From Octopus sinensis (Eukaryota): 64,000 nucleotides of DNA. The notes under the pieces were generated by a model. It saw only the letters and a program-made list of their open reading frames with translations. It ran no database searches and was not told where the DNA came from. Numbering within the stretch: position 1 is the stretch's first letter; each line of letters starts with the position of its first letter. The stretch lies in the NCBI RefSeq assembly GCF_006345805.1, contig NC_043002.1, forward strand, positions 9,486,001-9,550,000, in the 5' to 3' direction. Below are positions 1 to 64,000 of the stretch, piece after piece. Made by a program: the position numbers and the translations under genes.

Positions 1-222
1 TTCGCTCCAACTTTCTCTCACTTTTTCTTCCTGTTTCTTGTCCCCGACTTCCTACGCAACCGCTGAGCCTGGATGCGCATTCATCCATCCGTCGATGCTC
101 TCGGTATCGGGGGGTTGACCTGCTTTCTCTTCTGCGGGTCTTACAAATAGCAAAGGGCCATGTTTCGGACTTCTCCCATCTTGCGAGCTCTGGGACGAAG
201 ACCATTCGCTCAACAGCAGCGG
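1..222 (+). mobile_element. Partial tRNA-head SINE, family D (body and tail)
   Basis: Reverse complement of 58440-58650 (cctacgcaaccgctgagcctggatgcgcattcatccatccgtcgatgctc...). Head lies outside the window. Confidence 0.8.
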
Positions 223-314
223 CAAAATATAAGTCAGTCCTAGAGCGCACAATGTTCCTAAAGGTCAGCAATGGTCTTCCTCAGTCACAAGTGGATGGCC
301 ATCATCATCATCAT

Positions 315-885
315 GCATGTATGTATGTATGTATTTATGTATGTATGTAGGTATGTATGTATGTATGTATGTAGGTATGTATGTATGTATGTATGTAGGT
401 ATGTATGTATGTATGTATGTATGTATGTACGTATGTACGTATGTATGTATGTATGTATGTACGTACGTACATACGTACGTATGTATGTACGTACGTACGC
501 ATGTATGTATGTATGTATCTGTGTGTGTGCATGTGCATGCATGTATGTATGTATGTATGTATGCATGTATGTATGTATGTATGTATGTATTATGTATGTA
601 TGTATGTATGTATTATGTATGTATGTAGGTATGTATGTATGTATGTATGTAGGTATGTATGTATGTATGTATGTATGTATGTACGTATGTACGTATGTAT
701 GTATGTATGTATGTACGTACGTACATACGTACGTATGTATGTACGTACGTACGCATGTATGTATGTATGTATGTATCTGTGTGTGTGCATGTGCATGCAT
801 GTATGTATGTATGTATATATGCATGTATGTATGTGTGTGTGCATGTGCATGTATGTGTGTGTTCATGTGTATGCATGTATGTATA
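315..885. repeat. (ATGT)n compound microsatellite
   Basis: Directly visible; produces the spurious MYVC/HTYI ORFs. Confidence 0.97.
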
Positions 886-1551
886 TTTGAATCTCTTGAT
901 ATCGCTCGATTGTTATTAACGAATGTCACTCATTTCATATATTCTGCAAATACATATTCTGGCTATGGGGGTAATATTACCTTGATTGCAAACTAGTAAG
1001 GGTCGGTGATAGGAAGGACACCATGCCATGGAAAAATCTGCTTCAATAAACTTCATTCGACCCATGCAGCATGAAGAAGTAGATGTTATAAGTCTAATAT
1101 TGATGATGATGATGATGATGAGTATGATGATGATGATGATGGTAGTGATGATGATATGTATGTGTTATCTAAGAAATGTTTAGATAACAAAGTACTGATA
1201 TAGATGCTAAAGAAATAGTTTTTATCTTAAATGGCAGCTAATTCTCACTCTGGTTTTATTAGATAAAGCTGACAGCAAGTCTTTTCATAGTTGTGAAATT
1301 CTTAAGTTTCTACACAAGCATCTAACATTGACCCACTAAAATGTAATAGATTCCACAATCTCCATAATAAAACTTTTGAAAAAATTAGGTCTGAAGGCAG
1401 TAGTATAAATTAAAAAAAAAATTTGCTCTTTACTTGAAAGATGGAAAGAAATATACAATCAAAATTTTCTAGGACAGGAAAGACCCTAAGTAAAAGGAAT
1501 TTTATGATTTTGTTTTCAATCTTAATGACACATTGGAAAAGATAACATTAA

Positions 1552-1555
<4 letters not shown>

Positions 1556-1596
<41 letters not shown>

Positions 1597-1606
1597 ATGG
1601 TGGTGG

Positions 1607-1637
<31 letters not shown>

Positions 1638-1650
1638 GATGAAGAAGAAG
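1556..1650. repeat. (GAT)n/(GGT)n/(GAA)n compound microsatellite
   Basis: Directly visible. Confidence 0.95.
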
Positions 1651-3584
1651 AATTATTGAAAATATTGAAATTATTATTGAAAATCATGTTCTCTAATTAT
1701 TTTTTCTCCCTAATTCCAGAAATTCTATTGATTGCCTGTTGCTGCTTTGAATTATTTTACTTTCACCGTTTCTTACTGAGGTAAAAAAAAAAAAAGGAAA
1801 AGCAAAAGAGAAATGAAAGCTTATAGTTAATACTGAAATGCTGTAATGTTTAGCTTTCGAAGGAAAGAAGGTGAAGTTGTACGAAGCTTCAAACAAACTG
1901 ATGGATCAGTGATAAGATTTATTAAAATCGATGTCTGACATCAGCAGTCGGAAGAGGTAGTATGAAATAATAAGTTAGTTGCAGCTTCTCTTCAGCGGAT
2001 GATAGATAGTGCGGGTTCTGAGTTTAGTATGTGTTGACATGTAAGAACTGTAGCTGAGTTGGAGTGCGAGGGAAGCAACAAGAAGCCACAGTAGCAGCAG
2101 TTTTTAAGCGAGTCTTAAGTGTGATGATGGCGTACCAGTAAATATTTAGCGACGGTTTGTAAACGGGACTGAACTCACTTAAACGCGAAATACATTTACG
2201 AAACTGACATTTCGTCCGAGTAATTCTAGCAACCAAAATATGCGATCTTGATACGAATGATTTCGATTACATATTCTCATTTAGTACAGTTTTCAGCTCA
2301 TGGGGTACGTTTCTTTTAACATATTCTGTCAATGAAGAAAAAAATCCCCAAGAATGGGGTATCTATATAAAATAAGGTATGTATAACGAAATCTGTAACG
2401 CTGTGTTTTAACGATTTTTCATAATTTTAATGAAGTTTTCAGCTGATGTACTTTTACTCTCATTTGTCAAATTTCTGTGTGCGACTGCTGTATGGAACAG
2501 AGACAATGTGAGCCAACATTTGTCATATAATTACGGACGATTGTGTTTGAAGAGCGAGAGTGGGTGGGGCAAGCCATGTGATTCAACATAAGTCTTTTTT
2601 TAACCAGTTTAAGATTATCTTTCGGATAATCTACTAATTTGCCATCGCGTTATAACATAAGAAAGCAACAGCTGGGTAATAGTCTCCATGTCATTCCACC
2701 TTAAAGCACCTCATGGAGTGTGGTTCGGTTTCACCACTGATTTCTTTCATTCTCTCTCTCTCTATGGTTTTGTTTGATCTTTGGAGTGAACAAGCGTATC
2801 AATTGTTTTCTTCTTTATATGTCAATTTGCAATAAATTATACAAAGGAAAATAAACAAGCTATTAAGACATAAAGAAAATAAATTAGCCATTAAGACATT
2901 CTACTTTCAGTAGAAACCGTTCTCAGCACAGTCATTATACTTAATTATACACCGTTATCTTTAATTCCTCATTTAATAAACACTGGTTTTGAATAATTTC
3001 TTTCCAAAATAAGATTCCATTATGTCTGTGGTTAGCAGACATCAGATTTACTATTTCAAGAAAGGTATGTTAGTGCTGTCAGGGGCGGAGGAGGAACGTT
3101 GCAAAAGTTCCCTACTGTAAGCTAATTTAAATATTTCTGAGTTTGCATCCGTCCTTCTTTTAACAAGGTTCCGTCCCTGACGCATGATGCCAACGACTTC
3201 CTTAAAAATGTTACCTGCTATATTTCATGTTATTGCAGAGTCTTGCAACCACAAGGTAAATCAGTGCAATCCTGTATGATCCGATGCTAGTTGTCTGTTT
3301 TAAATTATTCATTTCATCCAAAGAGCTGCCCTATTTAATTCTTATGATAATGGTAATTGTGATTTGACTAATCATTTCAATCATAGCAATGTATGTCATT
3401 TTTTTCAGATTCCAAGTTATAGTACATAATATTTAGTGAAAATTCCATTATCCCGCACAAATTCTCATTCTGTTTGATAATTTGAAAATTCGATACCTGC
3501 AAAAGCATTTAGCATTTATATTACCTTAAGACATTATTAACCACGGGTTATAGGAAACACACACACACACACACGCATATCTTT

Positions 3585-3887
3585 TATCTTTGCTTCAGTC
3601 ACTAGACTGCGGCCATGCTGGGGCACCGACTTGAATTTTAGTTGAACGAATCGACCCGGTAATTGTTTAATAAATCGTCCTACTTACCCTACTGGTCTAT
3701 TTGCCTAACTGCTAGGTCACTGGGGCATAAACACAAGCGTTTGTGGGGGACAAACGTAGGCGCGTGCACCCCCCCCCCCACAAACACGGACACACACACG
3801 ATGGGCTTCCTGCAGTTTCCGTTTGCCAAATCGACTCAAGGCCTTAATGTGGTTGGAAATCAAACTTCTGCACACAGTCATGCCTGA
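3585..3887 (-). mobile_element. SINE family B, diverged copy with internal deletion
   Basis: Shares gactgcggccatgctgg...gcacc and gggcttc...cagtttccgt with 16571-16974 and 48141-48547. Confidence 0.7.
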
Positions 3888-3924
3888 GCCTATGTGTGTG
3901 TGTGTGTATAAATATATTTATATA

Positions 3925-4255
3925 TCTTTTGTTCTTTTACTTGTTTCAGCCATTTTGACTGTGGCCATGCTGGAGCATCGCCTTTAGTCGAGTAAATCGA
4001 CCCCAGGACTTATTCTTTTTAAGCCTAGCTGAACCGTTAAGTTATGGGACGTAAACACACCAGCATCGGTTGTCAAACGATGTTGTGAGGGGACACACAC
4101 AAACACACACACATATATATATGACGGGCTTCTTTCAGTTTCCGTCTACCAAATCCACTCACAAAGCTTTGGTTGGCCCAAGGCTATATAAAAAGACCAA
4201 AGTATCATGCAGTGGGACTGAACCCGGAGCCATGTGGTTGGTTAGCAAGCTACTT
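3925..4255 (-). mobile_element. SINE family B
   Basis: Matches the other B copies (ttgactgtggccatgctggagc...cagtgggactgaacccgg). Confidence 0.85.
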
Positions 4256-4324
4256 ATATATATATATATATATAAAGCACCCATTACACTCTCAGAGTGG
4301 TTGGCATTAAGGAGGGCATCACTC

Positions 4325-5385
4325 CACTCTCACCACCTCCATCCACTACAAACACACAGACTCACACTTCTACCTCAACTTCTCCTTCTCCCACCCTAAA
4401 CACACCAAGCTTTCCATCCCCTATTCCCAATTCCTCCATCTATGCAGGCTTTGACCATGACTTTGAGACTCAGTTTCAACTCATACCTTGCCACTTCATC
4501 CTACATGGATTTCCCCTCACCACTATCCACACTGCCCTTGCCAGAGTATGTTCTGTGGACCGTGCATCTGCTCTCTCCCCCTGAACCCGCCCCACCATCT
4601 CCTGCTTCCCGTTTTCCCTCACCTACCACCCCACCACTCTACCTCTCCAACGCACCATTCTCTGGGCCTTCTGGCGACTCCAGTCTGAACCCTCCACTTC
4701 GCACATCTTCCCTAACCGACCCCTCACCTCCTTCAAACAAGCCCATAACCTATGAGACCTCTTGGTCCACAGCTTCTTCCCCAACCCTACCTCCCAACCT
4801 GGCTTGTTCCCCTGCTCCTGCCCACACTGCCACACTTGCTCTTACCTCTCCAAAACCACCTTCCTCACCGGCACCCATCATTGACCCTATCACATCACCG
4901 ACTCCTTCACCTGCACTTCTACCAATGTCATCTACTGCATCTCCCGCTCTATCTGCCCTTCTCTATACATCGGAAAATGGGACACCACTTAGCTGACCGG
5001 TTCGCGGAACACCTCAGAGACATCCAACTTGGCAATGACACCTCAGCCTTACGCCATTTCCACTCTACCGGTCACTCTTTGCAACACCTGTCCGTGTTTG
5101 GATTACCTCAGCCTCATGCCATTTCCACTCTACCGGTCACTCTTTGCAACACCTGTCCGTGTTTGGATTACCTCACCCTCATGCCATTTCCACTCTACCG
5201 GTCACTCTTTGCAACACCTGTCCGTGTTTGGATTACCTCAGCCTCATGCCATTTCCACTCTACCGGTCACTCTTTGCAACACCTGTCTGTGTTTGGATTG
5301 TCTTTGCACAGGGGCCATCTGGACTCCCATTTGCACTGTGAACAGGGATTAATCTTCTCTCTTCACTCACAGAGTGAGCTTTGAA
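4325..5385 (+). mobile_element. Penelope-like element fragment (RT C-terminus and GIY-YIG endonuclease), frameshifted
   Basis: Across frames: TSIHYKHTDSHFYLNFSFSHPKHTKLSIPYSQFL; VIYCIS...LYIG; LADRFAEHLRDI...HFHSTGHSLQHLSVFGL...EQGLIF. Confidence 0.85.
5041..5300 (+). repeat. 4 x 65-bp tandem repeat inside the Penelope GIY-YIG region
   Basis: Units start at 5041, 5106, 5171 and 5236 (cctcagcc...gccatttccactctaccggtcactctttgcaacacctgtccgtgtttggatt). Confidence 0.95.
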
Positions 5386-5484
5386 TGTCTATTTATCTAT
5401 TTGTCTGTCTATCTCTCTATAGGAGCTCACCAAGTATTGGTTGTCAGTTCCTTGTTTATCATAGTTATCCAGGCCATAACAAAG

Positions 5485-6335
5485 GAATTTAAGACTGGTT
5501 GCCATTGGAAGCTCCTCTATGCCAATGACTGCTAGAGTTCAGGAAGACATTTCAGGTGGGGAAGGAAGCACTGGGATCTAAGGGCATTAGAGTTAATTTA
5601 GCAAAGACCAAAGCACTAGTAAGCAGGAAAGCTGACCTCTTTAGGGAAATGCCCCTGTTCAATATATAGAAAAAGTGTAGGTAGAAATTCTATATGGTTT
5701 GCTCAGTGAAAGCTATGGACCTATAAGAGGTGTATAGAATCTCAGTGGGGTCCTTAGGGGTAGTAGACAGTGTTCATTGACTAGATGACCAAATTAGCTG
5801 TGGAGGAGATTGCACTGAAAGGGTAGTTGCTAGAATAAGTACTAGCTGGATAAAGTTCAGCGAGCTATTACCTTTGTTGGTAACAAAGGGCCTCACCTTC
5901 AGAGTGAAAAAACAGATTGTATGATGCTTGTGTATAGACAGCTATGCTACATGACAGTAAAACGTGGGCTGTGACTGCTGAGGACATGCAAAGGCTTGAA
6001 AGAAATGAAGCTAGTATGCTTCACTGGGTGAGCAATGTCATTGTGCATGTATGATGAAGTGTAAATGTTTTGAAAAGCATCAGTTGTATTGTGCAAGAGA
6101 GAAAACTGCACCGGTATGGTCATGTAATGCATATGGACGAGGGCAGCTGTGTAAAGAAGTGCTGCTTGGTAAATGTGGGGGGAAAAATTGTTGAAGAGGA
6201 CAAAGTAGTGAGAAATGATCTTGAGATCATTTCTCAACATCTAAAGATGTTGAGGCTCACAGAGAAGATGACAAAGGAGCAAGACAAGTGGCAATTTTCT
6301 CTGCTTGAGAAGGCCCCCCCTCAGCTAATCAAGGG
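5485..6335 (+). mobile_element. Degenerate RTE-clade LINE fragment (RT C-terminal half)
   Basis: WKLLYANDC; AMLHDSKTWAVTAEDMQRLERNEASM; RYGHVMHMDEGSCVKKC; homologous to 7870-9505. Confidence 0.85.
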
Positions 6336-6630
6336 TATAAAGAGATGTCCTTGGATCCCACAACCCATCTTCCTAACACTTTACCCTTTCCTCTGCTCTT
6401 GCTCACCACTGCTCTATTCCTCTTCATTCTTTATGTATACAGTATGTCCTTGTTGAATCTCTTCCTCACTACATACCACTCTGATACCCCCTCCCTTTAT
6501 CTGTGTCCAGTCATTATATTCTCTCCCTCCCCCCAGTTCCCACTCTGCTTTTGCAATCTTGTAAACTCATCTAACCACCCACACCATATAGAATTTCTAC
6601 CTACAGTCCCCAGTTTACTTCACAATATAT

Positions 6631-6850
6631 ATTTCTTTACTACCCACAAGGGGACAAACAAGGACAGACAAACGGATTAAGTTGATTACATCAACCCCAG
6701 TGCGTAATTGGTACTTAATTTATCGACCCCGAAAGGATGAAAGGCAAAGTCGACCTTGGCAGAATTTGAACTCAGAACGTAACGACAGACGAAATACGGC
6801 TACGCATTTCGCCCGGCATGCTAACATTTCTGCCAGCTTGCTGCCTTTTC
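6631..6850 (-). mobile_element. SINE family A (~230 bp, tRNA-like head) with 14-bp TSD
   Basis: TSD ACTTCACAATATAT at 6617-6630 and 6851-6864; body gtcgactttgcctttcatcctttcggggtcgataaattaagtacc in reverse. Confidence 0.92.
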
Positions 6851-7102
6851 ACTTCACAATATATACTTCCTTGTAACTTGAGTGTACTGCCCCCACCATC
6901 GCATCTTCACCATCTTTTCTCTCCGCTTGAGATAGCCATGTTTTTCCTCTAATGCATGACACCTTTTTCTTTCCCTCAATATCATTACCCTCACCAATTG
7001 AGGGGTCTTGTCCTGCATGTGACTCGATGACATCACTGCTGTTGGTGACATGTAAAAAGCAGCCAGGACACTCTGTAAAGTGGTTGATGTTAGGACAGGG
7101 TA

Positions 7103-7490
7103 TCATCATCATCATCATCGTTTAACGTCTGTTTTCCATGCTAGCATGGGTTGGACAGTTCGACCGGGATCTGGGAAGCCATGGAGGCTGCACCAGGCTC
7201 CAGTCTGATCTGGCAGTGTTTCTACAGCTGGATGCCCCTCCTAATGCCAACCACTCCGTGAGTGTAGTGGGTACTTTTTACGTGCCACCAGCACGAGTAT
7301 CACAACTACAATTTCTATTTGATTTTTATTTTGATGTTGATGTACTTGACTCAATAGGTCTCCTCAAGCACAGCAGGTCACCCTATGATCCAAGGTAAGC
7401 ACAGCAGGTCGTCCTGCAAGCCATGGACTCATTTCATTTGTTGGGTCTTTGCAGTCATGAACTCATTTCGTTTGTCGGGTCTTACACACA
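7103..7490 (-). mobile_element. RTE 3' UTR with (GAT)n tail
   Basis: catcatcatcgtttaacgtc...ccatgctagcatgggttgg...ctggatgccc; shared by many copies. Confidence 0.85.
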
Positions 7491-7869
7491 TACACATAAC
7501 AATTGCTTCTTGTAGGGCTCTATGGAGGGGTTGCCTGAGGTCTCTATCCTTATAACCTTCTTAAGGATAATTTTGTTTTTCATCCTGCAGTTTGTCCCCA
7601 AATCTCTCTCCTTTGTGGAGTTGCTGGATTTAATCACCAACGACTCTGTGATAGCTTGTACAGGATTACCTTTTAGTCAGTAGAGGTCAAGAATGACCTG
7701 GTTGTGTGGTAATAAACCTGCTTCCAACTATGTTCAGTCCCAACGCATGGAATCTTAGGTAAGTGTCTTCTACTATAGTCCTGGGCTGACCAAAGCCTTG
7801 TCAGTGGATTTGATTGACAGAAACTGAAAGAAACCCTTTGTGTATATATACATGTGTGTGTGTGTGTCA

Positions 7870-9505
7870 CCTGCATGGAAGCCAGTTAGCTACTCTGGCA
7901 ACGATCATGCTTGGATGGTGCTCTTAGCGCTCCACTAGCACAGATGCCAGTCATCAAATTTGATTTCGATTTCGCTTCCCTCAGCAGGTCTTCGCAAGCA
8001 GAGTTTAGTGTCCAATGAAGGAAAGGTACGCATAAGTGGGCTGCTTACATTTTTGGCACAGGCCACGAGGTTATGGTCTCACTTGGCTTGCCGGGTCTTC
8101 TCAAGCACAGCATATTACCAAAGGTCCCAGTCACTGGTCATTTCCTTGGTGAGGATTAAAGTTCAAAGGTCATGCTTCACCACTTCATCGCAGGTCTTCC
8201 TTGGTCTACCTCTTTCACAGGTTCCCTCAACTGCTAGGGTGTAGCACTTTTTCACACAGCTATCCTCATCCATTCTCGTCACATGACCATGCCACGTCTG
8301 ATGCTTCTTAGGTCCAACTTTTCTCTCAAGGTACTTACACTCTGTCGAGTATGCACACTGACATTACACATCCATCGGAACATACTGGCTTCATTCCTTG
8401 CAAGCTTACACATGTCCTCAGCAGTCATGGCCCATGTTTCACTGCCATGTAGCATGGCTGTTCGTACACATGCGTCATACAGTCTACCTTTTACTCTGAG
8501 CAAGAGGCCCTCTGAACTTTGCCCAGGCTATTTTTATCTTAGCAGATACACTTTCAGCGCACCCACCCCTGCTACTGACTTGGTCACCTAGGTAACGGAA
8601 GCTATCAACTACTTCTAGTTTTTCTCCCTGGAATGTGGTGGAAGTTGTTCTCTGCACATTTTCAGTGTTATTTATAGCTCCCGAGCATCTGCCACATATG
8701 AAAACCATCCTCCCAGTTAGCCTTCCTTTGATATTGCTGCACCTCTTATGTGTCCATAGCTTACACTGAATACATCTTATAGAGTTTCTACCTACGCCTT
8801 TTCTACAGATCGAGCAGGGCCATCTACCTGAAGGGATTTGTGGTTTGCCTGCCTTCCTACTTATTAGGACTTTTGTTTTAGCTAGGTTGACTCTAAGGCC
8901 CTTTGATTCTAATCCTTGTTTCCACACCTGAAACTTCTCTAATTCTGATAATGATTCAGCAATTAGAGCAAGGTCGTGAGCATAGAGGAGCTCCCAGGTG
9001 CATCCTGTCTTGAATTCCTCCATTATTGCCTGGAGGACTATGATAAATAGGAGGATGCTGAGGACTGAACCTTTGTGGATCCCTAGCTTCACCCAGAATT
9101 CTTCACTGTACTCGTTGCCAACCCTCACCTTACTGACAGCGTTCCTGTATATGGCTTGCACAGCTCTCACTAACCATTCATCTATCCCTAGTTTCCTCAT
9201 TGACCACCAGATAAGGGATTGGGGGACCCTGTCAAAGGCTTTCTCCATGTCAACGAAAGACAGGTACAGGGGTTTAACTTTGACTAGGTACTAGGTATTT
9301 CTCCTGCAGCTGTCTTACCAGAAATATAGCATCAGTGGTGCTTTTCCCTGGCACAAACCCAAACTGCATCTCATCCAAACTGACTCTCTCCCTAATTAGT
9401 TGGGCTATGATCCTCTCCGTGACACCTTCATTACCTGATCCAACAACTTGATACCTCTGTAATTATTTGTATCTAAAGTGTCACCTTTACCTTTGTAGCA
9501 GTTAA
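7870..9505 (-). mobile_element. RTE-clade LINE, 5'-truncated RT region
   Basis: ORFs: NYRGIKLLDQVMK; MEKAFDRVP...ELLYAHDLALIAE...FRYLGD; KGRLYDACVRTAMLHGSETW. Confidence 0.93.
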
Positions 9506-9530
9506 CTATAGTGCTACTACACCAGTGATA

Positions 9531-9567
<37 letters not shown>

Positions 9568-9790
9568 CAAATAAGAAAATGGAGAAACAAATTTGGTTTG
9601 TTCATCAACTTACGGATATTATAATGTTGGATTATTTATTCCAAATGAGAACATCAAAAGCATACAAAATATTATATAAATCAATAGATAAGATAATAAT
9701 ACAAATACAGATTTTAAATACCAACAGTATATTGGATAAATGATATCCCATAGTGAGTTGCACCCATAACCCCTATCTTACTTTGTACTG

Positions 9791-9852
<62 letters not shown>

Positions 9853-10769
9853 CTTCCAGTTTCGTATGATTCAGTCATATTTTCCTGTGCTTCTGAAAAC
9901 CTGTAAAAGTATTTCAAAGAAAATAGGCAGCTGATCAGGAAAATATTCTAAAATATAATATATCTATAAAATTACGATACATTTAAAATCACGTACATAA
10001 ATATACTGAGCAGCAAGAGTCTTCAACAAAACGTGAAGTGAAAACATTGCTGTTTCTTCGTTCAAGATGTGTCTCCATGTGCTTACGAGATCTTCTCCCA
10101 TGTGCTTACAGCCAAGTAGAGAAAATTCATGAGATCTACCACAACTTTAATAAAAACTTGAGATAGGATAAGTATACAGGCATTTTCTATAATTAGGTTA
10201 AGGAAAGGTCCCGAATAAAAATGTGATAAGTTATTGATTCTCCTTTTCTGTATTTTTGTTTCTGACCTATGCAACAACATTTTCGTTTCTTTCCTCCTCT
10301 TCTCTTGTATGTTTATATATTTTTCTTTGTAACAAGTTCTGGCTTTTTATATCTTCTAACCTGTTTATTTATTTTGGTTCTAAGTTAGTCAAGCGTTTCT
10401 TCTCTATTTGAATAATTCACTTTTCTTTCAGGAGTTTAAAAAACAAAAACAATCATCTCATCAGGGTAAAAAAAGAGAAAGAAAACACACCAATAAGCCA
10501 TTTTAACCCAATGTGATTACCGCGTATATGATGAAGGGGAACGCTGGCAAGCTATTTTTTTAAAAAACTATCAATAGATTTAACGTCAAAAGCAATTTAG
10601 AGAAAGAGAAGGAGGAGAAATAAAGAAATTAACAGAAAATTAAGAGTGAAGAAATATAGTGCGATTGATGAATGTGAATAAAGGTTAACAGCGTGGAAAT
10701 AAATGTGTAGTGGAAATGAAATGTAAGAAGACAGTTAAAGGTCAGATTTTACTGATTGGTAGAAATTAC

Positions 10770-11110
10770 TTAAACGTGTTTACAAGAGAATTCTCTGAGA
10801 ACAGCATGAGATATTGTTCTTCGTTATAGAGTGGACAAAAGGATTTACCTTTATCATATGGAAAGGATCTAGATAAAATATTCCATTCCAAATCAAATTG
10901 TTTATTATATTCCTTTAGAGACCAAATTAATTTACTAAGCCTAGTATTGTTGTTTGTATTGATATGTCTAAATGTAGAGTAATGGTTAGATATTCTTTTG
11001 GACAACTGAGTTGAAGAACTACCTATGTAAAAAAAGTCATCAGAACCAGTAGTAATTTTACATTGATAAACAGAGTTTCTAGTCTTAGAATTACTGCTAA
11101 GGTAACGAAT
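10770..11110 (-). mobile_element. Penelope-like GIY-YIG endonuclease fragment, second lineage
   Basis: Minus-strand translation SVYQCKITTGSDDFFYIGSSSTQLSKRISNHYSTFRH...LSKLIWSLK...WNILSRSFPY...CPLYNEE. Confidence 0.75.
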
Positions 11111-11268
11111 GCAAATAATACCAATGTTTTATTCGGAACATATGTCGGAAGTATCAAGATTTGAATAACACCTTTATAAGTAGGCTGTAACATCCTTACA
11201 CATTGAAAAAAATACACATGCATTTATATACATATATATATATATGTAAATATATGAATATATGTATA

Positions 11269-11486
11269 TGGCACGTAAAAAGCACCATCTGATTGTGGCC
11301 GTTGCCAGCCTTGCAAAAAGCACCCACTACACTCACGGAGTGGTTGGCATTAGGAAGGGCATCCAGCCGTAGAAACATTGCCAGATCAGACTGGGCCTGG
11401 TGCAGCCTTCTGGCTTCCCAGACCCCAGTTGAACCGTCCAACCCATGCCAGAATGGAAAGCGGATGCTAAACGACGATGATGATGT
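11269..11486 (+). mobile_element. RTE 3' UTR and tail
   Basis: ggcacgtaaaaagcacc...gagtggttggcattaggaagggcatcc...aaacgacgatgatgatg. Confidence 0.88.
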
Positions 11487-11810
11487 GAAGGTGTGTGGCT
11501 TAGTGATTAGGGCATGATGTGGCTGATGATTGTAAGGTCACGAGTTCAATTCCTGGCGACACGTTGTGTCCTTGAGCAAGACACTTTATTTCTTGTTGCA
11601 CCAGTCCACTTAGCTGGCAAAAATGAGTAGTAACTGTATTTCAAGGGGCTAGCCTTGTCACACTCTGTATCATGCTGACTCTCCCTGAGAACTATGTCAA
11701 GGGTACACGTGTCTGTGTAGTACTCAGCCACTTGCATGTTTATTCCAGGAGCAAGCTGTTCTGTTGATCGCATCAGCTAGGACTCTTGCCGTCGTAACTG
11801 ATAGAGTGCT
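11487..11810 (+). mobile_element. SINE family C (tRNA-like head, CORE-like ccttgagcaagacact)
   Basis: A-box-like tggcttagtga, B-box-like gagttcaattcc; body homologous to 26360-26770. Confidence 0.8.
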
Positions 11811-12125
11811 CCCTATATAGATATATATATGATTTTAAAACTGTCATTATTGAGTAGAAAAAAAAGCCTTTTGTCGAAAGGACCAATGAAAAGAAACCAA
11901 TTTCAAATGTGTATCTGTCAATATAAATTGTATATTTTATATATACAAACTGTATTGTTCCATTCTCAGTCTAAACTCTCCAATGAATAGGAACGTGAAA
12001 CTCTGAGTAGCAGTTTATTGTGATTTTTTTTGCAGCTTTAATAATTATAAATCATATTACTCTGTCTCCGGTATTTGAGTACTATTTCTCCCCAACTTGT
12101 TTCACATTTATGTGTTTACTTTGGT

Positions 12126-12223
12126 GTATATATATATATATATATACATACATATATATATATGCATATATATATATGCATATATATATATACATATACA
12201 TATATATACATATTTATACATAT

Positions 12224-12257
<34 letters not shown>

Positions 12258-12286
12258 ATATATATACACATATATATATATACCAC

Positions 12287-12317
<31 letters not shown>

Positions 12318-12367
12318 CCACATATATATATATATACATATATATATACACATATATATATATACAC

Positions 12368-12398
<31 letters not shown>

Positions 12399-12540
12399 CA
12401 CACGTGTATATATGTTTGTATATATATACACACGTGTATATATGTGTGTGTGTATATATATATATATGTGTGTGTGTGTAAATATATGTATATGTGTGTA
12501 TAGGTAAGTGTTTGTATAGGCATGTATGTATGTATGTTCT
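12126..12540. repeat. (TA)n/(CA)n compound microsatellite
   Basis: Directly visible. Confidence 0.97.
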
Positions 12541-12674
12541 TCCAACGTATTTTTATGCCTCTTGAAACTTGAGATTATCTTTAGTTCTTAATAGTTTTTA
12601 ATTGGGATGATATTTGTAATTACGATTGAGACAAAAATACAATATGTTGTTTGCTTAACGTTTTGTTTACTCAT

Positions 12675-12698
12675 GGAATATTTCTTTTCCAGATGTGA
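12675..12698 (+). other. Candidate splice acceptor opening the exon that holds the start codon (exon from 12693)
   Basis: tttcttttccAG at 12681-12692, branch-like cttaac about 35 nt upstream, followed directly by ATG TGA. Confidence 0.45.
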
Positions 12699-13030
12699 CG
12701 TGTACTCCAGCAGAAGTTAGAATAACCGAAGTGAATTCCAATACAACCTATTACTTTTGAAAACCCATACAGTGTCTGTGATTCGGGAATATAATCGCAA
12801 CATTAACAACGTTAAAAAAAAAAAAAGATATTTTGAAATAATTAAAAGTTTGTTAAAGCTTGTTCTGTAATTTATAGTCTGTGTAAAGGACGAATAGATG
12901 TCTTTACGCAGTGATTAATTATCTCGACTTTCTTTTGATAATCTGGTTTTGATACATTTTAATAAAAAAAAAAATAATAAGTGAGAGAAAAAATAAAATA
13001 AAGGTAAAACGTGGTTAAACTACTTAAGTC

Positions 13031-13694
13031 ATGGCTCGTGAATTTCTAGAGCACTTTTATTTTCGAGGAATAGACGGTGCAGTAGAGAATTCGGGAGGTG
13101 GGACGGGCACTGGATACTGCGGCGGTCCAACGGGAGCAACGACTCCAGACGAAAATGATACGTACAACAATAATCATTTTCAAAACCAGTTGACAAGATC
13201 CCTGAATCCAGTGAGCACGGGCAGCAACGAGAATAACAACACATCGACAGACATGGTGGACGCCATGAAAAAGAAGTGGGTACGCTTACAGGCCAATATT
13301 GATAATATGTTCCAGGGTTTTGGCTTCTCGCAGCCGTTCAACAGGCGCAGAGAAGGAGCAGTGGTGGCGGGCGGAGGAGAAGGTCGCTGCGGAGTGGGAG
13401 GCAGCCTGACGCCAAATGAGAAGAGACGGAACGACAACCTTCATCTTCATCACAGTAACAACCATCGTCGCCACAGCCACTGGGCTGAACACGACGACAC
13501 TCACCTAAACTCATCCAATTCCGATGCCGTGGTTGTTTATCAAGAACAGATTGAAATGGCTCTGCTGAGTCAAGGAGAATTACGACTCGGAGTTGGACAT
13601 GATTTCGTCTTGGAGTTGCGATCTAATCCGACTTGGTGCGACAAATGCGGAGACTTCATCTGGGGAGCCTACAAACAGTGCCTCAAGTGCAAAC
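13031..13694 (+). CDS. RASSF1: First coding exon of a RASSF1/RASSF5-like (C1 domain) gene; ends at a phase-1 donor
   Basis: GVGHDFVLELRSNPTWCDKCGDFIWGAYKQCLKCK fits H-x12-C-x2-C-x13-C and resembles RASSF1A GRGHRF...TWCDLCGDFIWG; EQIEMALL resembles RASSF1A ELIELREL. Donor AAC|GTAAGT at 13694/13695. Family-level call only. Confidence 0.85.
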
Positions 13695-16570
13695 GTAAGT
13701 CAGATCTATTCTTTCTCTGGCCATATGCCAATATATTGATTTAAAAAAGAAAACAGAAAGAACTTTTATACTTCAGTAATATGTCATACGTTGTCTTTTT
13801 TCCTTTCTATGATCTCTTTCTTGCTTTAGCGGCAAAAGTAGCAAAACTGTTATTTCAATCTATTATTTCGATTTTTTAAACTTTTTACAGACTTTTAATA
13901 ATTCCTTGGAACATTCAGTCACGCACAAACTATTCTACAAAGCAAACTAAAAACAATCAAGGCATCGTTTTCATTCATCAAAACTTAATTTTAAAGAATC
14001 AAAACTGTTTAAGTTCAAACTTTGAAACGATTTTATTTCCTAAAACATTCATCAAAAGACTTTCAAATTCTTTAATCGGACGAAATTTAAGTGGATTCGA
14101 TTAAAGCGAAAGTCATTATTGTAGAAAGTAAAAACGAAGTTACTTAGAATATTTACAATTTCCTTTAAAAATGTGGAATAAATTTTAAAAAATTCCGGAT
14201 ATGATTTGTAAGAAAATCAGGAAGTTGTTTGTTTACGTCACCTTTTCGCTATTTTTAGCTTTCATGTGGTTTAAGTTCTTCGTTTTAAAATAAATTCAAC
14301 ACATATTCTTTCGGTAGAATACCGTATGTATGTAGAACAAAATATCTTCTCAGTCTTTTAGGATTTAGTGGTAGAATTAAGGTTCCGTTCTAAGCGGGTT
14401 TTAAGCCATAATCTCGTTCATCCTTTATGATGGATGAAATTGGTTTCAGTCGTTGCCGGGAAGACATACTTTCCCCGACTTAATTCTCATTTTAGCAACA
14501 TGACTTACTTTTTTTTATTTAAAGTCATAGTCTTTTGTGCTGCCAAGGGAAACTAAAAACTAAAAACACGGTCTCTTGCTATTTACAAAATGTTAATTAC
14601 AACATATATTGACTATAAGCGAATAAAATCAACTAAATGTTGCGGATTGTTGTAAATTCGTTTCGATTTTTTTGTGCTTCAGTAATAACACATGGTTAAC
14701 TTTAAATATATATTCTTTTACAATAGCAGTTGCGACTCGAAATATGTCTTTAATTAAAGTACGTGTTTGTGTAAACGTGTTAATTATCTCCATGCAGTAA
14801 ATTCTCTCTCTGCTGGCAATTATATACAAATGTATATATATATATATTTATGACATATATTCATATTTGATCTCATAATTCCTTTTACAAGAATAGTGTC
14901 CGTTTTTCGAAACGATAATATTAAAGAAATTAAGATTTGGTTTATTTTCCTAATTGATATTTCTTTATCTTTGCTGCTTGAAAAATTTTAAAGGCAACTT
15001 TTTAGATTTTATATATATATATTTTAAGTTTTTGTCTGTTAGTCACAAACAATAATTTTGAATATCTGAACATGTGATTCTACTTGAAATAATTAGTGCT
15101 ACATCGCTTAAATGCAGTGGCATTAAAATATCTGAATATTATTGTAAAATACACGTGTTTGAAAAAAGACTAAGGCTTGTTCTTTAAAAGTTTTAGTAAA
15201 TGGGGATGCCGTTTGAAGTGAAATGCTATATTTTAGGGTAATTGATAAAATTGATTTGAGTCACTGATGTTCCAGTTTCTTACAACAAAAGACTGATAAA
15301 CTTAAAACATTTAATAGAATATAACAGCTGATCTCTTTGCGATTGTATCAAAAAGGAATTTTTGTATTTCCTTTTGAATTTCGTTGACTATTTTGCTACA
15401 TTAGTTTCTGTCGAGAATATATAAAAACTTATATTAAAATGGTGACATTTAAAAAGAGATTTAATTTAAAGGGAAACAAATGTCATTATGTTAACTACAC
15501 GGTCTGGGTTTATATTTACGTCTAGAGCATACCATACTTAGTTATTGATCATGGTTATATATATATATATCTAATATTTTTATGTTGGTGTAAGGTCAGT
15601 GCGACACGCCTTACATTACCAGCCGTTTTCTTATCCATTAACTATATCAGCTAGATCAATACTCAACCCTTTCATATGTTTCTTTGATCAGCATCTCTAG
15701 CTTCACCTAATTGTACCATATTCTCGACTATACCATAATTATTTATTACTCTTCTCTTTAATAACACTGGATTGTCTGCAATTTACCGTATGTTCGTTAA
15801 AACCTTATTCACTAATGTACTAGATTTACCATTTAATTTAGTTCGTAGAGAATTCATTTTTGACAAAATTAGACTGGTTAAATCACACCCTTTTCCCTTG
15901 GATCATGTGTTTAAAGCTGCCTACTACTACTTAAAATCAACTATAGGATCGGTAGCTATTTCTAAATACAGGGTAAATCGATGCAAACAGACTACACGCA
16001 AAGTCTTTCATGCTGTGTCTGTGACCCGTTTTAAACTAAGGCATCTAAGCAATCACAACATTCTTTATTTCTTCCTTAAAATAATAATCATCCAAATATT
16101 ACACACACACACACAATAAAATGTACCTAACATGAAGAAACTGAGTTATACAGGGACAAGAAATCTTAAGGATATTTTCGATCCTTCTAGTTTGTTTTAG
16201 TTAAAAAAAAAACGTCATTTCTATTCTGAATGAAACCTATACTAAACAAAGTTTACTTTTCTTGTTTGTTTGTGATTCATTTTATATTCAGAATTAATTG
16301 TAGTGGAAAAGTAATGCAACATTTAACATTACACATATGAATGTATAAAGTGGATTAAAACCTTTGTAACTAGCAGTAGGGCATAACCAAATAGAACATC
16401 TAAGTACTAGAAGCCACTGACACCAGAAAGTAGTGTTAAATATCATTTTTCAAAAATCAACTACAGTAAGCACAAAAAAACATATCTTCATCTAGAGCAC
16501 AACTTCGACCTTTTCCATTCATCAGATATGAGAAAAGCTACAGGGAAATCAGGGATGAAAAGTATCAGGG

Positions 16571-16974
16571 TCTCTTTTACTTGTTTCAGTCATTTGACTG
16601 TGGCCATGCTGGAGTACCGCCTTTGGTCGAACAAATCGACCCCAGGACTTATTCTTTGTAAGTCTAGTACATATGTTATCGGTTGCTTTTGCCAAACCAC
16701 TAAGTTACGGTGATGTAAACACACCAGCATCGGTTGTCAAGCGATGTTGGGGGGACAAACATAGACACACATACATATACATATACATATATATACACAC
16801 ACATATATACGACGGGCTTCTTTCAATTTCCGTCTACCAAATCCACTCACAAGGCTTTGGTCCACCCGAGGCTATAGCAGAAAACACTTGTCCAAGGTGC
16901 CACACAGTGGGACTGAACCCAGAACCATGTGGTTGGTAAGCAAGCTACTTACCACACAGCCACTCTTACGCCTA
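16571..16974 (-). mobile_element. SINE family B, full length (~400 bp)
   Basis: Minus-strand head aggcgtaagagtggctgtgtggtaag...gggttcagtcccactgtgtggcaccttggacaagtg; internal (AT/AC)n. Confidence 0.92.
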
Positions 16975-17122
16975 CAGTCTAACAACATTACAAACATATG
17001 TCAAAGGTCTGAAAGAATTATTGCTGTCTTCAAAGTCAAGACAAGCAAATTCACCAGATTCTGAAGACTGAGATAGCCACCATGGTTTTAATGCCTCCAG
17101 AAAATCCAACCAAAGCAAGAGT

Positions 17123-20100
17123 GTAGTTTGTCTGTCGATGTGACGAAGACCATCTAGTCATCCTGGAATGGGGGTGGGCTTGTTTGGTGAGTTCGCAGAT
17201 GGCTAGTGAGGCCAATCTGTGCCTCAAAGAGTCTTTGACAGTGTGGACAGGGAATGGTAGCGCCTGCTACAGGGTTGTTAACTCTGTTCTTCCTGGCTTG
17301 TCTGTGGTCTTCTGCAGCAGCGATCCTATTGGTCTTGCATGTGTTGGCACCCCTGTGGACAGCTGATCGCCACCCTTCTCTGTCTAGAGCAGACTGCTCC
17401 CAAGTGTCATGGTTGATATTGAAGGCTTTCAGGGTATCCTTAAAGCGCTTCTGGCCGCCTTGTGAGTGCTTTCCCTTTTGCAGCTTGCCAAAGAGCAATC
17501 TTTTTGGTAATCGATCGTCTGACATGTGACCTACGTGCCCTGCCCAGCGAAGCTGAGACTGCATCAAGATGGTATGAATGCTGGGCAGGTTAGCATGTAT
17601 TAGTACCTCGGTGTCCGGGATCCTGTCCTGCCACTTTATGCGAAGTTTTCTAAGGCGTATTGTATGAAAGTGGTTCAGCTTCCTGGCATGACGCTGGTAG
17701 ACCGTCCAGGACTAGCAGCCGTAAAGCAGCGTTGTGAGAACAACAGCCTGGCACACCTTGATCTTTGTCATGACGGTGATCCCCCTCCTGTTCCAGACAG
17801 TCTTGCGTAGCCTGCTGAAGGCAGCGCTTGCCTTGGTAAGTCTGGCGTTGATTTTGTCATTGACGACAACATTTCCTGAGAGTGTGCTGCCAAGGTAGGT
17901 AGTTGAACTTGTCCACCTCGTCCAATCACTGCCCGTTGATGGTGATGTGGGTTCAATGTAGGACTTGGTTGGAGCTGGCTGATACATTACCTCTGTCTTT
18001 TTTGTATTGATCGTAAGCTGTTGCAGGCGCCAGAGAACAAGTCGACGCTGTGCTGCATGTTGGACTCAGTAGCAGCATTGAGAGTGCAGTCATCTGTGAA
18101 CAGGAGGTTGTTGACGGTGTCTACTGGAACCTTGGTTTTCGTTTTGAGCCTCCCGAGGTTGAAGACTGAACCATTGGACTAGTACTTGATGCCTATGTCT
18201 GTGTCTCTGTCAGCATGGCTGAGAACATAAGACTGAAGAAGGTGGGAGCAAGGACACATCCTTCTTTCACTCCATTGGAATGGATCAGAGGTCTCTCCGT
18301 TGTCTTTTGCCCTTGCCAACATGCCATTGTGTAGTTGTCTTACGATGGTGATGAATTTTCTGGGGTATCATCCATACTTTGCCAAGATTCTCCAGAGACC
18401 TTCTCTACTAACGGTATCAAAGGCGTTGGTCAGGTCGATGTAGGTGGAGTAGAGGTCGACGTTCTGCTCCCGACACTTCTCCTGCAGCTGTCTAGCAGCA
18501 AACACCCTGTCGATAGTCCCACGCTCTTTCCAGAAGCCATACTAGCTTTCAAGTGGGAGACCCTGCTCTAGGTGTGCAATGAAGCGGTTGAGCAAAACTC
18601 TAGCCAGGATCTTGTCTGTGATGGACAGTAGTGAAATTCCACGATGATTATCGCAGACCTGGTGGTTTCCATTTCGCTTGTAGAGGTGGATGATGGAGCG
18701 TCCTTGAAGTCTTGAGGCACTGTCTCGTGCATCCAGATAAGCTGAAACAGCTGGTGAATTTTCCTGGTCAGGGCCATACCTCCTTCTTTGAATACTTCAG
18801 CTGGGATGGAGTCCAGACCAGGTGCTTTGCCACTGGACAGTAGGCAGCATGCTTTCTGAATTTCCTCCAAAGTTGGTTCGATGTCCATTGACTCCTCAAT
18901 GGGGACTTGAGGTAGTCTATCAATGACTTCACCATTGATGGTGGAATGCCTATTCAGGACACTGTTGAAATGTTCAGCCCATCTCTCTAATATCGTTTCC
19001 TTGTCGGTGATCAGTGTTGCCCCGTCAGCACTAAGGAAGGGAGACGGTGTTCTTGCAGTTGTAGGGCTGTAAACTGCCTTCAAGCTGTCATAGAAATTCT
19101 TCATGTCATTTCTGTCTGCAAAGCCCTGGATCATGTCTGCTTTGCTACTAAGCCAGGAATCCTGCATCAGGTGCAACTTCGTTTGGATTTTGCTCTGTAC
19201 AATCTGCAGTCTGTCCTTCTTTGAAACTGATTTGGAGTCAGTGAGGTGATCTTTGTAAACACGATGCTTTTCCTCTAGTAGTTGCTTGATCTCTGCACAG
19301 TTCTCATCAAACCAGTCCTTGTGCTTCTTTGTAGATGGCCCAAGGCATTCCATGGCTGTGTCGTACAACGTCATCCGGAGTGCAGCCCAGGCTTCCTCAA
19401 TATCCTTGCCTAGTAGCACAATGGGGTCCAAGCATTGCTCCATTGCATTGGTAAATAGCTGCTTGACGTTGCTATTCTTCAGCATGTTCAAGCATTTTGG
19501 TGCTTTCCTATTTTGTGGTCATCTCCTGGGCTGAATTCTAAGGTTGAGTTTGGATACAACAAGGCTGTGGTCTGTCCAGCATTCTGCACCACACATGGTT
19601 TTCGTAACTCATATGTCTTGCCTGTCCCTCTTCCTTATGATAATGGAGTCGATGAGGTGTCAGTGCTTTGAGCGGGGATGCATCCATGACGTTCTGTTTT
19701 GGGTGGAGAGGTTAAACATGGTGTTGGTGATCAGGAGGCCATGCTTTGACCAGGTCTGGAGGAGTAGCAGACAGTTGCAGTTGCCAACTCCATGTTTCCC
19801 AATCATGACCATCTCTCGCATTGAAGTCACCTAGAATGATGAGTTTATCTGCGCGGGGAGCCGCGGTGATGACAGAGCTCGAGTCTTCATAGAACTTGTC
19901 CTTGGTCACATTTGGATTCGTCATGGTGGGGGCATAGGCACTGACAATGGTGGTGTACTTCTGTCTGCGACAAAGGTGGAGTCTCATCGTCATTAGGCAA
20001 TCATTCATACCTTTTGGGGGACCAACCAACTTGCCAGCCAATGTCGACTTAACTGCAAAGCCAACTCCAGCCTCTCTTCTCTCTTCAGGTCCACATCCAC

Positions 20101-21109
20101 TCCAAAAGAAAGTGTATCCTGCACCTTTTTCCTGTAGTTCGCCTTCGCCCGGCAGCCTGGTTCACTGAGAGCAGCAATGTCGATGTTATATCTGGCAAGT
20201 TCATTTGCTATGAGTGCTGTGTGTCTCTGGGGTCACTCTGACTAATCTCTGTCAAGAAGCATATGAACATTCCAAGCAGCAAGGATGAGTGGTGTACTCC
20301 TTGCTCTTTTTCTTTGTTCTTTGTTTCGACTGCAGTGTGTAGGGTCCCCTCCAGTCCAGGCTGGCTAGGGTAGGTGGAGTGCTCCTCATGCCATGGAGGT
20401 GAGCAGTACGTTCCTAAATAGGACTGCTCAGTTGCCCAGATGGCTCCCGAAATCCACTGCTGCACCAGGTCAGTGAATAGCGACCCAGTGGCCTGAGCTG
20501 CCTGTGTGCAGGTTTGTGGCTATGACTTCCAGTGTACCTACACCTGTCGCTTCGTCGTGTGCATGTTGCCACAGGACTTTGGGAGGAAGGGGTGGAAAGA
20601 AGGATGAAAGATGACTTGCATGAGGAAACTTTGTTTAAAGTGAGGAAGGGTTGCGCAATGCCGACCTCACTCTCTTGTCCAAGACTGTCTTAACCAGTGG
20701 CAAGACCAGATCGAGACGACTGGGGACAGAACCGGATGCAGTGAATGACCAAGATGTCCTATAGTGCCTCATCTTGCCCTATGCGCTCCACGGTGCCCTG
20801 CTGTAACCGCCCTCTTCTCCGTTGAAACCGTTCTGGTTGTTTCTTCTGTAGGATCAGCCGGCTCCAGTCTTCGCATGTGTAAGTAGGCAAGCCCTAACTC
20901 GCCGAAGGTTTAAGACCGGTTGGCTACCCTCACTTGGTTTAGCCGGCTAGTCGAAGCCATTGCCCGGGGTGTGGCTGCTGTTGCATACAAATAGCTACTA
21001 GGGGCCACAAGCGAGAGCTGAGTGCAGGTGGGGACCAAGGCGAATCAACTAGTCCGAGAAGGAGCACGGCCGTTGCCCCATCAGAAGTACTACCCCTCCC
21101 ATACACCCC
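17123..21109 (-). mobile_element. Full-length BovB-like RTE LINE (APE, RT, C-terminal zinc finger), disrupted, with TSD
   Basis: TSD (CC)AAAGCAAGAGT at 17110-17122 and 21108-21120. APE: LAAWNVHMLLD...ARYNIDIAALSETRL. C-terminus: QLRWAGHV...CPHCQRLFEAQIGLTSHLRTH. Confidence 0.95.
20929..21109 (-). ncRNA. Predicted HDV-like self-cleaving ribozyme at the RTE 5' end
   Basis: P1 GGGGTGT/ACACCCC, P2 CTCGCTTG/CAAGTGAG, P3 GGC/GCC, P1.1 CC/GG, linker GCAA, P4 TGGC/GCCG, J4/2 GCTAA with catalytic-C equivalent at 20942. Confidence 0.75.
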
Positions 21110-21359
21110 AAAGCAAGAGTAATACTGACCACTGTCTCTCTTCTTAACAACTACAGGACATCAAATACAACATCAAACTCAATAATGTAAACATACCACA
21201 TAGATACAAGATAAAACTGCTAGGACTTAGATACAACACCTCCTCAACTCTCACAGCATACATATACTCACATTCATCATCAACTAACCTTGTGTACCAT
21301 TCATTATGGCCACCCCACATCCTTACTCTGTCTCTAACCATTTCTCACTTTCTCTATAC

Positions 21360-21591
21360 AGGCTGCGAGCTGGCAGAAACGTTAGCATGCCAGGCAAGAT
21401 GCGTAGCCATATTTCGTCTGCCGTTACGTTCTGAGTTCAAATTCCACTGAGGTCAACTTTGCTTTTCATCCTTTCGGGGTCGATAAATTAAGTACCAGTT
21501 ATGCACTGGGGTCGATGTAATTGACTTAATCCGTTTGTCTGTCCTTGTGTGTCCCCTTTATGTTTAGCCCCTTGTGGGTAGTAAAGAAATA
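21360..21591 (+). mobile_element. SINE family A
   Basis: gcgagctggcagaaacgttagc...gagttcaaattcc...gggtagtaaagaaat. Confidence 0.92.
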
Positions 21592-21924
21592 TATACACTC
21601 TTGCAACCTCTACCATCTATCCTTTCTGTTCTGCTGTCTCTACTTGCATCTGTTCACCTTGCACTTTGAGGGCTCATCCTAACTGTTTGTCCCCACAATT
21701 CTTTCTTTCCAGTCCCATCCTGGTTACTCCCATTCACTCTTAAATAATTCAAGGTATTGATGAATCTCCTCCACAGCACGAAACATACTTTAACCTCACA
21801 ACACTTAACTTAGAGCCCCACTTAACTCACAACTTCAGTTCCACTCAGTTGAGGGAGGTCTTAGTCCTGCAAGTTATATGGCAACCTCACTAATATAAGT
21901 ATTATGAGAAAAGTACTCAGTGCA

Positions 21925-24070
21925 CTCTGTAAATCATCATCATCATCATCATTTAACATCCATTTTTCATGCTGGCATGGGACGGACAGTTTGACTGAAA
22001 ACTGGTAGGCTGGGGAGCTGCACAAAGTTGCAATCTGATTTACATGGTTTCTATAGCTGGATGCCCTTCCTGATGCCAAACACTCCAAGAGTGTAGTGGG
22101 TACTTTTTACATGCCAGTTATGAAACACCAGCAATCAGCTAGGACTATGATCTCATTTGGCTTGACAGGTTTTGCCAAGCCTGGTATATTGCTAAAGTCT
22201 TTGTCACTTGTCACTTCCTCTGCGAGGCCCAAAGTTCGAAGGGTGCATTTTACATGCTAGCAGCATGGGTCCCAGTTCCGTGACACCGGCATTGGCGATG
22301 TCTACTATTTCTCTTGGCTTTACAGATCTTCTCAAACACAGCATATTGCCCAATTTTCAAAAGGTACTTTTTACGTGCCAGTTATGCAACACTGGCATCA
22401 GCCATAACTGAGATTTCACTTGGCTTGATGGGTCCTCTCAAGCATGGCATGTTGCCAAAGGCCTCAGTCACTTGTCATTGCCTTTGTAAAGACCAGTGTT
22501 GAAGATCATGCTTCACCACCTTGTCCCATGTCTTCTTGGGTCTACCTCTTCCACAGGTTCCCCCCACAGTTAGAGGTGGGCACTTCCCACAGCTGTCCTT
22601 GTCCATAAACATCACATGACCATACCAGCAGTCACCTCTCTTGCACACCAACTTTTCTCTCAAGACGCTTACACTCTGTCGTACATGCACACTGACATTG
22701 CAATCCAGTGAAACATACCCTCTTCATTTCTTTCAAGTCTTCACATGTCCTCAACAGTCACAGCTCATGTTTCACTGCCGTGTAGCACAGCTGTTCACAC
22801 CCAGGCATTGTACAATTTGCCTTTCACTCTCAGGGAGAGGCTCGTTGTTACAGAGCTAGGGGCTCTCTGAACTTTGCTCAGCCTATTCTTGTTCTAACAG
22901 CTATGCTCTTGGAGCATCCACCTCTGCTATTGACTTGGTCACCTAGGTAATGGAAGCTAGCTACTTCTATTTCCCCCAACTGGCATTTGATGGAGTCTAT
23001 TTTCCTGTACATTTTTGGTGTTAATCATACCTGTTCACTTCCCACACACAAAAACTATTTTCTCAGCTAACCCTCCTCTGATATTGCTGCACCTCTTATG
23101 TCCATTGCTTGCACCGGGTACATCTCATGAAGTTACTATCATACCTATGCCTTCTCTACCGATAGAGCAGAGCTTTCTACATGAAGGTATTTGTGATTTG
23201 TCTGTGCTACTTACTAAGATTTCAGTTTTTGCTAGATTAACACTAAGGCCCTTTGATTCTAAACCTTGCTTCTATGCCTGAAATTTCTTCCCTAGTTTTG
23301 GTAGAACAAGGTCATCAGCATAGAGGAGCTTCCAGGGGCAGTCTGTTTTAAATTCCTCTGTCATTGCCTGGAGGACTATGATGAACAAGAGGGTGCTGAA
23401 GATTGATTCTTGGTGAACCCCTTATTTGTACCCTGAATTCATCTCTATATTTGCTGCTAGCCTTTATCTTACTGATAGCATCCCTGTACATGGCTTGTAC
23501 AGCTCTCACCAACCAGTCACCTACCCCTAGCTTCTGTATTGACCACCAGAGGCTTTCTCCATGTCAACAAAAGCCAGGCACAGGGGTTTGTCTTTCGCTA
23601 GATATTTCTCATACAGTTGCCTAACCAGGAATATAGCTTCAGTTGTGCTCCTGCTTGGCACAAATCCGAACTGCATCTCATCTACACTAACTTTCTTCCT
23701 AATTAATTGAGCTATGACCCTTTCTGTGACTTTCATCACCTGGTCCAGCAATTTGATGCCTCTGTAATTATTCTTGTCTAAGGCGTCGCCTTTGCCTTTT
23801 TACCAGTTGACTATAATGCTGCTGCACCAATTGTTGGGTATGACTCCCTCATGGATAACCTGATTAACTATATGGGTGACTAGGCTATATCCTACTCTGC
23901 CAGATATTTTAAGCATCTCAATGGTGGTTCCCGATGGGCTTGGGGCTTTCCTTGTCTTCATATCCTTAATTGCTTCATCTACTAAGCTACTGTTGATTCA
24001 GATAGCAGGTCCCTTATGTGGGTCAACATTTGGCAGACTCCTTCTCCCATTCATTCTCCATGTTTAGTCG
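21925..24070 (-). mobile_element. RTE-clade LINE, 5'-truncated, with (GAT)n tail
   Basis: LDQVMKVTERVIAQLIRKKVSVDEMQFGFVP...LAFVDMEKA; tail at about 21935-21955. Confidence 0.92.
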
Positions 24071-24360
24071 CCTTTTATAATGGTGTTTATAAGCCTCTTT
24101 CTTTGCAGAATCATTAAATGCAAGTGTACCGTCATCAAAGCAGACACATTTCTTTCCTGTGACATGATTTCCTCTCACAGTCCAAAACACTTCAGTTCTC
24201 TGCTCCTCACATTGCAGAACATAGGCAAACTTCTTTTCTGCTTCTCTCCTGGCTTCCCCTCTGGTGATCTTATACAGTTTCCTGCTGTCCCAACACTTCT
24301 AGTCCTTCCAGGCCTGTTTCTTTGCTCTAATGGCCTTGTCTGCAGCATCATTCCTATTAC

Positions 24361-24586
24361 TATTTCTTTACTACCCACAAGGGGCTAAACACAGAGGGGA
24401 CAAACAAGGACAGACAAACAGATTAAGTCCATTATATCGAGCCCAGTACATAACTGGTACTTATTTAATCGACCCCGAAAGGATGAAAGGCAAGGTCGAC
24501 CTCGGCGGAATTTGAACTCAGAATGCAACGGCAGATGAAATATGGCTACGCATTTCGCCCGGCGTGCTAACGTTGCTGCCAGCCCT
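24361..24586 (-). mobile_element. SINE family A
   Basis: Family A sequence in reverse orientation. Confidence 0.9.
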
Positions 24587-25019
24587 TGGTCTGGATGAAA
24601 CTTTACACCAGCCACGGATTTGGTCTGTGGCACTCAGCAAGCTGTCCTACAGGGATTCCCAGTTGTCCCCTATATTATAGGCCTGTAGTTCTTCCTCTGT
24701 CAAATTTCTCAATTAGGGTGTTCCTAAATCTCTGACCATATAAAACTTCCAAATCCTTTTCCAGATTGGTCTGCTTCTTGGCATCCTTCTGGCCTAAAGT
24801 CTAAAGTCGCTAATGACTAGTTTTTACTGGGGAGTACATTCTTCACCAGGGAAGGTCTTTGTGTTTATGAGGTGGTTGACTTTAGAAAGTGCATCCAGCC
24901 ATAGAAACCATGCCAAAGTAGACATTGAAGTTTGGTATTAAAAAGATGATGATAGTAAACAAAGCAAAATGATTTGTCCAACAAAAAAGAACAATAACAG
25001 TAATATTTTTCTCTCCCTT

Positions 25020-25260
25020 TTGTAAAATTTTTCTCCTTTTTTTTCTCTCTTTTTAGTAAAATTTTTCTCTCCTTGTTTTTTTTTCTCTCCTTTTTTTTTC
25101 TGTGTCCCTTTCTGTAGAAGAGCATAGGCTCGAAACGTAACAGACTTTTTTTATTCCTGAGCGTTATACTAATACATCTGTTTGTTTTGTACACCACCTG
25201 TCTTCGTCTTTTGTTTTTTTTTTGTAAGCTCTCCATATATACAAACAATACATTAGATTT
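25020..25260 (+). mobile_element. Penelope pseudo-LTR-like fragment with hammerhead-like motif
   Basis: ctttctgtagaagagcataggctcgaaacgtaacag; downstream ttcctgagcgt shared with 55400-55600. Confidence 0.5.
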
Positions 25261-25579
25261 GTCATTGAATATCCCAGTTCTGTCACTGTCCCAATTCCTC
25301 CATAATAAGTCACAAAGAACACACAAGCTAATGAGAGACCTTCAGCATGGTTGCTTGATCTGCTAGAAAAAGCAACGAAATGTCCATTAAAAGAAATGAC
25401 AATTGTCATTTTCTGATAGTTCACCTTGTTAGCTTCTGTTATCGCTACTGAGAATCTATAGGCATACAGAAATAGGGGATAGTGGAGGGGGTGAGACATT
25501 GCTCCTTTCCAGTTTAACCACTAAGGATGGTCCTTAGCTACACAAAGACCTGATATACCTGGAATAATGTTCATGCCAT

Positions 25580-25944
25580 ATCTGTATGTATGTGTGTGTA
25601 TGTGTATATATGTATGCATGTATATATGTGTACATATTACATGTATATATATGTATATATATATATATCTACACATACATGTATACACATACATCTATAT
25701 CTATAGAAATACATCTATACACATACATGTATACATATGCAGGTATACATATGCAGCTATACATATACAAGTATACACATACATGTATACATATATATAT
25801 ATATATACATGTATACATATACATGTATATATATATATATACATATACATGTATATATATATATATACATATACATGTATATATATATATACATGTATAT
25901 ATATACATGTATATATATATACATGTATATATACATGCATATAT

Positions 25945-25982
<38 letters not shown>
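25580..25982. repeat. (TA)n/(TACA)n microsatellite
   Basis: Directly visible. Confidence 0.97.
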
Positions 25983-25983
<1 letters not shown>

Positions 25984-26359
25984 AATTTAAATTTAAAATA
26001 TTAAGAGTGAAAAATTGAATGTTAATTTGATTAATATGAATTTAAAACCTGTGGTGTAGCATATAAGGCCAAAGCTATTTTTATATTTTTGAAACATTTA
26101 GAGTTATATTTTGTATTCTACTCCTTGCTTGTTTCTTTGTTTCTTCAACATATTCAAATTTTATTACCAATAATCTCTTAGTGGCTGTAAGCAGTTAAAA
26201 GGATTAAGAGCTATATGTAAAAATTCGTAATTTTGTTTAGGTCAAATCCCTACCATTTTGGTTTAGAGTGTGTGTGGGGCGTGAATCAGGTCATGCTCAG
26301 GTTGTTATTTAACATCAAGTACAACCTGAATAAAACAGTCCACTCACTTGGCAATAATG

Positions 26360-26770
26360 AGTTGCACCTGGTATTTCAAAGTGTCAGCCTTGTCACATTC
26401 TGTGTCATGCTGAATCTCCCTGAAAACTACATTAACCCTTTCGTTACCAACCCGGCCAAAACCGGTTCTGGCTCTGTAGTACAAATGCCTTGTTTTCATA
26501 AGTTCTGAATTAAAATCTCCCACCAAACCTTATTCACAACTTATGTTCCTAACACTAGTTTAATGATAACTAAGTTATTTTACTAAATTCTTGGTTATAT
26601 TTAAAATTAACTGAAAGAAACACAGAGCATCTCAAAATAAATACAGTAACAAAAGGGTTAAGGGTTCATGTTTCTGTGGAGTGCTCAGCCACTTGCACAT
26701 TGATTTCACGAGCAGGCTGTTCCGTTCATCGGACCAACTGGAACCCTCATTGCCATAACTAACGGAGTGT
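26360..26770 (+). mobile_element. SINE family C, 5'-truncated, split by a MITE
   Basis: The flanks on either side of the MITE join into a sequence collinear with 11640-11810. Confidence 0.8.
26436..26657. mobile_element. piggyBac-type MITE (family 1)
   Basis: TTAA at 26432-26435 and 26658-26661; TIR CCCTTTCGTTAC / GTAACAAAAGGG; inverse of 63362-63582. Confidence 0.92.
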
Positions 26771-26788
26771 CAGTGAAAACCTGATTAA

Positions 26789-27004
26789 CCCTCTTGCATT
26801 CAGATAACTCCATCAAATGTAATGCTTATTTATTCATGTTGTTTTGAATTAATCATGTTTCATCTTGTAACCTAAAGATTTCAATGATATAATTGTTTAT
26901 TTTTAAAATGACATTGTAGGATAGGTGTGAGAGGCCAGGTTTGGTCACTTTAAACATAAAACAGAATATTTGGGGTGGATATGGCTAGTTTAAATGCTAA
27001 AGCA
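26789..27004. mobile_element. piggyBac-type MITE (family 2), diverged
   Basis: TTAA-CCCTCTTGCATTCA ... TAAATGCTAAAGCA-TTAA; partial copy at 36750-36921 ends TAAATGCTAAAGGG-TTAA. Confidence 0.75.
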
Positions 27005-27099
27005 TTAAGACCTATGACATTTCAGTCTTTTTATTCAGATAGGTTCAACACAGTGAACTAGTGAGTCACTAGTCCATCATTTACTTACTTGTACTTGTG

Positions 27100-27420
27100 G
27101 CGACATTCACCCTGGGCGGGTTGAGTCGGCTTCTTCCACCACCCTCGATGCATCTCGAATCATGGCAGCCCATGCATGACGGTCTTTCACCAGTTCACTG
27201 GAGATAGCGAGCCAGTCACAGTTCCATCGGTGCAGGCCGATGTTGCCATTGTGTTCGCCATTGAGAATTCCTGGAAGAAGTTTCGTGGGAATATGTGGAT
27301 TTCACAAGGGGTCCCCAACAATCCCGCATGTAGAGACATCCTGTTTGCCACAGATTGTCCGCAGACGCAGGGACAGAACGACCGAGGAGCCGTCGGTTGC
27401 CGAAACAGACACTCCGAGGT
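27100..27420 (-). mobile_element. 3' fragment of another RTE-like LINE family
   Basis: Minus strand IGLHRWNCDWLAISSELVKDRHAWAAMIRDASRVVEEADSTRPG; homologous to the C-terminus at 37900-38335. Confidence 0.7.
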
Positions 27421-27922
27421 CTAGTTCATCACTAAAATATAAAACCATTTTTTAGGTTACAAGTACTTATAGAAGAAGCATATCTACAAGAATGAAGCTT
27501 AAAATAAATGTTGTTTTTGTTCCAATCCTTGAATGGTATCAAACAAAAGAGGAGTATTAGGTTTTGTGTTGCTTTGATATTTCAACTGCTTTGTCTGTTC
27601 ACATTATACAGAATTCAAACAAAAGATTTCTGTGTCTAAACAAGTGGCATATAATTCATGACTGATTCTGAGTGACAGGGTTTGATCACACTGGACACAG
27701 AACTGTACATACAAACCTGTTGCAGATGTGAAGGCTGTGAACTTAATGCAAGAGTCAAGAATACAAAATAACTGGGGCCCTTGACATGTAATCCTTTGTT
27801 GATCTTTGTTCCGCATTGAATTACACAGACTCTACTATGCTGTTCTCTCCATCAGGAATGCAGTGAACTAGGGATTGGCTTGTTGGAGGCCTGTAATTAA
27901 CAATGCGATTGTTTACATGCAT

Positions 27923-30060
27923 ATCATCATCATCATCGTTTAACGCGTGTTTTCCATGCTAGCATGGGTTGACCGAGGTCTGGGAAGCCAGGAGGCTGCA
28001 TCAGGCCCTAGTCTGATCTGGCAGTGTTTCTACAGCTGGATGCCCTTCCTAATGCCAACCACTCCATGAGTGTGGTGGGTGCTTTTTAGGTGCCATGGGA
28101 GGCTGGCAACAGCCACAATCAGTTGGTGCTTTTTACGTGCCACCGGCAGAGGTATCACAACTACAGTTTCCATTTGATTTTTGATGTTGATGTACTTGAC
28201 TCAATAGGTCTCCTCAAGCACAGCAGGTCACTCTACGATCCAAGGTAAGCACAGCAGGCCATCTTGTGATCCAAGGTATTTTGGATGGGCTGGGGCTTCT
28301 ATGTGAAGCTGGTGCAGGAAACAGCCATGAACTCACGTCACAGCATATCTCCAGAGATCTCGGTCTTTCGTCATTGCCTCTGTTAGACCCAACATTCAAA
28401 GGTCATGCTTGACCACCTCATCCTGGGTCTACCTCTACTCCGGATTCCTTCAACTGTTTGGGAGTGGCACTTCTTCACACATCTCTCCTCATCCATCATA
28501 GTACATGATCATACCAGCACAGACGTCTCTCTTGCACGCCACATCCAATGCTTCTTATGTTCAGCATTTCTCTCAGGGCACTTACACTTTGTTGACATTA
28601 CACATCCAGCGGATCATGCTAGCTTCATTTCTTTCAAGCCTACGCATGTCCTCTGCAGTCACAGTCCATGTTTCACTACTGTGAAGCATGGCAGTTCGCA
28701 CACATGCGTCGTACAATCTACCTTTCACTCTGAGTGAGAGACCCTTTGTCACCAGTAGGGGTAGGAGCATTCTAAACTTTGCCCAGGCTATTCTTATTCT
28801 AGTGGTAGCACTTTCCGAGCATCCACCTCCACTTCTAACTTGGTCACCTAGGTAACAGAAACTATCAACTACTTCTAGTTTCTCCCCCTGGAGTGTAATG
28901 GAATCTGTTTTCTGAGTATCAATGGTATATTTTGCCCCTGTGCATCTGCCGCACATGAAAGCTATCTTCTCAGTTAATTTTCCTTTGATGTTGCTGCACC
29001 TCTTATGTGTCCATGGTTTACACTGGGTACATCTTATGGAGTTTCTACCTACACCTTTTCTACAGATTGAGCAGGGCCACCTACTTGAGGGGGAGTGTGA
29101 TGGGTTTGCCTTCCTACTTACTAGAACTTTGGTCTTTGCTACATTGACACTAAGGCCTTTTGATTCTAAACCTAGCTTCCACACCCGAAATTTTTTGTTC
29201 CGGTAGTTATTCTGCTATGAGGGCCTGGTCATCAGCATAGTGGAGCTCCCAGGGGCAATCCGTCTTGAATTCCTCTGTTATTGCCTGGAGGACTATGATG
29301 AATAAAAGTGGACTGAGGGCTGAACCTTGGTGGACCCCTACTTCTACCTGGAATTCTTCACTATACTCATTGCCAATCCCAGCCTTGCTGATGGCCTCTC
29401 TGTAAAGGGCCTGTACAGCCCTTATTAACCATTTGTCGATCTCCAGTTTCCGCATCGTCCACCAGATAAGGGATGGGGGGACCCTGTCAAAGGCTTTCTC
29501 CAAGTCCACAAAAGCTAAGTAGAGGGGTTTATCTTTAGCTAGGTACTTCTCCTGCAGTTGTTGGACCAGGAATATGGCATCAGTGGTGCTTCTACTTGGA
29601 ACAAAACCAAACTGCATCTCATCTAAGCAGACTCTCTCACTAATGAGATGGACGATGACCCTCTCTGTGACTTCATCACCTGATCCAACAGTTTAATACC
29701 CCTGTAGTTATTTCTGTCTAGAGCATCACCTTTACCCTTGTAGCAGTTGACTATGGTGCTGCTACGCCAGTCATTGGGTATGACTCCATTATGAACTACC
29801 TGGTTTACAATGCAGGTGACTAGGCTGTAGCCCACATCACCAGATGTTTTAAGTATCTCAGCAGTGATTCCTGATGGGCCGGGGGCTTTTCCTGGCTTCA
29901 TACCCTTAATTGCTTTATCTACTAGGGAGATGTCTATTGGGATAGCTGGTCTCTCTACTGGGTCAACGTTTGGCAGGCTCTCCTCCTCCCATTCATTCTC
30001 CACATTCAGTAGTCTCTCATAATGGCTTCTCGAAGCGTCTTTCTTTTCAAAAACATTGAA
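27923..30060 (-). mobile_element. RTE-clade LINE, 5'-truncated, with (GAT)n tail
   Basis: GKAPGPSGITAE...NYRGIKLLDQ; LAFVDLEKAFDRVP...GVHQGSALSPLLF...LHYADD; FCYLGD. Confidence 0.95.
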
Positions 30061-30636
30061 AGCAAGTGCACCATCATCCATGTGGACGCATTTCTCTCCT
30101 GGACACGATGTACAAATGTATAAGTGTGTTTTATGGTAGTGATATATGGATGACGGGTGCAAATAAAAACAAACTGAATATGTTCTGTTTGACTTGAAGA
30201 AAAACTGAGCTTCAGTGTTTTGCTAAATATGAGGAGCTTATTTTCAAAACCTGTATGAATGCATTTTAGTCGATTTCATAACTATTAAAACACAATCTGC
30301 AAGCTACTGGCTTCATGCATGTGAAATTTTTTTTCAGTCAAACTGGGATGGATGCCATTTGGACAGTAGGGGAATCTTAGTCTTCCAATCAAAATCAGAT
30401 ATATTCATGTTGTTGTTATAAACAATTACTCAATAGTCATTCTGGTGCATATTTGTGGTTTTGAAAGTAAGCTCTTCATCTATTCATTTAATGTAAATTG
30501 ATGATACGATATAGTGCAAAACAATACTATATGAAGGCAGTGAAATGTACTCATAAATGATAGATGAAAGAAGTTCATATAATGGAATGTTTGTGTGGTG
30601 AGATGAGAATTCTACTCATGGTATATAAACTTGTTC

Positions 30637-30869
30637 AAGGTGGCGAGCTGGCAGAATCGTTAGCACGCCGGGCGAAATGCGTAGCCGTATTTCATCTGTC
30701 GTTACGTTCTGAGTTCAAATTCCCCCGAGGTCGACTTTGCCTTTCATCCTTTCGGGGTCGATAAATTAAGTACCAATTATGCACTGGGGTCAATATAATC
30801 AACTTAATCTGTTTGTCTGTCCTTGTTTGTCCCCTCTGTGTTTAGCCCCTTGTGGGTAGTAAAGAAATA
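30637..30869 (+). mobile_element. SINE family A with 17-bp TSD
   Basis: TSD GGTATATAAACTTGTTC at 30620-30636 and 30870-30886. Confidence 0.95.
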
Positions 30870-31394
30870 GGTATATAAACTTGTTCTATCATTATTGTGA
30901 ATGTTTATGAACTGAATTTTGTTAATGCAAGCCAATATTAGTTTCCTTAGACTTCTCTGTTTTTCTTTCTATCCTGAAGAAGGAATTACTATGGCGTAGT
31001 TTGCTCTGACCTGAAAATATTGGGCCTCACAAACGAGAGGATGATGTAAGATAAAGACAATTGCTGACGTGCAAATCTGTTTAATTTATGCCTGAACATG
31101 AAGACACACATTAGCTTGATAATAATTTTGGAAATAATAAGTGTGATATGTAGGTGTAATTTCAATGCTTCTGTCTTTAACTTGCATTTGCTTCTTGAAT
31201 ATAAATCATACCACTTCCGTTATGAAAACATGGGTGAGGAGAATGAAATTTGAAACAAACTTGAGGATTGTTAGTATCTCATTTTTCCTCAGTGAAGAAA
31301 ACATATTCATCAGTATACCAACTCTTGATGAATCACAGAAACTTCTCTTAACCTATTCACAAGGGTTGAGAGAAGTTTTGTTTGAGAAGTCTTT

Positions 31395-31617
31395 GGCAGA
31401 AACGTTAGCACACCGGGCAAAATGCTTAGCAGTATTACGTCTGCCGTTATGTTCTGAGTTCAAATTCCGCCGAGGTCGACTTTGCCTTTCGTCCTTTCTG
31501 GGTCGATTAAATAAGTACCAGTTATGCACTGAGGTCGATATAATCGACTTAATCTGTTTGTCTGTCCTTGTTTGTCCCCTCTGTGTTTAGCCCCTTGTGG
31601 GTAGCAAAGAAATAGGT
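31395..31617 (+). mobile_element. SINE family A
   Basis: Family A sequence. Confidence 0.9.
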
Positions 31618-33029
31618 TCTATGCTAAAAACTAGTGAAGGTTTGAGTAGTACTAAATTTTAAAAGAATTTTATATACCAATATATTATCATTATCATTGT
31701 TTTTGCTTAGACTGCTATATTATCAGAAAAAAAAACATTGCCGAGATAATTTCCCTTGATACTTGTTTCTTTGATTCGTTGCCTCATTCCAAGCTTGGTA
31801 CAGCATGTATCATGCCTTTGATAATTGTTTTAGGTGCCTGTGTAGTAGTAAGCAGACATAGACACACTTTTGGCTCTTTCTATTGGTCTAGCCATGCTCC
31901 CAGCACAGGAGCCAGTCGGGGTGGTGGGGCTGGCATCGACCACATTTGGATTTTGCTTTTTACGTGTCACTGGCACGGGGAGTCAGTCAGGTGGCTCTAG
32001 CAGTGACTGTTAGTTGCAATAGACTGGAAATGATTTATCCCACTTGTATATTATTACTGCATTTGTGAAGTACTAGATTTATGATCTGTGGCTTGTGGAG
32101 TTTCTTAATGTCATTGGTAATAGTTTTCTTATAGCTTTTTACTATAGCATCCATTTACATATTTGAACATATTTTTTATGTGATTAGTGAAACATATTTT
32201 TTATGTGATTTATAAACAAAGATATTTTAAATATTGGTCTTAGCTCAAATGCCTAATCTTATATTTTCTTGTAAATATGTTTTTGAAAATAGTTGAATAA
32301 TAAATATTTACTGTAAGATCCCTCTCTCTCTCTCTCTTCACCTCCTTATTTCTCCATTTTATGCCTCATTGAAATTGATTTTAAAGAAAATATCCCTATT
32401 TTCATTCCACATTTGAAACAAAATGTCTACACTGAGATTTTACATTTATACGTTAGTTATTCAGAAAGCTATAATTCCAGATGCTTACCATAGCAAAACC
32501 ATTAACTACTACATATACATTATGTAATACACTAGACTAGGGGAAGTTACAGAGTCTAATACTATGGAGATGGATGAATTTGTTAACCTCGAGCCTGGAC
32601 TTTTTCTTATCACTCAGCTAGTTCAATAATGAAATTCAGAGCTATATCATTCTAGCATCTGCTGCCTTAGCGAGATTGATGCCATGTTGTAGTCATGTCT
32701 GGTGCTTAAATTCCATATGAAAATTCTTGTGTTCTTGGTATTGGGATACTTAATTCCCTGTAACAGTGAAACTTGATTCTTCTGAAGTGATTTCCATTAT
32801 TTGGAGGCATCTGATGTTTAAGAAGAATATTATGTTTGCTACATTGATTGAGGGTGTACTCAGTACTATAACCCAACTGTACTCTTAGTCTGATTACACA
32901 TTGCCATTAGTCCAACCTTATGCTTTGTTTGTATTATGGTGGACAGTTGAAGATATAGCTATAGATCATTAAAGGTACACATTGTATTGATTACTGGTTT
33001 AAGTAATCAATACTAAACCTTTGATCTTT

Positions 33030-33770
33030 GTTGATGAATTACCTTCAAAATGGAGTCTGACTTGGCCCCCAACAGTAATTTGTAGGTGTTAAGTTATTGA
33101 GTACTTAGCACTCTACTGTATGGAAGTGAGACTTGGACGCCATACACACGCCAAGAGTGTCGCCTAAATATCTTTCACCTGTGCTGCCTCTGGAAAATCC
33201 TTTGCATCAAATGGCAGAATCATGTCCCCAACAAAGATGTCCTCGAGCAAGCAGGAATACCAAGCATGTTTGCACTCCTCACACAAAAACGTATGAGATA
33301 GCTTTGACATGTTAGCCATATGGAAGATGGCAGAATCCCCAAGGACATACTCAACGGAGAGCTTGCTAGGGGCACTAGGTCTGTGGGAAGACCGTTCTTA
33401 CGATACAAGGATGTTTGCAAAAGGGACATGAATGCCTGCAACATCAATATTACCAACTGGGAAGCAGTTGCCAGCAACCGTGGAGATTGGCGACGTACCG
33501 TAAAAGAGGGAACACAAAAGAGTGACATAGAGAGAGAGGAGAAATGGAAAGACAAGAAAAGACGTCAACAAGAAAGTATGACATTACAACCAGTCAGGCA
33601 AAGTCTTCGCTACATTTGCGGCACCTGCCAGAGGGAGTGTTTGTCCAGGATAGGACTACACAGCCACAGCAGGAGATGTATTAGGAATGAAATGTAAAAG
33701 CCGGACTAGATTATTTTATGCGCAACTCCATTGTCTCTCGAGACAAAAAGGATGCCAACAACAACAAGTT
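33030..33770 (+). mobile_element. BovB-like RTE 3' fragment
   Basis: LYGSETWT; MEDGRIPKDILNGELARG...GRPFLRYKDVCKRDM...CGTCQRECLSRIGLHSHSRRC; (CAA)n tail. Confidence 0.9.
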
Positions 33771-34408
33771 ATTGAGGCACAAATTCTGCTGATAGCGTCA
33801 TCTAAGTTTACTGATGGAAATAGAAGTACAAATGGCAGAGGATAGATATAGGTAGCTCTCACTTTGGGTAGAAAGCAAAATGTAGAACCACAACATATTT
33901 CTGGAGAAACGATTGCAAGAGAAGTGCTTGGCAAAGAATGACAAAATCTCACATAATATAGAGATGGCATTTGATAAAGTTACATATTCTGTATTTTTGT
34001 GAAAACAAGAATGGTAGGAGTAAAGGAATTGGTTTGTAAATGTATAAGTTAAAAATAGGATTAGCTGCAAGATTAAAATTCAGTAGCATTTGAGACATAG
34101 TTCTACTGAATCTGCAGAATAGGAAATTATAAGAACTTGTAGAGAGTATAGTTAATTGACGCTCAAGATATTTAGTGAGATTAGGGAATTGGTAGTTTGG
34201 GTTTACCAGAATGTTGGTGGTGTTGGCAGTATAAACTAGCAAGAATATGATTGTGATGAATTGCTCCGAAGATTGTAGCTGTTAATTAGGCTACTTTCTA
34301 AACATAAAATATTTATACTTGAAACTAAACATTAGTTTTTTTTAAACTTACCACAGCCATATCCCTTTGCTTTACTTTTTTATTATATTATTGGAGTTCG
34401 TAATATAT

Positions 34409-34635
34409 ATTTCTTTATTGCCCACAAGGGGCTAAACATAGAGGGGACAAACAAGGACAGACAAAGGGATTAAGTCGATTACATCGACCCCAGTGCATAA
34501 CTGGTACTTTATTTATCGACCCCGAAAGGATGAAAGGCAAAGTCGACCATGGCGAAATTTGAACTCAGAATGTAGCAACAGACGAAATACCGCTAAGCAT
34601 TTCACCCGGCGTGCTAACGATTCTGCCAGCTCGCC
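34409..34635 (-). mobile_element. SINE family A (gggcaataaag variant)
   Basis: Family A sequence in reverse. Confidence 0.9.
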
Positions 34636-34971
34636 GTCAAACTATGAAGTATATCAAATGTTTTTGGATTGCCTCTCTTTGTAAAAAATACATTTTTTTT
34701 GCTCTGAATTATGAATGAGAGAATTGTGTTGTGCAACAATTAGATATTAACTGTGGAAACTTAAGAGTTGAGGCAACTGGAAGAAATGAATTGGATTTAA
34801 TTTGTTGGTTACAGAGGTGGACTTGAGTATGCCTGAGTGGGTTGAGGAAATTACTGAAAATTAGAGATGTTGATTGGTAATATGATGTATGGTCATTTAA
34901 TGTATATAACTAATGTATACTTGGTACATTAGTAGGTGGGAATAAGCTTGATTTTTAGGTGTTAAATTATT

Positions 34972-35235
34972 ATCATCATCATCATCATCATTTAATGTCC
35001 GTTTTCCATGCTAGCATGGGTTGGACGGTTCGACCGGGGTCTGGGAAGCCAGGAGGCTGCACCAAGCTCCTGTCTGATCTGGCAGTGTTTCTACAGCTGG
35101 ATGCCCTTCCTAACACCAACCACTCCGTGAGTGTAGTGGGTGCTTTTTACGTGCCACCAGCACAGGTGCCAGGGAAGGCTGGCAATGACCACAATCGGTG
35201 TTGCCAGCCTCCCCTGGCACCTGTGCTGGTGGCAC
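34972..35235 (-). mobile_element. RTE 3' UTR and tail with an inverted 5' junction
   Basis: Tail at about 34972-34992; 35-bp inverted arms at 35151-35185 and 35201-35235. Confidence 0.85.
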
Positions 35236-35377
35236 AGAAGTTCCAAATGTTAGGAGATGGATTTACTTTGCTTGTCCATGCTAGTATTTCTTTGACCTTG
35301 ACTACACTGATGGATTTGTCCTCAAGCTCAACACCTCTGTGATGTAAGACTTGCTAACAAGTCTTATATGTCTTACA

Positions 35378-36368
35378 TGTGTACGAACAGCCATGCTACA
35401 TGGCAGTGAAACATGGGCCGTGACTGCTGAGGACATGCGTAAGCTCGCAAGGAATGAAGCCAGTATGCTCCGATTGATGTGTAATGTCAGTGTGCATACT
35501 CGACAGAGTGTAAGTACCCTGAGAGCAAAGTTGGACCTAAGAAGCATCAGATGTGGTGTGCAAGAGAGATGACTGTGCTGGTATGGTCATGTGGTGAGAA
35601 TGAATGAAATAGGTGTGTGAAAAAGTGCTACACCATAGCGGTTGAGGGAACCTGTAGAAGAGGTAGACACAGAAAGACTTAGGATGAGGTGGTGAAGCAT
35701 GACCTTCGAACATTAGGTCTCACCGAGGCAATGACTAGTGAGCGGGACCTCTGGAAATAGGCTGTGCTTGAGAAGACCCGGCAAGCCAAGTGAGACCATA
35801 ACCTTGTGGCCTATGCCAGAGGTGTAACCAGCCTACTTATGCATACCTTTCCTTCATTGGACACTAAACTCTGCTTGCGAAGATCTGTTGAAGCAAATGA
35901 AATCAAATTTGATGACTGGCGTCCGTGCTAGTGGAGTGCTAAGAGCACCATCTGAGTGTGATCGTTGCCAGAGCAGCTGACTGGCTTCCATGCTAGTGGC
36001 ACATAAAAAGCACCATTTGAGCATGATTGTTACCAGCGTTGCTTTACTGGCATTTGTGTCAGTAGCATGTGAAAAAAGCATTTGAGTGAGGTCGTTGCCA
36101 GTGCCGCTGGACAGGCTCCTGTGCAGGTGGCACGTAAAAAAACACCATTTGAGCATGGCCGTTGCCAGTACCACCTGACTGGCCCTCGTGCTGGTGGCAC
36201 GTAAAGGCACCCACTACACTCACAGAGTGGTTGGCATTAGGAAGGGCATCCAGCTGTTGAAATTCTTCCAGATCAAGATTGAAGCCTGGTGCAGCCATCT
36301 GGTTTGCCAGTCCTCAGTCAAATTGTCCATCCCATGCTAGCATGGAAAGCGGACGTTAAATGATGATG
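35378..36368 (+). mobile_element. RTE RT C-terminus, 3' UTR array and tail
   Basis: CVRTAMLHGSETWAVTAEDMRKLARNEASM; ends gacgttaaatgatgatg. Confidence 0.92.
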
Positions 36369-36469
36369 AAATGCACACAACTCAAAGAGGTCAGTGACCC
36401 CAAGTACCTTGGGTCCTATGTGAGAACGCCTTCCTTACAGTACCAGTAACAAGCTTAAAAACACCTATT

Positions 36470-36655
36470 TCTTTACTACCCACAAGGGGATAAACACAGA
36501 GAGGACAAACAAGGACAGACAAACGGATTAAGTCGATTACATCGACCCCAGTGCGTAATTGGTGCTTAATTTACTGAATATATAATTGTAAATATCTATT
36601 TCTTTACTACCCACAAGGGGCTAAACACAGAGGGGACAAACAAGGACAGACTGGG
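36470..36655 (-). mobile_element. Two short SINE family A tail fragments
   Basis: tatttctttactacccacaagggg at about 36479 and 36597. Confidence 0.8.
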
Positions 36656-36749
36656 AACTGGGAAGCCAGAAGGCTGCATCAGGCTCCAGTCTGATCTGGC
36701 AGTGTTTCTACAGCTGAATGCCCTTCCTAACACCAACCACTCCGCAAGT

Positions 36750-36921
36750 GTAGCACTTGAATTAATCATACAATACCTTGTAGCCTTGAGAGTTCAATGA
36801 TGTGATTGTTTCTTTGTAGAATGACATTGTAGGGTAGGTGTGAGAGGCTAGATCTGGTTAGTTTGAACCTAAAACTGAATATTTGGGCCAGCTATGGGCA
36901 GTTTAAATGCTAAAGGGTTAA
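36750..36921. mobile_element. Partial piggyBac-type MITE (family 2)
   Basis: Homologous to 26840-27004; ends GCTAAAGGG-TTAA. Confidence 0.7.
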
Positions 36922-37899
36922 GCCAGACCAAAATTGAAGAAATTTTAATGTTTTAATAAGACTATCTGATAATCTCTTTTCAATATAAATGTATTATCTG
37001 ATAGCTTGCTATTAATTTTGTCTTATATTATAACCATAAAATCAATGTTCTATTGAATTCATTCTTCTTAATATTTTACCTGTTGAAATATCTCTCTTTC
37101 TGCTACCTCTGCCAAGCTATTTAAATTCATGTACAGGTGTGCTGCAGAAAACAATTATCAAAATAATAGGTGATAATTTGTACCAATAATGAATTACAAA
37201 TTCTAATTATAAGGTATTTTAGAGAATAAAATTCTTTAATAGTAAGCACCATGCGCTATAGTGTGTGACAAAGAAGACTAGGTATTCCAATTAAAATAAC
37301 AGCTTTATTATTTTTTTATCAAACTACAAGGAACAATCTTTTACTATAAACGTTTTTTTTTCCAATTGTTAATCAAATTGTTTATTGAAATTTGGAGAAA
37401 AAAATCTCTAACTATAAATTTCTTTATTGAAGGAAGTAATGTTGAAATTGTGGTGTTTGTCTTCACTATTCTTGTTTTATAGATAAGAATAAAATCAATA
37501 GCTATTGAGAAACAATTACGAACCTTGTCTTTGTAGTTTACTAAAAATCTGGAGTTAATGTGATATAAACAAGGGTACAGTAGATCTTCAGAAACCAAAA
37601 AACAAAAAATATTTAAGTGTGAAATAAATATATAAAGTGAGTGCTGTCTTTTATGCATGAAATTGTATGAAATTATTATATTTACTAATTAAAGTTGTCA
37701 AATTCTGCTGAGATCAACTTTGCCTGTCTTCTTTTTGGGAAGCACTGGAGTTGATATGATTGATTTAACCCCTATCCTGAAATTGTGGACCTTGTGCCAA
37801 AATTTGAAACCAAGTTAAAGTTGAATAGTTGTTGATATTCTGACTTTAATTTACTATGTCTCCTTATGAGAGCTCAAAATCTCTCGTGGAAGCGTCTTC

Positions 37900-38335
37900 T
37901 TCTTCTTACAGCATTCACCCGGGGTGGGTTGAGCTGGCTACATTCATCCTCAGTACTGCATCTCTCACAAATGCCGACCAGACCTGGTGATTTGAGGCTA
38001 ACGACCGCGTGATCTCCAATCACTCCTTATTCCAGCGGCGAAAGCCGTAGATATGGGGTCCTAGGTTGGGTTCCAGACCAGCCTTGATTGTCATCAGCCA
38101 GGTTTTTCGTTGTCCACCACATCGCTTTCGCCAACCCTGAAGGGGAGCTGGGGCAATTGCTTCGTAGATGAATTCTCCTGGTTGACGACGGAGGGCATGA
38201 CCCAGCCAACGCAGATGTCTCGTTAGGATGACTTGTCGGAGGGAGGTGATTCTGCACTGGTGTCGCACCGAACTGTTGGAGGCAAAGCGATGCCATCGGA
38301 CACGAAGGATGCGGCGGGAAATTACCACCTGTATC
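37900..38335 (-). mobile_element. RTE-like LINE 3' fragment
   Basis: RRILRVRWHRF...RHLRWLGHALRR...GGQRKTW...YGFRRWNKE. Confidence 0.85.
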
Positions 38336-38567
38336 ATCTCTTGTGAAAGGTAGAAGAGTCCAGTTTGCTGGACATTGTTGTTGAGCTGAGAACGAGGTAA
38401 TTTCTACTCTTTTCCTCTGGAAGCCATCTGCTCGCGGTACCAGAGGGTGCACACTCTCCTACCCTAATGTAATCTCCAGGGATACAGGCATCCAGCAATA
38501 GGACCTCCGTAATGCTATGATGGACCGTGAAGTCTGGTGTAACATAGTAAATTAGATGATATCTATT
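38336..38567 (+). mobile_element. 3' fragment of a different LINE
   Basis: SSLVKGRRVQFAGHC...LFLWKP...LSYPNVISRDTG...DLRNAMMDREVW. Confidence 0.65.
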
Positions 38568-38802
38568 GCAAGGTGGCGAGCTGGCAGAAACGTTAGCACA
38601 CCGGGCGAAATGCTTAGCGTTATTGCGTCTGACATTGCGTTCTAAGTTCAAATTCCGCTGAGGTCGACTTTGCCTTTCATCCTTTCGGGGTCGATTAAAT
38701 AAGTACCAGTTACGCACTGGGGTCGATGTAATTGACTTAATCCGTTTGTCTGTCCATGTTTGTCCCCTCTATGTTTAGCCCCTTGTGGGCAATAAAGAAA
38801 CA
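38568..38802 (+). mobile_element. SINE family A with 10-bp TSD
   Basis: TSD GATATCTATT at 38558-38567 and 38803-38812. Confidence 0.92.
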
Positions 38803-39466
38803 GATATCTATTACATTCAAGAAAGCTGTTTTTAACTGGACTTCCATGTTGCTGTTGAAGATGTTAGTTTCCTTTTCCTTTTTTTTTGTTTCATCTAAGG
38901 CTTTCAAATATACATGTATGAACCTATGAAATAAGATAGGAGCTAACTTATTCAGGCACAGCCTCAAAGAGACCTGTAAATTGTTCATTAGGATAAACCT
39001 AATGAAAATTTTGCTTTAAGTGTACAAACCAGTAGGATTGATTTCATCATCAGTTAATTCTTCAGTGATGGATCTTTAAGAAAAAAAAAAAAGGTTTATG
39101 GTAAGAAATGGCAAAATTATTTTCAAAAAAACTGCTTCAAAAATGATTTGAACAAATTTAGAATTACCTAATCTCTCTTGAATTGGCAGGAAAGACAAAT
39201 TTTATATTACTTCTACAAAAGTAAGAAAAGTTGAAGGAAGTATCTGCAGACATTTTGAGAAGATGGTTGTTCAGCAGATAAGAGAAGATTCTTGTTTACA
39301 ACTGTAGAAGTAACGGTGAAGAGAAAGTTTTATTTAACATGTAGCTATATTTTGTGTGCAGCAGCAGTAAGAGGAAAGGATAGCAGGCTAAGAAGTTATA
39401 TAAACTATACCAAGCATAGGAAAGGTAAATTAATTTTTTTGATGGTGATAATAAAGAATCAGTTAA

Positions 39467-40020
39467 CCCTTTCATTACTGTATTTAGTAAAACAACTTGG
39501 TTATCATTCAGCTAGTGTTAGGAACATAAATTGAGGCGATATTTCGTCTGTCAATTTCCGTAAAAAATTTTTTTTTTACATACGGGCTTGCGGGAACTTT
39601 TGAAGTAATATACATACATATACACATACACCGAGTAAAAAATTTCAGTTATCTCTTTCTTTCACACATTACTCTGTCTCTTCACACATACTAACAGAAG
39701 CACTTCACTTACACGACATACTTTCTGTCTCCCACACCCCATCAAACACACACACAGACATGTACATCAATGCTTCCCCTGGACGGTAACTTCAAAAGAA
39801 CTTCCCTCGTCATACAATCGCTTTCTCTTAGTCTCTTTCACTCTCATTACTTCAAAAGTTCCCGCAAGCCCATATGTAAAAAAAAAAAAATTTTACGGAA
39901 ATTGACGGAAAGGTCTACTAGAGACGAAAGATCGCCTAAATTGACTAAGGTTTGGTGGAAGATTTCGATTCAAAACTCATGAAAACAAGACATTTGTACT
40001 ACAGATCCACAGCCGGTTTT
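39467..40020. mobile_element. piggyBac-type MITE (family 1), partly deleted, hosting a nested MITE
   Basis: TTAA-CCCTTTCATTAC start; the flanks of the nested element are collinear with 63440-63560. Confidence 0.8.
39535..39936. mobile_element. 402-bp MITE with GG-starting TIRs and 8-bp TSD (Merlin-like)
   Basis: TSD TAAATTGA at 39527-39534 and 39937-39944; TIR GGCGATATTTCGTCT / AGACGAAAGATCGCC; about 60-bp subterminal inverted repeat. Confidence 0.88.
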
Positions 40021-40609
40021 TGAGAAAGAAAACATTATTTAAATCATTGAGATTGAATGAAAAATTTGTTAAGCTGTGTTATTTCTGCATATTTCTGAAT
40101 GCTAAACAAATGTTTACATTTAGGAAAGCCATTTCATGAGTCATTGGGAAATTACTGAAATCGATTACATTTCCTCTGTCTCTGCATGGCTGATCTGTTT
40201 GCCAGCTTGTTGGCAAAGGAAAACATTTTCTGCTTCTTCCTTAATGGCTGTAGGTTAATACACTGTGATTTGTGAGCTACTGGATTCTTTTGTTTCCAAT
40301 GTAGTTTATTAATATCTTTTTCATAATAGTTTAGTTGTAGCTTCTATACACTGTGGTTTATGCTTATTTTTTTTTCTGTATTTATCTCTCAGGAGTACAT
40401 TTTATTTATTTGGAGCATTTGCATAATGTTGGAGCAAGAATATTTGCACTGGCTGTCTCTACCACTATTAACTAGTATAATATGGAAGTGCTATACTGAT
40501 TATGACGAAGTCTTAAACACATGACCTTGTGGTCAGTTGTTCAACACCATAAACTTAACTGATTACCTATAATTTGATTAATGCTTTAAATTTTATTCTA
40601 GTATTTCCA

Positions 40610-40925
40610 TGCCGGTGGCATGTAAAAGGGCACCATTCGAGCGTGATCGTTACCAACATCGCCTTACTGGCACCTGTACTAGTGGCATGTGTAAAAGGAT
40701 TCGAGCGAGGTCATTGCCAGTACCGCCTGACTGGCCCCCATGCTGGTGACACGTAAAAAGCACCCACTACACTCTCGGAGTGGTTGGCATTAGGAAGGGC
40801 ATCCAGCTGTAGAAACTCTGCCAAATCAAGATTGGAGCTTGGTACAGCCATCTGGTTCGCCAGCCCTCAGTCAAAATCGTCAAACCCATGCTAGCATGGA
40901 AAGCAGACGTTAAACGATGATAATG
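40610..40925 (+). mobile_element. RTE 3' UTR and tail
   Basis: Homologous to the other tails. Confidence 0.88.
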
Positions 40926-40957
40926 GTGATATTTCAAAAGTGTTATCTAATGACTGT

Positions 40958-42285
40958 TCATCATCATTTAGCATCTGTTTTCCATGCTGGCATGGGTTGG
41001 ACAGTTTGACTGGAACAAGTAAGCTGGAGGGCTGCACCAAGTTCCCATCTGATTCGGCACAGTTTCTACGTTTGGATGCCCTTCCTAATGCCAACCACTC
41101 CAAGAGTGGATACTTTTTACTTGGCACCAGCGTGGGTGCTTTTATGTGCCATCGTCACAGCCGCTAGTTACAGGACACCAGCATCGGCCACAAATATGAT
41201 TTCACTTGGCTTGATGGGTCTTCTCAAGCACAGCATATCATCAAAGGTCTCGGTCACTTGTCACTTCCACGAGGCCTAACATTCGGAGATTATACTTCAC
41301 TACCATGTCCCATGTCTTCCTGGGTCTACCTCTTCCACAGTTAAAGATCACTTCTTTACACAGCTGTCTTTGTCCATATGCATCACATGACCATACCAGC
41401 GAAGTCTTCTCTCTTGCACATCACATCTGTCGCCTCGTATGCTCAACTTTTCTCTCAAGATGCTTACACTCTGTCGAATATGCACACTGACATTGCATAT
41501 CCAATGAAACCTACTAGTTTCATTTCTTTCAAGCCTATGTATATCCTCAGTGATCACAGCCTCTGTTTCACGGCTGTGTAGCATGACTGTTCACACCCAA
41601 GCATTGTACAATCTGCCTTTCAGTCAGAAGTAAAGGCCCTTAATTACCAACAAAGGTAGAATCTCTCTCAACTTTGCCCAACCTATTCTTGTTCTAGCAG
41701 CTATGCTCTTGGAGCATCCACCTCCACTGCTAACTTGGTCACCTAGATAATGGAAGCTATTAATTTTCGGTATCCTCCCTTGGCATTTGATGAAGTCTAT
41801 TTTCTGTACATTTCTAGTATCTGTACATCTCCCCCCCACAAAGAATATTTTTCCTGTTAACCTTCTTCTGATATTGCTGCACCTCTTATGTGTCCATAGC
41901 TTGCACTGTTTACATGTTATGGAGTTTCTACCTATGCCTTTTCTACATATCGAGCAGGGCCCGAAGGGATTTGTGATTGATCTATTTTCCTACTTACTAA
42001 GATTTTGGTTTTTGCTAAATTAACTCCATGACCCTTTGATTCTAGACCTAGTCTCCACATCTGAAATTTCTTCACTAGTTCTGTTAGTGATTCAGCTACA
42101 AGAACAAGGTCATCAGCATAGAGGAGCTCCCAGGGGCAGCTCGCTTTAAATTCCTCTGTCATTACCTGGAAGACTATAATGAACAGGAGGGGCTGAGGAC
42201 TGACCCTTGGTGAACCCCTACTTGTACCCTGAATTCATTGTAATCCTCATTACCAACCCTCACCTTACTGACAGCATCCCTATAT
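40958..42285 (-). mobile_element. RTE-clade LINE fragment with tail
   Basis: WELLYADDLVLVAES; FHYLGDQVSSGGGC; MLHSRETEA. Confidence 0.9.
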
Positions 42286-43649
42286 TTGTATTTATTATAT
42301 ATAAGATATAAAAATAAACGGAGACATTAATTGAAAAATCTGAGATATGTAATGCATATATATATTTTTGAGAAACATACATACAAAAATTCAATGTTGA
42401 AAAGAAAATGTGAATATCAACAATTTTAGATTGCAGCTATGAGAGTGATATGCTGATAGACAAAATCATTCCCTGGTCCAATTTTAACAATATTCGGTGC
42501 TACTCTGAATGAGTTTGCTCTAGGTTTTTCTCTGTCTCTACATATGTTACTAATTTCTCTTCCTTTCACATCTATACTGGATGGGGTTTATAGTAAGGAT
42601 CAAAATCCATGAACTTCTGAGTGGGTTTATGGAAATAGATTCAATTTATTTAGGCAACCTTCCAAATATAAACAAAATTTATATTAACTATTGATTTATT
42701 TTGACTCTGCACAGAGTCACCTTTTTCTAGAGGTACAGTTGATTGTGAATTACCCCCAAGTACATTGGTAGTTTCTTTTATTGATCCCCCTTGGGTAATG
42801 AATGATGAAATCAATACTGTTTAGATTTCAGAATGTGGATAGTCTATAAAACATCTGATGTTTTATGATTTGCTATTATTGTCATTTATATCAACTTACT
42901 TTCCTGACTGAAACAAAATATTATGTTCCTTGACATAATTACCCATTTCTCAAGTCATCAAAACCCCATGGAGTTCTGCTCTTTCCCTTTGAAATGAAAA
43001 ACATATTCCTCTTTGTACACCCATATACTGGGACTATTTATACTTTCATATCTCCTTGGCAACTGTTGAATTAATTAGGATTCATGCCTGCCTACCAAAA
43101 TCAATAAACGTTTCTGGTTGTAAATAAAACAAAAATTTTTGGGGTGTGCTTATGTAGCTATGAAAGAATTAAATTTTAGTGTTTACTATGATAGTTATAT
43201 TAATGATAGGAAATGTATAAGAAGTGACACTAAGGGTGGCATGAGTTTATATTTTGGTAACATAATGGAAGAATATCTGTCTGTCTGTATGACTTTTCTC
43301 TCTCCCCACATGCACACACAATGATTTCTTTTGACTAGTCATTCGGCCAGTTTTCTAAAGGAAGAATATATTCAATAGAATTGGTATATATTTTATTGAT
43401 CACTGAGGAATGAAAAGTGTAGTTGATTCCAGCACAGATTTGAACTCAAGATTATTTGAAAATTGGATAGAAAATGCATTTGCAGTCATTTCTGAAGACA
43501 CTTATTTTTATATTGTTAAATTTTGAAGTAACTTGCAGTTTTTTTTATGCTTTTGAAGCACAAGTGTTAAAATTAAAAGATGCTGGACTACTAACCATGG
43601 GTTCATACTACTGACCATGATCATGGGTTCATACTTTGCTTTTCCATAG

Positions 43650-43661
43650 TTTGTTTAACTG
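43650..43661 (+). other. Candidate 12-nt microexon in the RASSF intron
   Basis: TACTAAC at 43589, TACTGAC at 43609, ctttgcttttccatAG|TTTGTTTAACTG|GTAAGT. Confidence 0.35.
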
Positions 43662-44454
43662 GTAAGTTCCTCTCAACAGTAAAATTAATTAAAAAAATAT
43701 CCCATGTAAAGTATCAACAAAACTGACTTAAAACAACAAATAAAATGTTACCTTAAATATTTTTGGTACTAGAATTCAGTTTGGTATCTGGATATGAATG
43801 CTTTTTAAGAAAAAAATTGTTTAGATAACCCAAAACACTCTTTCTAAGCTAGAGGTTATCTTCTAGATATATAAAACAAAGGCTGTCTATATGTGTAATA
43901 CATATGCATTTCTAGTTTCCAACCAATTTTCACCAAACGTTACACACACATTACTTATGTGCAAAGAGTGGTCATGCTCTATAATTTTTTGCCCAGAGCT
44001 TCTTTACAAAGCGAGAAATGGGGGACAAAGGTGTTCTATACGGGTTTTCTCTAAAAACTGCAGTTGTACATGTGTGTACATGTATGAGAAAGAAAATTGT
44101 TGACAGGAAATTAAGGAGTCCTAAGAGCAATAGGAGTTAATATGTTGGTTATACATTAAAAGAATAAAGAATTTTTCATATTTCATTTTTAATATAATTT
44201 CATTTGTGACCCTAAGCGCAATGTACCAAGTTAGAATAATGAAGGAAAAGGCTTAAAAAGGTGATGACTACCATGGAGTTGTATCGAAAGACCATTTCTG
44301 CTTCATTAGAGCAGTATTATATTTTGTATCAAATAAATATTTGTTAATGTAACCAGTTTTAATTGAAAGAAATTATTACTAAAGCTAAAAAATGTTTTGA
44401 AGTTGTATAGGAAATTATTAAATACAAACCATCTATCATCAAAAAACGTAAAGG

Positions 44455-44647
44455 TTCATCATCATCATCATCGTTTAACGTCCGCTTTCCATGCTAGCAT
44501 GGGTTGGACGATTTTGACTGAGGGCTGGCAAACCAGATGGCTGCACCAGGCTCCAGTCTTGATTTGGCAGAGTTTCTACAGCTGGATGCCCTTCCTAATG
44601 CCAACCACTCCGTGAGTGTAGTGAGTGCTTTTTACGTGCCACCGGCA
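44455..44647 (-). mobile_element. RTE 3' UTR and tail
   Basis: Homologous to the other tails. Confidence 0.88.
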
Positions 44648-44689
44648 GATATTTTTTTCTTAAACATTGATTTCTGACTTGAACAAAGC

Positions 44690-47618
44690 CACAATGAAAC
44701 ATTCTGGAGAATTTATAAATTTCTGTTCTGTTACATCATCGCAAACCTTCAGTTGAAAAGCTGCCTTGCCATTTACCTGGGGAATTAATGGTAGTGTATC
44801 AGCAAGGATGGGAAGAAAATGTTTCTAGAGGACAGCCAGTGACTAAGCTGACTGAATATTTCCAGCTGAATATTAGAGATCCACTGTCAAAAAACATATT
44901 GTATATTAATATACCAAAATATTTCAATTGGGTAAACAAAAAGGGGCATCGGGATGGTGATGAACAATTTGAGTGAATCTCTTGGACGCATTCCAGCAAT
45001 ATCTCTGAGCTGTATTACCTAACAATGATCTTAGATCACAAGGCTAGGTCAACTTCATACAAAGATTTGAGGACAATTGATGGAATCGAATTTCCAACAT
45101 TCCAAGAGGCATGTAGGAAACTAGGTCTGTTGGATGAAGATGGAGAAAAAGACAAAGCTATGGAAGAGGCTTCATCCATTACATTTGGACATCAGCAGCG
45201 AGAGATCTTCTGAACCATCTTAGTGTACTGCATGCCAAATGGTCGTCTGCAGTTCTGGGTGAAATGGAAGAATTGTCTTGCTGAGGATATCATTCCTGAA
45301 CGTCACGAGCAAGTCATATCAGAGCAAAGCATGCAGATTGTTCTACAGAAGATCCATCAAAGCCTTCAAAATGAGGGCTTGGACATCCATGTCAACTGTG
45401 GATTTCCTTGGCCAGACCCAACTATTGTTACCACACCAGAACTCAATAGGGTTCTTATGGGAGAAACTGGTTTCAATGCACAACAACTGCAAGCAAACAT
45501 AAATGAAGTTTTGCCAATATTGTATCCTGAGCAAATGGTTGTTTTCCACAAAGTCATCACCTCAGAAAATAAAAATGAAGGTAGAATTTTCTGTTTGAAT
45601 GCAACTACATACAGGTACAGGAAAAATCTACATCATCAACATCATACTGGATTACATTTGATCTCAATAAAAAGATTGCACTTGCAACTGCCTTTTCTAG
45701 AATAGCAGCCATTTCACAGGTAGAACTCTTCATTCCAAATGCAAGATTCCTATCAATGTGATTGCTGAATCAATTTGCACCTTCACAAAGAGGGATATCA
45801 CAGGTAAACTAATGCAACAAGCTGAACTGCTAATTATTGATGAGATAAGTATGGAACATAAACACATCTTCAAATGCCTTGATAGGGGCTTGCAAGATGT
45901 TTGAGATTGGAAAAAGCCATTTGGTGGTCTAACAGTATTATTGTCTGGTGACTGGAAGCAAATTCTTCTTGTTGTGTGTCATGGTGCTAGACCACAAGTA
46001 GTTGAGGCAACCATCAAGAGATCTTATCTCTGGGACTATGTAGAAACAGTGGAGATGACATCCAATCAACGTTTATTTAATGCAGGGGAAGATGATGAAA
46101 GACAGTTTTCAAACTATCTTCTTGATATAGGAAACGGTAACATTCCAACTGTACTGACTATTCACTATTTCTCTGCCAAATGAATTTTGTCTGTAATATG
46201 GTGATCTGTCTGGACTGTGTGATATTGTATATAACAATTTTCGATGAAACTACTCAAACCTACTACGGCTTGCAAATAGAGCCATTATCACTCCAACAAA
46301 TGAAGCAGTAAGATTGGTCAGTGAATTCATGTTTAACAAGTTCCCTGGTCATGAAAGAGTCTACAAAAGCTCTGATACAATAGATAATGAACTGCAATAT
46401 CCTCTTGAGTTGATCAACAAACTTATCCCATCGGGCTTCCCAGCTTACATTCTTAAACTAAAGAAAGGCATTTGTATCTTCATCATCATCGTTTAACGTC
46501 TGCTTTCCATGCTAGCATGGGTTTGACGATTTTGACTGAGGGCTGGCGAACCAGATGGCCGCACCAGGCCCCAATCTTGATCTGGCAGAGTTTCTACAGC
46601 TGGATGCCCTTCCTAACGCCAACCACTCCGAGAGTGTAGTGGGTGTCTTTTATGTGCCACCGGCATGGGGCCAGTCAGGCGGTACTGGCAATGACCTCGC
46701 TTGAATCCTTTTACACATGCTACCAACACAGGTACCAGTAAGGCAATGTTGGTAACGATCATGCTCGAATGGTGCCCTTTTACATGCCACTGCTTCTGAG
46801 AAATCAGGATCCTCTAAATGAATATCTTAATGGTACGCACTATATCATTATCATGTGATTGAAGCTGAAGTGGCTTTGGGGCCCAATGCTGGAACCAGGC
46901 TGCTTATCCCCAGGATACCTCATACATCTCAAGAGCTTGAGTTCCCTGTCTCCTTTACTCACAAGCAATTTCCTGTCAAACCAGCCTTTGCTCTTACATG
47001 CAACAAAGCACAAGGGTAGGCATTTGAAAAGATAGGTGTATATCTACCAACACGATTCTTCACACATCGTCAGATGTATGCTGCATTATCAAGAGCGTCG
47101 AGAAAAGAAGTTATAAAAATATTAACCTAGATAAATGAAAAGGGTTCATTTGCTGACAAAGAAATTCTATAGTGATGTTAAACATTCATTACTCACTTTT
47201 AATTGAAATGTATTTAAGTCTTTTTTTTAACTGCTAGGAAATGGACACTAGAAACACTTAAGTCTATAAGTGAATATAGTAAAACAACAATAAAGCAAAA
47301 CTCAACTCTTCATATTGGTAAATGTGATTTATTAATTCCCACCACGGGATCTATTTTCAAATTCACTCAAGTGAAGATTCAGGAACATTTTCCCCTTGAC
47401 AGTCTCAACACTTTTCCAATTGTCATTATTGTCTTTTCTAAATCTATCATAGATTATTTTACTGATTACAGAATAAATCGTTACAAAGTCTTCGTTCAAT
47501 TCATGTGCACATTGTCAATTTGCTTTATAATTTATGTATCATATCTATATTTAATTATATCAATATGCGCAATACATATGCTAGCAGAAAACTGCTTAGA
47601 GGGCAGGTTTTCTGCTAG
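44690..47618 (+). mobile_element. Helitron, 5'-truncated RepHel pseudogene (PIF1-type helicase) with 3' terminus
   Basis: TKLTEYFQLN..DP; TSYKDLRTIDG..TFQEACRKLGLL; LLIIDEISM; PFGGLTVLLSGDWKQIL; QFPVKPAFALTCNKAQG; ends in a hairpin with CTAG|T at 47615-47619. Confidence 0.92.
46484..46790 (-). mobile_element. RTE tail inserted into the Helitron helicase
   Basis: Interrupts LKLKKGICI / LLLR. Confidence 0.88.
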
Positions 47619-47629
47619 TATATATAATT

Positions 47630-47985
47630 TACCTGTTTCAGTCATTAAACTGAGACCATGCCAGGGTACCGCCAAACATTGACCCAGTACATATTTGTTT
47701 TAACCCTTGTACTTATTCTATCATTCTCTTTTACCGAACTTCTAAGTTACGAGGATGTAAACACACCAACACTGGTTGTCAAGTGGTGGTGGTGGGACAA
47801 ACATAGACACGAAGACTAAAACACAACACACACACACACACATATGGGCTTCTTTCAGTTTCCGTCTATGAAATCCTCTCACAAGGCTTTGATCGGCCCA
47901 GGCTATAGTAGAAGACACTGCCAAAGGTGTCATGCAGTGGGACTGAACCTGGAACCATGCAGTCGAAAAGCTAACTTCTTACAAC
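47630..47985 (-). mobile_element. SINE family B, diverged
   Basis: Homologous to the other B copies. Confidence 0.8.
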
Positions 47986-48140
47986 CAGCTGATTAGTATG
48001 GGCATAGGATGTAAATGAGATGTAGTGAAAATTACCATGTATTGACTGTGAAAAATAAGTGTGACTGTAAAGTCCATGTTAAATACGGAAGAAACAAAGC
48101 TGTCTGAATGAGTGAGGAAATGAAGTAAATGCACAGGATT

Positions 48141-48343
48141 ACTCTTTTACTCTTTTACTTGTTTCAGTCATTTGACTGCGGTCATGCTGGAGCACCGCCT
48201 TTAGTCGAGCAAATCGACCCTGGGACTTATTCTTTGTAAGCCCAGTACTTATTCTATCGGTCTCTTTTGCCGAACTGCTAAGTGACGGGGACGTAAACAC
48301 ACCAGCATCTGTTGTCAAGCAATGCTAAGGGGACAAACACAAG

Positions 48344-48375
<32 letters not shown>

Positions 48376-48547
48376 CATATATATGACAGGCTTCTTTCAG
48401 TTTCCGTCTACCAAATCCACTCACAAGGCATTGGTCGGCCCAGGGCTATAGCAGAAGACACTTGCCCAAGATGCCACGCAGTGGGACTGAACCTGGAACC
48501 ATGTGGTTGGTTAGCAAGCTACTTACCACACAGCCACTCCTGCGCCT
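48141..48547 (-). mobile_element. SINE family B, full length
   Basis: Minus-strand head aggcgcaggagtggctgtgtggtaag. Confidence 0.92.
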
Positions 48548-48789
48548 ACTTAGATTGTATTTTTTTTCTTTGGTATAGGGAAATAGACTTGTTTAGAAAT
48601 TAGCTAAATCAAAGATTCTATCCCAAAAGTAAAGAAAAAATCCTAAGTTAGTATTAATATATCTGATGTAAGGAACATTAATGAGATGAGTAGAAATAGA
48701 TTTCTTTATTTAGCTACATGGTATGTACACTAATAGATAACAAGATGACTTTTTTTTCAACAATTTGAATTCCCAAAAAGAGGAGAAAC

Positions 48790-49990
48790 TAGCCACCTTG
48801 AGGGCAGTCACCAAGTATCGATGGTCGGCCCTGTCGAAGGCTTTTGATTGATCAGCACTCCACTTATGCCAGATTCCTTAACTACCCTATCCATGATGTA
48901 GCGCATGTGGTGGAGGTTGTCATGGATAGTTCAGCCCAGCATGGTGCATGTTTGCACCTTGTCAACCAGTTTCTCGATGACAAGCGCCAACCTCTCAGCT
49001 AGCCCTTTGGCCCAAATTTTCAAATCTGCGTTGAGCAGAGTGTCAAGCTGGAAATTATCTATAACATTCCTCTTGTTTGGGTCTTTCTTTTGCACTGTCA
49101 CCACTCCTCAGCTCACAAAACTGGGGATACTCCTGCTTTGCTGCCAGTTGCAGTAGACTGATGCCAAGAGATCTCCAAACAAGCCTGGCATATGACAATA
49201 AAACTCGTAGGGCAGACTGTCCAAGCCTGGCGACTTGTCTCTTGCACAGCTTGCCATTGCATTCTGTACATCGGTGGCTGGGATGGGACCTTTACAACAC
49301 TCTGACTATCTTGCCGAAAGTTGTGACAAGCCGTGCAGGCAGGCACTAAAGTCTATCCTATGTTCTGACCCACTACTTGTCCTGAACAATTGGGCAAAGT
49401 GCTACTGAAAGGCCTCACACATCCTTTCAGGTTCGAGTAAATCGTACCCCTGTTGATCTATCAGAGACTGAATGGTCACTTTGTTGCTATGTTGTGCCTC
49501 TGCCACTTGGCCCTCTTGTGCGACATTATTCCCTTGTTTCTTAGGGCATGCATCCTAGCTCTGACAATGCAACCTTTGTGTTTGGCATTGAAATGTTGGT
49601 CAAGGGCTAACCTCATCGCCAGCATGTTGGTCGCATCACTTAGACCACTTCTAAGTGCCCCTTCTAATTTCTTAACTAGGTCTCCCTCTACTCTATTTTG
49701 ACCTATTGCTAAATCTTTGCTATACCTAATCGACTGTGCTCTAATTGCCTTCTTTAGGGCAAACCACCAGTGGTTGTTGATGATGGCTCCTGTCAGTACC
49801 CTCCTAACTAACATGCTAACGCAGTCTCTGCAAGCCTGTCGCACCAGGAGTGATGCGTTCAGTTTCCAGTATCCAGGACCCTGCCTATGATTCTTATCTA
49901 AGTCGAGTGTACAGGTCACGAATTTGTGATCTGTGTGGAGCTGACTATGAGAAATAATGTTCTGAGGTAGTTAGTCATATCCTATATTTA
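48790..49990 (-). mobile_element. L1/Tx1-clade LINE fragment (endonuclease end, linker, start of RT)
   Basis: DHKFVTCTLDL...GPGYWKLNASLL...WWFALK; TLLNADLKIWAKGLAERL...QTC. Confidence 0.85.
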
Positions 49991-50299
49991 GCACCAAATA
50001 CAGGTTATGAGTGACTGATAATTTGGCCAGCCATGACTACCACCAATATGTATGTTAGTATGGTGCAAATTCAAGCACAAAAGAGGCAGTTTCTAATCTA
50101 GACTAAGCTTTTAAACTAGTAATAAGTTATATAATAACTATTGAAATATAGACTTTTCTATTTATTCATACACACTTGCACACAAGTGTTACATTTCTGT
50201 ATTGTTGATATGATACAGGTGTGACTAATCTATGCTTGAATAAACTGCATTAAAAGAAATAGTTATTGAGGTTGTGTTAATGAATAAATATGCACTACA

Positions 50300-50667
50300 T
50301 CTCTCTATATATAAACGGCAAAATGTCTGTGTGTATGTGTGTCCTTTATACAAATCCACAATTTTTCAGTTAGAGGACTCGCACTTTCTACGGTCATTCA
50401 AAACAGTCCAAGGGTGGTTGTGCACATCTTTACTTTTCCCCAGTCACCCTGCAAAGCCATTAAAAAATCAATAGAAGTGACTTTTTTGTGAATTTTCTAT
50501 CCAAAACCCAATCAAAATGCCCGAAACTTGATACGCCAATTGAATGCCAGCTAGCTGTATGTGATTGGTCGGAGATTTGGACAGTACTCACGTGTATGTG
50601 CACACGCACGCAGCTGTATATGCATGCACTAGCACTATGACCTGGCAACACCGTGTCATAGTGCTAG
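50300..50667 (+). mobile_element. Non-autonomous Helitron (368 bp)
   Basis: A|TC 5' end (TCTCTCTATATATAAA, then a TGTC/TG-rich tract); 3' hairpin ending CTAG|T; no TSD. Confidence 0.82.
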
Positions 50668-51168
50668 TTATTGTATAAAACAATGAAGTAATATAGCCCA
50701 TTGTTTTCTATTTTACTTCTTTCTAGTGTTTCCTAAACTCTACAGGTTTGGTTGTTTTGTTTATTAAATCTTCAATAATATTAAGGTAAGGAAAAGAAAA
50801 ATACCAAACCCCACAAATTTTCCTGAGCTAACCCTCACCCATTTCCTATTTGTTGACTCACCTTGCTTTATGGATGAGTAAGAAGGTTTTTATAAGGACA
50901 AATTCATGGTGAGTTTTAACAGTTAACACACAAAGAAAGTGGCTGATAAATAAGAAAACAATTGTCAATTATTGTTTCTAATGATTTTTGTGCTGAGTTC
51001 ATGCAAAAATGGCTTGAAAGTCATAACATGCCAGGGGGAAATAACATCACTAGGTGAGACAAGCTGACACTGAATTAGCTTCGCTGACTGACAGGTGACA
51101 GTCGTTTAGAGAATGTACAGGCTAAGACTACACGCCTTCACTAGTCAGTTAAGGTGAGACAGTGTCAT

Positions 51169-51481
51169 GTGACAACTTGCTGGGGCTGCCTGCTGGAGCC
51201 TAGCAGCAGGTATTTAAAGGGAAAAATTTGACAAGTCAGTCAGTCACCGGCTGACACTCGCTGACGATACATCGAAGAGGCAAGGGAACAGAAGAAAGAA
51301 GACATGCTCTCAACACCAGAGCTGAAGACACCTCCGAAAGAGGGGGCCCTGCCACATCAAAACAGTTGAGGAGTAGGGGCCGAAACCGGACATGGTTCCT
51401 CCTGATAATGTCTCGAGCTAACTGGATCCTATAAAGGAGCTGTTGTTGTAGCAGACCACGAAACATGGTTGTAATTCCTCC
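51169..51481 (+). repeat. Unclassified interspersed repeat (possible Penelope pseudo-LTR); second copy at 62560-62750
   Basis: gtgacaacttgctggggctgcctgctggagcctag...ggtatttaaaggg shared; degenerate hammerhead-like motif at 51330-51396. Confidence 0.7.
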
Positions 51482-51742
51482 TGTCATTTTATCTGTAACT
51501 GGAAATATTAAACTTCTATTAATATTTTCTGAAAATAGAAGAGAAATAGTGATCAGATTTTGTAGATATGGAAATTATTTGTACATGATAATTTAAGTCT
51601 ACTAAACTGTTAGATTAGTAAAAATGAGCCCTAATTTATTTCTTATATAATGTTATATCTTAATTACATTACAAATCAAAAAATGCCAGTTGAGGTTTTT
51701 GAAATAGTTTTTTGGATATAAAGATGTTAATAGCATTATATA

Positions 51743-51964
51743 TTTCTTTACTACCCACAAGGGGCTAAACACAGAGGGGACAAACAAAGACAGACAAACG
51801 GATTAAATCGATTATATCGACCCCAGTGCGAAACTGGTACTTTATTTATCGACCCCGAAAGGATGAAAGGCAAAGTCGACCTCGGCGGAATTTGAACTCA
51901 GAATATAACGGCAGACGAAATATGGCTACGCATTTCGCCCGGTGCGCTAACGTTTCTGCCAGCT
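51743..51964 (-). mobile_element. SINE family A
   Basis: Family A sequence in reverse. Confidence 0.9.
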
Positions 51965-52249
51965 AGCATTATAATATATCATTACTAGAAAATTGAAATA
52001 CAAGTAATTAAAACAAAATATGCAAAACAAATGAATATGTAGAACATGAGGGGTTTAGTTCACTGATGATGTAAATGAATAGGTATGCTGCATAAGTGCT
52101 GTAATTGGTCATGCATTAAGTCAAGTTTGCAGCTGTGGCTGGAGCTAGGGATCTGTCGTAGGCTTCCAAGTCAGCAGGTATATATTAAAGGAAAAGGAAA
52201 ACAAAACCAAGGCAGGATAAGCATCTCAGGTTGTTTAGAATATTTAATT

Positions 52250-52670
52250 AGAGTAAGCTTTGCCTTACTGGCACTTGTGCCTGTGCTAGTAGGGTGCTAA
52301 GAGCACTATCCAAGCATGATTGTTGCTAGAGCGGCTAACTGGCTTCCATGCTGCTGGCATGTAAGAGACACCATTCGAGCGGGATTGTTACCAACGTCGC
52401 CTTACTGGCACCTGTGCTGGTGGCATGTGTAAAAAGATTCAAGCGAGGTCGTTGCCAGTACTGCCTGACTGGCCCCGTGCCGGTGGCACGTAAAAGCACC
52501 CACTACACTCTCGGAGTGGTTGGCGTTAGGAAGGGCATCCAGCTGTAGAAACACTGCCAGATCAGATTGGAGCCTAGTGCAGCCATCTGGTTCGCCAGCC
52601 CTCAGTCAAACTGTCCAACCCATGCTAGCATGGAAGGTGGGCGTTAAACGATGATGATGATGATGATGAT
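52250..52670 (+). mobile_element. RTE 3' UTR array and (GAT)n tail
   Basis: Homologous to the other tails. Confidence 0.88.
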
Positions 52671-53749
52671 GAAGGTGAATCGAAAAAGAAGTAGAAATAA
52701 TTAATATCTTACACCTGTTTCTGGGATGGGTCAGCATGTCCATGCACTAGGTATTTTGTCATCAGAGACAAGGTGTGGATGTAGGAAAGTTCCAGACAGA
52801 GAATTCAGTGTATAGAATGAAACAGTAGATAGAAGAATAATGACTAGAAAAATATACCTTCATGGAAGTACAGACTAACTTGTATTACCTTCTGGTGCCA
52901 GATGAGCTGGGAACTTTACCTGTTTTTCTTATATAGCGGATGTTTTCTGGTTGGTTTGTTTACTGTTAGTGTAATGCTACTTTATTATGTTTCCTTTTTG
53001 GAATAGATAAATATATTTAGCTTTTTAAGTAGGGATATATAATGATAAAACCGTCACTTATAACTTACTTATAAGTGTTACCATTATACGTAAATCCTGA
53101 CTCCAGCTACATAAACACCTTAGCAAGAAATATATTTTCTGGAACGCTAACGGACATTAAGCGTACATCTATGTTGAATATAAATAATTTTGTGTTCTTT
53201 TAACTGCTATAAAAAAATATAGTTTCATAATTACAGAAATACATTTCATTAATAAGTCGAAGAATGTGAAGAAAGAGAAAATAATTTCTACATTATTTTA
53301 TTATGTACATATAGCATTTTTAATATTTATAATACAATTTGAAGTAAAGTAATTTTGTCGTAGAGAATTACAACTTAATATTTTAGCTAACTAATTCCTC
53401 TATTATAGATCTCAACAATTCAAACAAGTCTCGTTGGATTTTTCATAGACATGGCATAAAAAAATAACCAATGTCTCAAAGGAGTGAGTGTCATGGAGTT
53501 AAGTTACATCCCACAAACACTGAAGTTTTCCCCCAAATCCAGGGTTTTTATAACTGCTCAACTTGACTTTAAAGAATCGAAATCACATAAAAATATTCTT
53601 TAACTAATTCTTAGAATTCCTAGCTGAGCAGTTATATCAACCAATGGGAAAACAACAATCATATTTCTTCAGCAATACGACACTGCGTCATATTGCCAGC
53701 TACCACAAATTGGCGCTACTGTTTGAAAATGGCTACACTCTACATCAGT

Positions 53750-54095
53750 ATTCTCCTTAAGAACTTCTTTATTCCTGATGTTGTAGATCATACCTTACTT
53801 CCGTATATTAACACAAAGTAGACAGAGAAGTCCAATATACAGATCCTGGTCTTGATGCTTAGAGAATGGTTTCCCCAAGAAGTTATATAATTTTGAGAGT
53901 GCAGATTTTGCCAGCCTTTTTTTGTCTTTTGATCTCCTTCACACATCTTGCATCTTTCGTGGTCAAAGTTCCAAGGTAATTGAAGGATGATGTCTGCTTA
54001 ATTTGATGGTTCCACTTTCAGCGTGCACTTTGGGCTTCCCTTCCTTGTCACCACCATGCACTCTGTCTCCATGCAATTTATGAACAGGCACTTGA
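53750..54095 (-). mobile_element. Old RTE-like RT C-terminal fragment
   Basis: ETECMVV; IKQTSSFNYLGTLTTKDARCVKEIK; LIYGSKV. Confidence 0.65.
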
Positions 54096-54359
54096 TCCAG
54101 TTTACAAATGAAAAAGGTTATGTACTGAATTCAGCAGAATGAATGAATGGGTTTTACTTTGATAGAGCAATGTTGTGAAAGGCAAGGTGAGAGAAATTGT
54201 AAGAGCAAAGGAGAAAGTGGTTATGAGTTGCGTTCCGGGTGTTGTGGATGAGGTCGTTTGCCTTGACATTAATTTTGGGTGTTGTTTGTCAATGCATGGC
54301 TGCTCTGTCATATTTATAAGAAATCAGACAGGTAGAAGGATGAAGATATCAGTGGTGTT

Positions 54360-54670
54360 ATAGCTGTTGTTTGTTCCTTCTCGAGCCATGCCTGGTTCAT
54401 AAGGGCCGGTGTCCCGGTTTCCTTGGCGTATAGGTTCCCCACCTAGATGGGACGCTGGTCCGTCGCAGGCGAGCTGCAAGATGCAGGAGGAAAGAGTGAG
54501 AGAAAGTTGTGGTGAAAGAGTCAGCAGAAGTTCGCCACCACCTTCTGCTGGAGCCGCGTGGAGCTTTTGGTGTTTCGCTCATAAACACACACATCACCCG
54601 GTCTGAGATTTGAACCCGCTATCCCTCGACTGCGAGTCCACTGCTCTAATCACTAGGCCATGTATCTTCA
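54360..54670 (-). mobile_element. tRNA-head SINE family E
   Basis: Head tggcctagtgatt...gggttcaaatc; about 190 nt shared with family D, different tail. Confidence 0.82.
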
Positions 54671-55399
54671 CAGGTGTTATAGTGATGTGGGGTTGTTTCA
54701 GCTCTCCAAGTGCTAGTAAGGTTAGAGGTGTAATGGATGACAATATATTACATTCGACAAGGTAGCATCTGGTTACTGTCTCTTACCATCTTCCATTGTC
54801 CCCATAGTGAGCAGTAAGTTTTATTTCCCTGTCATGAGAAGCAAAGGAGAATGAAATGTAAGGGGACAATGTTTTTGAGATTCAAGTTCGAACCTAAGGC
54901 AGGGCTGAAAGGGTCCCCAACAGCTATTAGTAGCAGTAGTAGAGTGTTGATGACGAATATGTACATATAATAGTTTCAGTGCTGATTGTAAGTTCAGTAC
55001 AAGGTCACAAATAATGGAAAAATTGTGTAGTTGATTATAGTATATGGCTGGTAATTAATTTGATCGGTCTCTAAATGATAAAGCTGAAGTTGGCAGTGAT
55101 AGGATTTTTAATTGGGGAAATAAAAGACATGTAATTACTTGAACCATTTAATCTATCGTTTAGCTGTTTCTGTTGATAATAGAATATTAATATTTCATTA
55201 TTTGTCTTTCATTTAAGAATGTAAAATGAAGGCAGAAATTCACTGAGTGGCATGTTGAAATGCATCTTGTCTGTAAACACTGCAAAGAATGAAAGATCTG
55301 GGTCATTGAAAATGATAACATATCCTCTTGTGGCATAGGGTTTCTATGTGAGCTGTAGAATTTGAGCAGTAATATATATACATGTATATTCAAAATGTG

Positions 55400-55600
55400 A
55401 CCTCATGTATACCGTTGGCGATTGTTTTCCTCTGTCTTTCCTTCTCTGGATCTTTCCTTCTCCTATGTTTCCAACGAAGTGCTCCGCTCGAAACGTTAAA
55501 CCCTCCTCCTTTCCTGAGCGTCCAATAATACTATATTCGTTCCACGTCCTCGCGTTGTTGTGTTTTTTTGTGCTTTCTTGTTTGGATTATATATGTATGT
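55400..55600 (+). mobile_element. Penelope pseudo-LTR-like fragment with hammerhead-like motif
   Basis: gtttccaacgaagtgctccgctcgaaacgttaaac. Confidence 0.5.
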
Positions 55601-55989
55601 ATCTGTTTATTTGTATATATATTAATTATTTGAGGGAATATTATTCTTAACTTAAAGGGAAAAATTCAATTTAGAAATACTAAATCAAATTTCATATATC
55701 TATGATATATACATATATTTATGATATATATATATATATATATATGGTAACATATATATCCATGATATATATTTATAAGTAAGAGCAAAAGAAAAAATTT
55801 CTAATGCCAAAATATGCCGAAAATAGACACAACGCCAATAACCATGTAATTTATCACTACAAGCATGTGTAGTGCTTGTAGTGATATATCCATTATATAT
55901 ATATATATATATATATACATGTCAGAGATGTTGTCATAGTTTACAATTAATAAATAATTTTTATTAATTATGACTCCATTTTCTCCTCA

Positions 55990-55994
55990 TTCTT

Positions 55995-56028
<34 letters not shown>

Positions 56029-56097
56029 ATATATATATGTGTATATATATGTGTGTATATATATATGTGTATATATATGTGTGTATATATATGTGTG

Positions 56098-56142
<45 letters not shown>

Positions 56143-56297
56143 GTATATGTGTATGTATGTATATGTGTGTATGTATATATGTGTATGTATATATGTGTAT
56201 GTATATATATGTATGTATATGTATGTATGTATATGTATGTATATGTATGTATATGTATGTATGTATATGTATGTATGTATATGTATGTATGTATATG

Positions 56298-56350
<53 letters not shown>

Positions 56351-56451
56351 GTATGTATGTATGTATATGTATGTATATGTATGTATGTATATATATGTAT
56401 GTATGTATATATATGTATGTATGTATATATATGTATGTATGTATATATATG

Positions 56452-56490
<39 letters not shown>

Positions 56491-56735
56491 GTATGTATAT
56501 ATGTATGTATATATGTATGTATGTATGTATATATGTATGTATGTATGTATATATGTATGTATGTATGTATGTATATATATATGTATGTATGTATATATAT
56601 GTATGTATGTATATATATGTATGTATGTATATATATGTATGTATGTATATATATGTATGTATGTATATGTATGTATGTATATATATGTATGTATGTATAT
56701 ATATGTATGTATGTATGTATATATATGTATGTATG

Positions 56736-56766
<31 letters not shown>

Positions 56767-56791
56767 ATATATGTATGTATGTATATATATG

Positions 56792-56830
<39 letters not shown>

Positions 56831-57048
56831 GTATATATATATGTATGTACATATATGTATGTATATATATATGTATGTACATATATGTATGTATATATAT
56901 ATATGTATGTACATATATGTATGTATATATATATATGTATGTATATATATGTATATATATATATATGTATGTATGTATTATATGTATGTATATATATATA
57001 CATGTATGTATGTATATATATGTATGCATATATATACATGTATGTATG

Positions 57049-57110
<62 letters not shown>

Positions 57111-57115
57111 TATTC
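55990..57115. repeat. 1.1-kb (TA)n/(ATGT)n compound microsatellite
   Basis: Directly visible; source of the 300-400 aa spurious ORFs. Confidence 0.97.
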
Positions 57116-57479
57116 TTCTATATGTTTCAGCCATGAGGCTGTTATCATGCTGGGGCACTGCCATTGTAATTACCTTTTAATTGGCCAATTCTCTGGGTCT
57201 GGCTTTTGGTGAGAGGGGGGGGTTCGATATTGCTGCCCTCTGTTGAATTTCTTCCCTTGACATTGATTCATCCTGGATCATGGATAGTAAGAGGTCATGA
57301 TTTTATCCAGAAGCGTCACATAGTAGTACTAATATAAACTAATGTTACCTAAGTCACTATGAAGCTCAGAAGTTGCTATACTTTAATTTTACATTAGAAA
57401 CTGACCATATTCAACTTATGGTAAGGTGATGGTTAATTATTAGACTTATTGATATTTTGCTTTAACTCTTTATGTCCTG

Positions 57480-57952
57480 ATCCGTACGTGGCTGATGCCA
57501 GTGTCGCCTTGAGTGGCTTCTGTGCCGGTGGCACATAAAAAGCACGAACCAATTGTGGCCGTTGCCAGCCTACCTTGGCACCTAAAAAAGCACCATCCGT
57601 ATGTGGCTGATGCCAGCGCCACCTTGACTGGCTTCCTTGCCGGTTGCATGTAAAAAGCACCATCTGTACATGCTCAATACCAGCGCTGCCTTGACCGGCT
57701 TCCGTGCCGGTGGTACGTAAAAAGCACCAACCGATCATGGCTGTTGCCAGCCTCCCCTGGCACCTGTACCAGTGGCACGTAAAAAGCACCCACTGCACTC
57801 ACGGAGTGGTTGTCATTAGGAAGGGCATTCAGCTGTAGAAACACTGCCAGATCAGACTGGAGACTGGTGCAACCTCCTGGCTTCCCAGACCCCGGTCGAA
57901 CCGTCCAACCCATGCTAGCATGGAAAACTGACGTTAAACGATGATGATGATG
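57480..57952 (+). mobile_element. RTE 3' UTR array and tail
   Basis: Repeated aaaagcacc units, then the standard tail. Confidence 0.88.
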
Positions 57953-58419
57953 TTTACTTTACCTTTCATCCTTCTAAGGTCCATGAAATAAAGTCCCAGT
58001 CAAGTACTAGAGTCAATTTAATTTGTCCACCTCAAAATATGTGCCCTTGTACCAATTTTATATCAAATTTGTTAAATCTATGTCCAGTAACCACTTCATA
58101 CACTATTTCTGTTAAAGTCTCATTTCTCAAAAGCTGGAATATTATTTCAGATGATATTTTTGCTTTATTTTTTTAATAATTGCTAATTTGAACATTTTTT
58201 CACACCAAGTGAGGAAGGTGAAACCATTGATATGTCATACTTCTAATAATAGTGATGAAAGTTATGCATTCAGTTTTGTGAAATAAATTTGACGTTTTAT
58301 GTCTCAGGATTTGAAAATTTTCATGCAAATAGCCACATATATATAAAATTGAATATTATTTGAAATTATTGTCATCCTTTGATATCTGTTTTTACATGCT
58401 GCCATGGGTTGCAGTAGCT

Positions 58420-58815
58420 GTTTGTTTGTTTGTTTGTTGAGCGAAGCGGTCTTTTGTCCCAGAGCTTGCAAGATCACGCTTCTAGTGGAAGTCCGAAATG
58501 TGGTCCTTTGCTATTCGTAAGACCCGCAGAAGAGAAAGCAGGTCAACCCCCGACACTGAGAGCATCGACGGATGGATGAATGCGCATCCAGGCTCAGCGG
58601 TTGCGTAGGAAGTTGGGGACAAGAAACAAAAAGAAAGAGTGAGAGAAAGTTGGAGCGAAAGAGTACAACAGGGAGCGCCACCACCCCCTGCCGGAGCCTC
58701 GTGGGGCTTTAGGCGTTTTTGCTCAATAAACACATGCAACGCCCGGTCTGGGAATCGAAACCGTGATCCTCCGACCGCGAGTCCGCTGCCCTAACCACTG
58801 GGCCATTGCGCCTCC
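58420..58815 (-). mobile_element. tRNA-head SINE family D, full length, (AAAC)n tail
   Basis: A box TGGCCCAGTGG and B box GGTTTCGATTCC on the minus strand. Confidence 0.9.
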
Positions 58816-60280
58816 TGCAGTAGTTGTCAGGAAATTGTTTTACTACAACTATTTGTGATATTTTGTTTTGAACTTGGTATAATGTCTAAGTTTACAACAG
58901 TTTAAAGTAGTCTTCCATGGGAGCTACCAAATTTGGCTGCTATTTGAGAAAACCTGTTTACTGGAGAGGTTGGAGAGAAAATATTGTTTTCCTTGGGTTC
59001 AGAGCTACAATTGAAATATTAGGATTCTCATCTCTTCATTGCATATCAACCTGTCTACATTGTATTTCAATTACATTGTTTTATTTTAAGCGTGTGATTT
59101 ACAGTAGTGGTTCTTAAATGTTTTGCCCTTTTTCTCATTATCAATGAGAAAATAGAATTTGCTTCTGTATAATTTTTCTATGTTGGATAAACTCAAAAGT
59201 TTAAAACTATTACACTTCACTTCAAATTAAATCCTTAGATGATTTGACAGCATTTTTACCTCTGCATTGTTGCCTAACTTGCAAGGAATTCGTAGCCATA
59301 TCTCCCTCAAATACTAAAAAATGGTTAAATATACAGGATAAACTAATACTGTATATGGATATACAAGAAATAAGAAGGCAAGATGACCATGGCTAAAATG
59401 CTGGTTGAACAATAAATGTTTGACTTACAGAAAGATTTCTTGCAGAAAATGTAAATGTTGTCAGGGAGTGACAGAAGTTACCACTCCGCATGAAATAGGC
59501 TCTAAAAATCCTATAAATGTGTCTTACAGAGTCTTCAGTATACTAACAAAAACCCCACCAAACAACAACATATACAAATGATCCAGAAAACACAGGACTA
59601 CAGGAAACTAACTCTGACAACAATAAAAACAGGAAGCACTATTATTTCCCTTCCCAATGTTACATGGCTGTACAGAATGCATTTAAGAAATAATAGGTTA
59701 ACACACAACAATAAGCTCTGTAGACTTGATACTAGATTCTGTAATACAGTACTAATGACACTAAGCGCTTCCTTTATGGAACTGAAAAATTTTATCTCCA
59801 CTCGTGACATTGATGTAGCAGTAATTCAGGAAACTCCGTATACCGTAACACTGAACATCCACCATTTTAAATTATAATCATCGTTAGACACTGGAAGTGA
59901 TTTTTATAAAACACACAAACAGGTTGCATTCAGTGTCACAAATAACATTTGTAACTTCAAAAAGTCTCATTTTTTTTTCCCTGGTAAATCTGAATTAACC
60001 AAAATGTTTAACGAGTGTTCCGAGAATTGAAGTCACATGACTTACAGTCTCTGTCCGTTTCTTTCTTTATCTTTCAGAATTCTCTTCAAAAACTAAAATT
60101 ACAAAATCAAAACAAATGTCTTGGATTCAATTAAAAGCTGACTGATATATAATGAAGGAATAGTAATTAATTAATTATCAAGATCGATATATTTCTGGAT
60201 TTGAGTCATTTATTTCTATTATATGAGATTGATCAAACATTGTTTTGTTTTTGTTGAACAAGTTTGTGTTTTGTGATACC

Positions 60281-60783
60281 TGTGCCAGTGACACGTAAAA
60301 AGCACCAACCGATCGTGGCTGTTGCCAGCCTCCCCTGGCACCTGTGCCGGTGGCACGTAAAAAGCACCATCCGGACGTGGCTGATGCCAGCGCCACCTTG
60401 ACTGACTTCTGTGCCGGTGGCACGTAAAAAGCACCAACCGATCATGGCCGATGCCAGCCTCCCCTGGCACCTGTGCTGGTGGCACGTAAAAAGCACCATC
60501 CGAACATGGCTGACACCAACGTTGCCTTGACTGGCTTCTGTGCCGGTGGCACATAAAAAGCACCAACCGATCGTGGCTGATGCCAGCCTACCCTGGTACC
60601 TGTGACAGTGGCACGTAAAAAGCACCCACAACACTCTCGGAGTGGTTGGCGTTTGGAAGGGCATCTAGCTGTAGAAACATTGTCAGATAAAACTGGAGCC
60701 TGGTGCAGCCTCCTGGCTTCCCAGACCCTGGTCGAACCGTCCAACCCATGCTAGCATGGAAAATAGACATTAAATGATGATGA
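60281..60783 (+). mobile_element. RTE 3' UTR with alternating 62/67-bp array and tail
   Basis: Units start at 60281, 60343, 60410, 60472, 60539 and 60601. Confidence 0.9.
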
Positions 60784-60919
60784 AACTAAGAGGGAGCAAT
60801 GCTACTCTAGAAACACAGGCTTCTAAATAAAAACTAGCAACATGATGTATGATATTCTATTATGTATTTCAGCCCTAAGGCTGGGGCACCGCCATATTAA
60901 TAAACATATATTTAATACC

Positions 60920-61334
60920 TATTTCTTTACTACCCACAAGGGGCTACACACAGAGAGGACAAACAAGGACAGACAAAGGGATTAAGTTGATTATATCAAC
61001 CCCAGTGCGTAACTGGTACTTAATTTATCGACCCCGAAAGGATGAAAGGTAAAAGTCGACCTCGGCAGAATTTGAACTCAGATTGTAACAGCAGACGAAA
61101 TACCTATTTCTTTACTACCCACAAGGGGTAAACACATAGAGGACAAACAAGGACAGACAAACGGATTAAGTCGATTATATCGACCCCTGCGCGTAACTAG
61201 TACTTAATTTATCGACCCCGAAAGGATGAAAGGCAAAGTCGACCTTGGTGAAATTTGAACTCAGAATGTAGCGGCAGACGAAATACGGTTACGCATTTCA
61301 CCCTATGTGCTAACGTTTCTGTCAGCTTGCCGCC
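60920..61334 (-). mobile_element. Head-to-tail SINE family A dimer
   Basis: Full unit 61108-61334 plus 5'-truncated unit 60920-61107; near-TSD TATATTTAATACC / TATATTTAATTCC. Confidence 0.85.
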
Positions 61335-61900
61335 TATATTTAATTCCACTGATCTTGCCAACCCTCCCACATCACAGCTATAGTTCATTAATAGTTCACA
61401 AACGCTATTTTTGATAGGAGACTTTGGTGCTTTCAAATAACAAGAAAGGGTGATTTTTATGTCATTGCAATTACACATCCTTTGTGGTCCTAAGCAGTTT
61501 ACATCTGCTTTCATTGATACACAGATATGTTACCAAATTAACTACAACTTTTTCTTGAACATTATCTTCTGTTCCACACACCTAACTATTCCACAGCTTC
61601 CATCGTATCATCTGCCAATTATTGCATCACAGTTATACATCAGTGAAGAAAGTAAAAACACTTTTACAAACTTTAATAAAAGCTCAATACAATGAGTTCT
61701 GCAAAGAAAACAGAATCAAAGTTTTCAGAATTAACCAACCCTACGGTCACCGTCAAAGACAATGATTCAACAAAATAATTAATTACAAACAAAAAAAAAA
61801 ACTAAATAAAACCCCACAAATATCCCACAAAGCAATCTAAAAAAATATAACTTGGTTACATACTAGCATAGCCAACCTCATAATAAAACAAAACAGAAAT

Positions 61901-62340
61901 GCTGTAGAAACATTGTCAGATAAAACTGGAGCCTGGTGCAGCCTCCTGGCTTCCCAGACCCTGGTCGAACCGTCCAACCCATGCTAGCATGGAAAATAGA
62001 CATTAAATGATGATGAAACTAAGAGGGAGCAATGCTACTCTAGAAACACAGGCTTCTAAATAAAAACTAGCAACATGATGTATGATATTCTATTATGTAT
62101 TTCAGCCCTAAGGCTGGGGCACCGCCATATTAATAAACATATATTTAATACCTATTTCTTTACTACCCACAAGGGGCTACACACAGAGAGGACAAACAAG
62201 GACAGACAAAGGGATTAAGTTGATTATATCAACCCCAGTGCGTAACTGGTACTTAATTTATCGACCCCGAAAGGATGAAAGGTAAAAGTCGACCTCGGCA
62301 GAATTTGAACTCAGATTGTAACAGCAGACGAAATACCTAT
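61901..62340 (+). repeat. 440-bp direct duplicate of 60668-61107
   Basis: Apparently identical by eye, including the unique spacer between RTE tail and SINE. Confidence 0.9.
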
Positions 62341-62559
62341 ATATCAATGCAAGCCTATAGAGATAGTTTAGACCATGTGATGGAGATGGAGAGAGAGTCC
62401 TGTATGCCAAAACTATCACACTGTACCTCATACAATTCATCACTGTATGTTGGAAGTTATGTTGTTGCTATCTTAATGGAAGTATGATGATATAGCTGGA
62501 AAGATGGATCCATTGGCTGTACTTTGTTGTCAATCAGAGCTGACCTGGGCTCTGCAAGA

Positions 62560-62750
62560 GTGACAACTTGCTGGGGCTGCCTGCTGGAGCCTAGTGGCAG
62601 GTATTTAAAGGGAAAAATTTTGACAAGTCAGTCAGTCGCTGGCTGACACTCGTTGATGCTACACCGAAGAGGCCAGGGAACAGAAGAAAGAAGACATGCA
62701 CCCAACACCACGTGTTTCGTAGCAGACCACGAAACACGGTTGTAATTCCT
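62560..62750 (+). repeat. Internally deleted copy of the 51169-51481 repeat
   Basis: Shares both ends and lacks about 51320-51445. Confidence 0.8.
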
Positions 62751-63052
62751 TCCTAAGAAAGAAAGAAGTTAGATATAGGTTCACACTTATTTAGTTAAAA
62801 TCGAGACTAAATAAAAAGAACATATTTTTAAATGAATATTTTTGAGAGAAAAAGAATACATGAGTACCTTGTAGGGGTTTAGAATTGATGCTAGTTTTAC
62901 TATAGAGGGAGGGAGCAAAAATAAATACAATGTGAAAAAAGTTTGATTTGAATTTTACCAAATGGTTTTGTACTTTATAATATCATTGTCCTTTTCTTTT
63001 TTTATAAGATGGATTCAATTTCTACTATATTGTTATTTACTCTTTATTTTCC

Positions 63053-63115
63053 TACTAAATACTTTTTTTTTCTTTTTCAGGTAAGTCAATATTTATGAAG
63101 ATTTTTCGGGTAAGG
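63053..63115 (+). other. Candidate recursive splice site with RS-exon 63081-63109
   Basis: TACTAAA branch-like motif, 17 pyrimidines (63062-63078), CAG|GTAAGT, second donor CGG|GTAAGG at 63109/63110. Confidence 0.7.
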
Positions 63116-63361
63116 TTGAAATCTTATGATCCAGGGCATTTTTCATGAATGTTGAGAATAGATTTTAGTGAGGTGCTATTGCAGAGCACTCATTTGTAAA
63201 CAGTTGTAAGTCATTGGCCTGCAAAATTTAAAACTGTTAGAGCAGTGGCTGAGCCTAAACTTCTGGCCCTGCGTTCAGGGTTGAAGGCTTTTGCTAACAG
63301 TAATTTCTGTAAGTACACATAACATCCTGTTTGTATCAGTTGATCTTCTTACCCTCATTAA

Positions 63362-63582
63362 CCCTTTCGTTACTGTATTTATTTTGAGATGCTCTGTGTT
63401 TCTTTCATTTACTTTAAATATAACAAAGAATTTAGTAAAATAACTTAGTTATCATTAAGCTAGTGTTAGGAACGTAAACTGTGACTAAGGTTTGGTGGAA
63501 GATTTTAATTCAAAACTTATGAAAACAAGACATTTGTACAACAGAGCCAGAGCCGGTTTCAGCTGAGTTGGTAACGAAAGGG
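63362..63582. mobile_element. piggyBac-type MITE (family 1), intact
   Basis: TTAA at 63358-63361 and 63583-63586; perfect TIR CCCTTTCGTTAC / GTAACGAAAGGG. Confidence 0.95.
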
Positions 63583-64000
63583 TTAAAGTGTTACTGTCCT
63601 AAAAAAAATAGTATTCCAATAATTCTTGTAAATGTTTAAATTGACAGTGCTATCCAACCAATACTGGAAATTGTAAATAAACAAATAAGAAAACTATCTC
63701 TTGAGATGGGATTGAATCAGTGAAAATTCTGTTGAATATATAAGCTGGAGTATGTAAAGGTTTTGTGAATCGCAACTCAATATCTTAGCTTTAGTTTTCT
63801 TTCACTGGAAGATGTGTAAATGATGTGTACATTTTAATTATGAAATGCATTTTTATTATACTGTTTTAATTACAGCAATTATTATTTTGTAAAAACATTG
63901 GTACATTTACTATCATATGGGAAGATAAAAAGTCAGGTTGCCCCGAGGTGAGTTAAGTCTGATGATTGAAATACCTAAAATATTATTGGTTCTAGTATTT

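What the first reader, a model, noticed from the sequence alone, without database searches (positions are those of the whole stretch)
63053..63115. Recursive-splicing (ratchet) site with a cryptic RS-exon in a >50-kb intron of a probable cephalopod gene
Seen: on the RASSF sense strand, about 49.4 kb after the donor at 13695, there is TACTAAA (63053-63059), 17 unbroken pyrimidines, CAG, and immediately GTAAGT, the same hexamer as the real donor. A second donor (CGG|GTAAGG) 29 nt later defines a short exon that would shift the frame if included. Established: a 3'ss fused to a consensus 5'ss plus a short downstream cryptic exon is the recursive-splicing architecture in long Drosophila and vertebrate introns. 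Inference: this intron is removed stepwise. I know of no report of this in molluscs, but could not check. It is the only such strong AG|GTAAGT I found in the intron.
Basis: partly seen in the sequence, partly recalled or inferred. Interest (0 to 1): 0.85.

Follow-up and report, generated by a model that had tools for sequence, protein, structure and literature searches.

The report
Candidate recursive splice site, octopus RASSF intron
Deep inside a very long intron of an octopus RASSF1/5-like gene lies a strong acceptor fused to a copy of the gene's own donor; public gene models already splice exon 1 to it, so it is a credible but unproven site of stepwise (recursive) intron removal, a known mechanism not yet reported in molluscs.

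Summary
It is the only such site on either strand of the window, and chance expectation is about 0.0005-0.02.

The window is Octopus sinensis. Exon 1 (13031-13694) encodes the N-terminus and the first 32 of 53 C1-domain positions of a RASSF1/5 orthologue. Exon 2 is absent for at least 59 kb.

The key new fact: joining 13694 to 63081 reproduces RefSeq XP_036359527.1 exactly. The same join in O. bimaculoides reproduces XP_052824733.1. So the acceptor is already annotated as an exon start, probably from RNA-seq.

The site is identical in O. bimaculoides, 13 kb rather than 49 kb from exon 1. However, the two genomes are too similar (93% locally) for this to show constraint.

The second step, re-splicing from the regenerated donor, is untested. 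The downstream donor pairs with U1 at least as well, so inclusion of the frameshifting 29-nt exon, or a dead-end product, remains possible.

Verdict: a real, probably used splice site with full recursive-splicing architecture. Recursive function is plausible (about 0.5). It would be a new member of a known kind, of moderate interest.

The parts
13031..13694 (+). Exon 1 coding part of the Octopus sinensis RASSF1/5 orthologue (221 codons + 1 nt, phase 1). It holds the first 32 of 53 positions of the C1 zinc finger.
   Evidence: ORF. Pfam C1_1 positions 1-32/53. 100% match to XP_036359527.1 residues 1-221. 51% identity to a full-length cuttlefish RASSF mRNA product over residues 1-247.
13695..13702 (+). 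Natural exon 1 donor, AAC|GTAAGTCA.
   Evidence: The donor position and phase are the same in O. bimaculoides and in the cuttlefish contig.
62754..63361 (+). Single-copy intronic block that carries the site. It is flanked by O. sinensis repeat insertions and is 93.1% identical to O. bimaculoides L002 23394-23999.
63053..63059 (+). Branch-point-like TACTAAA. The candidate branch A at 63058 is 22 nt before the AG. O. bimaculoides has TTCTAAC here.
   Evidence: The branch function is inferred from the consensus only.
63062..63078 (+). Polypyrimidine tract of 17 unbroken pyrimidines (15 in O. bimaculoides).
63079..63080 (+). Acceptor AG. The junction 13694^63081 is used by RefSeq XP_036359527.1.
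   Evidence: The in-silico join reproduces the RefSeq protein exactly. The gene range 13031-63148 on CM016864.1 agrees.
63081..63088 (+). Recursive donor GTAAGTCA. After the first splice it recreates AAC|GTAAGTCA, identical to the natural exon 1 donor over 11 nt.
63081..63109 (+). 29-nt candidate RS-exon. It is frameshifting if included and identical in O. bimaculoides.
63110..63115 (+). Downstream donor CGG|GTAAGG that would close the RS-exon.
   Evidence: U1 duplex energy is -10.8 kcal/mol, against -5.7 for the regenerated donor.
63081..63148 (+). Segment annotated by RefSeq as the terminal coding exon of LOC118763816 (tail RKSIFMKIFRVRLKSYDPGHFS, stop TGA 63146-63148). It reads through the 63110 donor.

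Best explanation
The site is a real, used intronic acceptor built as a recursive-splicing (ratchet) site with a cryptic RS-exon.

Proposed course of events:
1. As the RASSF1/5-like pre-mRNA is transcribed, the 29-nt unit 63081-63109 is recognised as a tiny exon. It is bounded by the acceptor 63080 (branch near 63058, 17-nt pyrimidine tract) and the donor at 63110.
2. Exon 1 (donor 13694|13695) is spliced to 63081. This removes the first 49.4 kb (13.1 kb in O. bimaculoides) as a lariat.
3. The splice places GTAAGTCA directly behind exon 1 and recreates the exon 1 donor AAC|GTAAGTCA base for base.
4. That regenerated donor then competes with the 63110 donor for the acceptor of the true exon 2, which lies beyond the window.
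5. If the regenerated donor wins, no trace is left in the mRNA (recursive removal). If the 63110 donor wins, a 29-nt frameshifting exon is included and the C1-containing isoform is destroyed.

Shown: the motif, its rarity, its identity in a second species, and the exon1^63081 junction in public gene models.

Inferred: exon definition across the 29-nt unit, the branch point, and the whole second step.
For: 1. The anatomy is complete and unique in 70 kb of O. sinensis and 50 kb of O. bimaculoides, on both strands. Chance expectation is 0.0005-0.02.
2. It lies on the sense strand of an intron of at least 59.4 kb that splits the C1 domain. The rest of the domain is not in the window or in L001.
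3. Joining 13694^63081 gives XP_036359527.1 exactly. The orthologous join gives O. bimaculoides XP_052824733.1 (isoform X2) exactly. The simpler alternative for a predictor is read-through to a nearby stop, as in the other O. bimaculoides RefSeq model, XP_014783266.1 (222 aa). A 49-kb intron chosen for a 22-codon tail therefore points to RNA-seq junction support (inference).
4. A model that runs from the junction straight through the 63110 donor is how an RS intermediate looks to an annotator.
5. The regenerated donor equals the proven natural donor over 11 nt.
6. AG|GTAAGT, the 29-nt unit and the second donor are identical in O. bimaculoides. Meanwhile the upstream segment changed from 13 to 49 kb through a 34-kb block specific to O. 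sinensis.
7. There is no positionally conserved poly(A) signal downstream, and signal density equals the intron background. This argues against a dedicated terminal exon.
8. The architecture matches published RS-exons: short (~50 nt), out of frame, with donor competition (PMC8605326; PMC6224609).
Against: - There is no direct evidence for the second step: no lariat, saw-tooth or intermediate-to-mRNA chase.
- I saw gene models, not reads. The 2022 O. bimaculoides model may have been seeded by the 2020 O. sinensis protein, so the two may not be independent.
- No annotation in four cephalopods joins exon 1 to exon 2. The exon1^63081 product may therefore be at least as visible as the mature junction, as expected for a dead-end product.
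- Other cryptic acceptors in the same intron are also annotated: O. bimaculoides X1 at L002 40659 and O. vulgaris at window 14681|14682.
- By U1 pairing the downstream donor (-10.8 kcal/mol) is stronger than the regenerated donor (-5.7). In flies and mammals that favours inclusion of the RS-exon over recursion (PMC8605326, PMC6224609).
- The conservation is uninformative. The 67-nt perfect run over the core is only the 7th longest in 18.8 kb of aligned sequence, nearly all of it non-coding.
- No RS-like motif occurs in the first 37 kb of the cuttlefish intron.
- 29 nt is short for exon definition.
Confidence: 0.5

Rival explanations
1. Unproductive cryptic exon. The strong acceptor at 63080 captures the exon 1 donor, but the product is not re-spliced from the regenerated donor. 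Either transcripts stay as exon 1 plus downstream intron and are terminated or degraded (a cryptic last exon), or the 29-nt unit is spliced on through the 63110 donor as a poison exon that frameshifts the message. In both cases the site lowers output of the C1-containing isoform rather than helping to remove the intron.
For: - RefSeq annotates 63081-63148 as a terminal coding exon in two species.
- No annotation links exon 1 to exon 2.
- Two further cryptic terminal exons are annotated in the same intron in sister species, so cryptic acceptor use is common here.
- The downstream donor pairs with U1 better than the regenerated donor. Donor-competition rules then predict inclusion (PMC8605326, PMC6224609).
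- EJC deposition can repress regenerated donors (PMC6224609).
Against: - The regenerated donor is identical to the constitutive exon 1 donor, so it is demonstrably competent.
- There is no conserved or enriched poly(A) signal downstream.
- The truncated protein would lack the last zinc ligands of the C1 finger, so it is unlikely to be a selected isoform.
- The split annotations are as well explained by the great length of the intron.
Confidence: 0.3
2. Chance motif plus annotation artefact. The acceptor|donor fusion arose by chance in AT-rich intron sequence and is not used in vivo. The RefSeq models picked it because it is the best-scoring acceptor within reach, and the second species' model was copied by protein homology.
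For: - At 0.0005-0.009 expected per 50-kb strand, a genome of this size should hold many chance copies.
- Conservation between the two Octopus species is at the background level.
- No Logan RNA-seq-derived ORF carrying the junction was found.
- No equivalent motif occurs in 37 kb of the cuttlefish intron.
Against: - A predictor without evidence would hardly prefer a 49-kb intron and a 22-codon exon over simple read-through. Read-through is what the other O. bimaculoides RefSeq model, XP_014783266.1, does.
- O. bimaculoides carries the junction as one of two named isoforms. To my knowledge Gnomon issues named isoforms only with transcript support.
- The joint occurrence of a branch motif, a 17-Y tract, CAG|GTAAGT and a second donor at 29 nt has an expectation of about 1e-5 to 1e-3 for this intron.
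Confidence: 0.13
3. U1-binding site for telescripting. The intronic CAG|GTAAGT serves mainly to recruit U1 snRNP and suppress premature cleavage and polyadenylation in the long intron. The adjacent acceptor would then be incidental.
For: In the unspliced context the site is a near-perfect U1 target (-12.1 kcal/mol, against -14.1 for the consensus). The intron carries about 1.6 poly(A) hexamers per kb.
Against: This does not explain the 17-nt pyrimidine tract, the branch-like motif, the second donor or the annotated use of the acceptor. One site in about 60 kb would give little protection.
Confidence: 0.04

Closest known systems
Drosophila intronic ratchet points with cryptic RS-exons (Ubx, kuz, Bx; Hatton 1998, Burnette 2005, Duff 2015, Joseph 2018; summarised in PMC8605326 and PMC6110457)
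   Same: Shared features: the (Y)nNCAG|GTAAGT fusion on the sense strand of a long intron; a short cryptic exon closed by a downstream donor; exon content out of frame; and a host gene with a very long first coding intron.
   Different: - The RS-exon here is 29 nt, against roughly 50 nt in flies.
- The regenerated donor (AAC|GTAAGT) is not stronger than the RS-exon donor by U1 pairing. Fly ratchet-point donors usually win.
- Fly sites are 'ultraconserved' across the genus. Conservation here could only be tested against one close relative and is at background level.
- No RNA evidence of the second step is available.
Vertebrate cryptic RS-exons in long neuronal genes (CADM1/2, ROBO2, NCAM1 and others; Sibley 2015, cited from memory and through PMC6224609)
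   Same: An RS-exon is defined first and spliced to the preceding exon. It reconstitutes a 5' splice site. The outcome is set by competition with the downstream 5' splice site. Inclusion introduces a frameshift or premature stop, acting as a binary switch.
   Different: The host gene is a RASSF tumour-suppressor-type adaptor, not one of the known RS genes. The animal is a lophotrochozoan. The role of EJC repression in molluscs is unknown.
Poison cassette exons and cryptic last exons in long introns
   Same: A strong intronic acceptor captures the upstream donor, and the product encodes a truncated protein (243 aa with a broken C1 finger). It is annotated as a terminal exon in RefSeq.
   Different: An ordinary cryptic exon has no reason to begin with a perfect copy of the upstream donor. 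There is also no conserved poly(A) signal behind it.

Membership tests
Recursive splice site (ratchet point) with RS-exon | Juxtaposed acceptor and donor, (Y)nNCAG|GTAAGT, with a pyrimidine tract and no intervening AG | tested here: met
   17 Y + CAG|GTAAGT at 63062-63086. It is the only instance in the window on either strand.
Recursive splice site (ratchet point) with RS-exon | Lies on the sense strand inside a long intron (tens of kb), not at an annotated coding exon of the mature mRNA | tested here: met
   The site is 49,386 nt after the exon 1 donor. The rest of the C1 domain (exon 2) is absent up to window-equivalent 73148, so the intron is at least 59.4 kb. The full-length cuttlefish mRNA product goes straight from ...CLKCR to HCQYTCH with no insert.
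Recursive splice site (ratchet point) with RS-exon | A downstream 5' splice site that defines a short cryptic RS-exon | tested here: met
   CGG|GTAAGG at 63110 gives a 29-nt unit. A GGTRAG within 15-100 nt occurs in 3% of intron windows. This is shorter than the ~50 nt typical in flies (PMC8605326).
Recursive splice site (ratchet point) with RS-exon | RS-exon content is out of frame or carries a stop, so it must be skipped | tested here: met
   1 + 29 nt = 10 codons. A phase-1 exon 2 would then be read out of frame. The phase of exon 2 is taken from the cuttlefish mRNA product.
Recursive splice site (ratchet point) with RS-exon | The regenerated 5' splice site is strong enough to outcompete the RS-exon donor | tested here: inconclusive
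   The regenerated AAC|GTAAGTCA equals the functional natural donor. However, its U1 duplex energy is -5.7 kcal/mol, against -10.8 for CGG|GTAAGG. This is a crude measure, and no MaxEnt model or Octopus training set was available.
Recursive splice site (ratchet point) with RS-exon | Junction between the upstream exon and the RS site is seen in RNA (first step) | tested here: inconclusive
   RefSeq models in O. sinensis and O. bimaculoides use exactly this junction. The underlying reads could not be inspected, and the two models may not be independent. No Logan-derived ORF with the junction was found.
Recursive splice site (ratchet point) with RS-exon | Second-step evidence: a lariat starting at the RS donor, a saw-tooth in nascent RNA, and loss of the RS-exon from the mRNA | not testable with these tools
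Recursive splice site (ratchet point) with RS-exon | The acceptor|donor core is conserved above the flanking intron | tested here: inconclusive
   The core is identical in O. bimaculoides. But the block is 93% identical overall, and the 67-nt perfect run ranks 7th among runs in 18.8 kb of aligned sequence, nearly all non-coding. A more distant octopod (L005-L007, 80-83% identity) could not be reached at this region. No motif was found in 37 kb of the cuttlefish intron.
Recursive splice site (ratchet point) with RS-exon | Genome-wide sense-strand enrichment of the motif in long introns of the species | not testable with these tools
   Only about 190 kb of cephalopod sequence was available. It gives 1 sense and 0 antisense per Octopus locus, and those are the same orthologous site.
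Alternative or cryptic last exon | A functional, conserved cleavage/polyadenylation signal shortly downstream of the stop | tested here: not met
   The first AATAAA is at +595 nt in O. sinensis and at +76 and +276 in O. bimaculoides. These positions are not shared, and the density equals the intron background of 1.6 per kb.

The most novel reading that the evidence does not exclude
This is a functional ratchet point. Octopuses would then remove at least this giant intron in two steps through a 29-nt RS-exon. That would be the first recursive splice site in a mollusc or any lophotrochozoan. It would imply that the RS-exon mechanism predates the protostome-deuterostome split and is available for the exceptionally long, repeat-inflated introns of cephalopods. 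Here the site has kept its role while the upstream segment grew from 13 to 49 kb.
Probability: 0.45. Interest if true: 0.55.

Novelty: new member of a known kind. Interest (0 to 1): 0.35.

Why it matters
If validated, it would extend recursive splicing from insects and vertebrates to lophotrochozoans. In the literature I could search, the only evidence from other animal groups is motif enrichment in sea urchin (PMC2773006). It would also give a concrete, testable locus in animals whose genes have unusually long, transposon-filled introns.

There is an immediate practical point that holds whichever explanation is right. RefSeq 'uncharacterized protein LOC118763816' (O. sinensis) and 'transcription factor stalky isoform X2' (O. 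bimaculoides) are not genes of their own. Each is exon 1 of the RASSF1/5 orthologue joined to an intronic splice site, with the RA/SARAH part of the gene annotated separately. Splicing intermediates or cryptic exons of this kind may cause split or truncated gene models elsewhere in cephalopod annotations.

Tried and rejected
- Exon 2 upstream of the site: I searched all six frames of the window for the remaining C1 ligands (C-x4-H-x2-C-x5-9-C). There was no sense-strand hit. The same search was negative in L001-L003, and tblastn with the cuttlefish and abalone proteins found only exon 1. Rejected.
- The site as part of a repeat or transposon: 62760-63357 has no second copy in the window or in the other loci, only the orthologue. 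The flanks are repeats. Rejected for the sequence available.
- Structured RNA or tRNA-derived element: no Rfam hit in 58000-64000 and no tRNA. A 28-nt, 75% inverted repeat could pair with the pyrimidine tract (62848-62875 / 63051-63078). Its changes in O. bimaculoides are not compensatory by my reading, so I treat it as chance.
- Conservation as proof of function: the run-length comparison shows it is not above background.
- Transcript evidence in assembled public reads: two protein searches for ORFs carrying the junction tail (full-length and a 79-aa piece) returned only the RefSeq cluster.
- Full-length Octopus RASSF: none was found among hits to the cuttlefish protein. P0204 / L011 turned out to be another mollusc's mRNA.
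- Exact-pattern scan of JGI metagenome contigs for the core: 0 hits.
- Walking the 92.9-kb cuttlefish contig by successive gene look-ups reached 45.7 kb, with no RS-like motif on the sense strand of the intron. I stopped for lack of look-ups.
- A Markov simulation of the intron timed out. It was replaced.
- Two papers (PMC6709686, PMC4471124) are not held.

Full report
**1. The observation**

- TACTAAA lies at 63053-63059.
- An unbroken tract of 17 pyrimidines lies at 63062-63078.
- CAG is at 63078-63080, followed at once by GTAAGT at 63081-86.
- A second donor, CGG|GTAAGG, has its GT at 63110, which delimits a 29-nt unit (63081-63109).
- No AG lies between the branch-like motif and the acceptor.
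- The upstream donor is AAAC|GTAAGT with its GT at 13695, 49,386 nt away.

**2. Is it more than chance?**

- AGGTAAGT occurs three times on the + strand and never on the - strand. The other two copies (7757, 12502) lie upstream of exon 1 and have no pyrimidine tract.
- Among 486 AGGT tetramers on both strands, no other combines a Y-rich upstream 20-mer with five or more matches to GTAAGT.
- Twelve pyrimidines followed by AGGTAAGT gives 1 match against 0.00 expected in 100 dinucleotide-preserving shuffles.
- The looser Y8-AGGTRAGT gives 1 match against 0.02 expected.
- Shuffles under-represent real pyrimidine tracts, so I also multiplied the real count of Y-tract-AG sites by the real frequency of GTAAGT after AG. 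This gives 0.0005-0.009 expected per 50-kb strand.
- A GGTRAG donor 15-100 nt further on is found in 3% of intron windows.

For this intron the motif is therefore very unlikely by chance. Across a genome of gigabases, tens to hundreds of chance copies are still expected. The motif alone cannot carry the claim.

**3. What the locus is**

- The ORF 13031-13694 matches RefSeq XP_036359527.1 of Octopus sinensis at 100% over residues 1-221. The window lies on CM016864.1 of GCA_006345805.1.
- The exon encodes a low-complexity N-terminus and positions 1-32 of the 53-position C1 domain.
- A full-length cuttlefish product (P0002, 569 aa, from an RNA-seq assembly) continues ...CLKCR|HCQYTCHEKC... into RA and SARAH domains. 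The gene is therefore the cephalopod RASSF1/5 orthologue, and the intron splits the zinc finger in phase 1.
- The remaining C1 ligands are not encoded anywhere on the sense strand of the window. They are also absent from the 9 kb beyond it in L001 and from 40 kb past exon 1 in O. bimaculoides. The intron is at least 59.4 kb in O. sinensis.
- The intron is filled with repeats: LINE reverse-transcriptase/PHD fragments, SINE-like and MITE-like elements, and microsatellites.
- The 600 nt around the site (62754-63361) are single-copy in all sequence available.

**4. The key new fact: the junction is already in public gene models**

- XP_036359527.1 is 243 aa. Its last 22 residues (RKSIFMKIFRVRLKSYDPGHFS) are exactly what results from joining 13694 to 63081 and reading through the second donor to TGA 63146-63148. 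The recorded gene range, 50,118 nt, is exactly the span 13031-63148.
- In O. bimaculoides the same construction (donor GT at L002 10662, acceptor AG ending at 23718) reproduces XP_052824733.1, isoform X2, exactly.
- The easy option for a predictor is to read through into the intron to a nearby stop. The other O. bimaculoides RefSeq model, XP_014783266.1 (222 aa...KRK*), does just that.
- Choosing a 49-kb intron for a 22-codon tail is therefore best explained by spliced-read support. This is an inference. I could not see the reads, and the later O. bimaculoides model could have been seeded by the O. sinensis protein.
- A model that starts at the junction and runs on through the 63110 donor is how a recursive-splicing intermediate would look to an annotator. 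It is also how a cryptic terminal exon would look.

**5. Conservation**

- The orthologous block in O. bimaculoides is 93.1% identical over 610 nt.
- AG|GTAAGT, the whole 29-nt unit, the second donor and the following 33 nt are identical, forming a 67-nt perfect run at 63076-63142.
- The pyrimidine tract is 15 rather than 17 nt. The branch-like motif reads TTCTAAC instead of TACTAAA, and both fit a CTRAY-type branch site.
- This is not evidence of constraint. Orthologous intron blocks are 81-94% identical, and the 67-nt run is only the seventh longest in 18.8 kb of aligned sequence, nearly all of it non-coding.
- One difference is informative. The site lies 13,057 nt from exon 1 in O. bimaculoides and 49,386 nt away in O. 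sinensis. The gap is due to a 34-kb repeat-rich block (25583-59560) that corresponds to only 4.8 kb in O. bimaculoides.
- A more distant octopod is represented by Logan contigs L005-L007 (80-83% identity), but they cover only exon 1 and 2.2 kb of the intron.
- In a cuttlefish-like contig the donor position and phase are the same, but the first 37 kb of the intron hold no RS-like motif on the sense strand. The contig continues for another 47 kb that I could not reach.

**6. Mechanism**

The anatomy matches the published RS-exon model. An RS-exon that begins with a partial donor is defined and spliced to the preceding exon. A 5' splice site is reconstituted at the junction. The outcome is then decided by competition between that site and the RS-exon's own donor (PMC6224609; PMC8605326). 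Drosophila cryptic RS-exons are short, about 50 nt, and out of frame.

- Here the reconstituted site AAC|GTAAGTCA is identical over 11 nt to the natural exon 1 donor, so it is certainly competent.
- By a simple U1 duplex calculation it scores -5.7 kcal/mol. The downstream donor CGG|GTAAGG scores -10.8, and the unspliced site CAG|GTAAGT scores -12.1.
- On the donor-competition rule, skipping of the 29-nt unit is therefore not assured. Inclusion would add RKSIFMKIFR and shift the frame.
- The most likely picture is a site at which exon 1 is first joined to 63081. The regenerated donor is then used, giving recursive removal with no trace. Alternatively the 63110 donor is used, or none, giving an unproductive product.
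- I put about 0.5 on recursion being a substantial outcome, about 0.3 on a purely unproductive cryptic exon, and about 0.13 on an unused chance motif plus annotation artefact.

**7. Points against recursion, stated plainly**

- No annotation in O. sinensis, O. bimaculoides, O. vulgaris or Sepia pharaonis links exon 1 to exon 2.
- Two other cryptic acceptors in the same intron are annotated as terminal exons in sister species: L002 40659, an ordinary PPT-CAG site, and window 14681|14682.
- No assembled public transcript carrying the junction turned up.

Against the terminal-exon reading, poly(A) hexamers downstream are not positionally conserved and occur at background density. The encoded protein would also have a broken zinc finger.

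**8. Comparison with what is known, and novelty**

- Recursive splicing is established in Drosophila and vertebrates.
- Motif enrichment has been reported for other insects and sea urchin (PMC2773006).
- Full-text searches for recursive splicing with octopus, cephalopod or mollusc terms returned no paper on the subject.
- The site would therefore be a new member of a known kind in a new phylum, not a new mechanism.

Membership is incomplete:
- Sequence features: met.
- First-step junction: indicated only through gene models.
- Donor-strength criterion: inconclusive.
- Conservation: inconclusive.
- Second-step and genome-wide criteria: untestable here.

**9. Verdict**

Interest is 0.35. The candidate is well formed, probably used and directly testable. 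It rests on a single locus, the mechanism is already known, and the decisive step is unshown. The firmest practical result is that the RefSeq entries LOC118763816 (O. sinensis) and LOC106867147 isoform X2 (O. bimaculoides) are exon 1 of RASSF1/5 fused to an intronic splice site, not separate genes.

Noticed in passing
window 13031-63148; L002 10001-40751 and 45041 onwards: The RASSF1/5 orthologue is split in public annotations. Exon 1 plus an intronic tail is annotated as its own gene: O. sinensis LOC118763816, O. bimaculoides LOC106867147 ('transcription factor stalky'), O. vulgaris CAI9724936.1 and Sepia pharaonis CAE1142387.1. The RA/SARAH part belongs to a separate downstream model, 1260 aa in O. 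bimaculoides and P0170 in S. pharaonis.
   Followed up: partly
window 25583-59560: This 34-kb block corresponds to only 4.8 kb in O. bimaculoides (L002 17313-22082). It is rich in LINE RT/PHD fragments, SINE-like copies and microsatellites. It accounts for the difference in exon 1-to-site distance (49 kb against 13 kb).
   Followed up: partly
window 60767-61107 and 62000-62340: A 341-nt stretch is duplicated at 100% identity, 1233 nt apart. The region of the second copy has no counterpart in the O. bimaculoides alignment. It is either a very recent duplication or an assembly artefact.
   Followed up: no
window 62144-62336 and at least 11 other places (e.g. 30687-30879, 51741-51922, 24360-24542, 6624-6797): A SINE-like repeat family of about 190 nt with copies 85-92% identical on both strands. 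ARAGORN finds no tRNA in the window.
   Followed up: no
window 63358-63589 (copy at 26429-26661): A MITE-like element of about 230 nt with perfect 16-nt terminal inverted repeats (TTAACCCTTTCGTTAC / GTAACGAAAGGGTTAA). It sits 277 nt downstream of the site. The O. bimaculoides alignment ends where it begins, so it appears absent there.
   Followed up: partly
window 14681|14682: Another cryptic acceptor (TTTTTTTGTGCTTCAG|TAATAACACATGGTTAA) lies about 1 kb into the intron. Its O. vulgaris counterpart is used by that species' annotation to end the protein with LITHG.
   Followed up: partly
L002 40659-40751: O. bimaculoides isoform X1 joins exon 1 to an ordinary PPT-CAG acceptor 30 kb downstream (tail PGQIFGLLTKC...). 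This is downstream of the RS-like site, and the exon does not start with GT.
   Followed up: partly
window 12502-12509 and 7757-7764; cuttlefish contig position 6180: AG|GTAAGT motifs without pyrimidine tracts lie upstream of the start codon. The cuttlefish contig also has TTAG|GTAAGT 1.6 kb upstream of its ATG. These may be donors of 5'-UTR exons.
   Followed up: no
window 62848-62875 / 63051-63078: A 28-nt, 75% complementary inverted repeat could pair a purine-rich stretch with the branch/pyrimidine region of the site. The substitutions in O. bimaculoides are not compensatory, so it is probably chance.
   Followed up: partly
window 271-996, 12020-12545, 25567-26018, 55968-57212: Long (TATG/TACA)n-type microsatellite tracts produce spurious ORFs of up to 398 aa in several frames.
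   Followed up: no
L005-L007 (Logan SRR11869385, SRR11869391, SRR11869390): Contigs from a third, more divergent octopod (80-83% identity) carry exon 1 with 2.2 kb of unspliced intron. This species would be the right distance for a conservation test of the site.
   Followed up: partly
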